Source: an uncultured bacterium
GTDB lineage: Bacteria > Oederibacteriota > Oederibacteriia > Oederibacteriales > Oederibacteriaceae
Reading direction: 5' to 3'
NCBI GenBank assembly: GCA_965112635.1
Contig: OZ218778.1
Span: forward strand, 576,001 to 640,000
Length of the DNA: 64,000 nt
Of the stretch, positions 1 to 64,000 are shown one piece after another (position 1 is the stretch's first letter; each line of letters begins with the position of its first letter). The notes below the pieces were generated by a model. It was not told where the DNA came from and made no database searches. It saw only the letters and a list, made by a program, of their open reading frames with translations. Position numbers and translations under genes: made by a program.

Positions 1-150
1 GCAGCGGGAGCTGTCGGCCTTGAGCGTCTTGGTCTCCTCGTCCCAGATATGGGCGGAATAGGAGCACAGCCGCACGCAGGCCAGACACTGCACGCATTTG
101 TCTTCGTCGCGTTCGATGATGAACTCGTTGAGGTATTGGGGTTTAGCCAT
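1..150 (-). CDS. Glutamate synthase-related protein, N-terminal 4Fe-4S ferredoxin part (partial, runs off window start)
   Basis: Manual translation from ATG at 150: [50 protein letters not shown], a CxxCxxCxxxC motif. It overlaps the stop of the GATase gene, as in split glutamate synthases. Confidence 0.7.
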
Positions 151-1267
151 GGCCCACCTTCAGCTTTCCGATGGTCGGGACGCCGGCGTCCGGCATCCAG
201 ACCTCGCTCAGGTCGGGGCAGACGACGCGGATGGCGGCCTCTTCCGAGGCCAGATAAAGGAAATCGCCTTTGCGGCCCGCGACCAGCGGCCTGAGCTTGA
301 CGCGGTCGTTCAGGCCCACCATGAACTGGTTGTTGGCCACGATGACGCCGAAAGGCCCGTTGATCAGGGCCGGCCCGTATTGCATCCGCAGGGCTCTCAG
401 CATTTCTTTCTCCTGCGGGTCCATCTTCCGTTCGATGGTGCTCCAGAACGGCGCGGCCAAAACCTTGCCCGTGGTCTCGAAGTCCAGCCCGTTTTTCCTG
501 ACCAGAAGGTCAAAGAGGTAGGTGATGACCTCGGTGTCCGTGGACAGGGTGCAGTCATATCCGAAATTTTTGAGGTAGCGCCGGTTGGTGCCGTAGGAGG
601 ATATCTCGCCGTTGTGCACTACGGACCAGTCCAGCAAACCAAAAGGATGGGCCCCGCCCCACCACCCGGCCGAGTTGGTCGGGAACCGGTTGTGCGCAGT
701 CCATAGGTAGCCTTTGTAAGTGGGGATGCGGAAGAACTCGCCGATCTCCTCCGGATGCCCCTGGCCTTTGAAGATGCCCATGTTCTTACCCGAGGAGAAC
801 ACGAACGCGCCGTCGATGTCCCTGTTGATGTCCATCACGATCTTGACGATGAAATCCTGCTCGTCGTACCGTTCCAGCGGGTTGTTCAAAGACTCTTCTT
901 TGACGTCCAGGAAATACCGGCGCAGGATGGGGACGAACCGCAGGGTCTTCACATAGGTGCTGGGGATGGGCTCCTCAAGGACGACCTTGAAATGCTTTTT
1001 CAAAAGCGCCTCGGTCTCCGCCACAGCCGTGTCTTTTTGGAACATCAGGTGGAAACACCACTGGTCTTTGAGCTGGGGGTAGATGCCGTAGGCGGCAAAA
1101 CCCGAGCCCAGGCCGTTGCCCCTTTCCCTCATATTGACGATGGACGCGTAAATATCGGCGCCGGAAAAGGCAACGCCTTTTTCGTTCATGATGCCGGTCA
1201 CTCCGCACGCGGAGGGTATCCGGTAATCAACATCTCCTAAAGGTTGTCCATCATTTCTTCTGAACAT
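143..1267 (-). CDS. Class II glutamine amidotransferase, stand-alone glutamate synthase GATase subunit
   Basis: Propeptide followed by ACGVTG (Ntn Cys); [51 protein letters not shown] and ASEE motifs. Confidence 0.88.
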
Positions 1268-1407
1268 TTCTCATTCTCCTGATATTGCAGTGGCTTAGTT
1301 ATATCGCATTTTTAATGATTTTGTAGCCCCAGCCGTATTTTTCCTGCAGTTATACCTGTTATTTGGCCTTTACACGGGAAAAATAAGGATTGGGCATAAC
1401 AGAAATC

Positions 1408-1428
1408 AAGTAACTAGTGGGGTTACTT
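1408..1428. promoter_or_regulatory. Perfect palindrome AAGTAAC-N7-GTTACTT upstream of glutamate synthase genes; candidate operator
   Basis: Dyad read directly in the AT-rich intergenic region 1268-1622. Confidence 0.35.
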
Positions 1429-1622
1429 CAGACCTCGCTTGAAAACTGGCTGTTTTTGGAACCACCCAGCCCGCTGTTCTCTCCCGGGTCTAAGGATTGT
1501 AAGTTGTTCTACCAAAGAAACCTTGTAACTTAATACTAACGCACAAAGGGTAAAGAATCAATAAAGATGTCAGAGCTGAGTGGAATGGAAACAATCTGTT
1601 GTTCCTGAGGCAAAAGAACCTC

Positions 1623-2402
1623 CTATTGAATTGGAATATTCCACTTCTTGGGATCGGTCAGCACTGTTTGATTGGCGATGGTCTGCAAAAACTGCGCGGT
1701 CTCTTTGGGCAAATCCGCCCGATACCCCAATCCCTCCGGGCTTTTGGCATAGATAGCCGCGTAGAACACACAGGCGGCCAGATAGGTCCCGGTCATGGTG
1801 GGATGGCTTCCGTCCCCCTGCCACAGGTCCAGGCCCGGCCTCTGTGCCAAAGCCGCTTTCCAGGCCTCGCCCACCGGAGCGACCCTGAGCCCCAGCTCCT
1901 GGGCTATGCCCAGATAACCCCGGGTCAACTGTTCCTGCATGGAATTAAAATCACTGAACCCGAACTCCGGCATGCCCCCTCGCCTGCCCCAGGTCAGGTA
2001 AAGAATGGGACTGGCTCCGGCCTGCTTTATCTTTTCGTTCAGGCTGCGGACCGCCGGATACATTTCATTGTTCCTGGAATTTTCTACGGCAGGGACCACG
2101 CTCTGCTCCTGCAAAACCACAAAATCCCATTGGCGCTCTTTGAGCTTGTTCAGGGCCGGCTCGGCCGTATCATGCTGTCGGAGCGTCCACCCGCCCGGGG
2201 CCGACATGCCGGTCACGATCTCATAACCGCCGGAATCAGCCAGTTTTACCAGGGTCTGAGGCAGGTCGTTCACATAGGTGTAACTGTTGCCGATGAACAG
2301 GATGGATTTTTTGGGTCCGGCCTGATGTCTGCTGCAACCCGCACTTAGGCCAAGGAGCAGGACTGCGCTAACAAAATATCGGAGAATTGCTTTGTTTCTC
2401 AT
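1623..2402 (-). CDS. SGNH/GDSL-type hydrolase lipoprotein (DUF4886-like esterase)
   Basis: Lipobox LSAGC; ILFIGNSYT (block I Ser), VVLQEQS, DGSHP (DxxH). Confidence 0.8.
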   Translation of the reverse strand: MRNKAILRYFVSAVLLLGLSAGCSRHQAGPKKSILFIGNSYTYVNDLPQTLVKLADSGGYEIVTGMSAPGGWTLRQHDTAEPALNKLKERQWDFVVLQEQSVVPAVENSRNNEMYPAVRSLNEKIKQAGASPILYLTWGRRGGMPEFGFSDFNSMQEQLTRGYLGIAQELGLRVAPVGEAWKAALAQRPGLDLWQGDGSHPTMTGTYLAACVFYAAIYAKSPEGLGYRADLPKETAQFLQTIANQTVLTDPKKWNIPIQ

Positions 2403-2492
2403 TTATCTCCTCCGGTCGCGGGAGAACACAAGTCAGAGCGTATTATCTTTTCTTACCGCAGGGGCACGACGCCCAATGCTATGGGGTGGATT

Positions 2493-3203
2493 TTAACGCA
2501 CCAAATGGTCCAGTAAAAATTGGGTCTGTTTTTGCACCACCGACAGGGGCATCATGGAGCCGTGGCCCATGCCCGGGACTTCCACATACTCGATGTCGTG
2601 TTTCCCCAGCCTCATGGCCCGCACAAAACGGTCCGAATGCATCTTTTTGTTGACTAAATCGTCCTTGTCCCCGTGAATGACCAGGTAAGGGATACGCGGC
2701 ATGGCCCTGACCTGGTGCAGGGGAGAATGTTCGCGGAGCACTTTGGCCAAAGGCTGTTTGTATCCGCTGAAAGCGTGGAGAAAGGTGCGGGGCAGATCGG
2801 GCCGCTCGTTGAAATGGCCGGGCAGGTCGCAGACCGGGAACAAGGCCATGCAGGCGGACACGGGTTTCCTGGCATAGCGGGTGTACAGCAGGGCGCTGCA
2901 GCCGCCCATGCTGGCGCCGGTCGACAACAAAGGCACGGAGTCGGCCAGTTTGTATTCCCTATAGACCGCCCTGACCAGGTCGTCGACCATGGCCCGGGCC
3001 TGCCGGTTCATCCATGCCCAGGGGCCGTAATAGGGATAGACCAGCAGTCCCCCGGCCCGGGCACACTCGATCTCCGCGGGTGATTCCGGGCTTTCCTTCA
3101 TAATGGTCGAGCCCAGTCCGTGGAACTGCAGTACCACCCCGGTGACGGGCTTTTTGGTAAAACGGTCGGATATCCAGGCAACCTGTTTGATCCATGGGTC
3201 CAT
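2493..3203 (-). CDS. Alpha/beta hydrolase (S9/esterase-like)
   Basis: FHGLG oxyanion region, GASMGG nucleophile, IHGDKDDLV, GMGHG. Confidence 0.85.
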   Translation of the reverse strand: MDPWIKQVAWISDRFTKKPVTGVVLQFHGLGSTIMKESPESPAEIECARAGGLLVYPYYGPWAWMNRQARAMVDDLVRAVYREYKLADSVPLLSTGASMGGCSALLYTRYARKPVSACMALFPVCDLPGHFNERPDLPRTFLHAFSGYKQPLAKVLREHSPLHQVRAMPRIPYLVIHGDKDDLVNKKMHSDRFVRAMRLGKHDIEYVEVPGMGHGSMMPLSVVQKQTQFLLDHLVR

Positions 3204-3215
3204 TGTCCAGCTCCC

Positions 3216-3572
3216 CTAAAACCTCTTGCTCAAAATGTGGATGAGGACCTCGGCCAGGGTCAAATAGACCAGGTCCGTGAGGATGACCGTCAGGTAGAAC
3301 CAGACGCTCTCGGATTGTTTGAAAAAAGAACGCAGGAGCCTGAAACTCATGAAACAAACGATGCAGAGGCAGACGGCCAGGATGACCATCACCTTCATGG
3401 AGATGACAATGCCTTTGAGCTCGTCATAGCCCATGCTGGCCAGCTTGGCCAGGCAGTAATTGATGACCAGCCAGATGACCGAAAAAGCCAGGCTCATGGC
3501 CACGTTGATCATCGAGGAATCCGTCCTGTTGATCCAGTCTTTTTCTCCAACCACTTTAGGATCGTCTGCCAT
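3216..3572 (-). CDS. Hypothetical membrane protein, about 3 TM helices
   Basis: AGGAG RBS, three hydrophobic stretches, fits the minus-strand gene run. Confidence 0.6.
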   Translation of the reverse strand: MADDPKVVGEKDWINRTDSSMINVAMSLAFSVIWLVINYCLAKLASMGYDELKGIVISMKVMVILAVCLCIVCFMSFRLLRSFFKQSESVWFYLTVILTDLVYLTLAEVLIHILSKRF

Positions 3573-3625
3573 AGCTTCTCCTAACAGTCTGCTTCAAATG
3601 TTTTTTATGATACCAAAGCAGACTG

Positions 3626-4696
3626 TTAATACTTCCCGTATTGTTGCCCGGTCTCGTACATGGCCAAAACATTTTCCGTGGGCGAGTTGTCCTGCAATTC
3701 GTGGGTCGGCGAAAAGCAATAGCCTCCGCCGGGCATCATGATGTCCAAAATGTTCTTGCAATACTCCCTGACCTGCTCCTCGGACCCGAAGGACACGGGC
3801 CCGGCCGTGCTGATGCAGCCGTGGAACGCCAGCCTGCCCCCAAAGGTCTTTTTAAGATATTCCGGGGACATATTCTTGGCCTCGGGCTGCAGAGTATCCA
3901 CGATATTGACGCCCATCTCGATGAAATCCTCGTAAACCCAGCTGCTCGACCCGCAGGTATGGACCATGACCGGCAGGTCAAAGGACTTGGCCACGTCAAT
4001 AAGCTTCTGGTGCAAAGGCCGGATGTTCTTGCGGTAGGTCTCCTTGCTGACCATGGGCGCCTGCTGGGTGCCCAGGTCTTCGCCCATCCAAAAAAAATCT
4101 ATCCCGCCTTTGGCCGCTTCCAAAGTCCGGGCCAGCATCTCCACCTGGATGTCCACCCGCCTCTTGGCCAGCAAAAGCCCGGCCGGCTCGTCGGTCACCA
4201 GGTCCACCAGGGTCTGCTCCATGTTCCTGATCATGCCGTTGGTGTTGATGACATCGCCCATGCCGGCATGGCCCGTAAACACGGCAAACTCCTTGTATCT
4301 ACGGCACTGCTCTGCCACTCCGCTGTAGTCAAAATCGTCCGCTGAGGGCATGGGCCAGCGGGCCACTTCCTCTTTGGTGGCGTTCTGCAGCGGGAAATCG
4401 CAAAAATCCCAGTATCCGCCGCTGCCATGCTCGATATAGCGGCGGTGGATGCCCCAGATATCCACCAGCACCCCTCGCTCCGGGATATCGCTGTGCTTTT
4501 TCTTTCCGATAAATTCCGGCCATATTCCGCGGAAATCCACCTCCAGGGCCTGCCTCAACCCCTCTGCATCTTCCGGGCCCAAACCAAAATGCTTTTTGAG
4601 CCTGGCGTCTATCCCCGGATTGGCCATGTAATCAATGGGCACCCGGTCGGTTTTTTGGTAGCCGAAAGTTTTTAAAACCCGTTCTTTAGAAGTCAT
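3626..4696 (-). CDS. Uroporphyrinogen decarboxylase / MtaA-CmuA superfamily protein
   Basis: MTSKERV...DRVP start, GEDLGTQ, MVHTCGSS, GGGYCFSPTHELQ..PTENV. Confidence 0.85.
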   Translation of the reverse strand: MTSKERVLKTFGYQKTDRVPIDYMANPGIDARLKKHFGLGPEDAEGLRQALEVDFRGIWPEFIGKKKHSDIPERGVLVDIWGIHRRYIEHGSGGYWDFCDFPLQNATKEEVARWPMPSADDFDYSGVAEQCRRYKEFAVFTGHAGMGDVINTNGMIRNMEQTLVDLVTDEPAGLLLAKRRVDIQVEMLARTLEAAKGGIDFFWMGEDLGTQQAPMVSKETYRKNIRPLHQKLIDVAKSFDLPVMVHTCGSSSWVYEDFIEMGVNIVDTLQPEAKNMSPEYLKKTFGGRLAFHGCISTAGPVSFGSEEQVREYCKNILDIMMPGGGYCFSPTHELQDNSPTENVLAMYETGQQYGKY

Positions 4697-4716
4697 ATGC
4701 TTCCTCCTTGGAAATC

Positions 4717-7020
4717 TTACATCACCACTTTGACGCTGTGGGTCTTATTATCCGTGAATAAAGGAAGGAGGTTGCCGGTAATCTTTTTGCCGTCCACCTC
4801 TATGGAGGTTACGCCGAACTGCTTTTTATTGGGGTTGGCAAACTCCACTTCATACTGGCATCCCCGGAAAGCCCTTTTTAAACTGAATTTGTCCCAGTGC
4901 GAAGGCACGCAGGGGTCGATCAAAAGGCCGTTATAGGAGGCCCGCACGCCGATCATGTAGCTGGTCATGGTGTTATACAGCCAGTCCGCCGTACCCGTGA
5001 TCCAGGAATACAGGATCTCGCCTTTCCTGGGATGCTCTGGCCCGTAATACATGTTGGTCACCATATAGGGCGGGCATCCGGAATGGGATGAGGGATTGAC
5101 CTCGCTGTCCGGCAGGATCTTTTTCATGGACCGGTAGGCCTCGTTGGCCCGTTTGATGCTGATATCCGCGAATATTTTAAAGGAGGTGCCGTGGCAGTAG
5201 GGCGAGGAGTTTTCCCACATACCCGGGATAAAGGTGGTCAGGCGGCCGATGCCGGGGTTTTTATGGCGGTAGGCCGGAGTCATGACCAGAGAGCCGTAAT
5301 CGCACTCCAGGTCGTTGTCGATGACCTTCAAAATGCTCTTGAGCCTTTCGCCTTCCGCGACCCCGGCCATGATGGCCCAGGTCTGCGGGTTGAGGTAGAC
5401 CCGGCCCTCTTTTTCCGTATGGGAGCCGACCTTTTCACCGGCGTCATTGATGCCTTCCAAATACCATTGGCCATCCCAGCCCTGCTCGTTGATGGTCCGC
5501 TTGAGCCGCTCCGACCTGTCCTTGAGCTCGTGCACCAGGCTGTTGTCGTGAAAAACTTCCCGGGCGATGTCCATGGCCTTGGACATGCTGTAGACCATGG
5601 CAATGGAGGTCCAGACCGTCTCCCCTTTTTCCCCGATGCCTATCCAGTTCAAAGAGTCGTTCCAGTCCCCGAAATGCGCCTTGATGAGCCGGTGCGAACC
5701 CAGGTCGTCCGTGGAGTGTCGGATGGCGGTCAGGGTGTGTTCCCAGACCGTGGCTTCGCCTTTGTCGAAATACGGCACTTTTTCATGGAGCAGCCTGAGG
5801 TCGCCGGTCTCCCGCAGGTACGAGTCCAAAGCCGGCGCGATCCACACCGGGCCGTCCGAATAATGGTGGTCGTCCACCGGGTCCCAACCCCGCAGGGTGT
5901 GTCCGTCGCTGTACTGGTGCTTCAAAGACTCGATGATCTTGCGCTTGGCGCCCTCCGGGTCGTAGCCGGCCACGGCCCAGACCGCCTGCAAAACATCCCG
6001 CAGGCCCTTGCCCGTGTCGGTGCCCACCTCGGTGTGCAGCTGCACGGAGCGCTTGATCCAGTAGTTGAACAGGCTGTTTAGCTTTTCCTCGGGCGTCTCG
6101 ATAAACACGCTGGTGTAACTTTTGACCAGGTTCTCCGTGACCGCCTGGAACTCCTCGTCTATCTTGCCCGGCTGGAACCAGCGGTCGCAAAAACTCTCGG
6201 CCAGTTCCATGGTGTCCGTGGCGCCGAACATCACGTTGAAAGTGGTCTCCTGGCCTGGTTTGAGCTCAAAGGTATGCTCCAGAGCGCCGCAGAGCTTTTC
6301 CGCCGCGGCCAGGCTGTTGCGGCAGCGTCCCTCCATCACGGCCTGCGGGCAGTTGACCTGGCTCATACCCAAAAACGCCTTGCGGGAGGAGTCAAAGCCG
6401 GTGGGTTTCAGGTCCGAGGCCACAAACGCGTTGAAAAAGTTGTGAGGCCTCTCCGGCGCGCCGTTAAAACTGACCAGCAGATTTTTTTCCTGATTGTAAG
6501 CGCCCGTGAGGGATGAAAAGTAATCGCAATATTCCTGGTAGCCCTTGAGGAGCCAGTCCGCGAAAGAATAGAACTGGACCTTGCGCGGGTTGGCGCCTTT
6601 GTTCCTGAGGGTGACGGTCCACAGTTCCACCGGGTCGGTCGAGGGTACGAACACCCGCATCCTGGTCTCGATCTGGTCTTTTTCCGACTCCAGCGTGGAA
6701 TACCCCAGCCCGTGCCTGCAGGAAAAGCGGTCCAGCTTCTCCAATACCGGGTACCACCCCGGGCTCCAGACCTTGGCCGTGTCGGCGTCCCGCAAATAAA
6801 AATGCCGGTTCTCGTCCCGCACCATCAGGCAGCGACAATGCGGGTCCATGTACTGCATGGGCCGCTCCGTGAAACACCCGATGCCCGCCAGATGCTGGCT
6901 AACTCCGGAGATGATCTGGCGGTTCCAGAAATAGTTCACAAAAGGGAGCGGCGTGTTGACTTCGGTCACCACATATTCCCTGCCCTGCTTATCAAAATAA
7001 CCGTAATCGACCCTCTCCAT
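4717..7020 (-). CDS. GH94 glycoside phosphorylase (cellobiose/chitobiose phosphorylase family)
   Basis: YGYFD..GREYV, TPLPFVNY, FYLRD, RHGLGYS, GDWNDSL (catalytic Asp), YLNPQTWA, WITGTADW. Start moved to ATG 7020 because the longer ORF overlaps the divergent gene. Confidence 0.9.
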   Translation of the reverse strand: MERVDYGYFDKQGREYVVTEVNTPLPFVNYFWNRQIISGVSQHLAGIGCFTERPMQYMDPHCRCLMVRDENRHFYLRDADTAKVWSPGWYPVLEKLDRFSCRHGLGYSTLESEKDQIETRMRVFVPSTDPVELWTVTLRNKGANPRKVQFYSFADWLLKGYQEYCDYFSSLTGAYNQEKNLLVSFNGAPERPHNFFNAFVASDLKPTGFDSSRKAFLGMSQVNCPQAVMEGRCRNSLAAAEKLCGALEHTFELKPGQETTFNVMFGATDTMELAESFCDRWFQPGKIDEEFQAVTENLVKSYTSVFIETPEEKLNSLFNYWIKRSVQLHTEVGTDTGKGLRDVLQAVWAVAGYDPEGAKRKIIESLKHQYSDGHTLRGWDPVDDHHYSDGPVWIAPALDSYLRETGDLRLLHEKVPYFDKGEATVWEHTLTAIRHSTDDLGSHRLIKAHFGDWNDSLNWIGIGEKGETVWTSIAMVYSMSKAMDIAREVFHDNSLVHELKDRSERLKRTINEQGWDGQWYLEGINDAGEKVGSHTEKEGRVYLNPQTWAIMAGVAEGERLKSILKVIDNDLECDYGSLVMTPAYRHKNPGIGRLTTFIPGMWENSSPYCHGTSFKIFADISIKRANEAYRSMKKILPDSEVNPSSHSGCPPYMVTNMYYGPEHPRKGEILYSWITGTADWLYNTMTSYMIGVRASYNGLLIDPCVPSHWDKFSLKRAFRGCQYEVEFANPNKKQFGVTSIEVDGKKITGNLLPLFTDNKTHSVKVVM

Positions 7021-7151
7021 CCCGGCCTGCTCTCTTTCTTTTGGTTGTTTAAAATAACGGCCTTCATTATACAATAGAAACGACTTTATAAATATTTCCC
7101 CGCCCTTTGATGCCATAGGCGTACAAAGGGGAGGAATCCATAAGGAGAACC

Positions 7152-8189
7152 ATGGCTGGATCAATAAAAGTCGGTATTATCGGAGCGGGCGCCAACGCCA
7201 AGCTCCGCCATATCCCCGGTTTTCAGGCCATTCCCGGCTGCGAAGTTGCGGCCGTAGCCAACCGCACCATGGAGTCCGGCCAAAAGGTGGCCAAAGAGTT
7301 CAAGATTCCCAAGGTCTATGACCACTGGTCTAAGCTGTTGGACCAGCCGGATATTGACGCGGTCTGCATCGCCACCTGGCCTTATATGCATTGCCCTATC
7401 ACCGTGGAGGCTCTCCGGAAGAACAAGCATGTCCTGTGCGAGGCACGGATGGCTATGAACAGCCGCGAAGCCCATAAAATGTTAGAAGCCAGCCACAAAC
7501 ACCCCCGGCTGATAGCCCAGGTGGTGCCCGCGCCATTTACTTTCAAGGTGGACCAGACCATCAAGGAACTGGTCGCCAGCGGTTTCCTGGGCGACCTCCT
7601 CGCCATGGAAGTGCGGGTTTTGGACAAAAATTTTGCGGACACCCAGAGCCCTTTGACCTGGCGCCAGGACCGCCAGTTGAGCGGTTACAACACCATGACC
7701 ATGGGCATCTGGTACGAGTGCCTGATGCGCTGGGTCGGCGAGGCCAAAAAGGTCCAGGCCATGTCTAAGGTCTGCGTGGACAAGCGGCCCGGCCCGGACG
7801 GCAAAACGCGTTTTGTGAAGGTCCCTGACCACGTGGATATCACTTGCGCTTTTGGCTGCGGGGCCCAGGCCCACTTGCGTTTCAGCAGCGTGACCGGACT
7901 GGCTCCGGAAAGCGAGGTCTGGCTTTTTGGCTCCAAGGGTACGCTCTACCTCAATGCCGACAAGATGGTCTTGAAGGGCGGCCAAAAGGGCGACAAGGAA
8001 CTGCGTGAGATCCCCGTCCCTCCGGAAAAGCAGGGGCAATGGCAGGTGGAAAAAGATTTCATTGATTCTATCCGGGACCATAAACCTGTTACCCTGACGG
8101 ATTTTGCCACCGGCGTGAAATATATGGAATGGACCGAAGCGGTCATCAAGAGCGCTAAAAAAGGTAAGGCCATCAAACTGCCCCTGTAA
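7152..8189 (+). CDS. Gfo/Idh/MocA family NAD(P)-dependent oxidoreductase
   Basis: KVGIIGAG Rossmann motif, DIDAVCIATW, KHVLCEARMA; AAGGAG RBS. Confidence 0.9.
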   Translation: MAGSIKVGIIGAGANAKLRHIPGFQAIPGCEVAAVANRTMESGQKVAKEFKIPKVYDHWSKLLDQPDIDAVCIATWPYMHCPITVEALRKNKHVLCEARMAMNSREAHKMLEASHKHPRLIAQVVPAPFTFKVDQTIKELVASGFLGDLLAMEVRVLDKNFADTQSPLTWRQDRQLSGYNTMTMGIWYECLMRWVGEAKKVQAMSKVCVDKRPGPDGKTRFVKVPDHVDITCAFGCGAQAHLRFSSVTGLAPESEVWLFGSKGTLYLNADKMVLKGGQKGDKELREIPVPPEKQGQWQVEKDFIDSIRDHKPVTLTDFATGVKYMEWTEAVIKSAKKGKAIKLPL

Positions 8190-8193
8190 AGGA

Positions 8194-9192
8194 CTAGCGG
8201 CTGGCCTTTTCGCAGTATTCCCGGAACAACCTGAGGTAAACTTTGTAATTCTCCAGCGATACGCCCGGCGGGGTCTGGTGGTCCACCGAGGGGATGTAAC
8301 CTCCCGACCGCATGACCGGCAAGAGCCTCTCGAACTCGGCCCGCATGGCCACTTCGCCTTTGTCCATCACCAGCTTGTCATACCCGCCCATCATCAGGAA
8401 ACGCGGATGCTCCCGCCGGATGCGCGCTAGGTCCACCCCGGCCTGCCTCTCCAAAGGGTAAATCCCCTCCAGCCCGGCCTCTGTAAGCCAGGGAATGACC
8501 TCGTGGATGTCGCCGTCGCTGTCCACCAACACCTTGACCCCGTATTTTTTGATATGAGGGATGACCTGGCGGTAATAGGGCGTCATAAACTCCTTGAAAG
8601 CCTTATAGGAAAGCATGGGGCCGTTGTTATAGGAAAAATCCTCGGCAAACCCGACCATATCGGGCTTAATCACCGGGAAAAGCGCTTCCACGGCCCGGAC
8701 ATTAAAGTCAGCCAAATCCTGGTTGATACGGCTTAATAGCTCGGCTTGGTCATAAAAGGAATAGAGATGCCTTTCAATGCCCAGCATGGCCCTGGGAAAC
8801 CAGAAAAACCCGTCCAGCCACAGCCTGATACTGATGGCCCCGGCGTCGTGCTTGGGCTTTAGTTCCAGAGCGGATCTTTTGAGTCCTTCCAGGATGGAAT
8901 CCTGGAAAAGGTAAGGCTTAATCTTCTCATAGGAGGCTTCGTCCGTAAGGATACCCGCGCCGTGGGTCTTTTCCCTGGGGCAATCCACTGTGGCCGCGCC
9001 ACAGCCCAAGCAGATCAAATGGTCCAGCCCGAAAAGCTCTACGAGCTCCTCCCCCTCCAGACCAGCGGCCAGACCTTCCTTTTTCCAGCGCTCTATCGTT
9101 TGGTCCCACCAGGGAGCCCATTCGATCATGGCTAGCCGGTCGTCAGGTTTTTCAAAGTTGAGCGTCTTGAGGAAGCGCTCACGGGGAGTCAC
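8194..9192 (-). CDS. Second URO-D/MtaA superfamily protein
   Basis: MTPRERF...DRL start, FAEDFSY, VDSDGDI, YPLERQAG, GGYIPSVDHQTPP. Confidence 0.85.
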   Translation of the reverse strand: MTPRERFLKTLNFEKPDDRLAMIEWAPWWDQTIERWKKEGLAAGLEGEELVELFGLDHLICLGCGAATVDCPREKTHGAGILTDEASYEKIKPYLFQDSILEGLKRSALELKPKHDAGAISIRLWLDGFFWFPRAMLGIERHLYSFYDQAELLSRINQDLADFNVRAVEALFPVIKPDMVGFAEDFSYNNGPMLSYKAFKEFMTPYYRQVIPHIKKYGVKVLVDSDGDIHEVIPWLTEAGLEGIYPLERQAGVDLARIRREHPRFLMMGGYDKLVMDKGEVAMRAEFERLLPVMRSGGYIPSVDHQTPPGVSLENYKVYLRLFREYCEKASR

Positions 9193-9201
9193 AAAAACCT
9201 C

Positions 9202-9942
9202 CTAGTCCAGGTTAAGAAGCTTGAAGGCCAGCATGAGCCCGATGCCCAGGATAAAGAGAGCCATGGAAATCGCGGCGCGCTTTGAGTCTTCCTGCTTGTG
9301 CAGTTCCGGGATGAGGTCGCAGCAGGCGATATACACGAACCCTCCGGCTGCAAAGGGCAGGACCATTTGGCCGAACCCGCTCACAGCCAGGCCGTAAAAA
9401 TATCCCAGGACCGAGCCCAGGATAGCCGTGACCGCGGTCAGGAAGTTATAGAACAGGGCCCTGGTCTTGCTAAACCCGCCGTAGACCAGTATGCCGAAAT
9501 CGCCCAGTTCGTGCGGGATCTCGTGCATGACGATGGCCAGGGTGGCCACCAGCCCGAAATTGATACTGACCAGGAAGCTGGCTCCGATGATGACCCCGTC
9601 CATGAAATTATGGAGGCTGGAGCCGAATATATTAAGGTAGGTATAGGGGTGCACCTTGCACTCCACGTCGTGACAGTGCCTCCAAAAAAAATACCGTTCC
9701 ATCACGAAGAAAAGGATGAAACCCAGGATCAGGGTGACATAGGTGGCCAGGCCGTTGTGCTGAGCCAAAGATTCGGGCAGCAGGTGGAAAAAGGCCGCGC
9801 CGATCAATCCGCCGGCCGCGAACGCCACCAGGTAGATCAGAACGGCATGGAGCGTCTTCTCGTTGAGCAAAAAAGTGAGGATGCCGATCAGGGAAAGCAG
9901 GCTCACCGCCACGCTGGCCCCCAGGACCCAGACAATCAACAT
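9202..9942 (-). CDS. ZIP family metal transporter
   Basis: HLLPE, His/Cys loop RHCHDVECKVH, HNFMDG, HEIPHELGDF, DLIPELH; AGGAG before ATG 9942. Confidence 0.92.
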   Translation of the reverse strand: MLIVWVLGASVAVSLLSLIGILTFLLNEKTLHAVLIYLVAFAAGGLIGAAFFHLLPESLAQHNGLATYVTLILGFILFFVMERYFFWRHCHDVECKVHPYTYLNIFGSSLHNFMDGVIIGASFLVSINFGLVATLAIVMHEIPHELGDFGILVYGGFSKTRALFYNFLTAVTAILGSVLGYFYGLAVSGFGQMVLPFAAGGFVYIACCDLIPELHKQEDSKRAAISMALFILGIGLMLAFKLLNLD

Positions 9943-10069
9943 AAGCAGAGCTGCTCCTGTTCCGGGCAAAAGATTAACAAACAGGCCCTAGAATGTTATA
10001 CTTCTTCCTGTTAATGTTAAAAAGAATAGGGATATCTTAACTGCCTTTATGCGTCAAGGAAAGGACAAA

Positions 10070-11380
10070 ATGAGCAGGACCAAAGGCTTGAAACCCCTGG
10101 GCTCGGCCAGGCTGATCGTTGACGGGCAGGAGCTGGAACTGCCAGTTTATGTAGGCACGGAAAAAGAGAAAACCATAGATATCGATGACTTGCGGGAAAA
10201 AACAGGCTGCATCACCCTGGACCACGGCTATCTGAACACAGGCTCCTGCCTCAGCACCATCACCTATATCGACGGTGACAAAGGCATCCTGCGGTATCGG
10301 GGCTACCCCATCGAGGAGCTGGCCAAGCACTCTAATTTTATAGAGACCAGCTTCTTGCTCATCCGGGGACATTTGCCCTCCCCGGACGAGCTCCACGAAT
10401 TCATCAGCGAGATAAAACATTCTACCCCGCTGGATAAAAAGATCCAGCAGTTCTATGACGGGGTTCCCCAGGGCGGCCACCCCATGGCGGTCCTGGCTTC
10501 GATGGTGAGCGCCATGTCCACCTTTTATCAGGAGTACGCCGACCCCCAGGACTCACGGCACATTCATCTGGCCATCTACCGGCTGATGGGCAAGATCCCC
10601 TCCATCCTGGCCTACGGATTTAAAAAGACCATGGGCCAGGCCATCGTGGAGCCCGACCCGTCGCTCGACTACAGTTCCAACTTCCTCCATATGATGTTCG
10701 CCAACCCCGCGGGCAATTACAAGGTGGATCCGGTACTGGCCAAGGCCCTGGACACGGCCCTGCTCCTCCACGCCGACCACGAGCAGAGCTGCAGCACCTC
10801 CACGGTCCGGCTGGTGGGCACGAGCGGCGCCAACATGTACGCCTCCATCTCGGCCGGCATCAGCGCCCTCTGGGGATATTTCCACGGCGGTGCGGCCCAG
10901 GCCGTGGTCGAAATGCTGCAGGAGATACACAACAGCGGTATTAGCGCCAAAGACTACATTGAAAAGGTCAAACGGAAAGAGGACGGCATCCGGCTCATGG
11001 GATTCGGCCACCGCGTGTACAAAAACTTCGACCCGCGGGCCAAGATCATCAAAAAACTCTGCCACGATGTCCTCAAAAGGACCGGGCATAAGAGCCCCCT
11101 CTTTGAGCTGGCCCAAAAACTGGAGAACATCGCGCTTAAAGACGACTATTTCCTGGCACGCAAGCTGTATCCCAACGTGGACTACTATACCGGGATCACC
11201 TACCTGGCCCTCGGCATCCCCGTCAACATGTATACGGTCATGTTCGCCATGGGACGCATGCCGGGCTGGATCGCCCAGTGGCTGGAAATGAAGCACGACC
11301 CGGCCACAAAATTGGGCCGGCCGCGGCAAGTTTACACGGGCTCGACCATTCGCCACTACCCGGCCAATAAAAAAAGATAG
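10070..11380 (+). CDS. gltA: Citrate synthase (type II-like)
   Basis: YIDGDKGILRYRGY, HADHEQ, HGGA, LMGFGHRVYKNFDPRA, LYPNVD, RPRQVY. Confidence 0.93.
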   Translation: MSRTKGLKPLGSARLIVDGQELELPVYVGTEKEKTIDIDDLREKTGCITLDHGYLNTGSCLSTITYIDGDKGILRYRGYPIEELAKHSNFIETSFLLIRGHLPSPDELHEFISEIKHSTPLDKKIQQFYDGVPQGGHPMAVLASMVSAMSTFYQEYADPQDSRHIHLAIYRLMGKIPSILAYGFKKTMGQAIVEPDPSLDYSSNFLHMMFANPAGNYKVDPVLAKALDTALLLHADHEQSCSTSTVRLVGTSGANMYASISAGISALWGYFHGGAAQAVVEMLQEIHNSGISAKDYIEKVKRKEDGIRLMGFGHRVYKNFDPRAKIIKKLCHDVLKRTGHKSPLFELAQKLENIALKDDYFLARKLYPNVDYYTGITYLALGIPVNMYTVMFAMGRMPGWIAQWLEMKHDPATKLGRPRQVYTGSTIRHYPANKKR

Positions 11381-11407
11381 GGCGGCTTTTGGTTTTTCGC
11401 CGCGCCC

Positions 11408-11472
11408 TTTACAAACGGTGTTTTTGCTGATATCTTATATTCATTAGTTTTTGCTTAAGTTTTTTAAGCAAA
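11408..11472 (+). promoter_or_regulatory. Putative sigma70 promoter of the ech operon with downstream palindromic operator
   Basis: TTTACA (11408)-17 bp-TATCTT (11431) with extended TG; TTTGCTTAA-N5-TTAAGCAAA at 11450-11472. Confidence 0.5.
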
Positions 11473-11523
11473 TCACCCTGAACTTCAAAATCCAAAAACA
11501 ATTAGCTCAGAGAGGTCTTTTTA

Positions 11524-13413
11524 GTGGGGCTACTTTTATTTCTGATCGGATTTCCGCTGCTGGTCGCGTTCTTGGTCCTGGCGGCAAAAAATGACCGCCT
11601 AAGGGGCGGGGTCATCACCCTGGCCACGGTGGTCCTGTGCGCGGCTTCCATCCTGCTCTTGTTCGACAACTTCCACCGTCCTCCCCAACTTTTTAGCGCC
11701 GAGTTTCCCGGGGTTGAAAAAATCATGCTGGGGCTGGAGATATTGCTGGGCGCCTACATCTTCTTCCTCAGTCTTAAATTCAAACAATACATGGTGGCCA
11801 GCCTGGTCACCCTCCAGGTCTTAATAATGGTAGTCTGCGAGCTCACTTTCGGAGCCTCGGTCAAGGTGGACTACAACCTCTTTGTGGACAATTTATCCGT
11901 CATCATGGCCCTGATCATCGGCATTATCGGCAGCCTGATCTGCCTTTACTCCGTGGGCTATATGAAGCGCCTGCACGAAGAGCACCACAAAGAGATCCCC
12001 GACCGCCGGCCTTTCTTTTCCTTTATCTTATTCGTCTTCCTTGCGGCCATGTTCGGGGTAGTCTTCGCCAACAACCTCGTTTGGCTGTACTTTTTCTGGG
12101 AAATCACCACCCTGTGCTCCTTCTTCCTGATCGCCTACAAGCAGGATGAAATATCCTGGAAAAACGCTTTCCTGGCCCTCAAATACAACCTTTTGGGCGG
12201 CTTGGGCTTTGCCCTGGCCCTGGCCTACCTTATGTATACGCCTAAAGTCATCGAAATGGACAAGGTCCTGGCCCTGGGCAAGGCCAGCGTCATGATCCCG
12301 GTCGCCTTGATCTGCTTTGCCGGACTGACCAAATCGGCCCAGATGCCCTTCTCCTCCTGGCTCTTGGGCGCCATGGTCGCTCCGACCCCGGTCTCGGCCC
12401 TGCTGCATTCCAGCACCATGGTCAAGGCTGGCGTCTATATCCTGCTCAAATTTGCCACCGTGCTCCAGGGGACCCTGGTGGGCGGCATGCTGGCCCTGGT
12501 CGGCTGCCTTACTTTTGTCCTGGCTTCTTTTATCGCCATTACCCAGAGCGATGCCAAAAGGGTCCTGGCCTACTCCACCGTGGCCAACCTCGGCCTCATC
12601 GTGATGTGCGCCGGGATCGGTTCCTATGAGGCGGTCTGGGCCGGCGTCTTTTTGATCATTTTCCACGCCATTGCCAAAGGGCTTCTTTTCCTCTGCGTGG
12701 GTACCACCGAACATAACATCCACAGCCGCAACATCGAGGACATGGGCGGCCTGATCCTGAGGCTCCCCAAGATTGCCGTCATGATGCAGATCGGCATGGC
12801 CGGCATGTTCCTGGCGCCTTTTGGGATGCTCATCAGCAAATGGGCCGTGCTCAAGGCCCTGGTCGTCAGCCCCTACATGGCCATGGTCTTTTTACTGGCC
12901 GTGGGCAGCAGCGCGACCCTGTTCTTCTGGGTCAAATGGATGGGCAAGCTCATCACGGTCATGGGGCCGCAAGAGAACGTGGAAAAAGGCGTCACGGTGA
13001 GCGAATGGACGCCGCTCTACATCCTCGCGGGCTTGACCATCGTGGTCTGCGCGATCTTCCCCCTGATCTCGACCCACCTCGTCGAGGTTTACCTGATAAA
13101 CATTTACAACACCACGGTCATGGTCATGAGCCAGGGCAATACCCTGATCATGCTCCTGATGATGGTCATGGTCCTGCTGTTCCCCCTGACCTTTTTGAAT
13201 TACGGCAAGAATGTCCGCGTCACGGACGCTTACCTGGGCGGAGCCAATGTCCAGGGCAGCACCCAGTTCACCGGGTCCACCGGCGACGTGACCGACCTGG
13301 AGACCAAGAACTATTATCTTGAGAACATCTTTGGGGAATCCAAACTCATCAAGGTAGGAGCTATTTTGACGATCATTTCGATCCTGGTCATGGTGGTGGT
13401 CCCATGGGTCTGA
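11524..13413 (+). CDS. echA: Ech hydrogenase subunit A (NuoL/MrpA-like antiporter subunit)
   Basis: Many TMs; FFWEITT, KSAQMPFSSWLLGAMVAPTPVSALLHSSTMVKAG, KRVLAYST; first gene of the operon. Confidence 0.9.
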   Translation: MGLLLFLIGFPLLVAFLVLAAKNDRLRGGVITLATVVLCAASILLLFDNFHRPPQLFSAEFPGVEKIMLGLEILLGAYIFFLSLKFKQYMVASLVTLQVLIMVVCELTFGASVKVDYNLFVDNLSVIMALIIGIIGSLICLYSVGYMKRLHEEHHKEIPDRRPFFSFILFVFLAAMFGVVFANNLVWLYFFWEITTLCSFFLIAYKQDEISWKNAFLALKYNLLGGLGFALALAYLMYTPKVIEMDKVLALGKASVMIPVALICFAGLTKSAQMPFSSWLLGAMVAPTPVSALLHSSTMVKAGVYILLKFATVLQGTLVGGMLALVGCLTFVLASFIAITQSDAKRVLAYSTVANLGLIVMCAGIGSYEAVWAGVFLIIFHAIAKGLLFLCVGTTEHNIHSRNIEDMGGLILRLPKIAVMMQIGMAGMFLAPFGMLISKWAVLKALVVSPYMAMVFLLAVGSSATLFFWVKWMGKLITVMGPQENVEKGVTVSEWTPLYILAGLTIVVCAIFPLISTHLVEVYLINIYNTTVMVMSQGNTLIMLLMMVMVLLFPLTFLNYGKNVRVTDAYLGGANVQGSTQFTGSTGDVTDLETKNYYLENIFGESKLIKVGAILTIISILVMVVVPWV

Positions 13414-14264
13414 ACACGCTTGTGGCCTTGATCATCTATCTCATCGCTGCTCCCCTCGTGGGAGGCATCCTCGCTGGCTGGGACCGCCGGTTGACCGCCC
13501 GCCTGCAAAGCCGGGTCGGCCCGCCCATCCTGCAGCCTTTCTATGATGTTCTTAAGCTGATGAGCAAGGAGAACCTGGTCGTCCGCATGTCCCAGAACTT
13601 TTATGTTCTTTTCTTCCTCATCCTGGTCATTTTCACCGGCGCTCTGTTCTTCACGGGCGGCGACCTGCTGCTGGTCATCTTTTCCCTGACCCTGGCCGCG
13701 GTCTTCTTTGCCCTGGCCGGTTTTAAGACCAGCTCGTCCTATAGTTTCTTGGGCGCTCAGCGGGAGCTCATCCAGATGATGGCCTATGAGCCCATGATCA
13801 TCCTGGCGGCCGTAGGCATGTTCATGGTCGCCAAGAGTTTCGCGGTCAGCGATATCTTGGCTTGCCCCCTGTTGCTCATCGCCTACCTGCCCGGCATTTT
13901 CCTGGGATTCCTTTTCATCCTGATCATCAAATTCCGCAAATCGCCCTTTGACCTGTCCATGTCCCACCACGCCCATCAGGAGCTGGCCCGCGGCATCATC
14001 ACCGAATTCTCCGGCTCCACCCTGGCCATGATCGAGATCGCCCATTGGTACGAGAACGTCCTCCTGCTGGGTTTTGTGGGGCTGTTTTTCGCCAACAACC
14101 TCTGGCTCGCCGTCATCGCGGCGTTGGCCTCTTACTTCGTGCTGATCTTTATCGACAACACTTTCGCCCGCGTGAAATGGACCCTGGCCCTGCGGAGCTC
14201 CTGGATCGTCACCTTGGTCCTCGGTCTGGGCAACCTCGCGGTTTTGATATTCGTGCTTAAATAA
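13404..14264 (+). CDS. echB: Ech hydrogenase subunit B (NuoH-like)
   Basis: RRLTARLQSRVGPPILQPFYDVLKL, KSPFDLS..HHAHQE, TEFSG. Confidence 0.9.
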   Translation: MGLNTLVALIIYLIAAPLVGGILAGWDRRLTARLQSRVGPPILQPFYDVLKLMSKENLVVRMSQNFYVLFFLILVIFTGALFFTGGDLLLVIFSLTLAAVFFALAGFKTSSSYSFLGAQRELIQMMAYEPMIILAAVGMFMVAKSFAVSDILACPLLLIAYLPGIFLGFLFILIIKFRKSPFDLSMSHHAHQELARGIITEFSGSTLAMIEIAHWYENVLLLGFVGLFFANNLWLAVIAALASYFVLIFIDNTFARVKWTLALRSSWIVTLVLGLGNLAVLIFVLK

Positions 14265-14275
14265 AAGGAGTTTAA

Positions 14276-14734
14276 ATGTCTTATTTAAAAAGGTCGCCGT
14301 GGGTCATCCACTATGACGCCTCCAGCTGCAACGGTTGCGACATCGAGGTCCTGGCCTGCCTGACCCCGGTTTACGACGTGGAACGCTTCGGCATCATCAA
14401 TACCGGCAACCCCAAGCACGCGGACATTTTTTTGATCACCGGTTCAGTCAACGAGCAGAACAAGACCGTAGTCCTGAATATCTATAATGAGATGCCCAAC
14501 CCCAAGGTCGTGGTGGCCATCGGCGCCTGCGCTTTGACAGGTGGCATTTTTGCCGAGACCTATAACGTGCAGGGCGGGGTGGACAAAGTCATCCCGGTGG
14601 ACGTCTATGTTCCCGGCTGCGCCGCCAGGCCCGAGGCCATCATCGATGGCGTCGTGCAGGGTCTCGCGGTCCTCGAGGAAAAATACGCCAAACTTCACAA
14701 GGAAAAAACCGCTAAAAATGAGGTAAAAAAATAA
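14276..14734 (+). CDS. echC: Ech hydrogenase small subunit C (NuoB-like)
   Basis: SCNGCDIE, IGACA, VYVPGCAARP. Confidence 0.92.
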   Translation: MSYLKRSPWVIHYDASSCNGCDIEVLACLTPVYDVERFGIINTGNPKHADIFLITGSVNEQNKTVVLNIYNEMPNPKVVVAIGACALTGGIFAETYNVQGGVDKVIPVDVYVPGCAARPEAIIDGVVQGLAVLEEKYAKLHKEKTAKNEVKK

Positions 14735-15117
14735 TGGACGCGCAAACCTTTACCCCGATCAATGTCTCCGAGCTGGTCTCCAAGGTCGGGGAGCTGAAAA
14801 ATTCTGGCTATAGGATGGTCCAGATCTGCGCCGCCAAAGTGGACCAGGGCCTGGAACTCACCTATTCCTTTGACAAGGAGTACGGTCTGGTCAACTTGCG
14901 GTTCACTCTGCCCTCGACCGAGGTGGAGGTCCCCAGCGTCAGCGGAGTTTACTGGAACTCCTTCTTGTACGAGAACGAGCTGCACGATCTTTTCGGCATC
15001 AAGGTCACCAACATCAACGTGGACTACAAGGGAAAATTCTACAAGACCTCGGTCAAGTGGCCCTTTAATCCCGAGCCAAAACCCGCCGAGAGCGCGGAGA
15101 AAGATAAACAGCCATGA
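14734..15117 (+). CDS. echD: Ech hydrogenase subunit D (NuoC-like)
   Basis: GYRMVQIC, YSFD, PSVS..Y, YENELHDLFGI. Confidence 0.9.
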   Translation: MDAQTFTPINVSELVSKVGELKNSGYRMVQICAAKVDQGLELTYSFDKEYGLVNLRFTLPSTEVEVPSVSGVYWNSFLYENELHDLFGIKVTNINVDYKGKFYKTSVKWPFNPEPKPAESAEKDKQP

Positions 15118-16193
15118 GCAAACGGACGATCATCCCCTTCGGCCCCCAGCATCCGGTGCTGCCGGAGCCTATCCATCTGGACCTGGTGATGGAGGACGAG
15201 AAGGTCGTGCAGGCCATACCCTCCATTGGGTTCATCCACCGGGGGCTCGAAAAACTGGTGGAGAAAAAGGATTTCATTGACTACGCCTTTGTGGCGGAGC
15301 GCATCTGCGGCATCTGCAGCTTTATCCACGGCATGACCTACTGCCTGGCCGTTGAGTCCATCATGAAACTGGAAGTCCCGCCGCGCGCCGCTTACCTGCG
15401 CATCATCTGGGGCGAGCTCTCCCGTATCCACAGCCACCTGCTCTGGCTGGGCCTGATGGCTGACGGGTTCGGCTTTGAGAGCCTGTTCATGCAATCGTGG
15501 CGCATCAGGGAAAAGATCCTCGACATCATCGAGGCCACGACCGGCGGCCGGGTCATTTTCGGGACTTCCAAGGTCGGCGGGGTGCGCCGGGACATTTCCA
15601 AGGAAACCATGGCGGATATGCTGAAAAAACTCGCGGAATACGAGAAGGAAATCAACAAGCTGACCAAGGTCTTTATGAACGACAGCTCGGTCAAGCACCG
15701 CCTGGTCGGGGTCGGCGTCCTGTCCCAAGAGGATGCCTACGCCCTGGGCGCGGTCGGCCCGACTCTGCGGGGCAGCGGCGTAGTCCGGGACACCCGCAAA
15801 CTGGGTTACAGCCTGTATAACGAGATCACTTTTGAACCCATCGTGGAAAAGGACGGCGACAGCTACAGCCGCTGCATGGTCCGGGTGAGGGAGCTTAACC
15901 AGTCCTTTGACATCATCCGCCAGGCCGCCCAAAAGATGCCCGAAGGCCCCATCGCGGCCAAGGTTACGGGGCTTCCTGACGGCGAAGTGGTCATGCGCAC
16001 CGAGCAGCCCCGCGGCGAGGTCGTTTATTACGCCAAGGCGAACGCTACCCGCTATCTCAAGAGGTTAAGGGTACGGACGCCCACTTTTGCCAACATACCG
16101 CCCCTGGTTAAACTTCTGCCGGGATGCGAGCTGGCTGATGTGCCGGTCCTGGTCCTGACCATCGACCCCTGCATCAGCTGTACGGAGAGATAA
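15114..16193 (+). CDS. echE: Ech [NiFe] hydrogenase large subunit (group 4e-type)
   Basis: PFGPQHP, L1 motif ERICGICSFIH, L2 motif DPCISCTER at the very C-terminus with no cleavable extension. Confidence 0.95.
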   Translation: MSKRTIIPFGPQHPVLPEPIHLDLVMEDEKVVQAIPSIGFIHRGLEKLVEKKDFIDYAFVAERICGICSFIHGMTYCLAVESIMKLEVPPRAAYLRIIWGELSRIHSHLLWLGLMADGFGFESLFMQSWRIREKILDIIEATTGGRVIFGTSKVGGVRRDISKETMADMLKKLAEYEKEINKLTKVFMNDSSVKHRLVGVGVLSQEDAYALGAVGPTLRGSGVVRDTRKLGYSLYNEITFEPIVEKDGDSYSRCMVRVRELNQSFDIIRQAAQKMPEGPIAAKVTGLPDGEVVMRTEQPRGEVVYYAKANATRYLKRLRVRTPTFANIPPLVKLLPGCELADVPVLVLTIDPCISCTER

Positions 16194-16194
16194 A

Positions 16195-16527
16195 ATGCCT
16201 AACTTTTCCATGTCATCGACGGTCCTGAAAAACCTGTTCCACAAACCCTCCACGGTGAAATACCCGTTCGAGACCAAGGCTCCCCTGCCCATGTCGCGGG
16301 GAAGCATCCGCTACGACGTTTCCCAGTGCATCTTCTGCGGGATGTGCCAGAAAAAATGCCCCACCGGCGCCATCACCATGTTCAAGGAAGAGAAAAAATT
16401 CACGGTGAAGCGCCAGAACTGCATTGTCTGCGGTTACTGCGTTGAGGTCTGCCCCAAGAAGTGCATCTACATGGACGCCGCCTACTCCAAACCCTTCCGC
16501 GCCAAAGGCGAGGATACTTTCCTCTGA
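16195..16527 (+). CDS. echF: Ech hydrogenase subunit F, 2x[4Fe-4S]
   Basis: CIFCGMCQKKCP and CIVCGYCVEVCP. Confidence 0.92.
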   Translation: MPNFSMSSTVLKNLFHKPSTVKYPFETKAPLPMSRGSIRYDVSQCIFCGMCQKKCPTGAITMFKEEKKFTVKRQNCIVCGYCVEVCPKKCIYMDAAYSKPFRAKGEDTFL

Positions 16528-16871
16528 TGCACGAATACCACCTGGTCGAAGACATCGTCAAAAAGGTCCTGGAATCCGCAGCGCAAAACCATGCCGTCAA
16601 GGTCACCAAAGTGAACCTGGTCGTGGGTGAGCTGTCGGGTCTCGCGGAAAGTTCGGTCCGGCTGTACTTTGAAAGCCTTTCCAAAGGCACCATCGCCGAG
16701 CAGGCCAAATTGGTCATCACACCTCTTCCCGCCAAGCTCCAGTGCAAGTACTGCGGCTTTTTGTTCGTCCGTAAAAAAGGCGAATTCGACTGTCCCCAGT
16801 GCGGCAAACCCGCTGTCCCGACCGAGATCGGCAAGGAGTTCTATATCAAGGATATTGAGGTCGAAGAATAG
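16527..16871 (+). CDS. hypA: Hydrogenase nickel metallochaperone HypA
   Basis: MHE start overlapping the echF stop (TGATG), VGELSG, CKYC..CPQC, GKEFYI. Confidence 0.93.
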   Translation: MHEYHLVEDIVKKVLESAAQNHAVKVTKVNLVVGELSGLAESSVRLYFESLSKGTIAEQAKLVITPLPAKLQCKYCGFLFVRKKGEFDCPQCGKPAVPTEIGKEFYIKDIEVEE

Positions 16872-16956
16872 GCCTCCTGATCCAGTTGGAAGTTGCATTA
16901 GGCGCAAAAACCTTCCTCTAGGATTTGTTACAAGGAGTTTCCAACGACGGGTTAGA

Positions 16957-17346
16957 TCAGAATTTTACGGATGAACCTAACATTTTCTGGCTGATCTGGA
17001 TGAGGAATTTCACGATCTGTTCTTTGCTTTCCGCTGATATCTTTTGGTATCTTATCCCATAGCCGTAAATACCGATATTCTGGTTCTCTTCCTTTTTCCA
17101 CAGGACATGGCAAAGCAGGATGATCTGCTTGAAGGAGTTGGGAAGGTAAAAGTTCAACCGCAGCAAGGTGCCCACGGGGATCAGGGTGTCGGAAACGAGG
17201 TAGACCCCTTCGGCGCCCAGGTTTTCTATGCAGGTATCGGGGCCGAGGTTTTTCAGCTCTTTTTTGCCGGTGACCACATTTTTGACCTGGTAATAACCCC
17301 TTGCCGGGATCAGGGTATTATATCTTAAACTTTTTCTGTATCTCAT
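16957..17346 (-). CDS. PilZ domain protein
   Basis: RKSLR ... NLGAEG, LNFYLP, VLW, YGIRY. Confidence 0.75.
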   Translation of the reverse strand: MRYRKSLRYNTLIPARGYYQVKNVVTGKKELKNLGPDTCIENLGAEGVYLVSDTLIPVGTLLRLNFYLPNSFKQIILLCHVLWKKEENQNIGIYGYGIRYQKISAESKEQIVKFLIQISQKMLGSSVKF

Positions 17347-17367
17347 GTTAAATCGCTCCCGCCGTTC

Positions 17368-17736
17368 TCATTTTGTTTTCTTCGTGCCCAGGATATATTC
17401 GCTGACCTTGATCTTGTCCGCCTCTTTGATCTCCATGGTCAGGATGCCGTAGCCGTATTTTCCGCCGATATCCGCTTTGGTCTCCTTTTTTCTGATCACT
17501 TCGCCTATCAGGTTGATCGGCCTGGTATATCCGGGCAAATAAAACCCGATCTGCACAATGCTCCCCAGGCGCACGTCTGAATCCGAAGCAATGAAAATCC
17601 CGTCGGAACTGACATTGCCGATCATCGTGTGTTCGTCCAGCTTGGAGACCAGGTGGTACGCCTTTTTCCTGTATTCCAGCACCGCCCCTTTGGCGAACAT
17701 CAAAACATCGACTCTCGAGCCTTTTCTCCGGTACAT
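17368..17736 (-). CDS. PilZ domain protein
   Basis: RKGSR (RxxxR) ... NVSSDG (NxSxxG), FYLPG, GEVIR, YGYGI. Confidence 0.8.
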   Translation of the reverse strand: MYRRKGSRVDVLMFAKGAVLEYRKKAYHLVSKLDEHTMIGNVSSDGIFIASDSDVRLGSIVQIGFYLPGYTRPINLIGEVIRKKETKADIGGKYGYGILTMEIKEADKIKVSEYILGTKKTK

Positions 17737-17863
17737 TCCCCACCTCTTCGGACCAAAACCATTGTTAAATTTAGCAAAAAATAGGCCTTTAGCAAGACGT
17801 GTCCCTGACTTTTTTATAAAATTTCAGGAATAGGAAAGTGAGAGCCAGGTCCAGGCTCTTGGG

Positions 17864-19783
17864 CTAGCGGCCGGTCAAGGCGATGACCTGCTGGGCGTGG
17901 ACGTGCCCGCTCCGCTTGAGGTCCGGCGACTCGTCCACCAGGATATAAAGGTCGCCGTCCGCGGCGATCATGTCCGGCACGCGGGTTTGCTTGTTGCCCC
18001 TGCCTATTTCCGGCGTATCCCGGATGGGCACTTTAAGGTCCAGGGTGAATGGGGCCGGAAGGCTGGGTGCCTTTTCCGCAGTGATATCCACCCCTGCCAC
18101 CTTGAGGGTCAGGTCAGGCCCTGTGGCCGTGTCCACCCAGGCGATGTAAGCGTAGCGGCCTGTGACGACCATCCGGTTGACCTCGAAAAAGTTCTCGAAA
18201 TAGCCAGGTCTCAGGTCAGGATAGTTGCCGGTTTGGTTGGCGTTATTGAGTTCCAGCGTCCATTTTTCCTCTCCCGCCGTGGCGTCAAAGACCGTGAGGG
18301 TGCTGGGCCCCACGGCTGGCTGGTCCGGAAAGGGCGGCTTGTCCCCTGTGGTGGTATCCGCGTTAAAAAGGGCGTAAACGATGTATTCCCGGCCGTCCAC
18401 TTTGGTATAGGCGATGTTAGGCCAGATGTCCCGTCCTCTCATTCCCCGCCCCACCGAAAGGTCATAGGTAATCGAAGCGCGGGGGTCTGCGTGGACGAGC
18501 TGGACGGTCTCTTCTTCACCGGGTTTCCAGGCCACCCACACGCCGTCATCCACGACCATCTTGGCGATGTTGCGGTAACAGTTGAAAATGCCTCCAGGGT
18601 CCACCGGGAACCATGACTCCTCGTCTTTGCCGGCAAAATGATAATCAAAGATCCTGGCTTTGACCTGGGCGGTTTCGCTCCTGCCTACGCCGGCGATCTT
18701 GCTGGCCTGGTTATGTAAATTTTTGTCCTCATAACTCAGGCAGGCCAGGCGCAGGCCTTTTTTGACATCGCTCGCAGCGAGCTCGTTGCCCGGCACAGCC
18801 GGGTCATAGGGGCCGATATAGTAAACTTTGTCGTTCTGCACCAGGGCTCCGTTCCACATCTTGAAGACCGGGAACCCCAGGTCGGTCTTGTAGGACTGGT
18901 CCCAGTCCCTGCTGGCTGCCAGGCCCGTGTATTTGTTGACCAGCATGTCTGACCAGCACAGGCTGTGCCCCAGGTTTTTGCTGACCACCAAATATTCGCT
19001 CCCCGGCTGCAAGTCAAAAAACCCGCACATGTTGGGGTCGTTGCTGCCCAGGATGGCGCCCATGTCCCATTCATCATCCGGCATGGGATGGGTCTCGGTG
19101 TTGGGGTCGTATTCATCCGCCCGGGTCCGGCCCGTGCTGGTGAGGACAGCCTGGGAAACACGTCTGGCGCTTTTCATGTCCGGATAGGCCGCCGCCAGGG
19201 CCGCGTAAGCTCCCACAGCCGGTTGGGGATCGCCTTTAAAAGAAGAAAGGTTGGCCAGAGGGTCAATGGCCACCCGGCAGGCCTGGTCGCCTCCAATGGA
19301 GAGGAACAAATAGCCGCTGTCCGGGTCCCACCCCACGATCTCTTCACCCATGCCCGTTTCAGCGTTGTCTTCCATGTATTTATACGGCCCGATATTCTGT
19401 TTGGTCATCAGGCAGTTGAGCACATGGCCGTCGTTGGCGTCCAAAATGGTTACGCAGGCGTTATTGGCCGGCATACCGTCCTTGGTCGTGGCGGACAAGG
19501 CCAGCTTGCCGTTCAGCAAAGCCAGGTTGCGGCTGTACATGGTCCACGGTCCTGGGTCCAAAACCGGTCCCTTGTTCCCAAAACTCTTCCATATCCTCGG
19601 GTCATTAACCTCGACCAGGCTGGTGAACCGGCGCAACCATTTGAGTTTCAAAGAGGAAGGTTGGATGTCCACAGCCGAGGCGCTTTGGTGCAGGATGCCC
19701 TCATACCCCGGCCAGTTCTCCGCAAAAGCCTGAGCGGAAACTACGAGAATGATTGCCATACAGACTTTTAAAATCCTTAACAT
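17864..19783 (-). CDS. Secreted hypothetical protein, possible PQQ-like beta-propeller
   Basis: Signal peptide ending AQAFA; WPGYEG...LKLKW start and FDATAGEEKW / LDANDGHV blade-like motifs. Confidence 0.55.
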   Translation of the reverse strand: MLRILKVCMAIILVVSAQAFAENWPGYEGILHQSASAVDIQPSSLKLKWLRRFTSLVEVNDPRIWKSFGNKGPVLDPGPWTMYSRNLALLNGKLALSATTKDGMPANNACVTILDANDGHVLNCLMTKQNIGPYKYMEDNAETGMGEEIVGWDPDSGYLFLSIGGDQACRVAIDPLANLSSFKGDPQPAVGAYAALAAAYPDMKSARRVSQAVLTSTGRTRADEYDPNTETHPMPDDEWDMGAILGSNDPNMCGFFDLQPGSEYLVVSKNLGHSLCWSDMLVNKYTGLAASRDWDQSYKTDLGFPVFKMWNGALVQNDKVYYIGPYDPAVPGNELAASDVKKGLRLACLSYEDKNLHNQASKIAGVGRSETAQVKARIFDYHFAGKDEESWFPVDPGGIFNCYRNIAKMVVDDGVWVAWKPGEEETVQLVHADPRASITYDLSVGRGMRGRDIWPNIAYTKVDGREYIVYALFNADTTTGDKPPFPDQPAVGPSTLTVFDATAGEEKWTLELNNANQTGNYPDLRPGYFENFFEVNRMVVTGRYAYIAWVDTATGPDLTLKVAGVDITAEKAPSLPAPFTLDLKVPIRDTPEIGRGNKQTRVPDMIAADGDLYILVDESPDLKRSGHVHAQQVIALTGR

Positions 19784-19802
19784 TTTGGACTCCTTTTCTT
19801 AT

Positions 19803-20927
19803 TTACAAAGCTTTTTCCAGAATTGAACTTAATTCTTCCTTGCTCGCCTGGCGGGGGTTGTATTTCAAAGAACCCGAGTATTGGGTATCGGCCAAAAGCT
19901 GGGGAATATCCTCTTTTTTCACGCCTAGACACGCCAGTCCCCGTGGCATTTTAAGGTCTTGGAGCAATTTTTTGACCGCCTTGATGGCGTCCGCGCCTAT
20001 TTCTCCCACCCTCATCCTGTAAGCCATTTTGGCGTACTGGGCTTCAGCCACAGCTAGATTGAACTCCATGACCGCGGGCAAAAGAAGAGCGCAGACCAGG
20101 CCGTGGCTGATATGGTAACGCGCCCCTACGGGGTGGGCCAGGCCGTGCACGGTGCCCAGTCCTGAATTGGAAAAAGACATGCCTGCCACAAAACTGGCCA
20201 GGAGCATGGCGTCCCTGGCTTGTTCGTTTTCGCCGTGCTGGAACGCCTCCAGCAAGTTTTCCCCGGTCATTTTCAAGCTGGTCAAAGCCAGGGATTCAGT
20301 CAGGGGTGTGGCCGTATTGCATACGAGCGCTTCGCAGGCATGGGTCAAACAGTCCATTCCGCTCAGGGCCGTGAGTTCTGGCGGCATGCTCACAGTCAGG
20401 CTGGGGTCCAAAATGACCAGGTCGGCCATGAGATACGGGCTCCGCAGGCTGATCTTGATGCCTTTTTGCTTGTCGGATAGGACGCTGTTCTTGGTGGCTT
20501 CGCTGCCAGAACCGGCCGTGGTGGGTATGGCCACAAAAGGAACTCCCTTGGCTTTGATCTCCTGGTTATATAAAAACTCTCTTACCGAACCGGTTAACTT
20601 CATCAGCCCGGCAACGGATTTGGCTGTATCCAGGGCACTGCCTCCGCCCAGCCCGATCACAAAATCACATTTTTCTTTTTTACCTAGCTCAACGGCCTGG
20701 TCAACTGTCTCCAGTGACGGCTCCGGCTCCACTTCCGAAAAAAGCACGGGAACAATGCCCGCCTCATTTAAGGATTGGAGAAGTTTAGGGAGGAATCCCT
20801 GCTGGCTGGCCATGGTTTTTCCAGTGATGACCAGGGCTTTTCTTCCTAAAATCTTGGCATGGGAACCGGTTTCGCTGAGGCATCCCCAGCCGGATACGAC
20901 TTTGGTAGGAAAAAGATACTCGGTCAA
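19803..20927 (-). CDS. Iron-containing alcohol dehydrogenase
   Basis: GLGGGSALD, IPTTAGSGSE, DCLTHACE, VHGLAHP, HG. Confidence 0.93.
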   Translation of the reverse strand: MTEYLFPTKVVSGWGCLSETGSHAKILGRKALVITGKTMASQQGFLPKLLQSLNEAGIVPVLFSEVEPEPSLETVDQAVELGKKEKCDFVIGLGGGSALDTAKSVAGLMKLTGSVREFLYNQEIKAKGVPFVAIPTTAGSGSEATKNSVLSDKQKGIKISLRSPYLMADLVILDPSLTVSMPPELTALSGMDCLTHACEALVCNTATPLTESLALTSLKMTGENLLEAFQHGENEQARDAMLLASFVAGMSFSNSGLGTVHGLAHPVGARYHISHGLVCALLLPAVMEFNLAVAEAQYAKMAYRMRVGEIGADAIKAVKKLLQDLKMPRGLACLGVKKEDIPQLLADTQYSGSLKYNPRQASKEELSSILEKAL

Positions 20928-20944
20928 AAGAAGTACTCCTGTGG

Positions 20945-22462
20945 CTATTTCACTCCCGCCCAGTTACGCAGGAACTGGACCAAAAGCCTGACCCCAAAAC
21001 CTGTGCCGCCCTTGGGGATATAGGGCTTGGCCTTGTCGTCAAAGGCCGTGCCCGCGATGTCCAGGTGGGCCCAGGCATAACCCTCTGTAAAATGTTTCAG
21101 GAACATGGCGCCGGTGATGGTGCCGGCCCCGCGGGCCCCGACATTTTTGATGTCAGCCAGGTCGCTTTTGATGTTTTCCGCGTATTCTTCGTACATGGGC
21201 AGCGGCCAGGCGCGCTCACCGGTCTGTTCCGAGGCTTTTTTGACCTTGTCCATCAAAGCCTGGTCAGAGCCCAAAAGCCCGCAGGCTTCATGGCCCAGGG
21301 CCACGACACAGGCGCCGGTCAGGGTGGCCAGGTCGATCACGGCCTTGGGTTTGAAATGCTTGGCATAGCTCAGGGCGTCGGCCAGGATGACCCTTCCCTC
21401 GGCGTCCGTGTTGATGACCTCGATCGTTTTGCCGTTCAAAGCCATCACGATATCACCTGGCTTGGTGGCATGTCCGCTGGGCAGGTTTTCCGTGGCCGGA
21501 GCCAGGCCCACCACATGCAGGGGTAACTTGAGCTTGGCCACGGCTTGCAAAACGCCCAGGACCACTCCGGCGCCCGCCATATCGCCTTTCATTTCCTCCA
21601 TTTTTTCCGCGGGTTTGAGGGATATCCCGCCGCTGTCAAAAGTGATGCCTTTGCCCACGATCACAATGGTATCCCACTCCTTGTGGTTGGCCCCGTGTTC
21701 CAGAACGATGAACCGGGGCGGCTCGTCGCTGCCCTTGGCCACACTGAGAAGCCCGCCCATTTTTAATTTTTGGATCTCTTTGGGCTCCATGACCTTGCAG
21801 GCCAGGCCGTTCTTTTTGGCAACTTCCTTGGCCACGAGTCCCAATTTGGTGGGGGTCAGTTCGTTGCTGGGCGTGTTGACCAGGTCCCGGACCAGGTAAA
21901 CCGACTCGTTGGTGACCTGGGCCAGCTGCACGGCTTTTTGCGCTTTGGCCATTTTTTGGCCGTTGTTCTCCATAATGGTAATGGACTTGATCTCTTTGTC
22001 CTTGTCCTCTTTTTTGGTCTTGAAACGATCATATTCATAAAGGGCCAGGATGGAGCCCTCGGCCATGGCCAGGCACGCTTCCTGGATATCCGTACCCTCG
22101 TGGCCTCCGCCGAAGATCACCGTGGCGTACTCTTTGACCCCGAGCTCCCTGGCCTCGGTGGCGGCCCTGCCTGCGGCCTGCCTGACCTTTTCCATATTGT
22201 ATTCGTCCCACTTGCCCAGCCCGACCACTAAAACCTTTTCCGCCGCTAGCTTGCCGCCAGTCCTCAAGAGGGTGGTCTTTAAAAATTTTCCCGTAAACTC
22301 CCCGCTCTGGACGATCTTGCTCAAAACCCCCGAGAGGGCCTTGTCCACGGCTTCCGCGGCGCCCCGGGGGGCTTTCAAACCCTCAAAAAACCCCACCACA
22401 ATCATCTCGGTCTTTTCTTTAAGGATGTCGCCTTCTTTGACGTTCAGATTCGTTTTAACCAT
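20945..22462 (-). CDS. pepA: Leucyl aminopeptidase (M17)
   Basis: VGKGITFDSGG, MKGDMAG, NTDAEGR, ATLTGAC, AHLDIAG. Confidence 0.96.
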   Translation of the reverse strand: MVKTNLNVKEGDILKEKTEMIVVGFFEGLKAPRGAAEAVDKALSGVLSKIVQSGEFTGKFLKTTLLRTGGKLAAEKVLVVGLGKWDEYNMEKVRQAAGRAATEARELGVKEYATVIFGGGHEGTDIQEACLAMAEGSILALYEYDRFKTKKEDKDKEIKSITIMENNGQKMAKAQKAVQLAQVTNESVYLVRDLVNTPSNELTPTKLGLVAKEVAKKNGLACKVMEPKEIQKLKMGGLLSVAKGSDEPPRFIVLEHGANHKEWDTIVIVGKGITFDSGGISLKPAEKMEEMKGDMAGAGVVLGVLQAVAKLKLPLHVVGLAPATENLPSGHATKPGDIVMALNGKTIEVINTDAEGRVILADALSYAKHFKPKAVIDLATLTGACVVALGHEACGLLGSDQALMDKVKKASEQTGERAWPLPMYEEYAENIKSDLADIKNVGARGAGTITGAMFLKHFTEGYAWAHLDIAGTAFDDKAKPYIPKGGTGFGVRLLVQFLRNWAGVK

Positions 22463-22949
22463 GAAAATCCCCTTTCAGCTTTGTTTTGACGGCTTGTTCC
22501 ACGATCCTCGGCACAAAATGGCTGGCGTCCCCGCCCAGGGCAATGACTTCTTTGACCAGGTGAGAATTGAGATAGGTGTAATCCTCCGAGGGCGTCATAA
22601 AGACCACCTCGAACTTTTTGCTGAGTTTGCGGTTCAGGAGGGCCATCTGAAACTCATACTCAAAATCCGAAATGGCTCGCAGGCCTCTTAGGATGACCCG
22701 GGCGTTCCTTTGCGCGGCAAAATCCACCAAAAGCCCGGTAAAACTTTCCACTGTGACGTTCTTCATGCTCTTGGTGACCTGGCGGATCAAGGAAACCCTT
22801 TCCTCCAGGCTGAAGAGAGGTCTTTTGCCCTGATTTTCCGCGACCCCGATGATCAGGCGGTCAAAAACCCGCAGCCCTCTTTTGATGAGGTCCAAATGAC
22901 CGTAGGTGATGGGATCAAAACTTCCGGCGTAAATGGCTGTCCTTTTCAT
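22455..22949 (-). CDS. coaD: Phosphopantetheine adenylyltransferase
   Basis: YAGSFDPITYGHLD, RGLRAISDFEYE. Confidence 0.97.
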   Translation of the reverse strand: MKRTAIYAGSFDPITYGHLDLIKRGLRVFDRLIIGVAENQGKRPLFSLEERVSLIRQVTKSMKNVTVESFTGLLVDFAAQRNARVILRGLRAISDFEYEFQMALLNRKLSKKFEVVFMTPSEDYTYLNSHLVKEVIALGGDASHFVPRIVEQAVKTKLKGDFHG

Positions 22950-22991
22950 TCTTCCCCCTTAAAATCATAATGGCAACATTTTACCACAGGC

Positions 22992-23558
22992 TCACCCGTG
23001 TTTTTCAGGCTGATGTTTGAAGAGCGTGATGGAAACCTGGCCGTAGAGCTTGTGCCTGAACTGGACAAGTCCAGCCACCCTTTGGGGCAGCTCTTCTTTT
23101 ATATGGTGCTCCGCCACAATGACGGCTCCTTTGACCAGCAATTTAGCGTCAGCCAATTCCTGTAAACACTCCGGGACCAGGTTTTTGCCGTAAGGAGGGT
23201 CCAAAAACACGATATCAAACTTAGCCTTTTCCTGTTTGAGCTTGTGGATGGCGGATAAATGGGGCAAATTCCACACCTCAACCTCATCCCTGAGCCCCAA
23301 AGAGTCCAGGTTCTTCTGGATGACCTGGATGGAATCCCTGCTCTGGTCCACCAGGCAGGCAAAGCTCGCTCCCCGGCTTATGGCTTCGATGGCCATGTTG
23401 CCGGTGCCCGCGAAAAAATCTACCACCCGGGCACCTGGGATCTTCGGGGTCAGGATGGAAAAAAGCGATTCTTTGACCCTGTCCAGGGTGGGCCGGATGG
23501 ACTGGCCTTCGAGGCAATAAAGTTTTCGATGACGATATTTTCCAGCAATGATCCGCAC
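22992..23558 (-). CDS. rsmD: 16S rRNA m2G966 methyltransferase
   Basis: GTG start VRIIAG, RPTLDRVKESLF, DFFAGTG, EAISRG, DPPY. Confidence 0.95.
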   Translation of the reverse strand: MRIIAGKYRHRKLYCLEGQSIRPTLDRVKESLFSILTPKIPGARVVDFFAGTGNMAIEAISRGASFACLVDQSRDSIQVIQKNLDSLGLRDEVEVWNLPHLSAIHKLKQEKAKFDIVFLDPPYGKNLVPECLQELADAKLLVKGAVIVAEHHIKEELPQRVAGLVQFRHKLYGQVSITLFKHQPEKHG

Positions 23559-23582
23559 TGAATATCCCTTTCTTTGCCAATG

Positions 23583-23732
23583 GGTGCTACTTCGCATGCT
23601 CATAAAATTTCGGAGATGCGCATGCGAAGTGCACCTCCGCTCACTACGTTCGCTCCGGGCTGGTCTTGTCCCCGACTTGTTCTACCATAGTCCCCTTTGG
23701 GGACTTCTAAGGTAGGTCAGGGACAAGACCAG
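23583..23732. repeat. Intergenic double-hairpin (REP/MITE-like) element
   Basis: ACTTCGCATGC/GCATGCGAAGT (23589-99/23620-30); CTGGTCTTGTCCC/GGGACAAGACCAG (23660-72/23720-32) enclosing AGTCCCC-TTT-GGGGACT. Confidence 0.6.
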
Positions 23733-23734
23733 TG

Positions 23735-26131
23735 CTAGCTCAGGCTGGCCAGCTCAAACCTCTTGCCGTATTTGCTGACCAGGTTCTCTTTTAATACCTG
23801 GTTGGCGGCTTTGCTCAGGTCCGGGTCCGCCTCCACGATGGCTTGCGCCACGCTCCGGGCAGACTCCAAAAGCGCCACGTCCCTGGTCAGGTCCACCAGG
23901 GCCGAATCCAGGATGCCGTGCTGCCTGAGACCCGAAAGTTCGCCAGGCCCCCGCAGGGCCAGGTCGGTCTCGGCGATCTTGAACCCGTCGTTGGTGGCTT
24001 CCATGGCCCGCAACCGCTTGATGGCCTCGCCGGTCAGCGGCCATCCGGTCAGGAGGAAGCAATAAGAATCCTGCGCTCCCCTGCCCACCCGGCCCCTGAG
24101 CTGGTGGAGCTGGGCCAGGCCGAACCGCTCGGCGTTTTCAATAACTATAATAGAAGCGTTGGACACATCCAGCCCCACCTCGACCACCGTGGTGGCTACC
24201 AGGATGTCGATCCGGCGTGCGTGGAAGTCGTTCATCACGGCTGCTTTTTCCTGCGGTTTGAGCCTGCCGTGGATGAGCCCGACCCTGAGGTCGGAAAAAA
24301 CAAAGCGGGACAGCTGTTCCGCCATCTGCGTGGCCGCCTTGAGCTGGGGCCGGCTGTTCTCCTCCACCAGGGGGTACACGATATAGGCCTGCTCCCCGGC
24401 TTTGATTCTATCCCGGATGAACTGGTAAAGGGACGCTTTTTCGCTCTGGCGCAGCCATTTGGTCTTGATGGGTTTGCGGCCGGGCGGCAGTTCGTCGATG
24501 ACGGAAAGGTCCGTGTCGCCGTAAAGGGTCAGGACCATGGCCCTGGGAAAAGGCGTGGCGGTCATCATCAGGGCGTCCGGATAGACCCCCTTGGACTCCA
24601 GGACCGCGCGCTGCATGACCCCGAATTTATGCCGTTCATCCACGACCACCATGCCCAGCCTGGAAAAAACAACCCCTTCTTCCAGCAAGGCGTGGGTGCC
24701 GATGGCCAGCTGGCTCTCCCCGCTGGCCAGCCTGGCCAAAGCCTCCCGTTTAGCCTTGGCCCTGACCCCGCCGGTCAAAAGTTCCACTCTTACCTCCAGG
24801 GGCGAGAACAATCTCGAAAACGTTTCACTGTGCTGTTCGGCCAGGATCTCCGTGGGAGCCAGCAAAGCGCCCTGGAAACCGCTGTCGATGGTTTTCAAAA
24901 GGGACAGGGCTGCCACGATGGTCTTGCCCGAACCCACGTCTCCCTGCAGCAGACGGTTCATGGGTTTGGGCGATAGGAGGTCGCTATCGATCTCCTTGAT
25001 CACCTTTTGCTGGCTGGGGGTCAGGGAAAAAGGAAGGGTTCGGAGCAAAGCCTGGACACGGGTTCCGCTGGTCTGGTAGACCCTGTTCTTTTTGATCTTT
25101 TCCACATGCTTTTTCCTGACCGCCAGGGAGACCTGCAAAGCCAACAGCTCGTCAAAAGCCAGCCTCTTCCTCGCGCCCCACCATTCCGCCTTGCTGACCG
25201 CTGTATGGATCCTCAAAACCGCCTCGCTCAGCCCCAAAAGCCCCAACTGCCCGAGGCCAGCGCTGTCCAAAATTTCTTTTTCGGCCAGCAAGGCGTGATG
25301 CTGGCGTGCCAATTCCGGCATGGCCTTCCGCAAAAAGGCCTGGCTCAGCAGAGGCGTGGTGTGGTAAAGCGAAAGGCAGCGGCCCTGCTCCAAGATGGCC
25401 AGTTCTTCTTCGTCCAGGAACTCAAAGCTGTTGTTGGTGCCCACGACCTGCTTGCCCCAGGGGGTCTTTTCCACCTGGTCCCAGAGGAGTACTTTCCGGC
25501 CTGCTCTGAACTTTTCGTTCAGGTATGGCCGGTTGAACCAGACCCAGCTGATGATCTCGTTATCGATCTTCAGCAGGACCTTCAATATCCTTCTTTTACC
25601 TTTGACCATTTCTTCCGTGGCCATGACTTCGGCCAGCATAAAGGCCCGGTCGCCCGGGCTGGCCCGGCCAGCCAGGAGGTCCTGTTTTTCGATGACCCAT
25701 TTAGGGAAATAATAAAGAAGCTGGAAAAGATTATGAATCCTGAGGTGCTTGAAGGAAAGGCATTTTTGGGGGCCTATTTCGGGGATTTCGCTGACCTTTT
25801 GGCCCAGGTTGGCGGTTGGGGCTGGGTTGGTTTTTTTGGGTGGAGCTGCCGATTGGAGGTTCGCTTCTCTCAGCAGCAGGAGTTTACCCAGGAATTCTTT
25901 TACCTTTTTTTCCCTTTCTTGCAGTGAAAGGCTCTGATAATTTTTCAGAATGCCGGTGAAAGCTTCAAAACCCTGCCGGTTTTGCTGGTAATAATCCTGA
26001 CCTTTGACTTCTGTGAGCCACAGGTTTTGGTATGACTCCAGCCCGCCCTGGACGGCCTTATCCTGGCAGCCGCCCTTGACCTCAAGTTTCAAAGGCTTTT
26101 CTATCTTTAGGATCCATTCTTCCAAATTCAA
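23735..26131 (-). CDS. recG: ATP-dependent DNA helicase RecG
   Basis: RLLQGDVGSGKT, APTEILAEQH, MTATP, AERFGLAQLHQLRGRVGRG, DGFKIAETDLALRGPG. Confidence 0.96.
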   Translation of the reverse strand: MNLEEWILKIEKPLKLEVKGGCQDKAVQGGLESYQNLWLTEVKGQDYYQQNRQGFEAFTGILKNYQSLSLQEREKKVKEFLGKLLLLREANLQSAAPPKKTNPAPTANLGQKVSEIPEIGPQKCLSFKHLRIHNLFQLLYYFPKWVIEKQDLLAGRASPGDRAFMLAEVMATEEMVKGKRRILKVLLKIDNEIISWVWFNRPYLNEKFRAGRKVLLWDQVEKTPWGKQVVGTNNSFEFLDEEELAILEQGRCLSLYHTTPLLSQAFLRKAMPELARQHHALLAEKEILDSAGLGQLGLLGLSEAVLRIHTAVSKAEWWGARKRLAFDELLALQVSLAVRKKHVEKIKKNRVYQTSGTRVQALLRTLPFSLTPSQQKVIKEIDSDLLSPKPMNRLLQGDVGSGKTIVAALSLLKTIDSGFQGALLAPTEILAEQHSETFSRLFSPLEVRVELLTGGVRAKAKREALARLASGESQLAIGTHALLEEGVVFSRLGMVVVDERHKFGVMQRAVLESKGVYPDALMMTATPFPRAMVLTLYGDTDLSVIDELPPGRKPIKTKWLRQSEKASLYQFIRDRIKAGEQAYIVYPLVEENSRPQLKAATQMAEQLSRFVFSDLRVGLIHGRLKPQEKAAVMNDFHARRIDILVATTVVEVGLDVSNASIIVIENAERFGLAQLHQLRGRVGRGAQDSYCFLLTGWPLTGEAIKRLRAMEATNDGFKIAETDLALRGPGELSGLRQHGILDSALVDLTRDVALLESARSVAQAIVEADPDLSKAANQVLKENLVSKYGKRFELASLS

Positions 26132-26278
26132 TAGGGGCTCCTTAAGAACCTCAAAAAAATCTTGTCGTCCTTGTCCGGATATGGTACTTTAATCCTTCCA
26201 AACTAAGATTTTCCGGCATCCCCAACATTTTATAGGAAGTTCCGGCTGGATAAAAGGATTTACAAAGGAGCAACTAGG

Positions 26279-26503
26279 ATGAAAAGGGTCAAAAAAGTAA
26301 CGGGTTCCGTGAGGACTACAACTTGTTTTTACTGCGGTAAAAGCACCCAAGTGGGCAGGCAAGTCAGCCATTCCAAAAGAAGGACCCACAAGACCTGGCA
26401 CGCCAACTTACACCAGGCTCATGTGCTCATCGACAATGTCCGCCGCCACGTCCTGGCCTGTACGCGCTGCCTGCGCTCCGGAGTGGTCAAAAAGGTAGTC
26501 TAA
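26279..26503 (+). CDS. rpmB: 50S ribosomal protein bL28 (Zn-ribbon form)
   Basis: CFYCGK, VSHS..RT..W.ANL, CTRCLRSG; divergent from recG. Confidence 0.92.
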   Translation: MKRVKKVTGSVRTTTCFYCGKSTQVGRQVSHSKRRTHKTWHANLHQAHVLIDNVRRHVLACTRCLRSGVVKKVV

Positions 26504-26529
26504 ACTTCCACCTGATTCTCCCGAAGAAG

Positions 26530-27558
26530 TTACCTGACTACGATCTTCCTTAGGAAATCTCCAGGCTGGTCCAGCATCCTTCCGCAACCCATCACCACGC
26601 AATTCATGGGGTCTTCGGAGAGATTGACCGGTACCTGGGTCTCGTCCCTGAGCCGGTCCTCCATGCCTTTGAGCAAAGAAGAACCTCCCGCGAGGACGAT
26701 GCCCCTGTCCACGATGTCCGCGATCAACTCTGGCGGCGTCTTTTCTAGGACTTGTTTGATGGCGTCGATGATCACCAGTAAGGGTTCTTCCAGGGCTCCC
26801 CGGATCTCTTCGGAGGTTATCTCGATGGTCCGAGGCAAACCCGTCACCAGGTCCAGCCCCTTGACCATGGTCTTGAGCTCTTCCTTAAGGGGAAAAGCCG
26901 AGCCGACCTTGAACTTGACGATCTCGGCGCTGGGTTCTCCGATCAGGACATTGTAGGTCTTTTTGATGTAGTTCACGATGGCTTCGTCCAGCTTGTTGCC
27001 GCCGACCCTGACCGATTTGGAATAAACCATGCCGCTCAGGGAGATCACGGCCACTTCGGTCGTCCCTCCCCCGATATCCACGATCATGTTCCCGGACGGC
27101 TCCTCGATGGGCAGATTGGCGCCGATGGCCGCGGCCATGGGCTCTTCCACGAGAAAGACCTCCCTGGCGCCGGCCTGCTCGGCTGAATCCCTCACCGCCC
27201 TTTTTTCTACTTCAGTGCCTCCGGAAGGGATGGCGATGATGATCCGCGGCCGGATCATCCTATGGCGGTTATGGACCTTGGTCAGAAAAAAACGCAGCAT
27301 CCGTTCCGTCACCTCAAAGTCAGCGATAACGCCGTCCTGCATGGGCCGGATGGCCGCGATATTGATCGGGGTGCGGCCCAGCATGGCCTTGGCTTCCTTG
27401 CCTACCGCCAAAACCTCGCCGGTGTCTTTTTGGACCGCCACGATGGACGGTTCGGTCAGGACAATACCCTGGCCTTTGACATAGACCACGGTGTTGGCCG
27501 TCCCCAGGTCGATAGCCATATCCTTGGAAAACATGCCGATCATTGCATCATAGATCAC
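26530..27558 (-). CDS. mreB: Rod shape-determining actin MreB
   Basis: [44 protein letters not shown]. Confidence 0.97.
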
Positions 27559-27592
27559 GCTGAACTCCTTTCTTGCTGTCTGGATATTTTTT

Positions 27593-27671
27593 TGGCGGGG
27601 TCGACGAGATTCGAACTCGCGATCTCCTGCGTGACAGGCAGGCGTGTTAGGCCAGGCTACACCACGACCCC
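27593..27671 (-). tRNA. tRNA-Asp(GTC)
   Basis: Reverse complement folds as a cloverleaf GGGGTCG...CCTGC-CTGTCAC-GCAGG...TTCGAAT...CGACCCC-GCCA. Confidence 0.96.
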
Positions 27672-27686
27672 AATTAATTATTTACA

Positions 27687-27866
27687 GTGGGTCCCCCACA
27701 GGCAAACGCTCCTCGCCTTCGGCGACCCCGTGGCTCCCACAAAACATTCAGCCAGCTGCGCTGGCTGACCAAAGGAGTATCCTCCTTTGGAATCCTCTCG
27801 GAGAGGAATAGTTTATAGAATCCGCGTTTTTCCAACCACGGGCAGAACCCGTGGTCTTCAAAACGC
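27687..27866. repeat. Cluster of five or more hairpins in the tRNA spacer (REP-like)
   Basis: TCGCC-TTC-GGCGA; TCAGCCAGC-TGC-GCTGGCTGA; CCAAAGGAG-TATC-CTCCTTTGG; TCCTCT-CGG-AGAGGA; ACCACGGG-CAGAA-CCCGTGGT flanked by GCGTTTT/AAAACGC. Confidence 0.65.
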
Positions 27867-27953
27867 TAATCCGATAAATCCTGCTGCTGCTTCGAAACCC
27901 TTAAATGATAAAACTAAAACCTGCATTCCGCAATCCGAAATCCACGGAAGAAA

Positions 27954-28030
27954 TGGTGGGCGAAACCCGGATCGAACGGGTGACCTCCTGCTTGTAAGGC
28001 AGGCGCTCTAACCAGCTGAGCTATCCGCCC
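27954..28030 (-). tRNA. tRNA-Val(TAC)
   Basis: GGGCGGATAGCTCAGCTGGTTAGAGCGCCTGCCTTACAAGCAGG...GTTCGATCC...TTCGCCCACCA. Confidence 0.96.
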
Positions 28031-28075
28031 TCCAACTCCCAAATAAACAATCCCCTCCAATGCTTTTGGTGCGTC

Positions 28076-28492
28076 CTACCCAACCACCTGCAGGATGATC
28101 TCGCGGCTCCTGGGCCGGACGTCAAAATCAACGAAAATGATCTGCTGATAGGTCCCCAACAACAATTCCCCATGGACCAAAGGCACGCTCAAGGAGGGTC
28201 CCAGCAGGGACGCCCGGACATGGGAGTGCCCGTTGCCGTCGTCATAAGCCAAATGGTGGGCGTAATCGATGGACCGGGGCACCAGCCTCTCCCAAGCCTC
28301 CTGCAGGTCTTTGACCAGCCCCGGTTCAAATTCCAGGGTGGTCAATCCGCCGGTAGCGCCGGGCACAAAGATCGTGACTAGGCCGTCCTTGATCTTGGCT
28401 TTGGCCAGATTTTGCGCCACCTGAGGCGTTATGTCTATGACCTGCGTGTTTCCTTTTGTTTTAAATGCAAACTTGATCGTTTCTGCGCTCAT
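28076..28492 (-). CDS. yjbQ: YjbQ/UPF0047 family protein
   Basis: IDITP, GATGGLTTLEFEP, NGHSHVRASLLG, LGTYQQI.FVDFD. Confidence 0.9.
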   Translation of the reverse strand: MSAETIKFAFKTKGNTQVIDITPQVAQNLAKAKIKDGLVTIFVPGATGGLTTLEFEPGLVKDLQEAWERLVPRSIDYAHHLAYDDGNGHSHVRASLLGPSLSVPLVHGELLLGTYQQIIFVDFDVRPRSREIILQVVG

Positions 28493-28608
28493 GATCTCCT
28501 AACCGTACTTTTAAAACCCACGATTTAAAAAATAGGTGAAAGTCCCTTTTAGGAATAGGGAGAGATTATATCATAACCAGGGCAAGGTGTTGAACTGCAG
28601 GCGGGCCA

Positions 28609-31188
28609 TTAGTAATGCATGACAAGGCTGGTAAAGATCTCGGAAGCCTGGTAAGAAGCCGGGCTGTTCTGGAAATCCGTGTAGATCATGTCCATATATT
28701 GCAGGGTCAGGGTGGTGGTCCGCAGCCATTTCCAGGTCAATCCCACTCCAAAGGTCTGCTGGTCGATGTTCCAGAAGCAAGGCGTAAGGACCAATCCGTT
28801 GAGATTGCCCCCGATGGAATTGTACTGTTCATTGGCAATGATGCCGTAGGTGGCAATGCCTGGATAATCGCCGAAGATATATTCCGTCCCGCTTGAAGTT
28901 AGGTGCTGGACCCCGCCCAGAAGCACCAGGTCCTTCAAGATGGGGACTTCCAGACCCAAGTGCAAGATCTGCGTGGTCAGGCTCACCTGTGCCTGGTTGG
29001 TCGGGTCCACATCCGGAGCAGGGTTGTTGGTCGTATGTTCCGTGCGCAACCCTACCTGCACCGCGATGGGCACGGTGTATCTCAGCCAACTCTTATTTTC
29101 CAGCCTTAGCCCGAGCATCGTGTCGCTGAATGACCTGGGCGAAAGATGGTTGACGTCTGGCCCTTCGGTGGCCACCCTTTCCACGGCGTTCTCAACGGTT
29201 AGAAAAGGTTCATAGGCATAGGATTGTTCTTTATCGGTGTAATATTTTCCATGGTAGTTGAACACATAGGCGTTGCGGTTGGGTGTGGCCTCGCCGTAGG
29301 GCCGGAGATTGTTATAGATGATGCTGTAAGGCGTGAAACCCGGCACAAGGTAATTCACATAGGAGGGCTGGATCTGATAACCCAATTTGTTCCAGGGCAG
29401 GGTCAATTCCTCGGGGGTCATGTCCATGCAATATCCTGGAATGCCTAAAGCGGGGATGGAGGGCATCATGATGCCTCCGTAGGTGGAATTGCCTTGCAGC
29501 ATCTGGCCTGGCGCAAGATAACTAATGACGTTATACATGTTGGCAATATCCTCCCCGCTATAAGGGTTATTGCTCTGATTAAAGATCTGGAGCAAGGGGT
29601 CCCAGACCCTGGTTTGGGCCATGGGATTGTAATAAGCGGGCCCGACGCTACGGTAACTCCAATCCAGGATGGCTCCCATGGGCAGTTTAAAGGATGCCTT
29701 GCCCTCCCCGGCAAAATCCGTGAGATAAGCCTGGTATGTGGGTTCCGTATAAGTGGCTCTGAGGTTGGAGTCCAAGCCGCTTTCTACCCCTTCAAAAGAC
29801 AGGGTCACAAAATCATGTAAATTTACAGACGCCTCTCCGGAAGCGTCATAAAGGTCCCAGGGTTGGTAAGGAGGAGCAGGCACACCCAATGCAGGATTAG
29901 CAGCACCTGGAGGACCCGTGCCGGCTATGCTCCTCAAATCCTGGATACTGGTCCCTAAATGCAGCCACGGCAAAGGCTGGGATTGGGCTTTGCCCCCCAA
30001 AAGCCAGGTCCAATACTGATAGCTTATTGTCGGTGCAGCCCCAGCCGTAGTCGTAAGGCCGGGAGCGCCATTCGCGGGAATATTAAAGTAATACTGGGTC
30101 GCCCATTGCGTAGTTACATTGGGATTTTGCGCATACCAGATATTATCAAAAGAAAATGGCCCATTGGTGGAGTAAGAGCCAACGCTGTCTAGGAAAGGCT
30201 CAGCCATAACATCAACATCGATGTCATAGTCATTGAAAAATCTGAATGTGGTGCCTGCGGAAACCATATTGGTCAGGAACCGCTCATTATCTTTCACATG
30301 ACACACTTCCTTGTCGTAATCTTTATAAAGCCTGAAGATCTTTGCTTCCAGGGGGTCCAAGTCGTCGTCATCCGCAGCGAAAAGCGTCAAAGGAGTCCAT
30401 TTTTTCCACTGATCTCCGCCAGAAAAATAGATATTGTCCAGGTTGGCGTCAAAACGGATCTCCATGATTCCAAAACTCTGCGTGGGAGTGCCGTAGGCAA
30501 AAGTCGGGGAGCCCCAGGCTCCTCCCAATGAATTTATAAAACGGTCTATGAGCACGGCATCTACCCGGTCATTATGGAAATGGATGTTCATATCCAGGGT
30601 TTGTATAAAATCGTTATAGAGCGGAGAGGTCATGCCTATGGGAGTGGTGGTCAAAGCCAAAGCCTGTTGGTTGCCGCTGAGCTTGATGCCCTGATAGTTC
30701 ACGCCGTAATCCCCGCTGATCCGGATGCCCCAGAAATCACTAAGGTCCTGCTCTCTTTTTTCCAGGTCAGCCTCTTTGAGTTTCAAGGTGACCATCTGGT
30801 CCGAGAGGCTCTTGATGTCCTCCTTAAGGGCCATAAGGTCGTCCTGATAAGCCCGCGCCAGTTTATAGACTTGGTCCAGGTCCGCGGCCACAACACCCGC
30901 GTCCGGAGGGCTGGGGGGCTGGTCCTCATCCTCGCTCTTGAGCTGGGCCGTTTCCAGGGCTTCTCCGGTAAATCTGGCCAGGTCAGCCCTGGTCAAGACC
31001 TTGCCTGCCGGGAAAGGTGTTTTCAAGTAACCGTGGTCGCTGAGCCGCTCCAGAGCCCCATAGGACCAGTCCGTCAAAGGGACTGTATCGGACAAATCTG
31101 CAGGGTCAGTACTGGCCAGCAGGCCCGTGGGACAGAGCAGTATCCCCAAAAGCAACCCTAACCATAACCATGCTGTCTTTTTAGACAT
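28609..31188 (-). CDS. SLH-like + coiled-coil + large beta-barrel outer membrane protein, paralog 3
   Basis: Signal peptide; VPLTDWSYGALERLSDHGYL...LTRADLA; heptad segment; aromatic-rich beta strands; C-terminal Y. AAGGA RBS before ATG 31188. Confidence 0.7.
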   Translation of the reverse strand: MSKKTAWLWLGLLLGILLCPTGLLASTDPADLSDTVPLTDWSYGALERLSDHGYLKTPFPAGKVLTRADLARFTGEALETAQLKSEDEDQPPSPPDAGVVAADLDQVYKLARAYQDDLMALKEDIKSLSDQMVTLKLKEADLEKREQDLSDFWGIRISGDYGVNYQGIKLSGNQQALALTTTPIGMTSPLYNDFIQTLDMNIHFHNDRVDAVLIDRFINSLGGAWGSPTFAYGTPTQSFGIMEIRFDANLDNIYFSGGDQWKKWTPLTLFAADDDDLDPLEAKIFRLYKDYDKEVCHVKDNERFLTNMVSAGTTFRFFNDYDIDVDVMAEPFLDSVGSYSTNGPFSFDNIWYAQNPNVTTQWATQYYFNIPANGAPGLTTTAGAAPTISYQYWTWLLGGKAQSQPLPWLHLGTSIQDLRSIAGTGPPGAANPALGVPAPPYQPWDLYDASGEASVNLHDFVTLSFEGVESGLDSNLRATYTEPTYQAYLTDFAGEGKASFKLPMGAILDWSYRSVGPAYYNPMAQTRVWDPLLQIFNQSNNPYSGEDIANMYNVISYLAPGQMLQGNSTYGGIMMPSIPALGIPGYCMDMTPEELTLPWNKLGYQIQPSYVNYLVPGFTPYSIIYNNLRPYGEATPNRNAYVFNYHGKYYTDKEQSYAYEPFLTVENAVERVATEGPDVNHLSPRSFSDTMLGLRLENKSWLRYTVPIAVQVGLRTEHTTNNPAPDVDPTNQAQVSLTTQILHLGLEVPILKDLVLLGGVQHLTSSGTEYIFGDYPGIATYGIIANEQYNSIGGNLNGLVLTPCFWNIDQQTFGVGLTWKWLRTTTLTLQYMDMIYTDFQNSPASYQASEIFTSLVMHY

Positions 31189-31202
31189 GCCAGGTTCCTT
31201 TT

Positions 31203-33497
31203 TTAGAAAGTGATAGACCATTTGATGTTATACTCCTCAGCTGAATAATCATTGAGCATGGTAGCCTGGTCTTCGTATTTATCCATCTGCCATCCTAAAG
31301 CCAGGATGGAGTGGTCGGAATTCAGGACATTGCAGACAAAACCCAGCCCAAAGATCTCTTCTCTGGCGTCGTAATTATTTAAGTACAGATACTGGTGGGT
31401 CAACCCATAACCTAAACTGTTAAAAAGCCCCTGCGGGCCCACGATATCATATCTGGACAGGGCACCAGCCCCGGGTAAACCTCCAGGGTAGGTCAGGGTA
31501 TACTCCCGGCCGTAGCCGTTGATGGTCTTATAGGCTGCCAGCAGCTTTAGCCCTTCGTACAGAAAACTCAGGCCGTAATTGATCTCTCCGCTCCAGGTAA
31601 TGGTCCTCAGGTCCACGTCGCCGGGAAGCCCATCCGTGGTGTATTCCTGTTTCCAGCCCCCGGTAAGGATCACAGGCAGGGGGATGGGATATTTTTCCTT
31701 GCTTTTGGTCAGGTCCAGGGATAGACCGTCAGTCTGTACCCAAAAATGCCTCTGGGTCAGCTGGTTCAAACTCGGTCCTTCGGTGGCCCAGATCTCCTGG
31801 TAATTATCCATCCGGACATAAGGGTTGAAGAAACCCCCGAAATAACCTCCCTGCCACTGGCAGGTCATCCCCTGGCGGTTGGGTGTGGCCGGGCCATAGG
31901 GGAAAGTATTGTTCATTAAAACGTTGTAATAGTCATAGCCTGTCCAGGTCCTGCGGTCATAATGCGGGTAACCGGGAAAGGTGGTCGGCATATTGTCGTA
32001 GGAATAATCCGGCCGATACACCTGGTTCTGGGAAAAGATCGGGACATCGGGCAAAAAGGAGTTACCGTTGACATCGACCAGCCCCAGACTCGACTCGTTG
32101 ATCCCCGCATCATAGATCCTGGATTGTGCAAAAAAATTATAGTATTCCGGGCCCACGCTGGAATAACTCGCCGTGATAGTGCCGGGGCTGGGGAAGATGC
32201 TGACCGCAGTGGTCATGGCGTTGTCGATGAGCAGACCCTCGGGATAAACATTGGGACTGGTTTGGTTGACGTCCATATTGAGGGTGCTCAGCGCGGCTTC
32301 ATGGGTGATCTCGACAGCCTGCCCCAGCTTTAGTTTAAGGTCACCGCTCAGGATCCATTCGTCTTTGCGGCTGACAGCCATAGGCCGGGTCAAGTCAAAA
32401 GCATTGACCGGCAGCAGGATATCGGGGCCGGTATCACTGGCGTCCCAGGACGAAATAAAGGATGACCCCCAGTGCAGGAGCGGAGACGCGTCTCCTTCGG
32501 CCCGCCCCACATAAACCCACGGTTCCACATAGAGCAGTGTTTGGGTGGAACTATCCTGGTCAAAAAAGTTATTGATCATGCCCAGCCGCGCTATCATCGA
32601 GGTGAGGCCCACGGGATAGGAGTCAAAAATTTTCAAGGTGGATTTCCCTTCCAGGCCGGTCAAGGGCAGATTGTGGTCTTTAAGACCCAGTTGCATCTTT
32701 AGGTCCGCCACTTTCCTGCTGAACCATAAGGGTTCCAGGGGGTAATAGTCGTCGTCGTCCTCGTAACCGGCCATCAGGGGGCTGAGCTTAAAAGAAATAT
32801 CTCCGGCCCAGAACTGACCGTAGGGGGTTTCCATATTGGCCCGCATGGCGCTGAGGTCGACCTGGGTGATGTCATTGCTGTTATGGTAATAAGAAAGCGC
32901 CCTCATCTCTATTTCCGCCGAACCATAAGGGCTCCGGCAGACGGTGTCCAGGTCAAAATAGTTCCGGATATCCCGGGTAAGCTCCACGGCCGGAGCTCCG
33001 GAATACGGCACAGGCAGGGCGTAACCGTACATCTGCATCTGGTCGAATCCTGTCCAGAAATCCCCGCCGATATAGACCGGCATCTGTTCGGCAAAGAACT
33101 TCTCCTGGTTCTGTTCCAGCTGGGTCTGTTTCTGGCGCAGAGAGACCAGCTGGTCCGCGATCTTGTCCAGCTTGGCGCCCAGGTTGACCATCTCCTCCTC
33201 GTATTCACGGACCAGCTTGTATATCTTGTCCCAGTCCATGGCCGTGGCAGCCGGGCTTTGCGCCGGGTTGGAGGCGGACTGCACGGCTTGGGCCACCCAG
33301 AGGGCCATTTCCCGGGAGCTGTAGGAGGACTTGTCCGGCAAGGGCCCTTTTAAAAAACCCTTTTGGGCCAGGTCCTTGAGGGCCTGGACCGACCAGTCGC
33401 TGTCAGGCACGCTGTCCGGCCTAGCAGCCCATACAAGAGGTCCGCCCAGCCAGGTGCATAATAAAATAATTAGAATCGTGTTCAGGTTTCGTTTCAC
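31203..33497 (-). CDS. SLH-like + coiled-coil + large beta-barrel outer membrane protein, paralog 2
   Basis: Signal peptide; VPDSDWSVQALKDLAQKGFL; IYKLVREYEEEM coil; ends YNIKWSITF (BAM beta-signal-like). Confidence 0.7.
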   Translation of the reverse strand: MKRNLNTILIILLCTWLGGPLVWAARPDSVPDSDWSVQALKDLAQKGFLKGPLPDKSSYSSREMALWVAQAVQSASNPAQSPAATAMDWDKIYKLVREYEEEMVNLGAKLDKIADQLVSLRQKQTQLEQNQEKFFAEQMPVYIGGDFWTGFDQMQMYGYALPVPYSGAPAVELTRDIRNYFDLDTVCRSPYGSAEIEMRALSYYHNSNDITQVDLSAMRANMETPYGQFWAGDISFKLSPLMAGYEDDDDYYPLEPLWFSRKVADLKMQLGLKDHNLPLTGLEGKSTLKIFDSYPVGLTSMIARLGMINNFFDQDSSTQTLLYVEPWVYVGRAEGDASPLLHWGSSFISSWDASDTGPDILLPVNAFDLTRPMAVSRKDEWILSGDLKLKLGQAVEITHEAALSTLNMDVNQTSPNVYPEGLLIDNAMTTAVSIFPSPGTITASYSSVGPEYYNFFAQSRIYDAGINESSLGLVDVNGNSFLPDVPIFSQNQVYRPDYSYDNMPTTFPGYPHYDRRTWTGYDYYNVLMNNTFPYGPATPNRQGMTCQWQGGYFGGFFNPYVRMDNYQEIWATEGPSLNQLTQRHFWVQTDGLSLDLTKSKEKYPIPLPVILTGGWKQEYTTDGLPGDVDLRTITWSGEINYGLSFLYEGLKLLAAYKTINGYGREYTLTYPGGLPGAGALSRYDIVGPQGLFNSLGYGLTHQYLYLNNYDAREEIFGLGFVCNVLNSDHSILALGWQMDKYEDQATMLNDYSAEEYNIKWSITF

Positions 33498-33505
33498 TCA
33501 GGCTC

Positions 33506-36025
33506 CTAAAAGCTATAACTGGATCTTATTTCAGTGGTCACGATACCATTACTAATATCTTCTTCGGGGTGCGTGGCATCATTGCTCGTTATATATTGAT
33601 AGCGGACTGTCAGGATCGTATAACGCATCAAGTCCAGGTCCAGCCCGACATCGGCCGTGGTGACAAGATAATTCAGGGGGTCCAGAGCGTAGGTCGAATT
33701 GGGGCCGTTAAGTTGTGTGATATACAAGTTATAGGCTGAGCGGATGGTTTCGGCCCCGTAACCGACGCAGATGCTGAGCGGGTCGAACAGGTTATAGACG
33801 ATCATAGAGTTAACATAACCGTGGGTCATCCAGGCGCCCGCATCCGTGGCCGGAACGAACTGGAACTCCTTGGTCGTGCTTTGCAGGATACCGCTGATCC
33901 AAAAATAAGTGACCCGGGGTATGGGCAGGAACTTGCTGAGGATGGTCCTGAAATCTCCGCTTAAGGTCGTGTAATACGGCCCGCACCATTGGGTCGGGTC
34001 CTGCATCGCGGGATCATTGATAGGTATGGCAAAGTCATTCTCGCCCCAGGCCACGCTGGTAAAATAATGATAGGGTGGCGCCATCGTTAGAGGAAACGTC
34101 GGACCGCCTATATTGGAAATTTGGCTGGGAAAGGTCCCCAGAAAGACAGGCGCGGTGATGAAATCAGAGACCCATTTCAAATTATGGGAAGAGCAATAAT
34201 TGACTTGCATGATGGAAGCGGGGATGCGCTTGGGCGCCAGCAGCAAGTCAAACCCTTCCCGGTTAGTCGACCATTCCATGGGTTCGTTGCACCAGTTCAC
34301 TACGGGACACCCGCCTCCCATTTCGTACATCAACCAGAAAGGGATATTGTCCCTCAAAGCGTAGTTAGTACCACTACCGGAATTATCCCAAAAATTAAAG
34401 AGCCCTCCCTGCACGACTCCGGAGTATTGTTTGCCCGGCATGTTACCGACCCACGATTCGCTCCCGGGAGGGGCATACTCAGGCCCGATCCTGTAGTAAT
34501 CCCCCTTCATCCATACCATGTTGAGGAGCGGCACGCCTTTGAAGGTGTCCGAAAACTCCATTCTGAGGGCGTTATCCACCACAGGCACATTGACCAAATT
34601 GGTGATATGAGAAGACGACCACCATAACCCCTGGTTTTCCATGCTGCTCAGGTTGGAGATGGCATATTCCATATCCACGTCCATGCCGCCTAGATAGGGA
34701 ACATCCTTGGCCATGCGAGTGGTCCATTGCAGGCTCCTGGCGCTGCAATTAAAAACAGCGGTGCCGTTGTTCCTGTTCTCCGAAGGGTCAGAGGCTTCAT
34801 CCTCGGCGTTGAAAGCGTAGGTCGAGGAAGTGGCCGGGTCCGGCACGTCAAAATGCATGGCGAATAGATTATTTTCGGGTTGGTTGTGGCTAGGCGAGCT
34901 GTAGGAGCGGAACCGGTTGACGTAAAAGACCATTTCGGAATTATAGGGCAGCGAACCATTGGTCAACTTGAGGCCTGATAAGGACTGCTGGGGCGCTCCA
35001 AAAGGCGAAAGCTGGGTGAAAACAGTGTTCCACTCGGTCCGGTTATCAGGGGGTATGTTGTTAAATTGCTCAAAAGGAAGGACATGGCGTCCTTCGCTGG
35101 AAGCATTGTTATTATACATCGTCAAAGGGCTGATATAACCCCGGCAGTCCACCCCTGCCTCCACCCGGGTGCCCCAAAGCGCGCTTTCAGCCCGCAGGGT
35201 GGCCGGAAGCGGCACCGGGAAAGAGCCTCCTAGCGTGGGGATGGCGTTACCGGCGGCATCCACCCCGCCCCCCAGGTTCAGGGTGTAAACATTGTCAATG
35301 CGGTAATCCAGGCCCACGCCCACATTTTGGGCGCCATACCCTAAGGTGAACTGGTTCCCCAATGGACTCCCGGTTCCAGAATAAATCTGCATATTGGCAG
35401 GGAAGCTGCCTTCTTGGCGGCCATACCAGGCCCCATCCCACCGGTTACCCAGACCTGTGTAGGTTACGTTCTGGGCCAGGGCGATATAGCTTCCCTTGAG
35501 GTTGCTTTCAATATCGTTGAATTCTTTGAGGTCGCTGTCGATCTCGGCGCTCCGCTGGGTGATCTCCCCCTTTTTCGCTTGGACCTTATCCTCCATATCT
35601 TTAAGCTCGCTGCGGAACTCGGTGAACAGCCTGTCCAGGTTGTTCAACTCCGTTTGGGTGATCATGACCTGGGAATTCGTCTGGGCCTCATAACCAGCCT
35701 GGGCCACGTAAAAAGCCGCGTCAGTACGGCTCAACGGCTCCTCGGCATAGGGGAAATTCTTCAACTCCTCCTGGGGCACCTGGATAAGTCCGGAGACGGC
35801 CAAGTCATGCAGGGCCTTTAAGGACCAGTGGTCCGCGGGCAGATAAGCCGTAGACCCGGCCAGGAACAAAGGGTTGAGGGCCAGGTAAAAAAGAGGGATC
35901 AATAAAAGAGCGGCAAAAAGGGGGGTTTTAAAATTATTAAAAATGGATAAGGTAAAAAACCGGAACAACCGCAGGACAACCCGTAAAAAAACAGTGAAAT
36001 CCACTTCTCCCTTTCCATATTCCAT
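33506..36025 (-). CDS. SLH-like + coiled-coil + large beta-barrel outer membrane protein, paralog 1 (start uncertain)
   Basis: LPADHWSLKALHDLAVSGLI...LSRTDAA; LDRLFTEFRSELKDM coil; ends EIRSSYSF. Confidence 0.68.
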   Translation of the reverse strand: MEYGKGEVDFTVFLRVVLRLFRFFTLSIFNNFKTPLFAALLLIPLFYLALNPLFLAGSTAYLPADHWSLKALHDLAVSGLIQVPQEELKNFPYAEEPLSRTDAAFYVAQAGYEAQTNSQVMITQTELNNLDRLFTEFRSELKDMEDKVQAKKGEITQRSAEIDSDLKEFNDIESNLKGSYIALAQNVTYTGLGNRWDGAWYGRQEGSFPANMQIYSGTGSPLGNQFTLGYGAQNVGVGLDYRIDNVYTLNLGGGVDAAGNAIPTLGGSFPVPLPATLRAESALWGTRVEAGVDCRGYISPLTMYNNNASSEGRHVLPFEQFNNIPPDNRTEWNTVFTQLSPFGAPQQSLSGLKLTNGSLPYNSEMVFYVNRFRSYSSPSHNQPENNLFAMHFDVPDPATSSTYAFNAEDEASDPSENRNNGTAVFNCSARSLQWTTRMAKDVPYLGGMDVDMEYAISNLSSMENQGLWWSSSHITNLVNVPVVDNALRMEFSDTFKGVPLLNMVWMKGDYYRIGPEYAPPGSESWVGNMPGKQYSGVVQGGLFNFWDNSGSGTNYALRDNIPFWLMYEMGGGCPVVNWCNEPMEWSTNREGFDLLLAPKRIPASIMQVNYCSSHNLKWVSDFITAPVFLGTFPSQISNIGGPTFPLTMAPPYHYFTSVAWGENDFAIPINDPAMQDPTQWCGPYYTTLSGDFRTILSKFLPIPRVTYFWISGILQSTTKEFQFVPATDAGAWMTHGYVNSMIVYNLFDPLSICVGYGAETIRSAYNLYITQLNGPNSTYALDPLNYLVTTADVGLDLDLMRYTILTVRYQYITSNDATHPEEDISNGIVTTEIRSSYSF

Positions 36026-36082
36026 ATCCAGCAGTTTTCTTTCCTTGGCGAAAAAATGAGTATGTACGGTCTGTGATCCGGA

Positions 36083-36838
36083 TTAATTAATGTACCAATC
36101 GTCCAAATAGATCGTTTCCACGACACCGGGCGCGCCGACAAATTTGATCCTGCCCACACAATCAAGATCCACGGCGGGATTACCCGACCCGGGAATAAAA
36201 AGCGTGAGCGGCACCCTGACTTCCTGCCACCCCTTGGTGATGCCCCCCGAGGGCGGCAGGAAATAGGCACCCATAACAGGGATGTAATTGGACTGGTTCT
36301 CGCCGGGGGTGAGGTCGTTGACACGCATGGAGATGCTTTCTCCCCCATTCTGACCCTTGACCCAGAAATCCATATAACCATGGTTGGACAAGGTTATCCC
36401 GTTCCCCTGGGGAGTATTGCACTGTCCAAAGGACGGCAGGTTGCAATAACCGGAGAACTGTAACTCGCAATCACCGGTCGTGGAATCAAAAACGATCTTG
36501 AGGCAGGTGCTGTTGTTATGGCCTGCTGGAGGGCCGACCTCAGCGAATGAGGAAAGCGGTCCGGGACTGCCGATAAAGATAGGGGGGCTGTTAAAAACCC
36601 ACAAGGGAACATCGCTGGCGTCGCATCCGAAACCTTCACCGTTATAAACAATAAAAGGTGGCGCATAAGGAAGCGGGGTGCTGGTCGGCGTGGGAGCATA
36701 CCCTATACTCGCAGCCGAAGGCAGCTGCGATGTAGAAGGGTGGGAACAGGCCGTCATCAGCCAAAAGACGGCCAATACCATGACAAATATAAGCCCTATC
36801 ATAAAAGTTGGTTTTAAAACCGTTGGTTTCATATTCAT
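36083..36838 (-). CDS. Lipoprotein with P/T linker and CBM11/CIA30-like beta-sandwich domain
   Basis: Lipobox MTAC; PTPTSTP; MDFWVKG, WQEVRVPLTLF, VDLDCVGRIKF, IYLDDW. Confidence 0.65.
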   Translation of the reverse strand: MNMKPTVLKPTFMIGLIFVMVLAVFWLMTACSHPSTSQLPSAASIGYAPTPTSTPLPYAPPFIVYNGEGFGCDASDVPLWVFNSPPIFIGSPGPLSSFAEVGPPAGHNNSTCLKIVFDSTTGDCELQFSGYCNLPSFGQCNTPQGNGITLSNHGYMDFWVKGQNGGESISMRVNDLTPGENQSNYIPVMGAYFLPPSGGITKGWQEVRVPLTLFIPGSGNPAVDLDCVGRIKFVGAPGVVETIYLDDWYIN

Positions 36839-36859
36839 TCTCCTTTCATTTTCAAGCTA

Positions 36860-36886
36860 ATTATAGCATAAATAATAAAATTGCAA
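36860..36886 (-). promoter_or_regulatory. Putative extended -10 promoter for the lipoprotein + three barrel genes
   Basis: Minus strand reads TTGCAA-15 bp-TATAAT with TGC immediately before the -10, then GAAAGGAG RBS; very AT-rich. Confidence 0.5.
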
Positions 36887-36984
36887 TTTTTCAAGAAAAA
36901 AACCTGTTTTAATGAACCCTGCAACCTATATCATCATAATCTATCCATAAATCCACAATAAAGTTACACAAAAATCCAAAAAAT

Positions 36985-37614
36985 TCATTGGAAATAAATA
37001 TTATCCACCCACAGAGTATTGTCTTTTTGATTGCTGGGTAGCTCAAAGCCGACACTATCCACCTTTTGCAGCTTTTCCATGCCTTGGGGCACAGGCAATT
37101 CCGGCGCAAATTGGTCAAGGAAGATCTGGTATAACCACCACCGGCCCATGCCCTGCTGCGGAGGGGAAACAAAGGGATATACTTTATTGTCTAGGTGGGT
37201 ATTGAGCTGGACCTTGAAAGCCAGGGAGTCCTGAGCCTTGACCCACAGGATGATCATCTTGTCGGATTGGACATCCAGACCCTTTCCTTGATAAGGCGAG
37301 GTTTCAGCCGCCCCGCAGCCCCAACCCTTGCCGAACTTATAATCTATTTTCCCGCAATATTTCCCCAACTTGGCGCCCTGTTGGACCACTGTAAAACTAC
37401 AGCTGCTGCCGTTGGCCGCATCCCCCCACGTCCAGCCGCCGCTGCCCAGAACTCCCGTTTCAAAATCGTCGTAAAGCACTGCCTGGGGAGAAAGTTGGAC
37501 ATTTTGTTGCACCCCTAGGCTTCCACCGCAGCCGGTCAAAACGGCCGTCAACAGGAAAAACAAGAGACCCGCAAGCAGGTTTTGGCCGCGGGTATGGCCT
37601 TTCCAGCGCTCCAA
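36985..37614 (-). CDS. Lipoprotein with CBM11-like domain
   Basis: AGGAG then TTG 37614; lipobox LTGC; YDDFE, WTWGD, KIDY..GWG, ILWVK, LWVDNIYF. Confidence 0.65.
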   Translation of the reverse strand: MERWKGHTRGQNLLAGLLFFLLTAVLTGCGGSLGVQQNVQLSPQAVLYDDFETGVLGSGGWTWGDAANGSSCSFTVVQQGAKLGKYCGKIDYKFGKGWGCGAAETSPYQGKGLDVQSDKMIILWVKAQDSLAFKVQLNTHLDNKVYPFVSPPQQGMGRWWLYQIFLDQFAPELPVPQGMEKLQKVDSVGFELPSNQKDNTLWVDNIYFQ

Positions 37615-37738
37615 TAACGATCTCCTGAATGGGCTGTGCCCGGCACCTTTGATCAATTCCGGAACAGCTGAAAGTTTAAGCGTTAGAAATTGATTCAAGT
37701 TTTTTCCTTTTGCGGGTCTGCGGCGGTTGAAAAGGGTG

Positions 37739-38440
37739 TTACCAGGTCCCGGTCACTTGATCCATGAAAATGGGCCCGGTCAAAGCCTCTTTGGAGTTGA
37801 AGACCAGGATGAATTTCCAGGCGTCCCTGAGCTCGTCTTGCGAAATATCAAAAACCAGGTGGTTCACGCCTTCGGACTTGAGGACCGTCTTATGCACGGC
37901 CCAGTTATTGACCGGTCCGCTGCTGATAAAGTTGACTTCGACCTCTTTGTTGAGTCCCAGGACGCCCGCTGGAATGTAAAGGTCAAGGCTGATCTGTTTA
38001 ATTTTATAAAGCTCCTGATAGTAGGCCAGCTGCGAAGGCACCACCCAGGCCAGGTCTTCATTCCATCCTCTGGCGCCTTTGGTGTCGATCTTGAGGCATC
38101 CCTTGCCCTCGGTAGGATGTTCCTCGGAATAGGAAACCTTGCCCTGCCAACCCTCAGTGTCAAAACTGTTGAACCCATAAAGCAGGAAGTTATTCTTGCC
38201 CTGTTGCATGGCTATGGTGAAAGATTCTTCGACTGTCCTCGGTACCCTTGTCGGATATGGCGTAGGGGTATCGGTAGGGATCGGGGTTGGGGTATCCGTG
38301 TTGGTATAGGTTTCCGTCGGGGTAGAGGAAGGTGTTTCTAAATGCTTATTGACCAACTGGACATAGCTGCAACTGGAAAAGATCAGCGCTGCGACAAAGA
38401 ACGGGATCAATAAAAACAGCCAAAAACGGATGGCCTTCAA
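37739..38440 (-). CDS. Lipoprotein with Thr/Pro linker and galactose-binding-like domain
   Basis: Lipobox FSSC; TPTETYTNTDTPTPIPTDTPTP; SFDTEGW, TEGKGCLKI, ISLDLYIP, IFMDQV. Confidence 0.6.
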   Translation of the reverse strand: MKAIRFWLFLLIPFFVAALIFSSCSYVQLVNKHLETPSSTPTETYTNTDTPTPIPTDTPTPYPTRVPRTVEESFTIAMQQGKNNFLLYGFNSFDTEGWQGKVSYSEEHPTEGKGCLKIDTKGARGWNEDLAWVVPSQLAYYQELYKIKQISLDLYIPAGVLGLNKEVEVNFISSGPVNNWAVHKTVLKSEGVNHLVFDISQDELRDAWKFILVFNSKEALTGPIFMDQVTGTW

Positions 38441-38533
38441 GCGCTTTCCCTTCTGTTCTCAGGTTAATGAATAACTCAAAAATCCAACGCTTCATGTATC
38501 TTACTCAAGCTGGATAACCCTGTCAAGGCAGCG

Positions 38534-39037
38534 TCATTTACCCTTTTGCGCCAGAAGATTCTCTACTTCCTGGCTAAATGTCGCCTCATCGGTGTAGCCG
38601 ATATATTTATTGACGATACGGCCCTGGCGGTCGATCAAAAAGGTCGTGGGGATCCCCCGGATGCCGCCGTAGGTCACCGTGACCTGCTCGTTGCCTATGA
38701 CCAGCGGGTAGTTGATCCTGGCCTTTTCGGCAAAATCTCGGACATGCGCCGCGTCATCCAGGGCCACCCCGACGATAAGCACCCCTTTGTCTTTGTATTT
38801 CCGGGCTAGTTTGATGTAGGAGGGGATCTCTTTGACGCAGGGCGGACACCAGGTGGCCCAAAAATCTAGGATGACGACCTTGTCTTTGGTCTGGCTGGCG
38901 AAATTAAAATCCTTGCCGGCCGGGTCCTTCAAAGTAAAATCCGGAGCCGTGGTGACCTTGGGGCTGGCTGGCTGGCATCCCCACAGGCCAAAAGCTATCC
39001 CTAAAACCAGAAGACCTTCTGCAAATTTTCTATTCAC
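38534..39037 (-). CDS. TlpA/ResA family thiol-disulfide oxidoreductase lipoprotein
   Basis: Lipobox LWGC, APDFTL, FWATWCPPC, GIPTTFLIDR. Confidence 0.93.
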   Translation of the reverse strand: MNRKFAEGLLVLGIAFGLWGCQPASPKVTTAPDFTLKDPAGKDFNFASQTKDKVVILDFWATWCPPCVKEIPSYIKLARKYKDKGVLIVGVALDDAAHVRDFAEKARINYPLVIGNEQVTVTYGGIRGIPTTFLIDRQGRIVNKYIGYTDEATFSQEVENLLAQKGK

Positions 39038-39063
39038 GTCTTCCCCCTCCTATCACAGGTTAG

Positions 39064-39807
39064 TTACTGAAAAATTGCCGGTAAAAAATTTAGATATCGA
39101 GACACCGCCTGCAGCTGGTCGAAAAAGATCAATACCCCGGCTATGACCAGCAACCCGCCGCTGGTCACCTCTATGAACCGCATCCACTTTTTGGCCCGAG
39201 TCAGCCATTTCAAAAAATAACCGGCTCCTAATGAGATCAAAATAAAGGGCAGGCCCAGTCCAGCCGAATACGCCGTGAGCAAGATGATCCCCCGGCCTAC
39301 CGTGACCTCAGTGCTGGCCAGGGCCAGGATGCTCCCCAGGATGGGGCCGATGCACGGCGACCAGCTGAAGGCAAAAGCCAGCCCCAGCAAAAAAGAGAAA
39401 AGCAGTCCCGTCTTGCCGCTGGCGACCTGGAACCTTTTCTGGTAATAGAGGAAATTGAACCAGGAAATTTTTTTAAAGGCTCCGGCCAGGTAAAGCCCGA
39501 AAAAAACTATCAGAACCCCCGCTATCCTGTTGATGAGAAGTTTGTTCTGGAATAAAAACTGGCCTAAAAAAGTTGCCGTGGCTCCCAAAAGGATGAAGAC
39601 CAGCGAGGTCCCCAGCACGAAAAACAGGCTGTTGAGCAGTATTTTGGCGTGGCTGGAAGCACCCTGTTCTCCGCTGGAAAGCTCAGCCACCGACAGGCCC
39701 GATAAGTAAGAAAGGTAGGCCGGCACCAGGGGCATCACGCAAGGAGACAAAAAAGAAAAAAAGCCCGCGATAAAAGCCAGGGTAACGGAAACATTTTGAG
39801 GGGCCAT
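39064..39807 (-). CDS. ccdA: CcdA (DsbD transmembrane domain) disulfide reducer
   Basis: SFLSPCVMPLVP and WSPCIGPILG; six TMs. Confidence 0.93.
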   Translation of the reverse strand: MAPQNVSVTLAFIAGFFSFLSPCVMPLVPAYLSYLSGLSVAELSSGEQGASSHAKILLNSLFFVLGTSLVFILLGATATFLGQFLFQNKLLINRIAGVLIVFFGLYLAGAFKKISWFNFLYYQKRFQVASGKTGLLFSFLLGLAFAFSWSPCIGPILGSILALASTEVTVGRGIILLTAYSAGLGLPFILISLGAGYFLKWLTRAKKWMRFIEVTSGGLLVIAGVLIFFDQLQAVSRYLNFLPAIFQ

Positions 39808-39897
39808 GGTTCCTGCCTTGTGTTTAGGGTTTCATCTAGTTTTCAAACTGATATTCATATTAGCAATCCCGGCAGAAAAATCAAAGCCTCAAGCGTC

Positions 39898-39926
39898 TTG
39901 GCATCTCCAAAAGCGCGTGTTATGAT
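39898..39926 (+). promoter_or_regulatory. Putative sigma70 promoter of the SIS/PfkB operon
   Basis: TTGGCA-17 bp-TATGAT with extended TG. Confidence 0.55.
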
Positions 39927-39932
39927 AACTCG

Positions 39933-40098
39933 CTGTTGAAAGAACCTAATAAAGAGTCCATGAACAGCGTGTTACACGAGCTCATGCTCGCACGTCTTCA
40001 AAGACGCGCGCTTGAGCGTGTGCTTGAGCATGTGACATACGCACCTCGCCCTCAAGGTGCGCGTCCATGAGGACGTGAGGGCGTTTGCGGTGTTGTAA
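39933..40098 (+). ncRNA. Candidate structured leader/attenuator with 36-aa uORF (39960-40070)
   Basis: Several complementary segments, including CATGCTC/GAGCATG, CGCACCT/AGGTGCG, CGTCC/GGACG and CGCCCTCA/TGAGGGCG. No match to a family I recognise. Confidence 0.35.
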
Positions 40099-40126
40099 AT
40101 TCTGCTATCAAAGGAAGGTTCAGCTT

Positions 40127-41158
40127 ATGGAATCCGTTACTCTAAGAGAGATCCTCAACCAGCCGGACATCTGGGCGCAGGAAATTATCTGTTCCCGGAA
40201 AGAAAAATGGTCCATCCCTCCTGCTGGAATGGGTCGCTGCACGGTCATTTTCGTGGGCTGCGGCACTTCTTATTATCTGGCGCAGTCCGCGGCCGCGGCC
40301 TACACCCGCCTGACCCGGCGTCCCAGCCGGGCGGTGCCGGGCTCAGAGGTTTTCCTGAATCCCAAGGACAATTTTTCTCCCCAGGAAAAGCTTTTGGCCG
40401 TGCCTATTTCCCGTTCCGGCACCACCACGGAAACCGTATGGGCCGCCCAGTATTTCCGCAAAAAGATGCATGTCCCTGTCCTTTCCATCACCTGCTACCC
40501 TGACAGCGCCCTGGCCAAAGCGGGCAACTGGAAGATTACGCTCCCCTATGTGCAGGAAAAAAGCGTGGTCATGACCGGCTCCTTTAGCTCGCAGCTTTTG
40601 GCCGTGGTGCTTGCCGCGGACCCCCAGATGGCCTTCAAGCTCAAGGGCCTGCCCCGCCAGGGCGAAAAACTCCTGACCCTTTACCAGCCCCTCATCCAGG
40701 CGCTGAGCAAAAATCCTAAAAAGTTCGACCACTTCGTTTTTTGCGGCCAGGGGCTTTTTTACGGCATCGCCAACGAAGCCATGCTCAAGATGAAAGAAAT
40801 GACCCTGTCCTTTTCCGAGGCCTACCACGCCCTGGAATACCGCCACGGCCCCAAAAGCATTGTCACCAAGAAAACCCTGCTCACGGTGTTCCTGACGGAA
40901 ACAGGGATGAAGCAGGAGATCCGGTTCTTGAGCGACATGAAAAAATTGGGGGCCCGCACACTGGTCATGGCCCCTGCGGCCACCAAGGAGATCAAGCGTC
41001 ACGCGGATTATTTGATCGAGCTGGGCACGACCGTGCCCGAGCCAGGCCGGATGTTCCTGGCCATTGCCCTGGTCCAGCTTTTCGGATATTACCGCGCGAT
41101 GGCCAAAGGCATCAATCCCGACTCCCCCAAAAACCTGACCCAAGTGGTCCATTTGTAG
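40127..41158 (+). CDS. Double-SIS sugar-phosphate isomerase/deaminase (AgaS/FrlB/GlmD-like), no glutaminase domain
   Basis: EILNQP, GCGTSYY, ISRSGTTTET, EKSVVMTGSF, EAMLKMKE, EYRHGP, NPDSPKNLTQVV. Confidence 0.9.
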   Translation: MESVTLREILNQPDIWAQEIICSRKEKWSIPPAGMGRCTVIFVGCGTSYYLAQSAAAAYTRLTRRPSRAVPGSEVFLNPKDNFSPQEKLLAVPISRSGTTTETVWAAQYFRKKMHVPVLSITCYPDSALAKAGNWKITLPYVQEKSVVMTGSFSSQLLAVVLAADPQMAFKLKGLPRQGEKLLTLYQPLIQALSKNPKKFDHFVFCGQGLFYGIANEAMLKMKEMTLSFSEAYHALEYRHGPKSIVTKKTLLTVFLTETGMKQEIRFLSDMKKLGARTLVMAPAATKEIKRHADYLIELGTTVPEPGRMFLAIALVQLFGYYRAMAKGINPDSPKNLTQVVHL

Positions 41159-41162
41159 AACT

Positions 41163-42095
41163 ATGAAAAAACTAGACCTTTTGGTGGTCGGCGAACTCAA
41201 CTGCGACCTTATTTTGGACAAACTCCAGGAGTTCCCCAAGCTGGGCAAAGAGCAGCTAAGCGACTCCATGTCCTTGACCCTAGGAAGTTCGTCCGCCATT
41301 TTTGCCAGCAACGCCTCTGCCCTGGGCCTTAAAACCGCTTTTACCGGCAAGCTGGGCCAGGATATGCTGGGTGACCTGGTGATGTCCAGCCTGAAAAAAA
41401 GAAAAGTGGACACCAGCCGTATTAGCCGCCAGCACCGTTACAATACCGGGATCTCCGTTCATCTAAATTTTAATGCTGACCGGGCCATCCTGACCTACAA
41501 AGGACCCATGGATGATTTCCGGTTTTCCGACCTGGATTGGAATTTCATAAAAACCGCCCGCCACTTGCACCTTTCTTCCTATTACCTGCAAAAAGGTCTG
41601 CAGCCGGGCTGTCCTGCTCTTTTTAAAAAAGCCAAAACCCTCGGCCTTTCCACTTCCCTGGACACTAATTGGGACCCGGAAGATAAATGGGGCAATAAAA
41701 TTTATAAGGTGCTGCCGTATGTGGATATTTTTATGCCCAATGAGAATGAAGCTTTACGCCTGGCCCGTGCCTCTTCCCTCAAACACGCCATGGCCATCCT
41801 CTCCCGCTACGCGGGAATGGTCGTGGTCAAATGCGGCAAAAAAGGCGCTCTTGTCCAACAAGGTCATAAGACCTATCACCACCCTGGCATCAGGGTAAAA
41901 GCCGTCGACCCGGTAGGCGCTGGTGACAGTTTTGACGCGGGTTTTATCACGAAATTCTTAAAGGGCGGTTCTTTGGAAGAATGCTTGATATTTGGTAATG
42001 TTTGCGGGGCTTTTTCCACCACCTGCCCCGGCGGCACGGCGGCATTCGACAATATATCCAAATTCTGGTCTTTTGCTAAAAACCATACCCGTTAA
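41163..42095 (+). CDS. PfkB family carbohydrate kinase
   Basis: VVGELNCD, GKLGQD..G, FMPNENE, DPVGAGDSFDAG. Confidence 0.92.
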   Translation: MKKLDLLVVGELNCDLILDKLQEFPKLGKEQLSDSMSLTLGSSSAIFASNASALGLKTAFTGKLGQDMLGDLVMSSLKKRKVDTSRISRQHRYNTGISVHLNFNADRAILTYKGPMDDFRFSDLDWNFIKTARHLHLSSYYLQKGLQPGCPALFKKAKTLGLSTSLDTNWDPEDKWGNKIYKVLPYVDIFMPNENEALRLARASSLKHAMAILSRYAGMVVVKCGKKGALVQQGHKTYHHPGIRVKAVDPVGAGDSFDAGFITKFLKGGSLEECLIFGNVCGAFSTTCPGGTAAFDNISKFWSFAKNHTR

Positions 42096-42129
42096 TTTCC
42101 GCTAAGGCAGATCACCAATCCAAACTATT

Positions 42130-43071
42130 TCACTTTGACAATTCTTTACTAGCGATGTCCAAGACCACGACCTCCTTCGGGCTCAGACGCCACCCTAAAG
42201 CGCCCGTTATTTCCTTGGCCTGCACCGCGTTCTTGACCCCCGGGATAGGCAAAGCCCCCTTGCAGATGACCCAGTTGAGCGCAACCTGAGCCCCGGTTTT
42301 CCCGCGTCTTTTTCCTATATCCTCGAGCTTCCGCAGCAAGGGCTGGATCTGCTCCAGATATTTCCGGCCGTATTTCTTGGCTCTGCGGCCCAATGGAGGA
42401 TGGGACGGGGTGTACTTGCCGGAGAGCATGCCCATACCCAGAGGGCTGTAGGCGATCACTTTAATATGGAGTTCTTTGCACAGCTTCAACAGCCCGTTGA
42501 ACTCAATTTTACGGTTGAGCAAACTGTACTCCACCTGGTTGCAGGCCAGCGGGATTCCGCGCACAGTCAGCATCCGGTGGGCTTTTTTCATCAAGGGGAT
42601 GCCAAAATTGGAAACCCCGACATGTCTGGCTAAACCTTTTTCCACGGCATCGCCAAGACCTTCAATCCAAATTTCGTTCAACTTACCCTTGTCAGGCCAA
42701 TGGATCATATAGAGGTCTACCTGTTTACGGCCCAACCTTTTCATACTCCCTCGCAGGGCGCCCAAGAGCTGGGACTTTTTAGAACGATGGTTGACCGGCC
42801 CGAATTTGGTGCCGACCATGATGCCCCGGCCTGAAAAAGCCAGGAGCTTGCCGAGAACTTTTTCGGATTCACCGCCCCCATAAAGCTCAGCGGTGTCAAA
42901 AAACTTGATCCCCTTTTTGACGCATACTTTAAAGGCTTCTTTCAGGTCGTTCTCATCGCAGATGCCCTGGCCGGAACCGAACCACATCCAGTTGTCTTTC
43001 CAGGCCCAGGTCCCGATACCCATGGGTAAGGCGTCCAAAAAGTTTTTTTCAGTCCTTTTTGTTTTATTCAT
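42130..43071 (-). CDS. Aldo/keto reductase
   Basis: MGIGTW, FFDTAELYG, DLYMIHWP, GVSNF, NQVEYSLL, AYSPLG. Confidence 0.93.
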   Translation of the reverse strand: MNKTKRTEKNFLDALPMGIGTWAWKDNWMWFGSGQGICDENDLKEAFKVCVKKGIKFFDTAELYGGGESEKVLGKLLAFSGRGIMVGTKFGPVNHRSKKSQLLGALRGSMKRLGRKQVDLYMIHWPDKGKLNEIWIEGLGDAVEKGLARHVGVSNFGIPLMKKAHRMLTVRGIPLACNQVEYSLLNRKIEFNGLLKLCKELHIKVIAYSPLGMGMLSGKYTPSHPPLGRRAKKYGRKYLEQIQPLLRKLEDIGKRRGKTGAQVALNWVICKGALPIPGVKNAVQAKEITGALGWRLSPKEVVVLDIASKELSK

Positions 43072-43089
43072 CCCTGCTCCTCTCCTGCC

Positions 43090-43800
43090 CTACGGCAGAT
43101 CAAAAAGTAAAAGTTCTGTTTCCTCTCTGGCCGAAAAATCCATTATGCCGCTGGGTTTATTATCCAGGCTAAAACTGGCTCCGTCTCCGGCCTTGAGCGG
43201 GTGATTGCAAAAAATCGCTTCCCCGCGCACCACCTGCACCCAGGCATGACGCTCGGCCTTTAATGAATAAAGCAGGTTCTGCCCTGGGGTCATGATGGTC
43301 GCCAGGATAAAAGCGTTTTGGCGGATGGTCAAGGACCCGCTCTGTCCCTCGGGAGAACAGAGGAGGCACCATTGGTTCAACTTTTGCATCCTGTCAAAAG
43401 AGGCCTGGTCGTACCGGGAGGCCGCCTTGGCCTTTTCCGGCTCGATCCAGATCTGCAGCAGGCGCAAGGGCTCTTTGTCCGAGGCGTTGTACTCGCTGTG
43501 CAAAATACCTTTGCCCGCGCTGATCCTCTGCACTTCACCCTCGCGGACAAGCCCCTCCACTTTGAGGCTGTCCTGGTGCCGCAGGGTGCCCTGGACGATG
43601 TAGGTGACGATCTCCATATGACGATGTTCATGGAGCTCAAACCCGTTGCCGCCCTCGATCATGTCCTCGTTGAGGACCTTGAGGCATCTGAATCCCATGT
43701 GGGCGGGGTCCCTGTAGTCGGCAAAAGAAAAGGAATAATAGGTCTTGAGCCAGCCTAAATTGGCGTGGCCTCTTTGGGAGGCAGGTCTTAAGGTCACCAT
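43090..43800 (-). CDS. Pirin family protein (YhhW-like)
   Basis: SFSFADY.DP, VLNED, HEHRHMEIVTY, HQDS, SAGKGILHSE, LLQIWI. Confidence 0.93.
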   Translation of the reverse strand: MVTLRPASQRGHANLGWLKTYYSFSFADYRDPAHMGFRCLKVLNEDMIEGGNGFELHEHRHMEIVTYIVQGTLRHQDSLKVEGLVREGEVQRISAGKGILHSEYNASDKEPLRLLQIWIEPEKAKAASRYDQASFDRMQKLNQWCLLCSPEGQSGSLTIRQNAFILATIMTPGQNLLYSLKAERHAWVQVVRGEAIFCNHPLKAGDGASFSLDNKPSGIMDFSAREETELLLFDLP

Positions 43801-43860
43801 ATAATCTCCTCGGCTAGCAAGAAAGATTAAAGGACCAGGGAGAGTCCTGGGTTAAGGGGT

Positions 43861-44817
43861 TTAGTACAAGAAATAGACGGACAAACGCTCCATATCAGGG
43901 ATATTGCTGTCAGCTTCGATGGACTCGCTGAAGTCAAAACCAAAAGAAAATGGCTTGTCGTGTACCCTCACTCCGATGCCGTAGGTAAAAGCCGGGGTTT
44001 CCTGCTTGAAGCGGTACCCGAATCTGGCCCCGAGGGTGTCCTTGAGCCAGTATTCCGCTCCCAGGGCTTCGTAAAAAAAGCCGTCGCTGGGCTGTACGCC
44101 GTCCGCGGAAATCATAAAATTATACACATCATTATGGAGGATACGGTCAGAGATACCAACTCTGTAGGTGACAGGCATGTTCTCCGCCAGGGAAATAAAG
44201 GTCATAGGCAGGCCCAAATTTTGGATCGCCGCCCCTATCTTAAGATCCGGCAGGCCTTGCGGGACAAAGAGAGTACCCAGGTCCACGGCTTCCCCCTGGG
44301 CTTTACTATCGCCCAATTGTCTGCTGATGTATTTGGCGCCCGCTCCCCAGAACCATTCCGAGGTAAAACTGGAACCATAGGCCAGGTCCACCGCCAGGTC
44401 ATTGGCAGAAAAAATAGTTCCGCTGTTTCCATCAGGGTCGCTGGCCGTGGTGACCAGCAAGCCGGTCATCCATAGATAGTTCACGCTGAGGCCGACTGTT
44501 CCCATGCCCCCCAAAGATTGGGCCATAGCAAAATATTCCTGGGAAACATCCGGAGACAGTTGGGTATGCATGAAATTGATCTCGTTTTTGGCCAGAGTGG
44601 CCAGACCGGCGGTATTGTAATAAATGGTATCAACGCTGTCCGCCACGCCGGTAAAAGCCCCCGCCATGCTGTTGGGTTTGGCTCCGATCGGCACGGTCAA
44701 GAAAGAAGCGCCCGTTTGTCCGGTGCCATGGCCCAGGCCCGGTAACAGGCTGAGGACGGATAAAAGCACAAACCCTGCGAACCATGAACGATGCTTCAAT
44801 TTGATCTCCTTGGTCAT
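43861..44817 (-). CDS. PorV/PorQ-like (FadL superfamily) outer membrane beta-barrel
   Basis: GASFLTVPIGAKPNSMAGAFTGVADSVDTIYYNTAGLA, the family's FL...GAR..aMG..a.aDD....wNPAGL N-terminus; AVDLG, IQNLG; C-terminal aromatic residue. Confidence 0.8.
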   Translation of the reverse strand: MTKEIKLKHRSWFAGFVLLSVLSLLPGLGHGTGQTGASFLTVPIGAKPNSMAGAFTGVADSVDTIYYNTAGLATLAKNEINFMHTQLSPDVSQEYFAMAQSLGGMGTVGLSVNYLWMTGLLVTTASDPDGNSGTIFSANDLAVDLAYGSSFTSEWFWGAGAKYISRQLGDSKAQGEAVDLGTLFVPQGLPDLKIGAAIQNLGLPMTFISLAENMPVTYRVGISDRILHNDVYNFMISADGVQPSDGFFYEALGAEYWLKDTLGARFGYRFKQETPAFTYGIGVRVHDKPFSFGFDFSESIEADSNIPDMERLSVYFLY

Positions 44818-45338
44818 CTGATCAGCACGATCCTGCGAACGGATCTATTCCCCTCGCTTTGGATCACGCAAAAATAAACCCCCGAGACCACATAGTTATG
44901 GCCGGTATCGCAAAAATACCATTGGCAGGAATTATTGACGATGTCAGAACTGGAAAAAGAAAACACTTTGTCCCAGCCGAGGGTGTATATCTGCACGGAC
45001 CCGTCAGAGGGCACCTTGTCGATCGTGACATAACTCGCCCCGGCCTGGAAATTCTTGACCACATTGGGATAGACCCTGGCGTTGACCACAGAAGGCGTGG
45101 TCGTCGAGGTAGGTGTTTCCGTCGCTGTGTAAGTACACGACCCAGTGCAGCCGCAAGTTGGGGTTTCCGTGGCAGTTTCAGTAGAGGTGAGAGTAGCAGT
45201 TTCCGTGGCTGTCTCCGTTGGAGTATTCGTCATGGTGGCGGTTGAGGTGCTCTGGGCATGGACCGGATTTCCAAAGTGCAAGCATATCCCGAGAATGAAA
45301 CATGTTAGAATCAACTTCACCAGGGAATTTCTCAACAA
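44814..45338 (-). CDS. Secreted Thr-rich protein with T9SS-CTD/FlgD-Ig-like C-terminal domain
   Basis: Signal peptide ending VHA; TETATETAT repeats; VYPN...VQIYT...W...SGVYFCVI...RRIVLIR. Confidence 0.7.
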   Translation of the reverse strand: MLRNSLVKLILTCFILGICLHFGNPVHAQSTSTATMTNTPTETATETATLTSTETATETPTCGCTGSCTYTATETPTSTTTPSVVNARVYPNVVKNFQAGASYVTIDKVPSDGSVQIYTLGWDKVFSFSSSDIVNNSCQWYFCDTGHNYVVSGVYFCVIQSEGNRSVRRIVLIR

Positions 45339-45463
45339 TCTCTCCTAATAACAGAATAGATGCCCTTAAACAACACAGTATTATGGTGAAAAAATAACAA
45401 AAAAGCAAGGCTGGGTGATGTTATGATTATAAAGAAGCCTATATAAACCGGGAGGTTTTACGG

Positions 45464-45988
45464 TTGAAACCTGAAGAAGTTAAAGATTTATTCCTGCAAC
45501 TGGGCCAAAGATTGTCTGCCAAGGCTGACGTCGTGCTGGTCTACCTGGATATCGCCTATTTGGATGAATTTGCCATGCGTTACGGCCCTAAACGGAGGGA
45601 CGAGTTCATCTCGGCGGCGGGGTTGATCATCGCGGATGTGACCAAGGATTTTGGCGGAAACGACGATAAAACCTTTGCTTTGGATGGAGGTTCCTTCCTG
45701 GTCATTTCCACCCTGCAAAAGCATCTTTCCCTTATCCCCCGCATCACCGGTCTTTTTAATGAACTGTCCGTCTATCAGTATCCCCAAAAAGACTGGCAGT
45801 GGGAACTCCGCGGTCTGCAATATAGGGACCGCAAAAAACCGGATGTCTCCCTGGCTGGCTTGAGGGTCCATGTGGTCACGGACATTGATAAAATAAAAAA
45901 GATCATGGATAAGTCTTCTGGACAGGATTCCATCGATACGCTCATCAAATTGAAAGAAGAGTCGATCATGGAAAGGATTGAACTGTGA
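45464..45988 (+). CDS. Degenerate GGDEF-like domain protein
   Basis: VYLDIAYLDEFAMRYG...DEFI aligns with YxDIDxFKxxNDxYG...D; active-site position reads DGGSF; TTG start with GGAGG. Confidence 0.55.
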   Translation: MKPEEVKDLFLQLGQRLSAKADVVLVYLDIAYLDEFAMRYGPKRRDEFISAAGLIIADVTKDFGGNDDKTFALDGGSFLVISTLQKHLSLIPRITGLFNELSVYQYPQKDWQWELRGLQYRDRKKPDVSLAGLRVHVVTDIDKIKKIMDKSSGQDSIDTLIKLKEESIMERIEL

Positions 45989-46671
45989 CAATGACTCCCT
46001 CTAGCCCTTTTTTTAGATATCAAAGAATCCTCATTCTCATGACCTTATTGATCGGTGGCTGCTACACGGCGCTAAGGGGAACTTCCTTTGCAGACCAGGG
46101 GAAAGAGGCCTATTTAGCGGGAAATCTGGATAAAGCCATTTATTGGCTGGAAAAAAGCCTGGCCAACAACGAAAACCCCATACAAGTCCAGATCTATCTC
46201 ACCAATGCTTATATATTGAAAGCCCAACGCTGCCTTCAAAAGGGGCAATTAGAAGACGCCCGGGATCTGTTGAATAAAGCCGCCCAGCTCAATCCCGATA
46301 AGGCCGAGATCCAATACCTTCTCGACAAAACCCAGCGTTCTATTAAGACCAAAAGGTTATATCTCGCCGGCAATCAATCCTATAAGGCCGGAAACCTGCT
46401 TGACGCTGTAAAAAATTGGCGGGCTGCCTTGAAACTCAAACCCAATGACCGATCTGTTTTGGACGCCTTGAAAAAAACCCGTTCCGAGACGACCTCGCTA
46501 TCCAAAAAATATTACAAAAAAGGTTTGGGCCATTTTGCCGCAGGCGAATATGAAGAAGCGGTCCTAGCCTGGAAAGACGTTCTCCTTCTGGAACCCGACC
46601 ATCCCACGGCTCAAAAAGACATTGAAAAAGCAACCAGGGAATTGGAGGGCTTGAAAAAACGCGGGCTCTGA
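45985..46671 (+). CDS. TPR-repeat lipoprotein
   Basis: Lipobox-like IGGC; repeats such as AYLAGNLDKAI..LEKSL, YKAGNLLDAV..W..AL.L.P, FAAGEYEEAV..W..VL.LEP. Confidence 0.8.
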   Translation: MTMTPSSPFFRYQRILILMTLLIGGCYTALRGTSFADQGKEAYLAGNLDKAIYWLEKSLANNENPIQVQIYLTNAYILKAQRCLQKGQLEDARDLLNKAAQLNPDKAEIQYLLDKTQRSIKTKRLYLAGNQSYKAGNLLDAVKNWRAALKLKPNDRSVLDALKKTRSETTSLSKKYYKKGLGHFAAGEYEEAVLAWKDVLLLEPDHPTAQKDIEKATRELEGLKKRGL

Positions 46672-46752
46672 CCAGAGCCGTAAAGAACGATTGGAAGTCC
46701 CGAAAGAAAAAACGGATCCTGGATCAGCCTGCGAAGGCATGGGAGCAAGAAT

Positions 46753-48735
46753 ATGTTCGGCCGGAAAAACAAAAAGATCGTTATCTCTAGTAATAAACAG
46801 TCACTTCCTGCCCTGAGGAAATGCATCAAAGAAATTCTTCTAAGATCAGGATTTTCCAACTCCGAGGTAGACGACGTGATCCTCGCCGCTGATGAGGCCT
46901 GCACGAATATCATCGACCACGCCTATCAAAACATTCCAGACCAAAAGATTATTTTTCACATCGCGGTAACACCGCAGGGGGTCACTCTGTCTTTTCAGGA
47001 CCAGGGCCACAGGCTCCCTTTGGAAGTGGCGGAAAAATTCAATATACCCAGACACATATGTCCCCCAGCCAAGAGCCCCAGGCCTCGCGCCACAGGGGGT
47101 TGGGGGATTTTTCTGATGAATAACTTGATGGACCATTTGCGCTATCGTTATCACAACGGGTGGAACCATCTGCAGATGTTCAAATACCGGCTTTCCGCAA
47201 AAACCCGCGACGGCCTAGCCGGAACGCCAGTCCCAAAAATGAGGCTCTCCGGCTTGTTCTTCCAGCTCAACAGCCTGTCCTCGCTGGTGGTGCTGGTCAC
47301 CGTGATGACCATCAGCTTCTTCGTCCTTACCATGGTCAAGCAGACTTTAAAAAAGCAGGCGGAACTAAGGGGCGTGGGCTTGATCAGGAACATGACCGGA
47401 GAATGCATCTCCCCTTTGCTTACGGACGATAATCCCGCCTTGGCCGCCCTTGTGAAAAGATCAGAATCCAATCCTGACCTCCTTTATAGTGCCGTGGTGG
47501 ATGACCAGAATGCTATCCGGGCGCAAAGCGAGGGCAATATCCTGGACGCCTCATTTGCTTTTGAAAAGTATATCGACCCCTCTTTCAAAATAGACAATAT
47601 CGAGGGACGCTACTACAGCTGGAAAGGCGAGAACATCCTGGATCTGGCCGGTCCGGTGGTCATCACGAGGGGTACAAAAAAAATGAACCTCGGCAGGCTT
47701 CATCTCGGGATAGACCAAAAAGGGATCTCCCGGGTCATCACCCTGGCCTTGGGCAATATGATGGCCGTGACCCTTTTCGTCCTCGTCTTTTCATTAGCGG
47801 TCACCAGCATCCTGGCTTTTCTATTGGTCAAGCCGATCCAGACATTGGCGGCCGGGGTTCAGAAGATCGGGCAGGGACAGTTCGACCAGCGCATCGAGCT
47901 GAAAAGCAAGAACGAAATAGGTGAATTGGCCATGGCCTTCAACACTATGGCGGGCGATCTGAAATACGCCCAGGAGCTCCAGCAAAAACAGGTGAAGTTG
48001 GATCAGGAATTGGCCTTGGCCGCGCAGATTCAGAAACTGCTCCTTCCCGGCCGGCTTCCCGCGGTCCTTGGAGCGGAAGTGGGCATGGTCTACCGGTCGG
48101 CAGGCCAGATTGGCGGAGACTACCTGGACCTGATGATATTGGAAAAAAACCGTCTCGGTGTCTGCGTGGCCGATGTGGCCGGTAAGGGCATCCCGGCCGC
48201 TTTGCAGATGGTGAACGTCCGCAGCGCCTTAAGGTCCCTGGCTAAGAGCCAAGACTCTCCCAAAGAGGTCCTATGCCGTCTTAACGCCTCGCTGATAGAG
48301 GACACCACGCCCAACCGTTTCGTCACCATGATCTATGGGATCTTGGATATGGATCAAGGTGCTTTGGTTTTTGCCTCTTCCGGCCATTGCCCTCTACTTC
48401 TCTATGCAGGCCCGGGAAAAGAAGTGTTACAATATAGATCTACTGGCCTTCCCTTGGGGATCGAACGGGGCCAGGTCTTTGAATCAAACTTAAAGGAACA
48501 AAAGATACAACTGGAAAAAGGTCAGTCGGTCGTCCTTTATTCTGATGGGATCACGGAAGCGATGAATGGCTACCGCCAGCAGTATGGCGATTCCAGGCTT
48601 TGCCGTGCTTTGCAAAACCAGGCTGCTCGATCCGCGCAGCAGATCGCCGATGGGATCAGCGAGGATGTGACGGAATTCGTCAGCGGTTTTGCTCAGAGTG
48701 ATGATTTCAGCCTGATCGTAGTGAAGAAAATCTAA
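46753..48735 (+). CDS. RsbW-like Ser kinase - TM sensor - HAMP - SpoIIE/PP2C phosphatase fusion
   Basis: LAADEACTNIIDHAY, FQDQG, GGWGIFLM; two TMs; NEIGELAMAFN; GGDYLD, ADVAGKG, YSDGITEA, DDFS. Confidence 0.88.
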   Translation: MFGRKNKKIVISSNKQSLPALRKCIKEILLRSGFSNSEVDDVILAADEACTNIIDHAYQNIPDQKIIFHIAVTPQGVTLSFQDQGHRLPLEVAEKFNIPRHICPPAKSPRPRATGGWGIFLMNNLMDHLRYRYHNGWNHLQMFKYRLSAKTRDGLAGTPVPKMRLSGLFFQLNSLSSLVVLVTVMTISFFVLTMVKQTLKKQAELRGVGLIRNMTGECISPLLTDDNPALAALVKRSESNPDLLYSAVVDDQNAIRAQSEGNILDASFAFEKYIDPSFKIDNIEGRYYSWKGENILDLAGPVVITRGTKKMNLGRLHLGIDQKGISRVITLALGNMMAVTLFVLVFSLAVTSILAFLLVKPIQTLAAGVQKIGQGQFDQRIELKSKNEIGELAMAFNTMAGDLKYAQELQQKQVKLDQELALAAQIQKLLLPGRLPAVLGAEVGMVYRSAGQIGGDYLDLMILEKNRLGVCVADVAGKGIPAALQMVNVRSALRSLAKSQDSPKEVLCRLNASLIEDTTPNRFVTMIYGILDMDQGALVFASSGHCPLLLYAGPGKEVLQYRSTGLPLGIERGQVFESNLKEQKIQLEKGQSVVLYSDGITEAMNGYRQQYGDSRLCRALQNQAARSAQQIADGISEDVTEFVSGFAQSDDFSLIVVKKI

Positions 48736-48770
48736 GGCCCGAAACACCCCATTATAAGGAGGGCGGGGGA

Positions 48771-49130
48771 ATGGCAAATTCTGATAATTTAATAGTAAAA
48801 ATAGATAAGTCCCGGGTCAAAAATGGTTTCAAAGTGACCCTTGAAGGCTGCCTGGACGCTGACACGGCCACGGTTCTTTCGGAAAAACTTTACCCCCTCA
48901 TCAAACCTGGGATCAGAATGATCCTGGACATGAAAGAAATCGATTTCGTCAACAGTCCTGGTTGGGGCACCTTGGTCATCCTGGCCAAGGAAGTGAACAG
49001 CAACGAGGGCAGGATAGCGATTTATAACACGACTCCCAGTGTGGAAAAGATCTACACCATGCTTTGTTTGAGTCCGATCCTTCCCCATTTTTCCAATGAG
49101 GAATCCGCGGTCAAATACGCGGAAAAGTGA
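48771..49130 (+). CDS. STAS domain anti-sigma factor antagonist
   Basis: LEGCLDA, ILDMKEIDFVNSPGWG (phosphoacceptor Ser). Confidence 0.88.
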   Translation: MANSDNLIVKIDKSRVKNGFKVTLEGCLDADTATVLSEKLYPLIKPGIRMILDMKEIDFVNSPGWGTLVILAKEVNSNEGRIAIYNTTPSVEKIYTMLCLSPILPHFSNEESAVKYAEK

Positions 49131-49209
49131 AGTTTACCGACAGGGTCTGCTGTCCAGCAAACATTTTTCCAGTACAAACCGGTTTTAAGGAAGTTCAAGA
49201 AAGGTTGCG

Positions 49210-50298
49210 ATGGTCACTCCAGAATCTATTTTGAACGCTAAGATCCTCATCGTGGATGACGTGGCTTCCAATGTCCGCCTGCTGGAGGTCATGCTCAAAG
49301 CCGCGGGATATAAAAATTTTAAAAGCCTCACGGACCCCCGGGAAATAGCGTCCCTTTTTGACACCTTCAACCCCGACATCATCCTCCTGGACCTGCAAAT
49401 GCCCTACATGGACGGGTTTCAGGTCATGGAACAGCTGAAAAAGATCAATCCGGCTGACTCCTACCTGCCCATTCTGGTTTTGACAGCCCAAACCGACCAG
49501 GAAACCCGCTTAAAGGCCTTGAATTCTGGGGCCAAGGATTTTCTGGGCAAACCTTTGGAAAACCTGGAAGTGCTTTCCCGTATCCGGAATATGCTGGAGG
49601 TTCGCCTCCTGCACAATGAGATACGCGACCAGAACCAGGTCCTGGAAGAAAAAGTCAGAGAACGCACCAAGGAGCTTCTGGCCTCCCAGCAGGAGATCAT
49701 CAGCCGCTTGGCCCATGCGGTGGAGCGCCGAGATTTCGAGACCGGCCAGCATATCACGCGGATCAGCAATTTTTGTTTTTCCCTGGCCAAATCTGTGGGT
49801 TTTTCCGATGAAGAATGCGCCCTGATCCGTCAGGCCAGTCCCTTGCATGATATTGGCAAGATCGGTATTCCGGACCGGATCCTTTTAAAACCCGACAAGC
49901 TGACCTTTAATGAGTTCGAGGTCATCAAAACCCATACGACCATTGGTGCCGATCTTTTGGCCGGCGGCCGCTATCCGGTCATGCAGATGGCTCAGACCAT
50001 CGCCCTGACCCATCACGAGAAATGGGACGGGTCGGGCTACCCCCAGCATCTCAAGGGAGAGGAGATCCCTTTGACAGGACGCATCATCAGCATTTGCGAT
50101 GTGTTTGATGCCCTGACCACGGAACGGATCTATAAAAAAGCCTGGCCTATCCAGGTCGCCTTGACCGAGATCAAAGCCCAAAAAAACAGGCACTTTGACC
50201 CCAACTTGGTGGACATTTTTGAAAAGATTTTCCCTGAGATCATGGAAAAATATAGGGAATTCTCCGACCTTCCAAAAGCCCCGCAACCGGTCAACTAA
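49210..50298 (+). CDS. Response regulator with HD-GYP c-di-GMP phosphodiesterase (RpfG-like)
   Basis: ILIVDD, LLDLQMP..DG, KP; LHDIGKIG, HHEKWDGSGYP, DVFDAL. Confidence 0.93.
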   Translation: MVTPESILNAKILIVDDVASNVRLLEVMLKAAGYKNFKSLTDPREIASLFDTFNPDIILLDLQMPYMDGFQVMEQLKKINPADSYLPILVLTAQTDQETRLKALNSGAKDFLGKPLENLEVLSRIRNMLEVRLLHNEIRDQNQVLEEKVRERTKELLASQQEIISRLAHAVERRDFETGQHITRISNFCFSLAKSVGFSDEECALIRQASPLHDIGKIGIPDRILLKPDKLTFNEFEVIKTHTTIGADLLAGGRYPVMQMAQTIALTHHEKWDGSGYPQHLKGEEIPLTGRIISICDVFDALTTERIYKKAWPIQVALTEIKAQKNRHFDPNLVDIFEKIFPEIMEKYREFSDLPKAPQPVN

Positions 50299-50384
50299 CA
50301 GTCTGGCAAAGATCGTTCAGTGAACCGGGAATACCTTAGGTACAGCGCTTGCGGACACCCTTAGCGTGTTTGTAGAGGAGTGGG

Positions 50385-52184
50385 TTATGGTTCGTCGGGA
50401 AGATTTCTTTTTATGATAACTTTACTGGGGTCCATAGGCAGGGTAAAAGTAAAAGTGGTCCCTTTGTTCAACCCTTCGCTCTTGAACCAGATCCGGCCCT
50501 TGTGGTTTTCAACCAAACGCTTGGCCAGGACCAGCCCCAGCCCGGTCCCCTGGTAGTGACGGGAATATTCCGAGTCGATCTGCGAGAATTCCTGGAAAAT
50601 TCTGGAAAAATCCTTGCGGTCGATCCCTATGCCGGTATCAATGACAGAAACTGTAATTTCATTTTCATTGAGGCGGGCGGCCTCCAGCCTGATCGACCCT
50701 TCTTCAGGAGTGAACTTGATGGCGTTGGAAAGCAGGTTAAAGAGCACTTGCTTGATCTGTTTTTGGTCCAATTTGATTTCACCCAAGTCATCCTTGAGGT
50801 CAAAGGAGAGGTTGATCCTTTTGTTCGCGGCATTCTGCTGGATCATGGAAAGACAATTTTCCAGGAAAAGCTTGAAATCGACCTCCTCCAAGAACAGCTC
50901 CATCTTTCCGGCTTCCACTTTGGAAATATCCAGCAAGTCATTAATGAGTGAAAGCAGATGTTTCCCATTCTCCAGCACCAGACCCATGAACTCCTTCTGG
51001 CTTTCATTGAGTTTACCGCTGCTTTCCCCCAGAAGAACGTCAGAAAACCCTATGATGGAGTTCAAGGGCGTGCGCAACTCATGAGAGATAGTGGATAGAA
51101 AAATGGTCTTCGCCCGATTGGCCTGCTCCGCGGCCTCTTTGGACCTGAGGATCTCCTGCTCCGCCTGTTTTTGGCGGGTGATATCATAGGAAATGCCGCA
51201 TAAAGCGTTGACCGCTCCGCCCGCACCGAACAGAGGGAATCGCAGGGTCGAGGAGATGCGGATTGCATCTTCATGAGGGGTAGACTCCTCGCTCAATAAC
51301 GGTTCGCCGGACTCCCATACTTTCCTGTCTTCTGCCGTGAATTGATCGGCCAACTCCCTGGGAAAAAGATTATAAGCGGTCTTTCCGATGATGTTCATTT
51401 TTGGCTGGTCAAAATAGATTTCAAAGATCCTGTTCACCAGCAGATACCTGCCCTCCTTGTCCTTCATAAAGATCCTCGCCTGGATATTGTCCAGGATATA
51501 TTGCAGCCGGGATTCGCTCTGGCCCAGCAATTCCTGGGATCGCCGTCTTCGCCTGACATCAAAATTGACCGTCAAATAAACAAAGGCCAGGAAAGCGAAG
51601 TTTAAAACCAACGAAACTACCACGACCAAAAGAACGGTTCTTTTTTCCGAGGCGGTCTTGGTCTCGAGCAAGGCAAGTCGGTGTCGCTGATCGTCCATGA
51701 GGCTGTTGAATAGACGGGTGATTTCATTGTAGGCGGTCTCTTCCCTTTTACCCCGCATCAGGGAGACTGCGCGGGATTGCCCTCTCTTGCTTCTGACCTT
51801 GATCACTTCTCTGAAATAATTCTCTATCGACTTGATCCTGGCTTTGACCTTATCCAGGTCAGCCACGAATGGTCCTTCGGAGGGCGATTCTGCCATCAGA
51901 AGCGCGTTTATTTTTCCTTCTGACTGGCTGAAAGAATTATTAAAAAGGTCCAGAAAATGCTTGTCCCCCGTAAAGATATAGTTCCTGAACCCTTTTTCAC
52001 CGTCCCTGACCAGCATCAAAGTATCCTGGAGGCTAGAGATGGTTTCATAGGATTTCCCCATCGACTGCATATCCTGGAAGTACCGGGATACCCCTATAAA
52101 CCATACGAAGCCTGGGATTAAGATCAATAACAAGAAAAAAATAACGGAATAAAAGATTTTTTTATCATAGAAAATGTTTTTCAC
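50385..52184 (-). CDS. Sensor histidine kinase (CHASE3-like, PAS, HisKA, HATPase)
   Basis: GEKGFRNYIFTGD..FL; KDKEGRY PAS; SHELRTPLN; NLLSNAIKFT, DTGIG, GTGLGL. Confidence 0.93.
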   Translation of the reverse strand: MKNIFYDKKIFYSVIFFLLLILIPGFVWFIGVSRYFQDMQSMGKSYETISSLQDTLMLVRDGEKGFRNYIFTGDKHFLDLFNNSFSQSEGKINALLMAESPSEGPFVADLDKVKARIKSIENYFREVIKVRSKRGQSRAVSLMRGKREETAYNEITRLFNSLMDDQRHRLALLETKTASEKRTVLLVVVVSLVLNFAFLAFVYLTVNFDVRRRRRSQELLGQSESRLQYILDNIQARIFMKDKEGRYLLVNRIFEIYFDQPKMNIIGKTAYNLFPRELADQFTAEDRKVWESGEPLLSEESTPHEDAIRISSTLRFPLFGAGGAVNALCGISYDITRQKQAEQEILRSKEAAEQANRAKTIFLSTISHELRTPLNSIIGFSDVLLGESSGKLNESQKEFMGLVLENGKHLLSLINDLLDISKVEAGKMELFLEEVDFKLFLENCLSMIQQNAANKRINLSFDLKDDLGEIKLDQKQIKQVLFNLLSNAIKFTPEEGSIRLEAARLNENEITVSVIDTGIGIDRKDFSRIFQEFSQIDSEYSRHYQGTGLGLVLAKRLVENHKGRIWFKSEGLNKGTTFTFTLPMDPSKVIIKRNLPDEP

Positions 52185-52213
52185 TAAGACTGTCTCCTCA
52201 AAAGGGAACTAAA

Positions 52214-53977
52214 CTACATCTTCTCCGGGATTTCAATTCCCAGCATGGCCAGGAGCAGCTCGAACTCCTTGAGGCAAAGCTGGACCAGGGCCAGCCAGCT
52301 CGCTTGGAGTTTTGGGTCTGTCTCATGCAGAATATGGCAGTTCTGGTAAAAACGGCTGAACTCCTGGGCTAAGCTGTAGGCGAATTCACATAGATGGTGG
52401 GGTTCACACCGCTCGTAGGTTTCCCTGACCGCGTCAGGGAATTTGGCAGCCAAAAGCATGAGGGCCCGCTCCCGTTCCGTGGGTACCGGCGGCGCTCCGG
52501 GCTTGATCCCTTTTTCCGCCGCTTTTCGCAGGATGGACTTGATCCGCACGGCCGCGTAAAGGTGGTAAGGTCCGGTCTTACCCTCAAAACTGGTAAATTT
52601 TTCCAGGTCGAACACATAATCCGACAAACGGTGGTTGATCAGATCCGCGAATTTCAAAGCTGCCAGGCCGACCTTGACCGCGATCATGTTCTTTTCGTCC
52701 GGTGAATAACCTTCCGCGACCCCGGCCTGTTCCATCTTTTTTTGGGCCTCCTCGGTCGCCATCTGGATAAGGTCTTTGAGCTTCATGACCCCTCCGGACC
52801 TGGTCTTGAACGGTTTGCCGTCCTTGCCGTTGACCGTACCAAAAGCGATATGTTCCAGACGGCACTTTCCCGCGATACCGGTCTTTTGAGCGGCGCTAAA
52901 GACCTGTTCAAAATGAAGGCTCTGCCGTTTATCCACGACATAGAGGATGGCTTCGGCCTTTTGTTCCTGCACCCTCAGCTCCACAGTGGCCAAGTCGGTG
53001 GTCCCGTATAAGTACCCGCCGTCGGACTTAATGAGAATGAGCGGCGGGTTTTCCTCCCTGCCGGGAACTGGGTCCAGGGGCACGACAACGGCCCCCTGGC
53101 TCTGGATGGCTGCGCCTTTGACCTGGAGCCTCTTGAGCATTCCGGGAATATGGTCCTGGTAATAACTCTCTCCCAGCCAAATGTCGAACTCGATCCCCAG
53201 GTCCTTAAAATCCTTTTTCAAGCCTTTCACCGAAACATCGACAAAATGCTGCCAAAGAGCCCGGTAACCCGGCCGGCCCTGCTGCAACTCCATGGTGGCC
53301 AGCCTAGCTTTCTCCATCTCCTGTTCGTTTGCTTCGCACCGGGCCGAAGCCGCCGGGTACATCTCTTCTAGATCTGCTATCGTGACGGGTGAGGTAGCGG
53401 GATAAGGTCCTTTTATGCCCGCATCAAAATAAGGCAGGGCGGGTTGACGGCGCTGGAGTTCACAGATCAGCATTCCCATCTGCGTGCCCCAGTCTCCCAG
53501 ATGGATATCGCTCTTGACCTCATTCCCCATGAAGCGGTGGATCTTTTGCAGGCAATCGCCGATGATGCTGGACCTCAGATGGCCCACATGCATGGCTTTG
53601 GCTACGTTGGGCCCTCCAAAATCCAGGACCACCCGGCTCGGCCGACCGACTTTTTCGCATCCCGTCCGCTCATCGTCCAGCATCACCTTGCACCGTTGGG
53701 CCAAAAAAGCGTCGCTGAGGGAAATGTTGATAAATCCTGGCGGAACTGCTTCCAGCTTGCTGAAGATCTCTTTGGGTTGGACAGCTTGGATCACCTGGGT
53801 GGCGGCGTTCAGGGGACTGACCTTGTGCTTTTTAGCCGCGGCCATGGCGCCGTTGCATTGGAACTGGCATAAGTCCGGCCTCTGGGAGACCCCCACGGCC
53901 CCTAGACCGGGCTCATAACCGCTGGACTCAAAAGCCTTTTCCATGATCTGAGTGAGATGCCTGATGAGAGTAGCCAA
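52214..53977 (-). CDS. argS: Arginine--tRNA ligase
   Basis: PNVAKAMHVGHLRS, GDWGTQ, KSDGGYLY, FKTRSG, TGPYHLYA. Confidence 0.96.
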   Translation of the reverse strand: MATLIRHLTQIMEKAFESSGYEPGLGAVGVSQRPDLCQFQCNGAMAAAKKHKVSPLNAATQVIQAVQPKEIFSKLEAVPPGFINISLSDAFLAQRCKVMLDDERTGCEKVGRPSRVVLDFGGPNVAKAMHVGHLRSSIIGDCLQKIHRFMGNEVKSDIHLGDWGTQMGMLICELQRRQPALPYFDAGIKGPYPATSPVTIADLEEMYPAASARCEANEQEMEKARLATMELQQGRPGYRALWQHFVDVSVKGLKKDFKDLGIEFDIWLGESYYQDHIPGMLKRLQVKGAAIQSQGAVVVPLDPVPGREENPPLILIKSDGGYLYGTTDLATVELRVQEQKAEAILYVVDKRQSLHFEQVFSAAQKTGIAGKCRLEHIAFGTVNGKDGKPFKTRSGGVMKLKDLIQMATEEAQKKMEQAGVAEGYSPDEKNMIAVKVGLAALKFADLINHRLSDYVFDLEKFTSFEGKTGPYHLYAAVRIKSILRKAAEKGIKPGAPPVPTERERALMLLAAKFPDAVRETYERCEPHHLCEFAYSLAQEFSRFYQNCHILHETDPKLQASWLALVQLCLKEFELLLAMLGIEIPEKM

Positions 53978-54044
53978 CTTCTCTCCTAAGGTGTTGCTTG
54001 GATTGATTTACCATCATACCCCAGACCCCTGGGGCGAGCAAATG

Positions 54045-54087
54045 AAACAAAAAAGCCCCCTGCCTGTCCAAGGTACAAGCAGGGGGC
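54045..54087 (-). terminator. Intrinsic terminator after fba
   Basis: GCCCCCTGC/GCAGGGGGC stem (54055-54087) followed by a U-tract on the minus strand. Confidence 0.75.
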
Positions 54088-54114
54088 CTGAGGTCTCTCT
54101 CTGGCTTTTGAAAA

Positions 54115-55107
54115 CTAACCTTTTCCGGCGCTTCCCAGCACGTTCTCGTTCTTATCCATGATCATCTTGACCAATTCATCCCTGGCGGGCCCGAGATATT
54201 TGCGGGGATCAAATTCCGCGGGTGTTTCTTTGAACACCTTGCGGATGATGGCCGTCATGACCAGTCTGCCGTCAGAGTCGATGTTGATCTTGCAGACCGC
54301 CGACTTGGCTGCCCTTCTGAGCTGTTCCGCGGGGACCCCCACGGCAGCCTTGAGGGCTCCGCCGGTCTCGTTGATGATCTTGACGTAATCCGGCAGGACC
54401 GAACTGGCGCCATGCAAAACGATGGGAAATCCGGGGATCCTTTTTTCTATTTCCTCCAGGATGTCGAAACGCAACGGCGGAGGGACCAGGATGCCGTCTT
54501 TGAGGGTACACTGCTCCGGTTTGAATTTAAAAGCTCCGTGGGAAGTCCCGATGGAGATGGCCAAAGAGTCCACTCCGGTCTTCTTCACGAAATCTTCCAC
54601 CTGCTCCGGCTGGGTGTAGATGGACTTGGCGGCCTGCACGTCGTCCTCGATGCCGGACAGGACCCCCAGTTCCCCTTCCACCGTGACATCGTACTTGTGG
54701 GCGTATTCCATGACCTTGCGGGTCAGCTCAATATTCTTGTCATAAGGATGATGCGACCCGTCGATCATCACTGAAGAAAACCCGCTCTCGATACAGGACA
54801 CGCACAGCTCATAAGTATCTCCGTGGTCCAGGTGCAGCGCCACCGGGTTGGTATAACCCAGCTCAGCGGCCATTTTCATCGCCCCTTCGCCCATATAGCG
54901 CAAAAGGGTGGAGTTGGCGTATTTCCTGGCCCCGCTGGAGATCTGCAGGATCACGGGAGACTTGGATTTGCCGCAGCCGTTGATGATGGACTGCAGCTGC
55001 TCCATGTTGTTGAAATTGTAAGCCGGAACGGCGTACTTGCCTTCCATAGCCTTTTTGAACATTTCCCTGGTGTTCGCGAAACCCAGTTGTTTATAACTGA
55101 CGGCCAT
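54115..55107 (-). CDS. fba: Class II fructose-1,6-bisphosphate aldolase
   Basis: AYNFNNME, LHLDHG, SVMIDGS, VEGELG, IGTSHG, VLHGAS, KINIDSD. Confidence 0.96.
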   Translation of the reverse strand: MAVSYKQLGFANTREMFKKAMEGKYAVPAYNFNNMEQLQSIINGCGKSKSPVILQISSGARKYANSTLLRYMGEGAMKMAAELGYTNPVALHLDHGDTYELCVSCIESGFSSVMIDGSHHPYDKNIELTRKVMEYAHKYDVTVEGELGVLSGIEDDVQAAKSIYTQPEQVEDFVKKTGVDSLAISIGTSHGAFKFKPEQCTLKDGILVPPPLRFDILEEIEKRIPGFPIVLHGASSVLPDYVKIINETGGALKAAVGVPAEQLRRAAKSAVCKINIDSDGRLVMTAIIRKVFKETPAEFDPRKYLGPARDELVKMIMDKNENVLGSAGKG

Positions 55108-55217
55108 AAGGTTCCCCCTTCTGCGCAACAAATTTAGAATGATTTCTGAAAAAGGTGTTCAACATTATACCTAACAGCCTAAAAAAATCTCTAACATTTT
55201 TTCTCCTGGCCTGGATC

Positions 55218-55931
55218 TCACGCTTTTCCCTGCAGATAAGCCTGCCTCCGCGATTCGGGGAACTTCTCGATGGCATACCGGAGCATGGTGCGCGGCATGG
55301 ATTTGTAATGGACCTTGAGAAATTTTTCCTCCGCTTTGAGGTCCCTGTTCCCGACTTCCCGCAGCATCCAGCCTACCGCCTTTTGAATAAGGTCCTCTTC
55401 ATCACGGACCAGTATTCTGGCCAGCGCCAAGGCGTCCCCGTATTGCTCTCGCTTGATAAAATGGGCCGTGGTGATGATGGCCACGCGGCGCTCCCAAAGG
55501 TTTTTTGAGCGGGCGAGTTTAAATAAAATGTCCTTGGGTCCATTCAATAGATAAGGCCCCAATATCTCATGACACGAAAGATCGATGAGATCCCAGTTGT
55601 TGATATGCCCCTTTTTAAGATATTTAAGATAAATAGGGACGATCTGGCTTTGAACGGAGGGCCCTCCGTCCTCGAACGCGGATACCAATAAAAGCAGGCC
55701 CAACAGTCTTTCCTCGTGGATAGGCGAAGAGATCAATCGCGCGACATCTTTCAGGGCCAAGCCTTTGGCATTTCTGGCGACTTCCCTGATTTGGGGCACC
55801 ACGACCCCGATGAAACGGTCCCCTTCGCCGTACTCCCCCGGACCGGTCTTAAAATACCTCTGCAGCAAGGCGGCCTTGGGGGGATCAGCTTGTTTTCTGA
55901 GCGATTGCCTGGTTTTTTCGAGCGTCATCAT
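55218..55931 (-). CDS. AlkD-family DNA alkylation repair protein
   Basis: YFKTGPGEYGEGD.FIG, HEER, NNWDLID, LWERR, KAVGWMLRE, RYAIE. Confidence 0.88.
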   Translation of the reverse strand: MMTLEKTRQSLRKQADPPKAALLQRYFKTGPGEYGEGDRFIGVVVPQIREVARNAKGLALKDVARLISSPIHEERLLGLLLLVSAFEDGGPSVQSQIVPIYLKYLKKGHINNWDLIDLSCHEILGPYLLNGPKDILFKLARSKNLWERRVAIITTAHFIKREQYGDALALARILVRDEEDLIQKAVGWMLREVGNRDLKAEEKFLKVHYKSMPRTMLRYAIEKFPESRRQAYLQGKA

Positions 55932-55988
55932 GCGGCTATCCTACTCTGTCCGGTAAAAACCGTAAAGGGGATGTTCGTCAGGGAAGAT

Positions 55989-57470
55989 CTATTTGAATTC
56001 CAGGACCACATCGTTGGAGCTGACGGAATAAAGTTTGTTCTTATAAATATAAAGACCTGTGGCCTTGCTGGTGGTCCTTCTCTGCTCTTGGGTGAGGGGA
56101 GCACTGCCTTCATGCTTTAAAAGATAGAACACCTCTCCCTTAGCGCCCGCGCTTACCGGTCCCTTGACCACGAATTCCACGGTGTGGTTCGCGGCCGAAT
56201 ACCGTCCTCCCTGGCTGAGGTCTCCCGTTTCCAGGAAGTCTGGCACGCTGTCAACGATCTTAAAACCCTTGCGCAGAGTTACTAGGGCCGTCCAATCGAT
56301 CTTATAGACGAGCTGTTGGCCGCCTGCTTCATCAGAAGTGGTAATGGCCACGGATTTACTGAGGGTCAGGGCCGCTGCCACAGACTGAGGGGTGAGCGTG
56401 GCTGTGGGCTGGAGTTTGACCACATTTTCAACAGAGGACACCGGGACGGCCGGGGCCGCTGACTGGCTCAAAGCCGCTGGGGTCTGGGTGTCCGCCGGCA
56501 TGACTGCCGTGGGCTGGGATGCGGACATTGCCGCGGCCACAATGACGGTCGGGATCGTTTCCGGTTTGGACGCGATGGCGGGGACCGGAGTTTGGGTGAA
56601 AATAACCTCATAGGCAACAGCCGGCACCGTGCTTGTCGCTATAGGAACAGAGACCGGAGTTGCCTCCGCATTAGCTTCCTCAACCGGAGTCGCAGTCGCT
56701 TCTGCCTCTGCCACCACAGTGGCCTGGCTGGTCAGAGGAAGATTGAACAATCTCCTGAACAGGGTCTTGGAGCCTGAAACCGGCAGGAATACCTGCTCCG
56801 GGCTGATGGGCCCTGACCCTTTGCTGTTTGGGGTGTTATGTTGAAAGCTGATGCTCGCCGGGTTGCCGGGATTGTTTTGTGCTTGATTATTTGTTGAGGG
56901 TTGGGATTGGCCGGAGTTGTCGTCTGTTTCTCCTTCTTTATGATAACTGATCCCTTCCACCCCTAAAGCTGTTTCCGGATTGACGGGTAAAAGCAGGTTG
57001 GTCCTGGCGATTTGGTAGGCATCGTTCCACCACCCGCTGTCGTCGAAATCCAGATTTTTCCATCCCTTGGGTGGAGGAAGAGCGGTCTCGTTGCTTTTAT
57101 ACCTATACATGGTATGGGAGACATCTTCGTCCCCGCTGGTGAAATAGTATTTGTCGCCGTTATCGAGCATGACGGCGATCACGTAGGCCACGACATCGGG
57201 ACCGTAGGTGTTATCGAAATTGATCGCCAGGATATTGTCAGATTTGAATATGGGGACATCAATCTTGGTTTTATTGACGGATTGCCTGCTGACATAATAA
57301 TAATTTGAAGAAAGGGGATACACCGTGGCAATGTTCACGCCGTTGAGATAAAAGACAGCCCGGCCTCCCGCAGAGGCTAAAATATTGGCTGAACGAACTT
57401 GGGCCGCATAGGTTCCTAAGGGTAGGAAACAAAACGAAAGTAAAAACACCCATAAAAAGGTTTTACGCAT
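55989..57470 (-). CDS. Secreted protein: galactose-binding-like domain, long A/P/T linker, DUF11-like C-terminal domain
   Basis: Signal peptide; FYLNG, NILAI, PKGWKNLDFDDSGW; low-complexity linker; LTLSKS...YKI...IVDSVP. Confidence 0.6.
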   Translation of the reverse strand: MRKTFLWVFLLSFCFLPLGTYAAQVRSANILASAGGRAVFYLNGVNIATVYPLSSNYYYVSRQSVNKTKIDVPIFKSDNILAINFDNTYGPDVVAYVIAVMLDNGDKYYFTSGDEDVSHTMYRYKSNETALPPPKGWKNLDFDDSGWWNDAYQIARTNLLLPVNPETALGVEGISYHKEGETDDNSGQSQPSTNNQAQNNPGNPASISFQHNTPNSKGSGPISPEQVFLPVSGSKTLFRRLFNLPLTSQATVVAEAEATATPVEEANAEATPVSVPIATSTVPAVAYEVIFTQTPVPAIASKPETIPTVIVAAAMSASQPTAVMPADTQTPAALSQSAAPAVPVSSVENVVKLQPTATLTPQSVAAALTLSKSVAITTSDEAGGQQLVYKIDWTALVTLRKGFKIVDSVPDFLETGDLSQGGRYSAANHTVEFVVKGPVSAGAKGEVFYLLKHEGSAPLTQEQRRTTSKATGLYIYKNKLYSVSSNDVVLEFK

Positions 57471-57688
57471 GACCCACTCCTTCAGGCCGGCAGGCCAAGG
57501 GAAGATTTGATGCGGCCAAACAGACCGGCCCACGTCTTTTTCGACAACTTTAATCTTATGTCTATGAACGGTCAAGGCAAATTTGTCAAAATGAATCGGC
57601 AAAATGATATGTTTTCACCCTGCCCTCTGCCGGATGATTTTTAAAAAAACAAATGCTATCCTGTTGTCATGGAAGAAAGGTTTTGCCC

Positions 57689-58438
57689 ATGAAACTAAAA
57701 TCTTTTTGTTCCGCTTTCGCCTGTATCTTCTTTATCAACCTGGCTATCCCAGCCCATGCCGGAAGCCGGGATGGCAAAATAGGTTTGACCGCGATTTTCG
57801 GCTCTTCAGCGCTCAATTTTCAGGACATCAATAACAACTATCTGCAAGATACGGGATATAGCATCCCCACCGGCTACCAGTGGGGCGGCGAAATATCCTA
57901 CGGCTTCTCAAAAAATATTGTGGGATTTTTGGGGGCCGATTATATGACTGCCAGCACGGCCTATACTCAGGTTTTTATCGACAATTTAGGCGACACCCTC
58001 ACTTACAACGGCACGCTTTCCTTGCCCGTCATGTCCTTGGGATTCGGGGGTTATTATGTCGTGCCTGATTTAGGCGAAAACCTGGATGTCAAGGTGGGTT
58101 TCAGGGCAAGTTACGATTTTCTGAACAGTGCCAGCGACTCAGGGACCTTTACCTTTGCCGATTCAAATGGCAATGCTTTGGAGCCTCCCACCCCTTCTAC
58201 CTTGAACTTTTCCGGTGACACTTTTGGCATAGAGTTCCTTGCCGGGTTTGACTGCTTCCTGCTTCCCTGTCTTTCCGTGGGCATGGATGTGGGATACCGC
58301 TTATCCAAAATAGGCACCGTGACCTTTGAGGACCCGGACTCCGGCCAGACCGCCACGCTCCAGGATACCAACGGCAATAATATTGGAGTGGATCTAAGCG
58401 GCGCCCTGATGAGATTCAACACCAGCCTGTACTTCTAA
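57689..58438 (+). CDS. Small outer membrane beta-barrel protein
   Basis: Signal peptide ending AHA; alternating beta strands (GGEISYG, GFGGYY, GMDVGYR); ends SLYF. Confidence 0.7.
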   Translation: MKLKSFCSAFACIFFINLAIPAHAGSRDGKIGLTAIFGSSALNFQDINNNYLQDTGYSIPTGYQWGGEISYGFSKNIVGFLGADYMTASTAYTQVFIDNLGDTLTYNGTLSLPVMSLGFGGYYVVPDLGENLDVKVGFRASYDFLNSASDSGTFTFADSNGNALEPPTPSTLNFSGDTFGIEFLAGFDCFLLPCLSVGMDVGYRLSKIGTVTFEDPDSGQTATLQDTNGNNIGVDLSGALMRFNTSLYF

Positions 58439-58441
58439 AAA

Positions 58442-58861
58442 CTACCTCTTGGCCCACATCACCAGCATGGCGCCGGCAATATAGGCAGCCACCCACCAGC
58501 CATAAGCTCCGAGAGAATAAAAATGCAGGTTGTTCGGTATCCTGGCCTCTTTACCGTTCTTTCTGCGGAACTGCCTCAGCCAGAATATATCCACCAGCAT
58601 CACGGTCAGGGCTGAATAGCCCAATAAGCCGTGCAAGGTAATGGGAATACGGTGCGAACCCAATATCATCAGGCAGGTAGCGGACAGGTCCAGGAATATG
58701 CCCGTCAGATAAAAACTCATGACCTTGCCGGTCACTGCCCTGCTCCTGCTCTCCAAAATAATTGCTATGGTATAGGAGATTAGGGCCAGGTTGACCACGC
58801 TCATACCCGCGATCAGCAAAGGATTAAGCACTGATAACCTTTCTTTCTTTGAGCGGCTCAA
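58442..58861 (-). CDS. HsmA-like (TIGR03987-like) four-helix membrane protein
   Basis: ALISYTI, GIFLD..AT.LM, TLHG..G..AL..M, YS..AY..W..AY..G pattern. Confidence 0.6.
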   Translation of the reverse strand: MSRSKKERLSVLNPLLIAGMSVVNLALISYTIAIILESRSRAVTGKVMSFYLTGIFLDLSATCLMILGSHRIPITLHGLLGYSALTVMLVDIFWLRQFRRKNGKEARIPNNLHFYSLGAYGWWVAAYIAGAMLVMWAKR

Positions 58862-59310
58862 TCATTCCAGCTGTTCCCCGTATAAATTTTTCCCAAAATT
58901 CCTTTTTTCAATTTGGGCAGGAGTGTTTTCAGGAACACCGGATAAATGGTCAGGCGTTTCAGCTCCGTTAGGGGAATAAATTTTACTTCTCTTAGGATGC
59001 CGGTCTCTGCCCTGACCGCCTTGCCGCTGGTGATGCTCGCCTGGAAAACAACATTGAGGATATGCCGGCGCCGGTCAGCCGGGATGGAATCGTGGACCAG
59101 GACCAGCTTTTGGACCTTTATTTTTAGCCGTGTTTCTTCCCAAATCTCCCGTTGGACTGCCTGCGAGAGCGTCTCCCCATACTCCACTCCGCCTCCGGGC
59201 AGGAGCCAGTACTCCCTTCCCTTTTTCCTGTGTTTGACCAGCAAAACTTGGTTGCCTCGGAAAATTGCCGCCGCGGCCCGCAAACGGGGATGGCGCTTAC
59301 TGTGCCTCAT
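58858..59310 (-). CDS. NUDIX hydrolase
   Basis: Nudix box GGGVEYGETLSQAVQREIWEETRL. Confidence 0.92.
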   Translation of the reverse strand: MRHSKRHPRLRAAAAIFRGNQVLLVKHRKKGREYWLLPGGGVEYGETLSQAVQREIWEETRLKIKVQKLVLVHDSIPADRRRHILNVVFQASITSGKAVRAETGILREVKFIPLTELKRLTIYPVFLKTLLPKLKKGILGKIYTGNSWND

Positions 59311-60557
59311 GGCTTCTCCTTTTCCATCCTGAATTCTTCCACCATACCCAGCAGATGATGAGGGATGGCGGCCGTTACCGTCACGCCCTTAGCTCCATAA
59401 CGCTCGCTGACAATAAACGACTTTTGTTTTAAAAAAGCATGCACTGAACTCCGCGAGTAGGGTATGCGCAGTTTAATTTCTGCCGGTCTGGCCAGCAATG
59501 GCCCCAGCCGCTGTCCCAGTTCCTGGATATGGTCGCCATGGAGAGCCGAACAAACAAAAGCTTCTGGGTTTTCCCTGCGGATGGTGTTCAGGATAGTTTT
59601 ACTTTTGAGCAGGTCGGACTTGTTGAATACCATGAGCACCGGCTTATCACCGCATTTCAAGTCAGCCAAAATTTCCCTGACTGTTTTTACCTGTTCGCTG
59701 TATCCCGGATGGCTGGCGTCCACCACATGGACCAGCACATCGGCCTCGGTGATCTCTTCTAAAGTAGCCTTAAAAGCCGCCACCAGCTCCACAGGCAAAT
59801 GGCTGATAAACCCGACCGTATCGGTCAGGAGCACGGTCTGTTGGTGCTGACCGAGATACAGCTGGCGCGTGGCTGGGTCCAAAGTGGCAAACAACCGGTC
59901 ATCGGCCAGTTGGTTCCCCTTGGTCAGCGCGTTGAACAAAGTGGTCTTGCCGGCATTGGTATACCCGACCAGGGCGAACACAGGCACATGGTCGCGCTGG
60001 CGTTTTTTGCGGGACATCCCGCGCAGGTTGCGTATCTTCTCCAGCGACTGCTTGAGCATATGGATGCGGTGGCGTATCCTGCGGCGGTCGGTTTCCAGCT
60101 TGGTCTCGCCGGGTCCCCGTGTGCCGATACCTCCGCCTTGCTGGGAAAGCAGAACACCCTTGCCTGTCAAACGCGGCAACATATAGTTCATCTGCGCCAG
60201 TTCCACCTGGATCTTGCCCTCGTTGGTGCGTGCCCGTTGGCTAAAAATATCCAGGATCAATCCCGGCCTGTCCACTATCTTGGCCGGGATGGTTTCGTCG
60301 AGGTTGCGATACTGGTTGGGTTTGAGCAATTCGTTGAAAATGACCAGGCTGGCGGATTGGGCTTTGACCATCCCGGCGATCTGGACTGCTTTGCCGCTCC
60401 CGATATAAAAAGCCGGGTCAGGACTGGAACGCTCCTGCACCACTTCCGAGACGATCTGCGCCCCGGCCGTGCGGGCCAGTTCGCGCAACTCTGCCAAAGA
60501 CGCTTCCATCTCCGGGCTTCGGCCTCGGCTGAGCGCCACTAAAATCGCTTTTTCCAA
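59307..60557 (-). CDS. hflX: Ribosome-splitting GTPase HflX
   Basis: ELRELARTAG, LILDIF.QRA, GPGETKLE, GYTNAGKT, LFATLD, DTVGF, NKSD. Confidence 0.97.
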   Translation of the reverse strand: MEKAILVALSRGRSPEMEASLAELRELARTAGAQIVSEVVQERSSPDPAFYIGSGKAVQIAGMVKAQSASLVIFNELLKPNQYRNLDETIPAKIVDRPGLILDIFSQRARTNEGKIQVELAQMNYMLPRLTGKGVLLSQQGGGIGTRGPGETKLETDRRRIRHRIHMLKQSLEKIRNLRGMSRKKRQRDHVPVFALVGYTNAGKTTLFNALTKGNQLADDRLFATLDPATRQLYLGQHQQTVLLTDTVGFISHLPVELVAAFKATLEEITEADVLVHVVDASHPGYSEQVKTVREILADLKCGDKPVLMVFNKSDLLKSKTILNTIRRENPEAFVCSALHGDHIQELGQRLGPLLARPAEIKLRIPYSRSSVHAFLKQKSFIVSERYGAKGVTVTAAIPHHLLGMVEEFRMEKEKP

Positions 60558-60577
60558 AAGTAAACCTCCAGATATTA

Positions 60578-61357
60578 TTAATTCCTACAGGGAGACGCTC
60601 TTAGTACCAAAAAAGATAAACACCCCTGACAGACTAAAACTAAAACCACGGCCAGGCCAAAGGCCCAGGCAATGCCTAGGGGCACCAGGCCCCAGGCCAG
60701 CACTACACAAAACACGGCAAACGAACCCATGCCTATCAATGACCCGGACAGCAGGCGCACCGCTCCTTTTGGCCCGTACTGGTGCTGGCTCATCCCGGCC
60801 ATGATGGTGTTGACCACTGGAATGGGAGCCAGCAGTCCGCTCAAAGCCGGCCCCAAATTATTGGCCGCAAAAGTTAAAAGTAAAACAACAACCGCGGTAA
60901 TGGCCATCCGCAAAGGAATGTCCCAGCGTAACGCCGCAGGCGTTCTCAGGTCAGCGGAATGGCTGGGAAGAAAACGGTAAGCCAGGAAAAGCGCTGCCTC
61001 AGCCATGACCAAAGACACAAGGATACCCGCGGAAAAATTCATGAGAAGCAAAGTAAAAAGAGCGTAACTTAGCCAGCTCCCTATCACGCTCCAAAAAATC
61101 CCCAATCGTTGGCTGATCCAGCTATAGGTCAGGGCAAAAGCCGCGAAACAAACTACAGCCTGGCTCGTCTTCAGCGCTGCCTGGGAAGCAAAACCCGTTC
61201 CCTGTTCCAGGCTGTATAACAATAGTATGCACCCGGCTATTACCGGCAGTCCGGCAAATACTCCGCCGGCCTTGACTCCCCAACGTCTGCTGCCTAGGGT
61301 CGCTCCGGCCACTAGGCACGGGGCCAGTACTATTTTTAGGACCAGCAACCAAGTCAT
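60578..61357 (-). CDS. Hypothetical 8-TM membrane protein with internal duplication
   Basis: Two similar halves (WGVKAGGVFAGLPVI / LGPALSGLLAPIPVV). Start set at ATG 61357 because the upstream extension lies in a REP element. Confidence 0.7.
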   Translation of the reverse strand: MTWLLVLKIVLAPCLVAGATLGSRRWGVKAGGVFAGLPVIAGCILLLYSLEQGTGFASQAALKTSQAVVCFAAFALTYSWISQRLGIFWSVIGSWLSYALFTLLLMNFSAGILVSLVMAEAALFLAYRFLPSHSADLRTPAALRWDIPLRMAITAVVVLLLTFAANNLGPALSGLLAPIPVVNTIMAGMSQHQYGPKGAVRLLSGSLIGMGSFAVFCVVLAWGLVPLGIAWAFGLAVVLVLVCQGCLSFLVLRASPCRN

Positions 61358-61384
61358 GCTTATCGTCTTCCCCCTAAAAAAAAT

Positions 61385-61495
61385 CCCTCTCCCCACGGGA
61401 GAGGGCTGGGTGAGGGAGTAATTTTCGGCAATGCTTTCACCCTCACTCTTTTTAGTCCCCGTATGGCGACCTCTATCCTCTCCCAAAGGGAGAGG
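61385..61495. repeat. Inverted pair of REP-like palindromes (CCCTCTCCC-N3/4-GGGAGAGGG type)
   Basis: CCCTCTCCCCACGGGAGAGGGCTGGGTGAGGG at 61385-61416; CCCTCAC...CCTCTCCCAAAGGGAGAGG at 61440-61495. Confidence 0.75.
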
Positions 61496-61518
61496 AAACT
61501 ACTGCGAAGCATCATTAT

Positions 61519-62487
61519 TTACTTCCCCAATATCTCGTTCAGTACTTTGGCCAATCTGACCCCGGCCCGGCTGAGCCGTTCTTGGATGAGAGGATACATC
61601 TGGTCCTCATAATCCTGCCCATAAGCGGGTATTGAGCCGTCATGGGGAAAATCCTTATATATTTTATCCACGCCTATCTTGTGGCTCTCCGCTACCCACT
61701 CCTCCAAAACGCTTCCCTGCCAGGCTTTGATCTGTCCGGGCTTCAAACCCTTGATGATCTCTTTGGCTATCACCTGGCTGGTCTGGCCCTGCTTTTCTAT
61801 GATGGAGTAGTCAAAAATAATATGCAGCCTCTGTTCCTCCCCGAAAAACCTGACCACCTTGAGGTTTCCTCCGTTATCCCCGTTGTGATGAGCCGGTATT
61901 TTGGAGGCTGGTATATTGATAAAACTGTCAGTGGTACAGTGCAAAGGCTGGTGGATATCCGCCACAAAATGGACTATAAAAAACAACGCCTTGAGCCGCT
62001 CGGTTGGGCTTTGTGTTTTATCCCCCAATATCCGGCTTTGGTTCTTTATCTGTTCCACCACGCAGGCCTGGTTGGGACAATAACGGACCAAATCCCCTGG
62101 CCCTATAGTTTTTACATCAGTGGGTATATCAATGAAATGCCAGGCCTTGGTTTCCTTGTGGTTCACTCCCCATCCGTCCGGCCAGTTGGATATCAGAGAA
62201 AGGTTTAGTTTCTTACTTTTGTCTAAGAAAACCGCCAGAGATTCATCTATATATTGGTAGGGAAAAACATCGGCATGGGTTTTTAACTGGCTGGCCTGCA
62301 CCTGGCTGTCTTTGCGCAAATCATCCAAAGCCTGGATAGTGGACGGCTGGAGCAGGGATTGAGCCACCATGGCCGCGACCTCATGCCCCGTCCTCGCCCA
62401 GCTATAACTCAGAGTAGGCAAGGTGATGAAAAAGGCTATGAGACCCACGATTAGTTTTTTACCAACAAAAATATTTTCTCTTTTCAT
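61519..62487 (-). CDS. S1/P1 nuclease (secreted)
   Basis: Signal peptide then W..TGH; NWPD, WHFID, VHFVADIHQPLH, DNGGN, LH..FD, RLSRAGVRLA. Confidence 0.92.
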   Translation of the reverse strand: MKRENIFVGKKLIVGLIAFFITLPTLSYSWARTGHEVAAMVAQSLLQPSTIQALDDLRKDSQVQASQLKTHADVFPYQYIDESLAVFLDKSKKLNLSLISNWPDGWGVNHKETKAWHFIDIPTDVKTIGPGDLVRYCPNQACVVEQIKNQSRILGDKTQSPTERLKALFFIVHFVADIHQPLHCTTDSFINIPASKIPAHHNGDNGGNLKVVRFFGEEQRLHIIFDYSIIEKQGQTSQVIAKEIIKGLKPGQIKAWQGSVLEEWVAESHKIGVDKIYKDFPHDGSIPAYGQDYEDQMYPLIQERLSRAGVRLAKVLNEILGK

Positions 62488-62544
62488 TTTTCTTCTCCTT
62501 CTAAAAAAACTCATCAAAAATTATGGCTTTTCCAAAAAAATTAT

Positions 62545-63627
62545 TCAATCCCCGCAGTTTTTACAGACCTTTTGCCAGGCAACGCCGGGAAACAGGGGTA
62601 TATAGGGTCCTTTACCCTGGCTGGCCAGTGTTTTTAGCTCGCTGATGCGGTCCTCGGTCCGGGGATGCGTGGAAAAATAGGTCAAAAGGGCCGGCGTATC
62701 GCTTTGCTCTTCCAGGACGCTGAAAAACCGGACCATACCCACCGGGTCGACCTTTGCCGCCAGGAGCATCCCCAAGCCTTTGCGGTCCGCCTCTGCCTCG
62801 TCATCCCGGCTGAACTTCAAAAGCGACAGCGCCCTGACCCCTCCCCAGCCCAGAGAACCGGCCTCCCTGCCGGCCAATATCGAGAACAGGATCAGGGTGG
62901 AGGACTGGCTGATCATTCGCCGGGTGGCGTGACGGTTGAGCACATGCTGCATTTCATGGGCCAGCACCCCGGCCATTTCCTCGGGGCTGTGCGTCTTGGC
63001 CAAGAGCCCTGTGTACACCACGATGGTGCCGCCCGGAAAAGCAAAAGCATTGATCTCTTTGTTTTTAACAACCATGACTTTGAACTGGTAGGGGCAATCC
63101 TTGACCGTAGAGACCAGCCTCTGGACAATACCCTGGACAGCCTGCTCGGTCTGGGCATCATGGCAGCGTTGGCTGGCCGGAATGGCTCCGTGGAATGCCG
63201 CCTCTCCCATGCTTCTTTCAAAAGAAATAGGAACATACGGGGTGAGCAAAGAAGCCAGGTAGGGCACGCCCCAGACCATGAGGCTGATGAACACGGCCAA
63301 TAGTCCCAGGCCCCAAAAGATCCCGCGGTAGGCGCTGGCAGTTGAGCGGAACAAATGACGGGCCTCTTTGGGCCTGGACTCGTTGAGATGGCGGAGGAAC
63401 CTCGCGTCAAACACCACCAAATCGACCCCGGCCCGCTCCAGCCTGACCGGATCGCCCGGAAGCCCGTGCCTGACCCTTTTGATCTCGCTGTAGGGCCAGA
63501 CCCGTTCGGTCCAGCTCTCGGCGGTGATGCGCAGTCCCTGGGGCGAGAGGCGGACTTTGACGCTGGTGCGCTGGCCCTGCTTTTCGGCGAGCAGTCCGTC
63601 CCAGCCATTGTCAGGTAAAGTATCTAT
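62545..63627 (-). CDS. M48 family zinc metallopeptidase with N-terminal cytoplasmic domain (start uncertain, possibly ATA)
   Basis: INAFAFPGG, GVLAHEMQH, FSRDDEAEAD, STHP..EDRI; one TM. Confidence 0.88.
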   Translation of the reverse strand: MDTLPDNGWDGLLAEKQGQRTSVKVRLSPQGLRITAESWTERVWPYSEIKRVRHGLPGDPVRLERAGVDLVVFDARFLRHLNESRPKEARHLFRSTASAYRGIFWGLGLLAVFISLMVWGVPYLASLLTPYVPISFERSMGEAAFHGAIPASQRCHDAQTEQAVQGIVQRLVSTVKDCPYQFKVMVVKNKEINAFAFPGGTIVVYTGLLAKTHSPEEMAGVLAHEMQHVLNRHATRRMISQSSTLILFSILAGREAGSLGWGGVRALSLLKFSRDDEAEADRKGLGMLLAAKVDPVGMVRFFSVLEEQSDTPALLTYFSTHPRTEDRISELKTLASQGKGPYIPLFPGVAWQKVCKNCGD

Positions 63628-64000
63628 GACCTTTTCTCCTTGACCGTGACGGCCGTGCCGTAGGCCAGGACCTCGGTGACGCTGGCAGAGATCTCGGTGG
63701 CGTCGTAGCGCATGCCCACGACGGCATTGGCGCCGATCTCGGCCGCGCGCTCGCACATCAGATCAAAGGCCTCCTGCCGGGCCTGTTCGCACAGCTCGGT
63801 ATAGATAGTGATGTTGCCTCCGAAAAACCGCTGGAATCCCGCGGCCATGTTGCCCAGCGCCCCTCGTGAACGCACCGTGATGCCGCGCACGATACCGATA
63901 TTTTTGGTTACGTCGTGCTTCCTCAGGACAAAGGCCGAGGTGACCAGGTTGTGGTCAAGTTTGCCATTGCCGGAAACGGTCTGGCCTGGGCCTGTCCCGC
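63624..64000 (-). CDS. YbjQ/UPF0145 family protein (partial, starts beyond window)
   Basis: VTKNIGIVRGITVRSR, FFGGNI..YTEL..QAR..A, GANAVVGMRYD, EVLAYGTAV; frame open to the window end. Confidence 0.9.
   Translation of the reverse strand, partial: GTGPGQTVSGNGKLDHNLVTSAFVLRKHDVTKNIGIVRGITVRSRGALGNMAAGFQRFFGGNITIYTELCEQARQEAFDLMCERAAEIGANAVVGMRYDATEISASVTEVLAYGTAVTVKEKRS

Follow-up and report, generated by a model that had tools for sequence, protein, structure and literature searches.

The window analyzed here is a DNA stretch of 64,000 nucleotides. Positions 28609–38440 contain six co-oriented ORFs on the minus strand, which in transcription order encode three lipoproteins (LP3, LP2, and LP1) and three large proteins (B3, B2, and B1). 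The spacers between B3 and B2 and between B2 and B1 are each no longer than about 14 nt. The ORF lists confirm an earlier interpretation made from the letters alone (hereafter the sequence-only reading), which described three tandem co-oriented large genes preceded by three lipoproteins. With one barrel gene designated A-type and two designated B-type, the gene order is LP3-LP2-LP1-A-B-B'. The features are as follows.

28609..31221, minus strand: B1, second predicted B-type barrel (B') with an SLH-like domain and a coiled coil; ORF of 870 aa, probable start at 31188 (Met12)
31203..33497, minus strand: B2, predicted B-type (CHU_1277-family) barrel with an SLH-like domain and a coiled coil; 764 aa; based on AF2, hhalign, and BLASTP
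31875..31901, minus strand: motif PYGPATPNR of the B-type barrel, B2 residues 533–541; from alignment A2, translation checked
33087..33242, minus strand: predicted coiled-coil stalk of B2, residues 86–137; AF2 helices 86–98, 100–105, and 110–137
33270..33416, minus strand: SLH-like domain of B2, residues 28–76; from the A2 profile match to V. parvula OmpM1
33506..36025, minus strand: B3, predicted A-type SLH-like/coiled-coil/barrel protein of the upstream-partner family, putative CHU_1276 type; 839 aa, start codon uncertain
36083..36838, minus strand: LP1, lipoprotein with lipobox LMTAC, a Pro/Thr/Ser linker, and a CBM30-type domain (Pfam); 251 aa
36985..37698, minus strand: LP2, lipoprotein with lipobox LTGC at Cys57 and a CBM11/CBM30-like domain; 237 aa, true start probably internal
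37739..38440, minus strand: LP3, lipoprotein with lipobox FSSC, a Pro/Thr linker, and a predicted C-terminal CBM-like beta-sandwich (AF2/Foldseek); 233 aa

The database copy of B1 (P0002) begins at Met12 and has 859 aa. Based on the translations, B1 and B2 have hydrophobic N-termini, and all three large proteins end in the aromatic residue that had been noticed before (..VMHY, ..SITF, and ..SYSF; the C-terminus of B3 reads ..SSYSF). B1 and B2 are full-length paralogues (25% identity, E 6e-45). The nearest relative of B1 is P0003 (42% identity over 711 columns), and its nearest ESM Atlas clusters, which are a lead only, contain 840–870-aa proteins with SLH. By BLASTP, the likeness of B3 to B1 and B2 is confined to the N-terminal 130–240 residues, and the profile of the B3 family (A5) aligns with that of the B1/B2 family over 650 columns (99.7%, E 2.3e-26). 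Beyond the N-terminal residues, B3 joins B1 and B2 by profile, and it would share their barrel fold by homology. The motif PYGPATPNR is invariant across the 26-sequence alignment A2 and is also conserved in the CHU_1277 family. Two copies of its degenerate DNA pattern are present in the window (in B2 and at 29276–29301 in B1), and 100 shuffles gave none.

The N-terminal parts of these proteins resemble OmpM1 of V. parvula, a trimeric porin and wall tether represented by PDB entries 8BYM, 8BYS, and 8BZ2 (PMC10628300). Positions 4–120 of the A2 profile match OmpM1 (8bys, 1.7e-10; 8bym, 1.6e-8; 8bz2, 4.6e-7), as does the A5 profile (8bys, E 1.2e-14; stalk 8bz2, 4.7e-13), which also has a weak match to Sap SLH (0.008). 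The Pfam SLH model (PF00395) has no match at E <= 1 in any of the three window proteins, and among 54 representative matches scanned of 150 listed, 13 contain Pfam SLH. Because the OmpM1 profile match exists but the Pfam model is unmatched, the SLH-like domain in the window is divergent. The SLH block of the sequence-only reading is thus retained as an OmpM1-like N-terminus and not as a Pfam-recognizable domain. The PDB profile match stops at profile position 120, short of the barrel, and homology to the OmpM1 barrel was not found in this search.

The AF2 model of B2 (26 sequences; pLDDT 75.6, pTM 0.70) has helices at residues 35–76 and 86–137, followed by 23 strand segments over residues 141–763. 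The predicted coiled-coil helices at 86–137 run straight into the strand at 141. In the model of B2, an SLH-like domain and then a coiled coil precede a beta-barrel with about 22–24 strands. The internal segment 449–540, which contains the motif PYGxATPNR, is conserved and mostly of low pLDDT. Among the Foldseek PDB matches listed for this model, all are outer-membrane barrels, with TM values of 0.2–0.35; they include the TonB-dependent transporters (TBDTs) PirA and FecA (ranks 32 and 43), SlpA of Deinococcus radiodurans (ranks 33 and 40), and usher and alginate-export barrels. One ESM Atlas cluster corresponds to an alginate-export family, which is a lead only. The C-terminal region of B2 is predicted as a membrane barrel, and the SLH-coil-barrel architecture proposed earlier is borne out by the AF2 model, the Foldseek matches, and the OmpM1 profile matches. 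The accompanying statement that the OmpM barrel is much smaller is correct for OmpM1, which has 16 strands, but not for the wider group. OmpM-like barrels are reported to span 16–30 strands (PMC10628300), so large SLH-barrels are not unprecedented.

On sequence comparison, the barrels of both B1 and B2 show homology to the CHU_1277 family along their whole length. B2 matches C. hutchinsonii P0257 by BLASTP at E 3e-8, and a Cytophagaceae homologue retrieves P0257 at E 2.2e-140. The hhalign comparison between A2 and the CHU_1277-family alignment (A4; 18 sequences, with P0257 of C. hutchinsonii in the first row) extends over 504 columns and covers B2 residues 170–764 (100%, E 7.5e-59). The B3 family (A5) aligns over 443 columns with the Bacteroidota barrel family encoded upstream of CHU_1277-like genes (A6; 99.8%, E 1.3e-27), and it is putatively assigned to the CHU_1276 family from the position of its gene only. 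By these profiles, none of the three barrels is of the OmpM type.

In C. hutchinsonii, the chu_1276–1280 cluster has been described as an "atypical PUL" that includes the outer-membrane proteins CHU_1276 and CHU_1277, the SGBP-B-like proteins CHU_1278 and CHU_1279, and the GH9 protein CHU_1280; CHU_1279 is cellulose-binding with a CBM11-like fold, and chu_1280 encodes an endoglucanase (PMC12016534). CHU_1277 has been tied to cellooligosaccharide assimilation (PMC5553014). As far as these two sources report, C. hutchinsonii is the only organism in which the CHU_1277 family is known to bind cellulose and to be needed for the use of cellulose or cellooligosaccharides (PMC12016534; PMC5553014).

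For the lipoproteins, residues 152–228 of LP1 match Pfam CBM30 (E 1.1e-7; 32.4 bits, cut-off 27). LP1 also has weak hhalign matches to the LP2 family (72%, E 3.4e-5) and to the Bacteroidota lipoprotein family A11 (51%, E 1.6e-4), and no LP1 homologues were found in the fetched loci. LP2 and LP3 have no Pfam match of their own. Across loci, 15 LP2 homologues were found beside barrel genes by phmmer, and one LP2 homologue (L001:14160–14849) matches Pfam CBM_11 (30.8 bits, cut-off 27). The LP2 family aligns with the Bacteroidota lipoprotein that occupies the CHU_1279 position (hhalign 96%, E 4.2e-9, 193 columns), and the nearest ESM Atlas clusters of LP2, a lead only, are CBM30/SGBP_B_XBD and CBM_11 (scores 0.91–0.93). 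The AF2 model of LP3 (9 sequences) has low confidence (pLDDT 61.8 overall, about 60–86 in domain 100–233); the best Foldseek match of this low-confidence model is CBM27 (1oh4 and 1pmj; E 2.5e-6, TM to target 0.52), followed by CBM22, CBM4, CBM11, and CBM29. The LP3 module is also present at about aa 640–857 of three GH9 enzymes (L013, L016, and L019), and homologous lipoproteins adjoin barrels in L006, L008, L025, and L071. PDB-sequence profile searches with LP1, the LP2 family, and the LP3 family gave nothing below E 0.07. The lipoproteins can be described as CBM-like, as had been suggested, through the Pfam CBM30 match of LP1, the CBM11-related family links of LP2, and the CBM27/22-like predicted fold of LP3, and glycan binding is predicted. 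The P/T linkers reported for two of them are found in LP1 and LP3.

The B motif alone was used to collect 73 related loci, and the A/B system was found in Bacteroidota, FCPU426/Goldiibacteriota, Firestonebacteria, and related lineages. An A-type ORF lies directly upstream of a B-type ORF in 63 of the 73 loci. Where ORFs are available downstream of the barrel genes (68 loci), a lipobox ORF is among the next three in 55, indicating that the association of barrels and lipoproteins expected by the sequence-only reading is conserved in other genomes. The lipoprotein genes are upstream of the barrel genes in the window, whereas they are mostly downstream in the other loci. All of the 42 Bacteroidota-type loci lack the N-terminal SLH-like domain and coiled coil. 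Among the 14 two-barrel SLH-type loci, 11 have a GH catalytic domain and all have either a GH or a carbohydrate-binding domain. The GH families in related two-barrel loci are GH9, GH8, GH5, GH26, GH2, GH31, GH29, and GH20. The FCPU426-type set also has 14 loci, including 11 with three adjacent barrel genes, one partial locus (L067), and two in which small ORFs separate A from B (L042 and L048). In only three of these 14 do the fetched flanks include a GH. A quick tree suggests that the three-barrel arrangement arose independently at least twice.

On one side, the six-gene locus in the window borders thioredoxin/CcdA; on the other side are UPF0047, two tRNA genes, mreB, and recG. The ORF scan of the window found no glycoside hydrolase within 21 kb. 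The closest one is GH94 (4717–7164), which is 21 kb away beyond recG, mreB, the two tRNA genes, and further housekeeping genes, and the functional link to GH94 drawn previously is weak. The expected synteny with GH genes is observed in most two-barrel SLH-type loci but in few FCPU426-type loci, with none adjacent in the window. The six proteins and 49 other scanned window ORFs have no match to the Plug, TonB_dep_Rec, or SusD families, in agreement with the earlier observation that no TonB-dependent receptor is visible in the window.

Starting from the gene order, homologies, predicted folds, and conserved neighborhoods established here, we consider it probable (about 0.6) that this six-gene set encodes a module for glycan capture/uptake at the outer membrane, of the chu_1276–1280 "atypical PUL" type and placed on an OmpM-type wall tether. 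In such a module, B3 as the A-type barrel and B2 and B1 as B-type barrels of the CHU_1277 family, with about 22–24 strands each, would reside in the outer membrane. Through SLH-like domains and coiled-coil stalks in the periplasm, the barrels, and hence the outer membrane, would be fastened to the wall in the manner of OmpM. The three CBM-like lipoproteins would keep a polymer of the beta-glucan type, or oligosaccharides, bound on the outside of the cell, and the barrels would pass oligosaccharides into the periplasm without TonB, a route proposed because the plug domain is absent. Inferred within this proposal are the outward placement of the lipoproteins, the type of substrate, the passive mode of transport, attachment to the wall, and any assembly of A, B, and B'. 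The previously suggested PUL analogue gains support from the CHU_1277 homology and the GH genes in related two-barrel loci, and the sequence-only reading as a whole is partly supported. The distant kinship to the C. hutchinsonii cellulose-uptake cluster suggests that a little-studied route of plant-sugar import is far more widespread than reported.

The most serious alternative is that these proteins are constitutive outer-membrane-to-wall tethers and general diffusion porins, which is the role of OmpM (PMC10628300), with accessory lipoproteins and no dedicated glycan specificity. The match of the N-termini to the OmpM1 stalk and the housekeeping flanks of the window locus are consistent with this explanation. 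Moreover, nine of the 14 FCPU426-type loci occupy a conserved core-genome position next to lepA-lepB-hemN-hrcA-grpE-dnaK, which would suit a constitutive part of the envelope no less than a substrate-specific PUL. However, the barrel is homologous to that of CHU_1277 and not detectably to that of OmpM1, CBM-like lipoproteins are found beside the barrels even in housekeeping-context loci, and the Bacteroidota homologues, all of which lack the tether domain, still keep the A-B-lipoprotein-GH layout. This alternative is rather unlikely, and it overlaps the capture/uptake module instead of excluding it.

It is less plausible still that the barrels are export or surface-display machines for the neighboring lipoproteins, hydrolases, or polymer instead of sugar importers. 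The lipoprotein genes adjoin the barrel genes, C. hutchinsonii without CHU_1276 or CHU_1277 has lower cell-associated beta-glucosidase activity (PMC5553014), and CHU_1279 was suggested by the authors to stabilize or assemble a larger complex (PMC12016534). Usher and alginate-export barrels among the Foldseek matches, and the alginate-export ESM Atlas cluster as a lead, point in the same direction. However, these Foldseek matches are generic at their TM values, CHU_1276 is tied to glucose uptake by the title of ref. 23 in PMC12016534, and polysaccharide synthesis genes were not found in the related loci. Finally, energized TonB-dependent-like transporters, i.e., distant SusC analogues with an unrecognizable plug, are highly improbable: the structure prediction of CHU_1276 retrieved TonB-dependent transporters (PMC12016534), TBDTs are among the Foldseek matches of B2, and its segment 449–540 could occupy the lumen, but Plug and TonB_dep_Rec match none of the barrels, the SLH-like domain and coiled coil lead straight into the first strand, and TonB, ExbB, and ExbD are absent from the scanned window ORFs.

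Beyond the capture/uptake module itself, a more speculative and rather doubtful generalization is that A/B giant barrels and CBM lipoproteins constitute a second, TonB-independent paradigm of polysaccharide utilization across phyla, in which the importer is fused to an OmpM-type staple outside Bacteroidota and the three-gene form assembles A, B, and B' at 1:1:1 into a heterotrimer with a single three-stranded stalk. If true, one molecule outside Bacteroidota would both staple the outer membrane to the wall and import glycans.

Among known systems, OmpM shares with the window proteins an N-terminal SLH domain and stalk, homologous by profile, followed by a C-terminal outer-membrane barrel, and by analogy the same dual role of wall tether and uptake channel may be expected (PMC10628300). 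The differences are that the OmpM1 barrel is OmpF-like with 16 strands (PMC10628300), whereas the window barrels are predicted to have about 22–24 and belong to the CHU_1277 family, and that the Pfam SLH model is unmatched by the window proteins. SlpA of D. radiodurans (PDB 8AGD and 7ZGX) likewise combines an SLH domain, a long coiled coil, and an outsized barrel, but the TM is only about 0.2 and no barrel sequence homology was found. No pairing of SlpA with CBM lipoproteins is known. SusC/SusD PULs resemble the present system in having a barrel with surface glycan-binding lipoproteins and, for the related loci, clustered hydrolases, regulators, and inner-membrane transport genes. In contrast, no TonB-dependent receptor, plug, or SusD family was found, two or three paralogous barrels take the place of a single one, and the present system extends beyond Bacteroidota.

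The comparison with chu_1276–1280 reveals both divergence and correspondence. The window proteins add an N-terminal SLH-like domain and coiled coil, the barrels number three instead of two, the lipoproteins are single-domain (230–250 aa) and encoded upstream, the cluster is without GH9 or any other hydrolase, and the sequence identity is just about 18–27%. Nevertheless, the two systems share the absence of a SusC/SusD pair, and the adjacent A/B barrel genes and SGBP-like lipoprotein genes that characterize the atypical PUL are present in the window. B1 and B2 have whole-barrel homology to CHU_1277, including PYGxATPNR, the A-type barrel gene is directly upstream as in the Bacteroidota loci, and CBM11/CBM30-like lipoproteins are encoded alongside, the LP2 family sharing homology with the lipoprotein that occupies the CHU_1279 position.

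The locus comprises six co-oriented open reading frames (ORFs) on the minus strand at 28609–38440, and the ORF calls confirm the arrangement proposed in the sequence-only reading. In transcription order, the genes are:

37739–38440, minus strand, LP3, lipoprotein of 233 aa (first)
36985–37698, minus strand, LP2, lipoprotein of 237 aa (second)
36083–36838, minus strand, LP1, lipoprotein of 251 aa (third)
33506–36025, minus strand, B3, putative SLH-like/coiled-coil/barrel protein of 839 aa (fourth; start uncertain)
31203–33497, minus strand, B2, putative SLH-like/coiled-coil/barrel protein of 764 aa (fifth)
28609–31221, minus strand, B1, putative SLH-like/coiled-coil/barrel protein of 870 aa (sixth)

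The database copy of B1 (P0002) begins at Met12 and has 859 aa. Because the B3–B2 and B2–B1 gaps are at most about 14 nt each, these three large genes almost certainly share a single transcript. The translations of all three end in an aromatic residue, and those of LP1, LP2, and LP3 contain the lipobox-like cysteines LMTAC, LTGC, and FSSC, respectively. Pro/Thr-rich linkers are present in LP1 and LP3. A promoter and terminator scan of 27900–40200 found no excess over shuffled sequences (15 vs. 10.8 ± 3.8 and 15 vs. 14.7 ± 3.5). A −35/−10-like site at 38526–38498, 5′ of LP3, is not taken as evidence.

For the large proteins, searches of Pfam and NCBIfam assigned B1, B2, and B3 to no family, and NCBIfam likewise has none for 13 related barrels. 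B1 and B2 are paralogs over their full length (25% identity, E = 6e-45). By BLASTP, B3 has only its N-terminal part in common with these two proteins; the profiles of the B3 and B1/B2 families align over 650 columns (99.7%, E = 2.3e-26). A word-index search with B2 scored 7,997 candidates and retrieved B2 alone. Relatives came from an exhaustive profile search of 1.84 billion representatives, which recovered 181 proteins at E ≤ 1e-3, including 18 at E ≤ 1e-10. Among the 54 of 150 listed matches that were scanned with Pfam, 13 have a true SLH domain at the aligned N-terminus, four have Porin_O_P above the cut-off, and four have OMP_b-brl below it. The ESM Atlas neighbors of B1 include SLH-barrel clusters from Vulcanimicrobiota and Armatimonadota.

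The profile of the B1/B2 family (A2; 26 sequences) matches the N-terminus and stalk of OmpM1, the SLH porin and wall tether of Veillonella parvula, in its structures (PMC10628300) 8bys (E = 1.7e-10), 8bym (1.6e-8), and 8bz2 (4.6e-7). The B3-family profile (A5) matches the same region in 8bys (1.2e-14) and 8bz2 (4.7e-13). An AlphaFold2 (AF2) model of B2, built from 26 sequences (pLDDT 75.6, pTM 0.70), has helices at 35–76 and 86–137, followed by 23 strand segments at 141–763, and the C-terminal region is read as a predicted barrel of approximately 22–24 strands. The SLH–coil–barrel architecture suggested earlier is supported by the OmpM1 stalk matches and by these modeled helices and strands, but the Pfam SLH model itself has no match in B1, B2, or B3 at E ≤ 1. 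The PDB matches listed by Foldseek for B2 are all outer-membrane barrels (ushers, OprD/Occ, chitoporin, MtrB, TonB-dependent transporters, and SlpA), and their TM-scores of only 0.2–0.35 indicate no specific structural relative.

The closest characterized kin of the barrels are found in the cellulose-use cluster chu_1276–chu_1280 of Cytophaga hutchinsonii. P0257, a CHU_1277-family protein of 603 aa from this species, was retrieved by a Cytophagaceae member (L022; E = 2.2e-140, 44% identity). The B1/B2 family matches an 18-sequence alignment headed by P0257 (probability 100%, E = 7.5e-59), with B2 170–764 aligned to CHU_1277 68–603, and BLASTP of B2 against P0257 gives E = 3e-8. In Bacteroidota, the CHU_1277-like gene is immediately preceded by another barrel gene, whose product matches the B3 family (99.8%, E = 1.3e-27, 443 columns), and the gene order in the literature makes this upstream gene putatively of the chu_1276 type. 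B1 and B2 are hereafter referred to as B-type and B3 as A-type barrels. A PDB sequence search found no solved structure for the CHU_1277 barrel family, and its profile has only a weak match to OprF (2.8e-4). The Bacteroidota B-type barrels that were scanned (L009, L010, L012, and L035) fall in no family of NCBIfam release 20.0 or Pfam. Some members are named "CHU_1277 family cellulose-binding protein" by NCBI. The window B-type barrels and CHU_1277 have in common the segments GD..KLTPLTLW..DD..PFE and NN..PYGxATPNRxG; speculatively, these may form a constriction or binding site.

The lipoproteins had been described as carrying carbohydrate-binding-like domains, and LP1 matches such a domain in Pfam (CBM30; 32.4 bits vs. 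a gathering score of 27 bits). LP2 putatively has one, as judged through its homologs, and LP3 may have one; the AF2 model of LP3 is weak (pLDDT 61.8). LP2 has 15 phmmer homologs beside barrel genes in related loci, one of which matches Pfam CBM_11. In the Bacteroidota lipoprotein encoded at the CHU_1279 position, the first domain aligns with the LP2 family (96%, E = 4.2e-9), and the ESM Atlas feature neighbors of LP2, taken as a lead only, are CBM30/SGBP-B and CBM_11 clusters. The lipoprotein from one of these loci (L035) at the CHU_1279 position has Pfam CBM30 and SGBP_B_XBD domains. The tie to CHU_1279 is based on gene position, on this domain content, and on the published description (PMC12016534); a search with a Cytophagaceae lipoprotein as query gave 20 matches, none from C. 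hutchinsonii. Homologs of LP3 occur beside barrels in four loci, and the LP3 module is found at approximately aa 640–857 of three GH9 enzymes. In the weak LP3 model, the best Foldseek match of the beta-rich domain is CBM27 (E = 2.5e-6, TM to target about 0.5), followed by CBM22, CBM4, CBM11, and CBM29. No PDB sequence matched LP1 or the profiles of LP2 and LP3 at E < 0.07. In Bacteroidota loci, a lipoprotein of about 320–420 aa without a Pfam family is encoded directly after the B-type barrel (e.g., L009 10639–11793), with 43–46 phmmer matches among locus proteins. By position it corresponds to CHU_1278, and no equivalent turned up in the window.

To place the locus in a comparative context, one genome per species was scanned with a seven-sequence alignment and the invariant motif PYGx[AS]TPNR[QN]. 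The 249 pattern matches yielded 89 confirmed relatives, the best 80 of which define 73 loci, and all ORFs in these loci were sorted with four family profiles. The window's own genome is not among these loci, in which the best identity is 25–29%, and the relatives tentatively place the window near FCPU426/Goldiibacteriota–Firestonebacteria. B-type ORFs are present in 69 of the 73 loci and A-type ORFs in 67, with the A-type directly upstream of the B-type in 63. Of the 68 loci with ORFs downstream of the barrel genes, 55 have a lipobox-bearing ORF of less than 460 aa within the first three, which bears out the proposed association of barrels and lipoproteins. Since the B motif alone was used to select the loci, the A-type and lipoprotein associations are independent observations. 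In total, 42 loci are of a Bacteroidota type, 29 are of an SLH type (FCPU426, Goldiibacteriota, Firestonebacteria, MAGs labeled Spirochaetia, and others), and two are unclassified. In a Cytophagales chromosome (L010 6507–8882), a CBM_4_9 domain (E = 1.4e-15) at the N-terminus of an A-type barrel takes the place of the SLH-like domain and coil seen in the window proteins. Proteins with Por_Secre_tail, the C-terminal sorting domain of type IX secretion, are encoded near barrel loci in MAGs outside Bacteroidota, one of which also has a PorP/SprF-like protein near its locus (these genes lie at L013 3–3173, L042 12211–15039, and L015 6691–7647).

The association with glycoside hydrolases (GHs) differs among locus types. 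All 14 two-barrel SLH-type loci have a GH or carbohydrate-binding domain nearby by Pfam, and 11 have a GH catalytic domain (GH9, GH8, GH5, GH26, GH2, GH31, GH29, or GH20); their neighbors also include CBM9/CBM11 proteins, ABC solute-binding proteins, LacI regulators, and GalK/GalT. Among Bacteroidota loci, hydrolases were found by Pfam in three of the four scanned (GH9/GH3/GH5; GH3/GH16/GH2; GH87), and phmmer with two queries only found GH9 or GH3 homologs in at least 14 of 42. Only three of the 14 FCPU426-type loci (L025, L030, and L071) have a GH within their flanks, and none adjoins the window locus. Eleven FCPU426-type loci have three adjacent barrel genes; in L042 and L048, small ORFs separate A from B, and L067 is partial. 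Nine of the 14 (L042, L048, L050, L056, L061, L065, L067, L070, and L027) lie directly upstream of lepA-lepB-hemN-hrcA-grpE-dnaK.

A quick tree of the barrels, with SH-aLRT support only and a midpoint root, places B1, P0003 (42% identical to B1), and B2 in one clade (95) nested within the B proteins of two-barrel loci (97). The FCPU426 B and B′ (second B copy) proteins form a separate clade (100). This tree suggests at least two independent origins of the second B copy, a pattern that would fit a three-chain stalk.

The homologies, predicted folds, and gene neighborhoods are the established part of a model in which surface-exposed, CBM-like lipoproteins would retain a beta-glucan-type polymer, or fragments of it, and oligosaccharides would move inward through the A and B barrels independently of TonB. 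As OmpM does, the barrels would tether the outer membrane to the wall by means of their SLH-like domain and stalk. In the window ORFs and related barrels scanned, Pfam and NCBIfam gave no match to a plug, TonB, or SusD family. A glycan role is also consistent with the biology of Goldbacteria, a group within the FCPU426 16S cluster that is reported to have been captured on cellulose, one genome having 24 CBM11 copies together with GH5, GH8, GH9, and GH44 genes (PMC7031533).

The main rival is that the three-barrel form may be a constitutive part of the envelope into which an uptake function is built, a reading that is partly compatible with glycan uptake. This possibility is raised by the absence of an adjoining hydrolase among the window ORFs (Pfam) and by the flanks, namely TlpA-like thioredoxin and CcdA genes upstream and UPF0047, tRNA-Val, tRNA-Asp, mreB, and recG downstream. 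The GH94 gene had been thought to suit the barrel system, but it is 21 kb away with housekeeping genes between and is ruled out as a locus member; a pathway-level tie is possible. The sugar-metabolism genes nearest to the locus, a SIS-domain and PfkB-kinase pair (40085–42095), are on the opposite strand 1.6 kb past LP3, from which the thioredoxin and CcdA genes separate them.

Elsewhere in the window, the GH94 phosphorylase gene (4717–7164) is flanked by URO-D-like genes (3626–4696 and 8194–9192) and a GFO/IDH/MocA oxidoreductase gene (7152–8189), odd company for a cellobiose/chitobiose-type phosphorylase. Five plus-strand genes at 11524–16193 (Proton_antipo_M, NADHdh, Oxidored_q6, Complex1_30kDa, and Complex1_49kDa/NiFeSe domains) look like a membrane-bound energy-converting [NiFe] hydrogenase-like complex. 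A signaling cluster at 46753–52184 encodes a HATPase_c_2-HAMP-SpoIIE fusion next to a STAS protein, a pair of the partner-switching type, followed by an HD-domain response regulator and a CHASE3-PAS histidine kinase. ORFs of 639, 537, 318, and 174 aa (17864–19783, 55989–57602, and 43861–45338) match no Pfam family at E ≤ 1e-5.

In a literature search that covered main texts only and subscription journals thinly, we found no published account of a fusion between an OmpM anchor and a CHU_1277 barrel, no description of the three-barrel form, and none of the spread of the A/B pair over 42 Bacteroidota-type and 29 other loci. That this barrel pair occurs together with lipoproteins and hydrolases in both groups of species-representative genomes bears on a long-standing question, namely how products of cellulose are taken up without SusC/SusD in the manner of C. 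hutchinsonii. It also suggests a possible route of uptake for candidate phyla that are cellulolytic, and the conserved motifs and comparative framework provide a guide for choosing experimental targets.

Both parts of the system are already known, one as the OmpM tether and the other as the C. hutchinsonii cluster chu_1276–chu_1280, termed an "atypical PUL" (PMC12016534). As described in that source, the cluster encodes two outer-membrane proteins that are both needed for cellulose use, two SGBP-B-like proteins, and an endoglucanase, has no SusC/SusD pair, and is reported from two close relatives only. CHU_1279 binds cellulose and has a C-terminal domain resembling CBM11 (PMC12016534), and CHU_1277, called a porin, has been tied to cellooligosaccharide assimilation (PMC5553014). 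The Bacteroidota-type loci lack the SLH-like domain and coil, whereas the window barrels and those of the 29 SLH-type loci carry a putative OmpM-like wall anchor, and this fusion of barrel and anchor joins the fields of glycan uptake and outer-membrane tethering.
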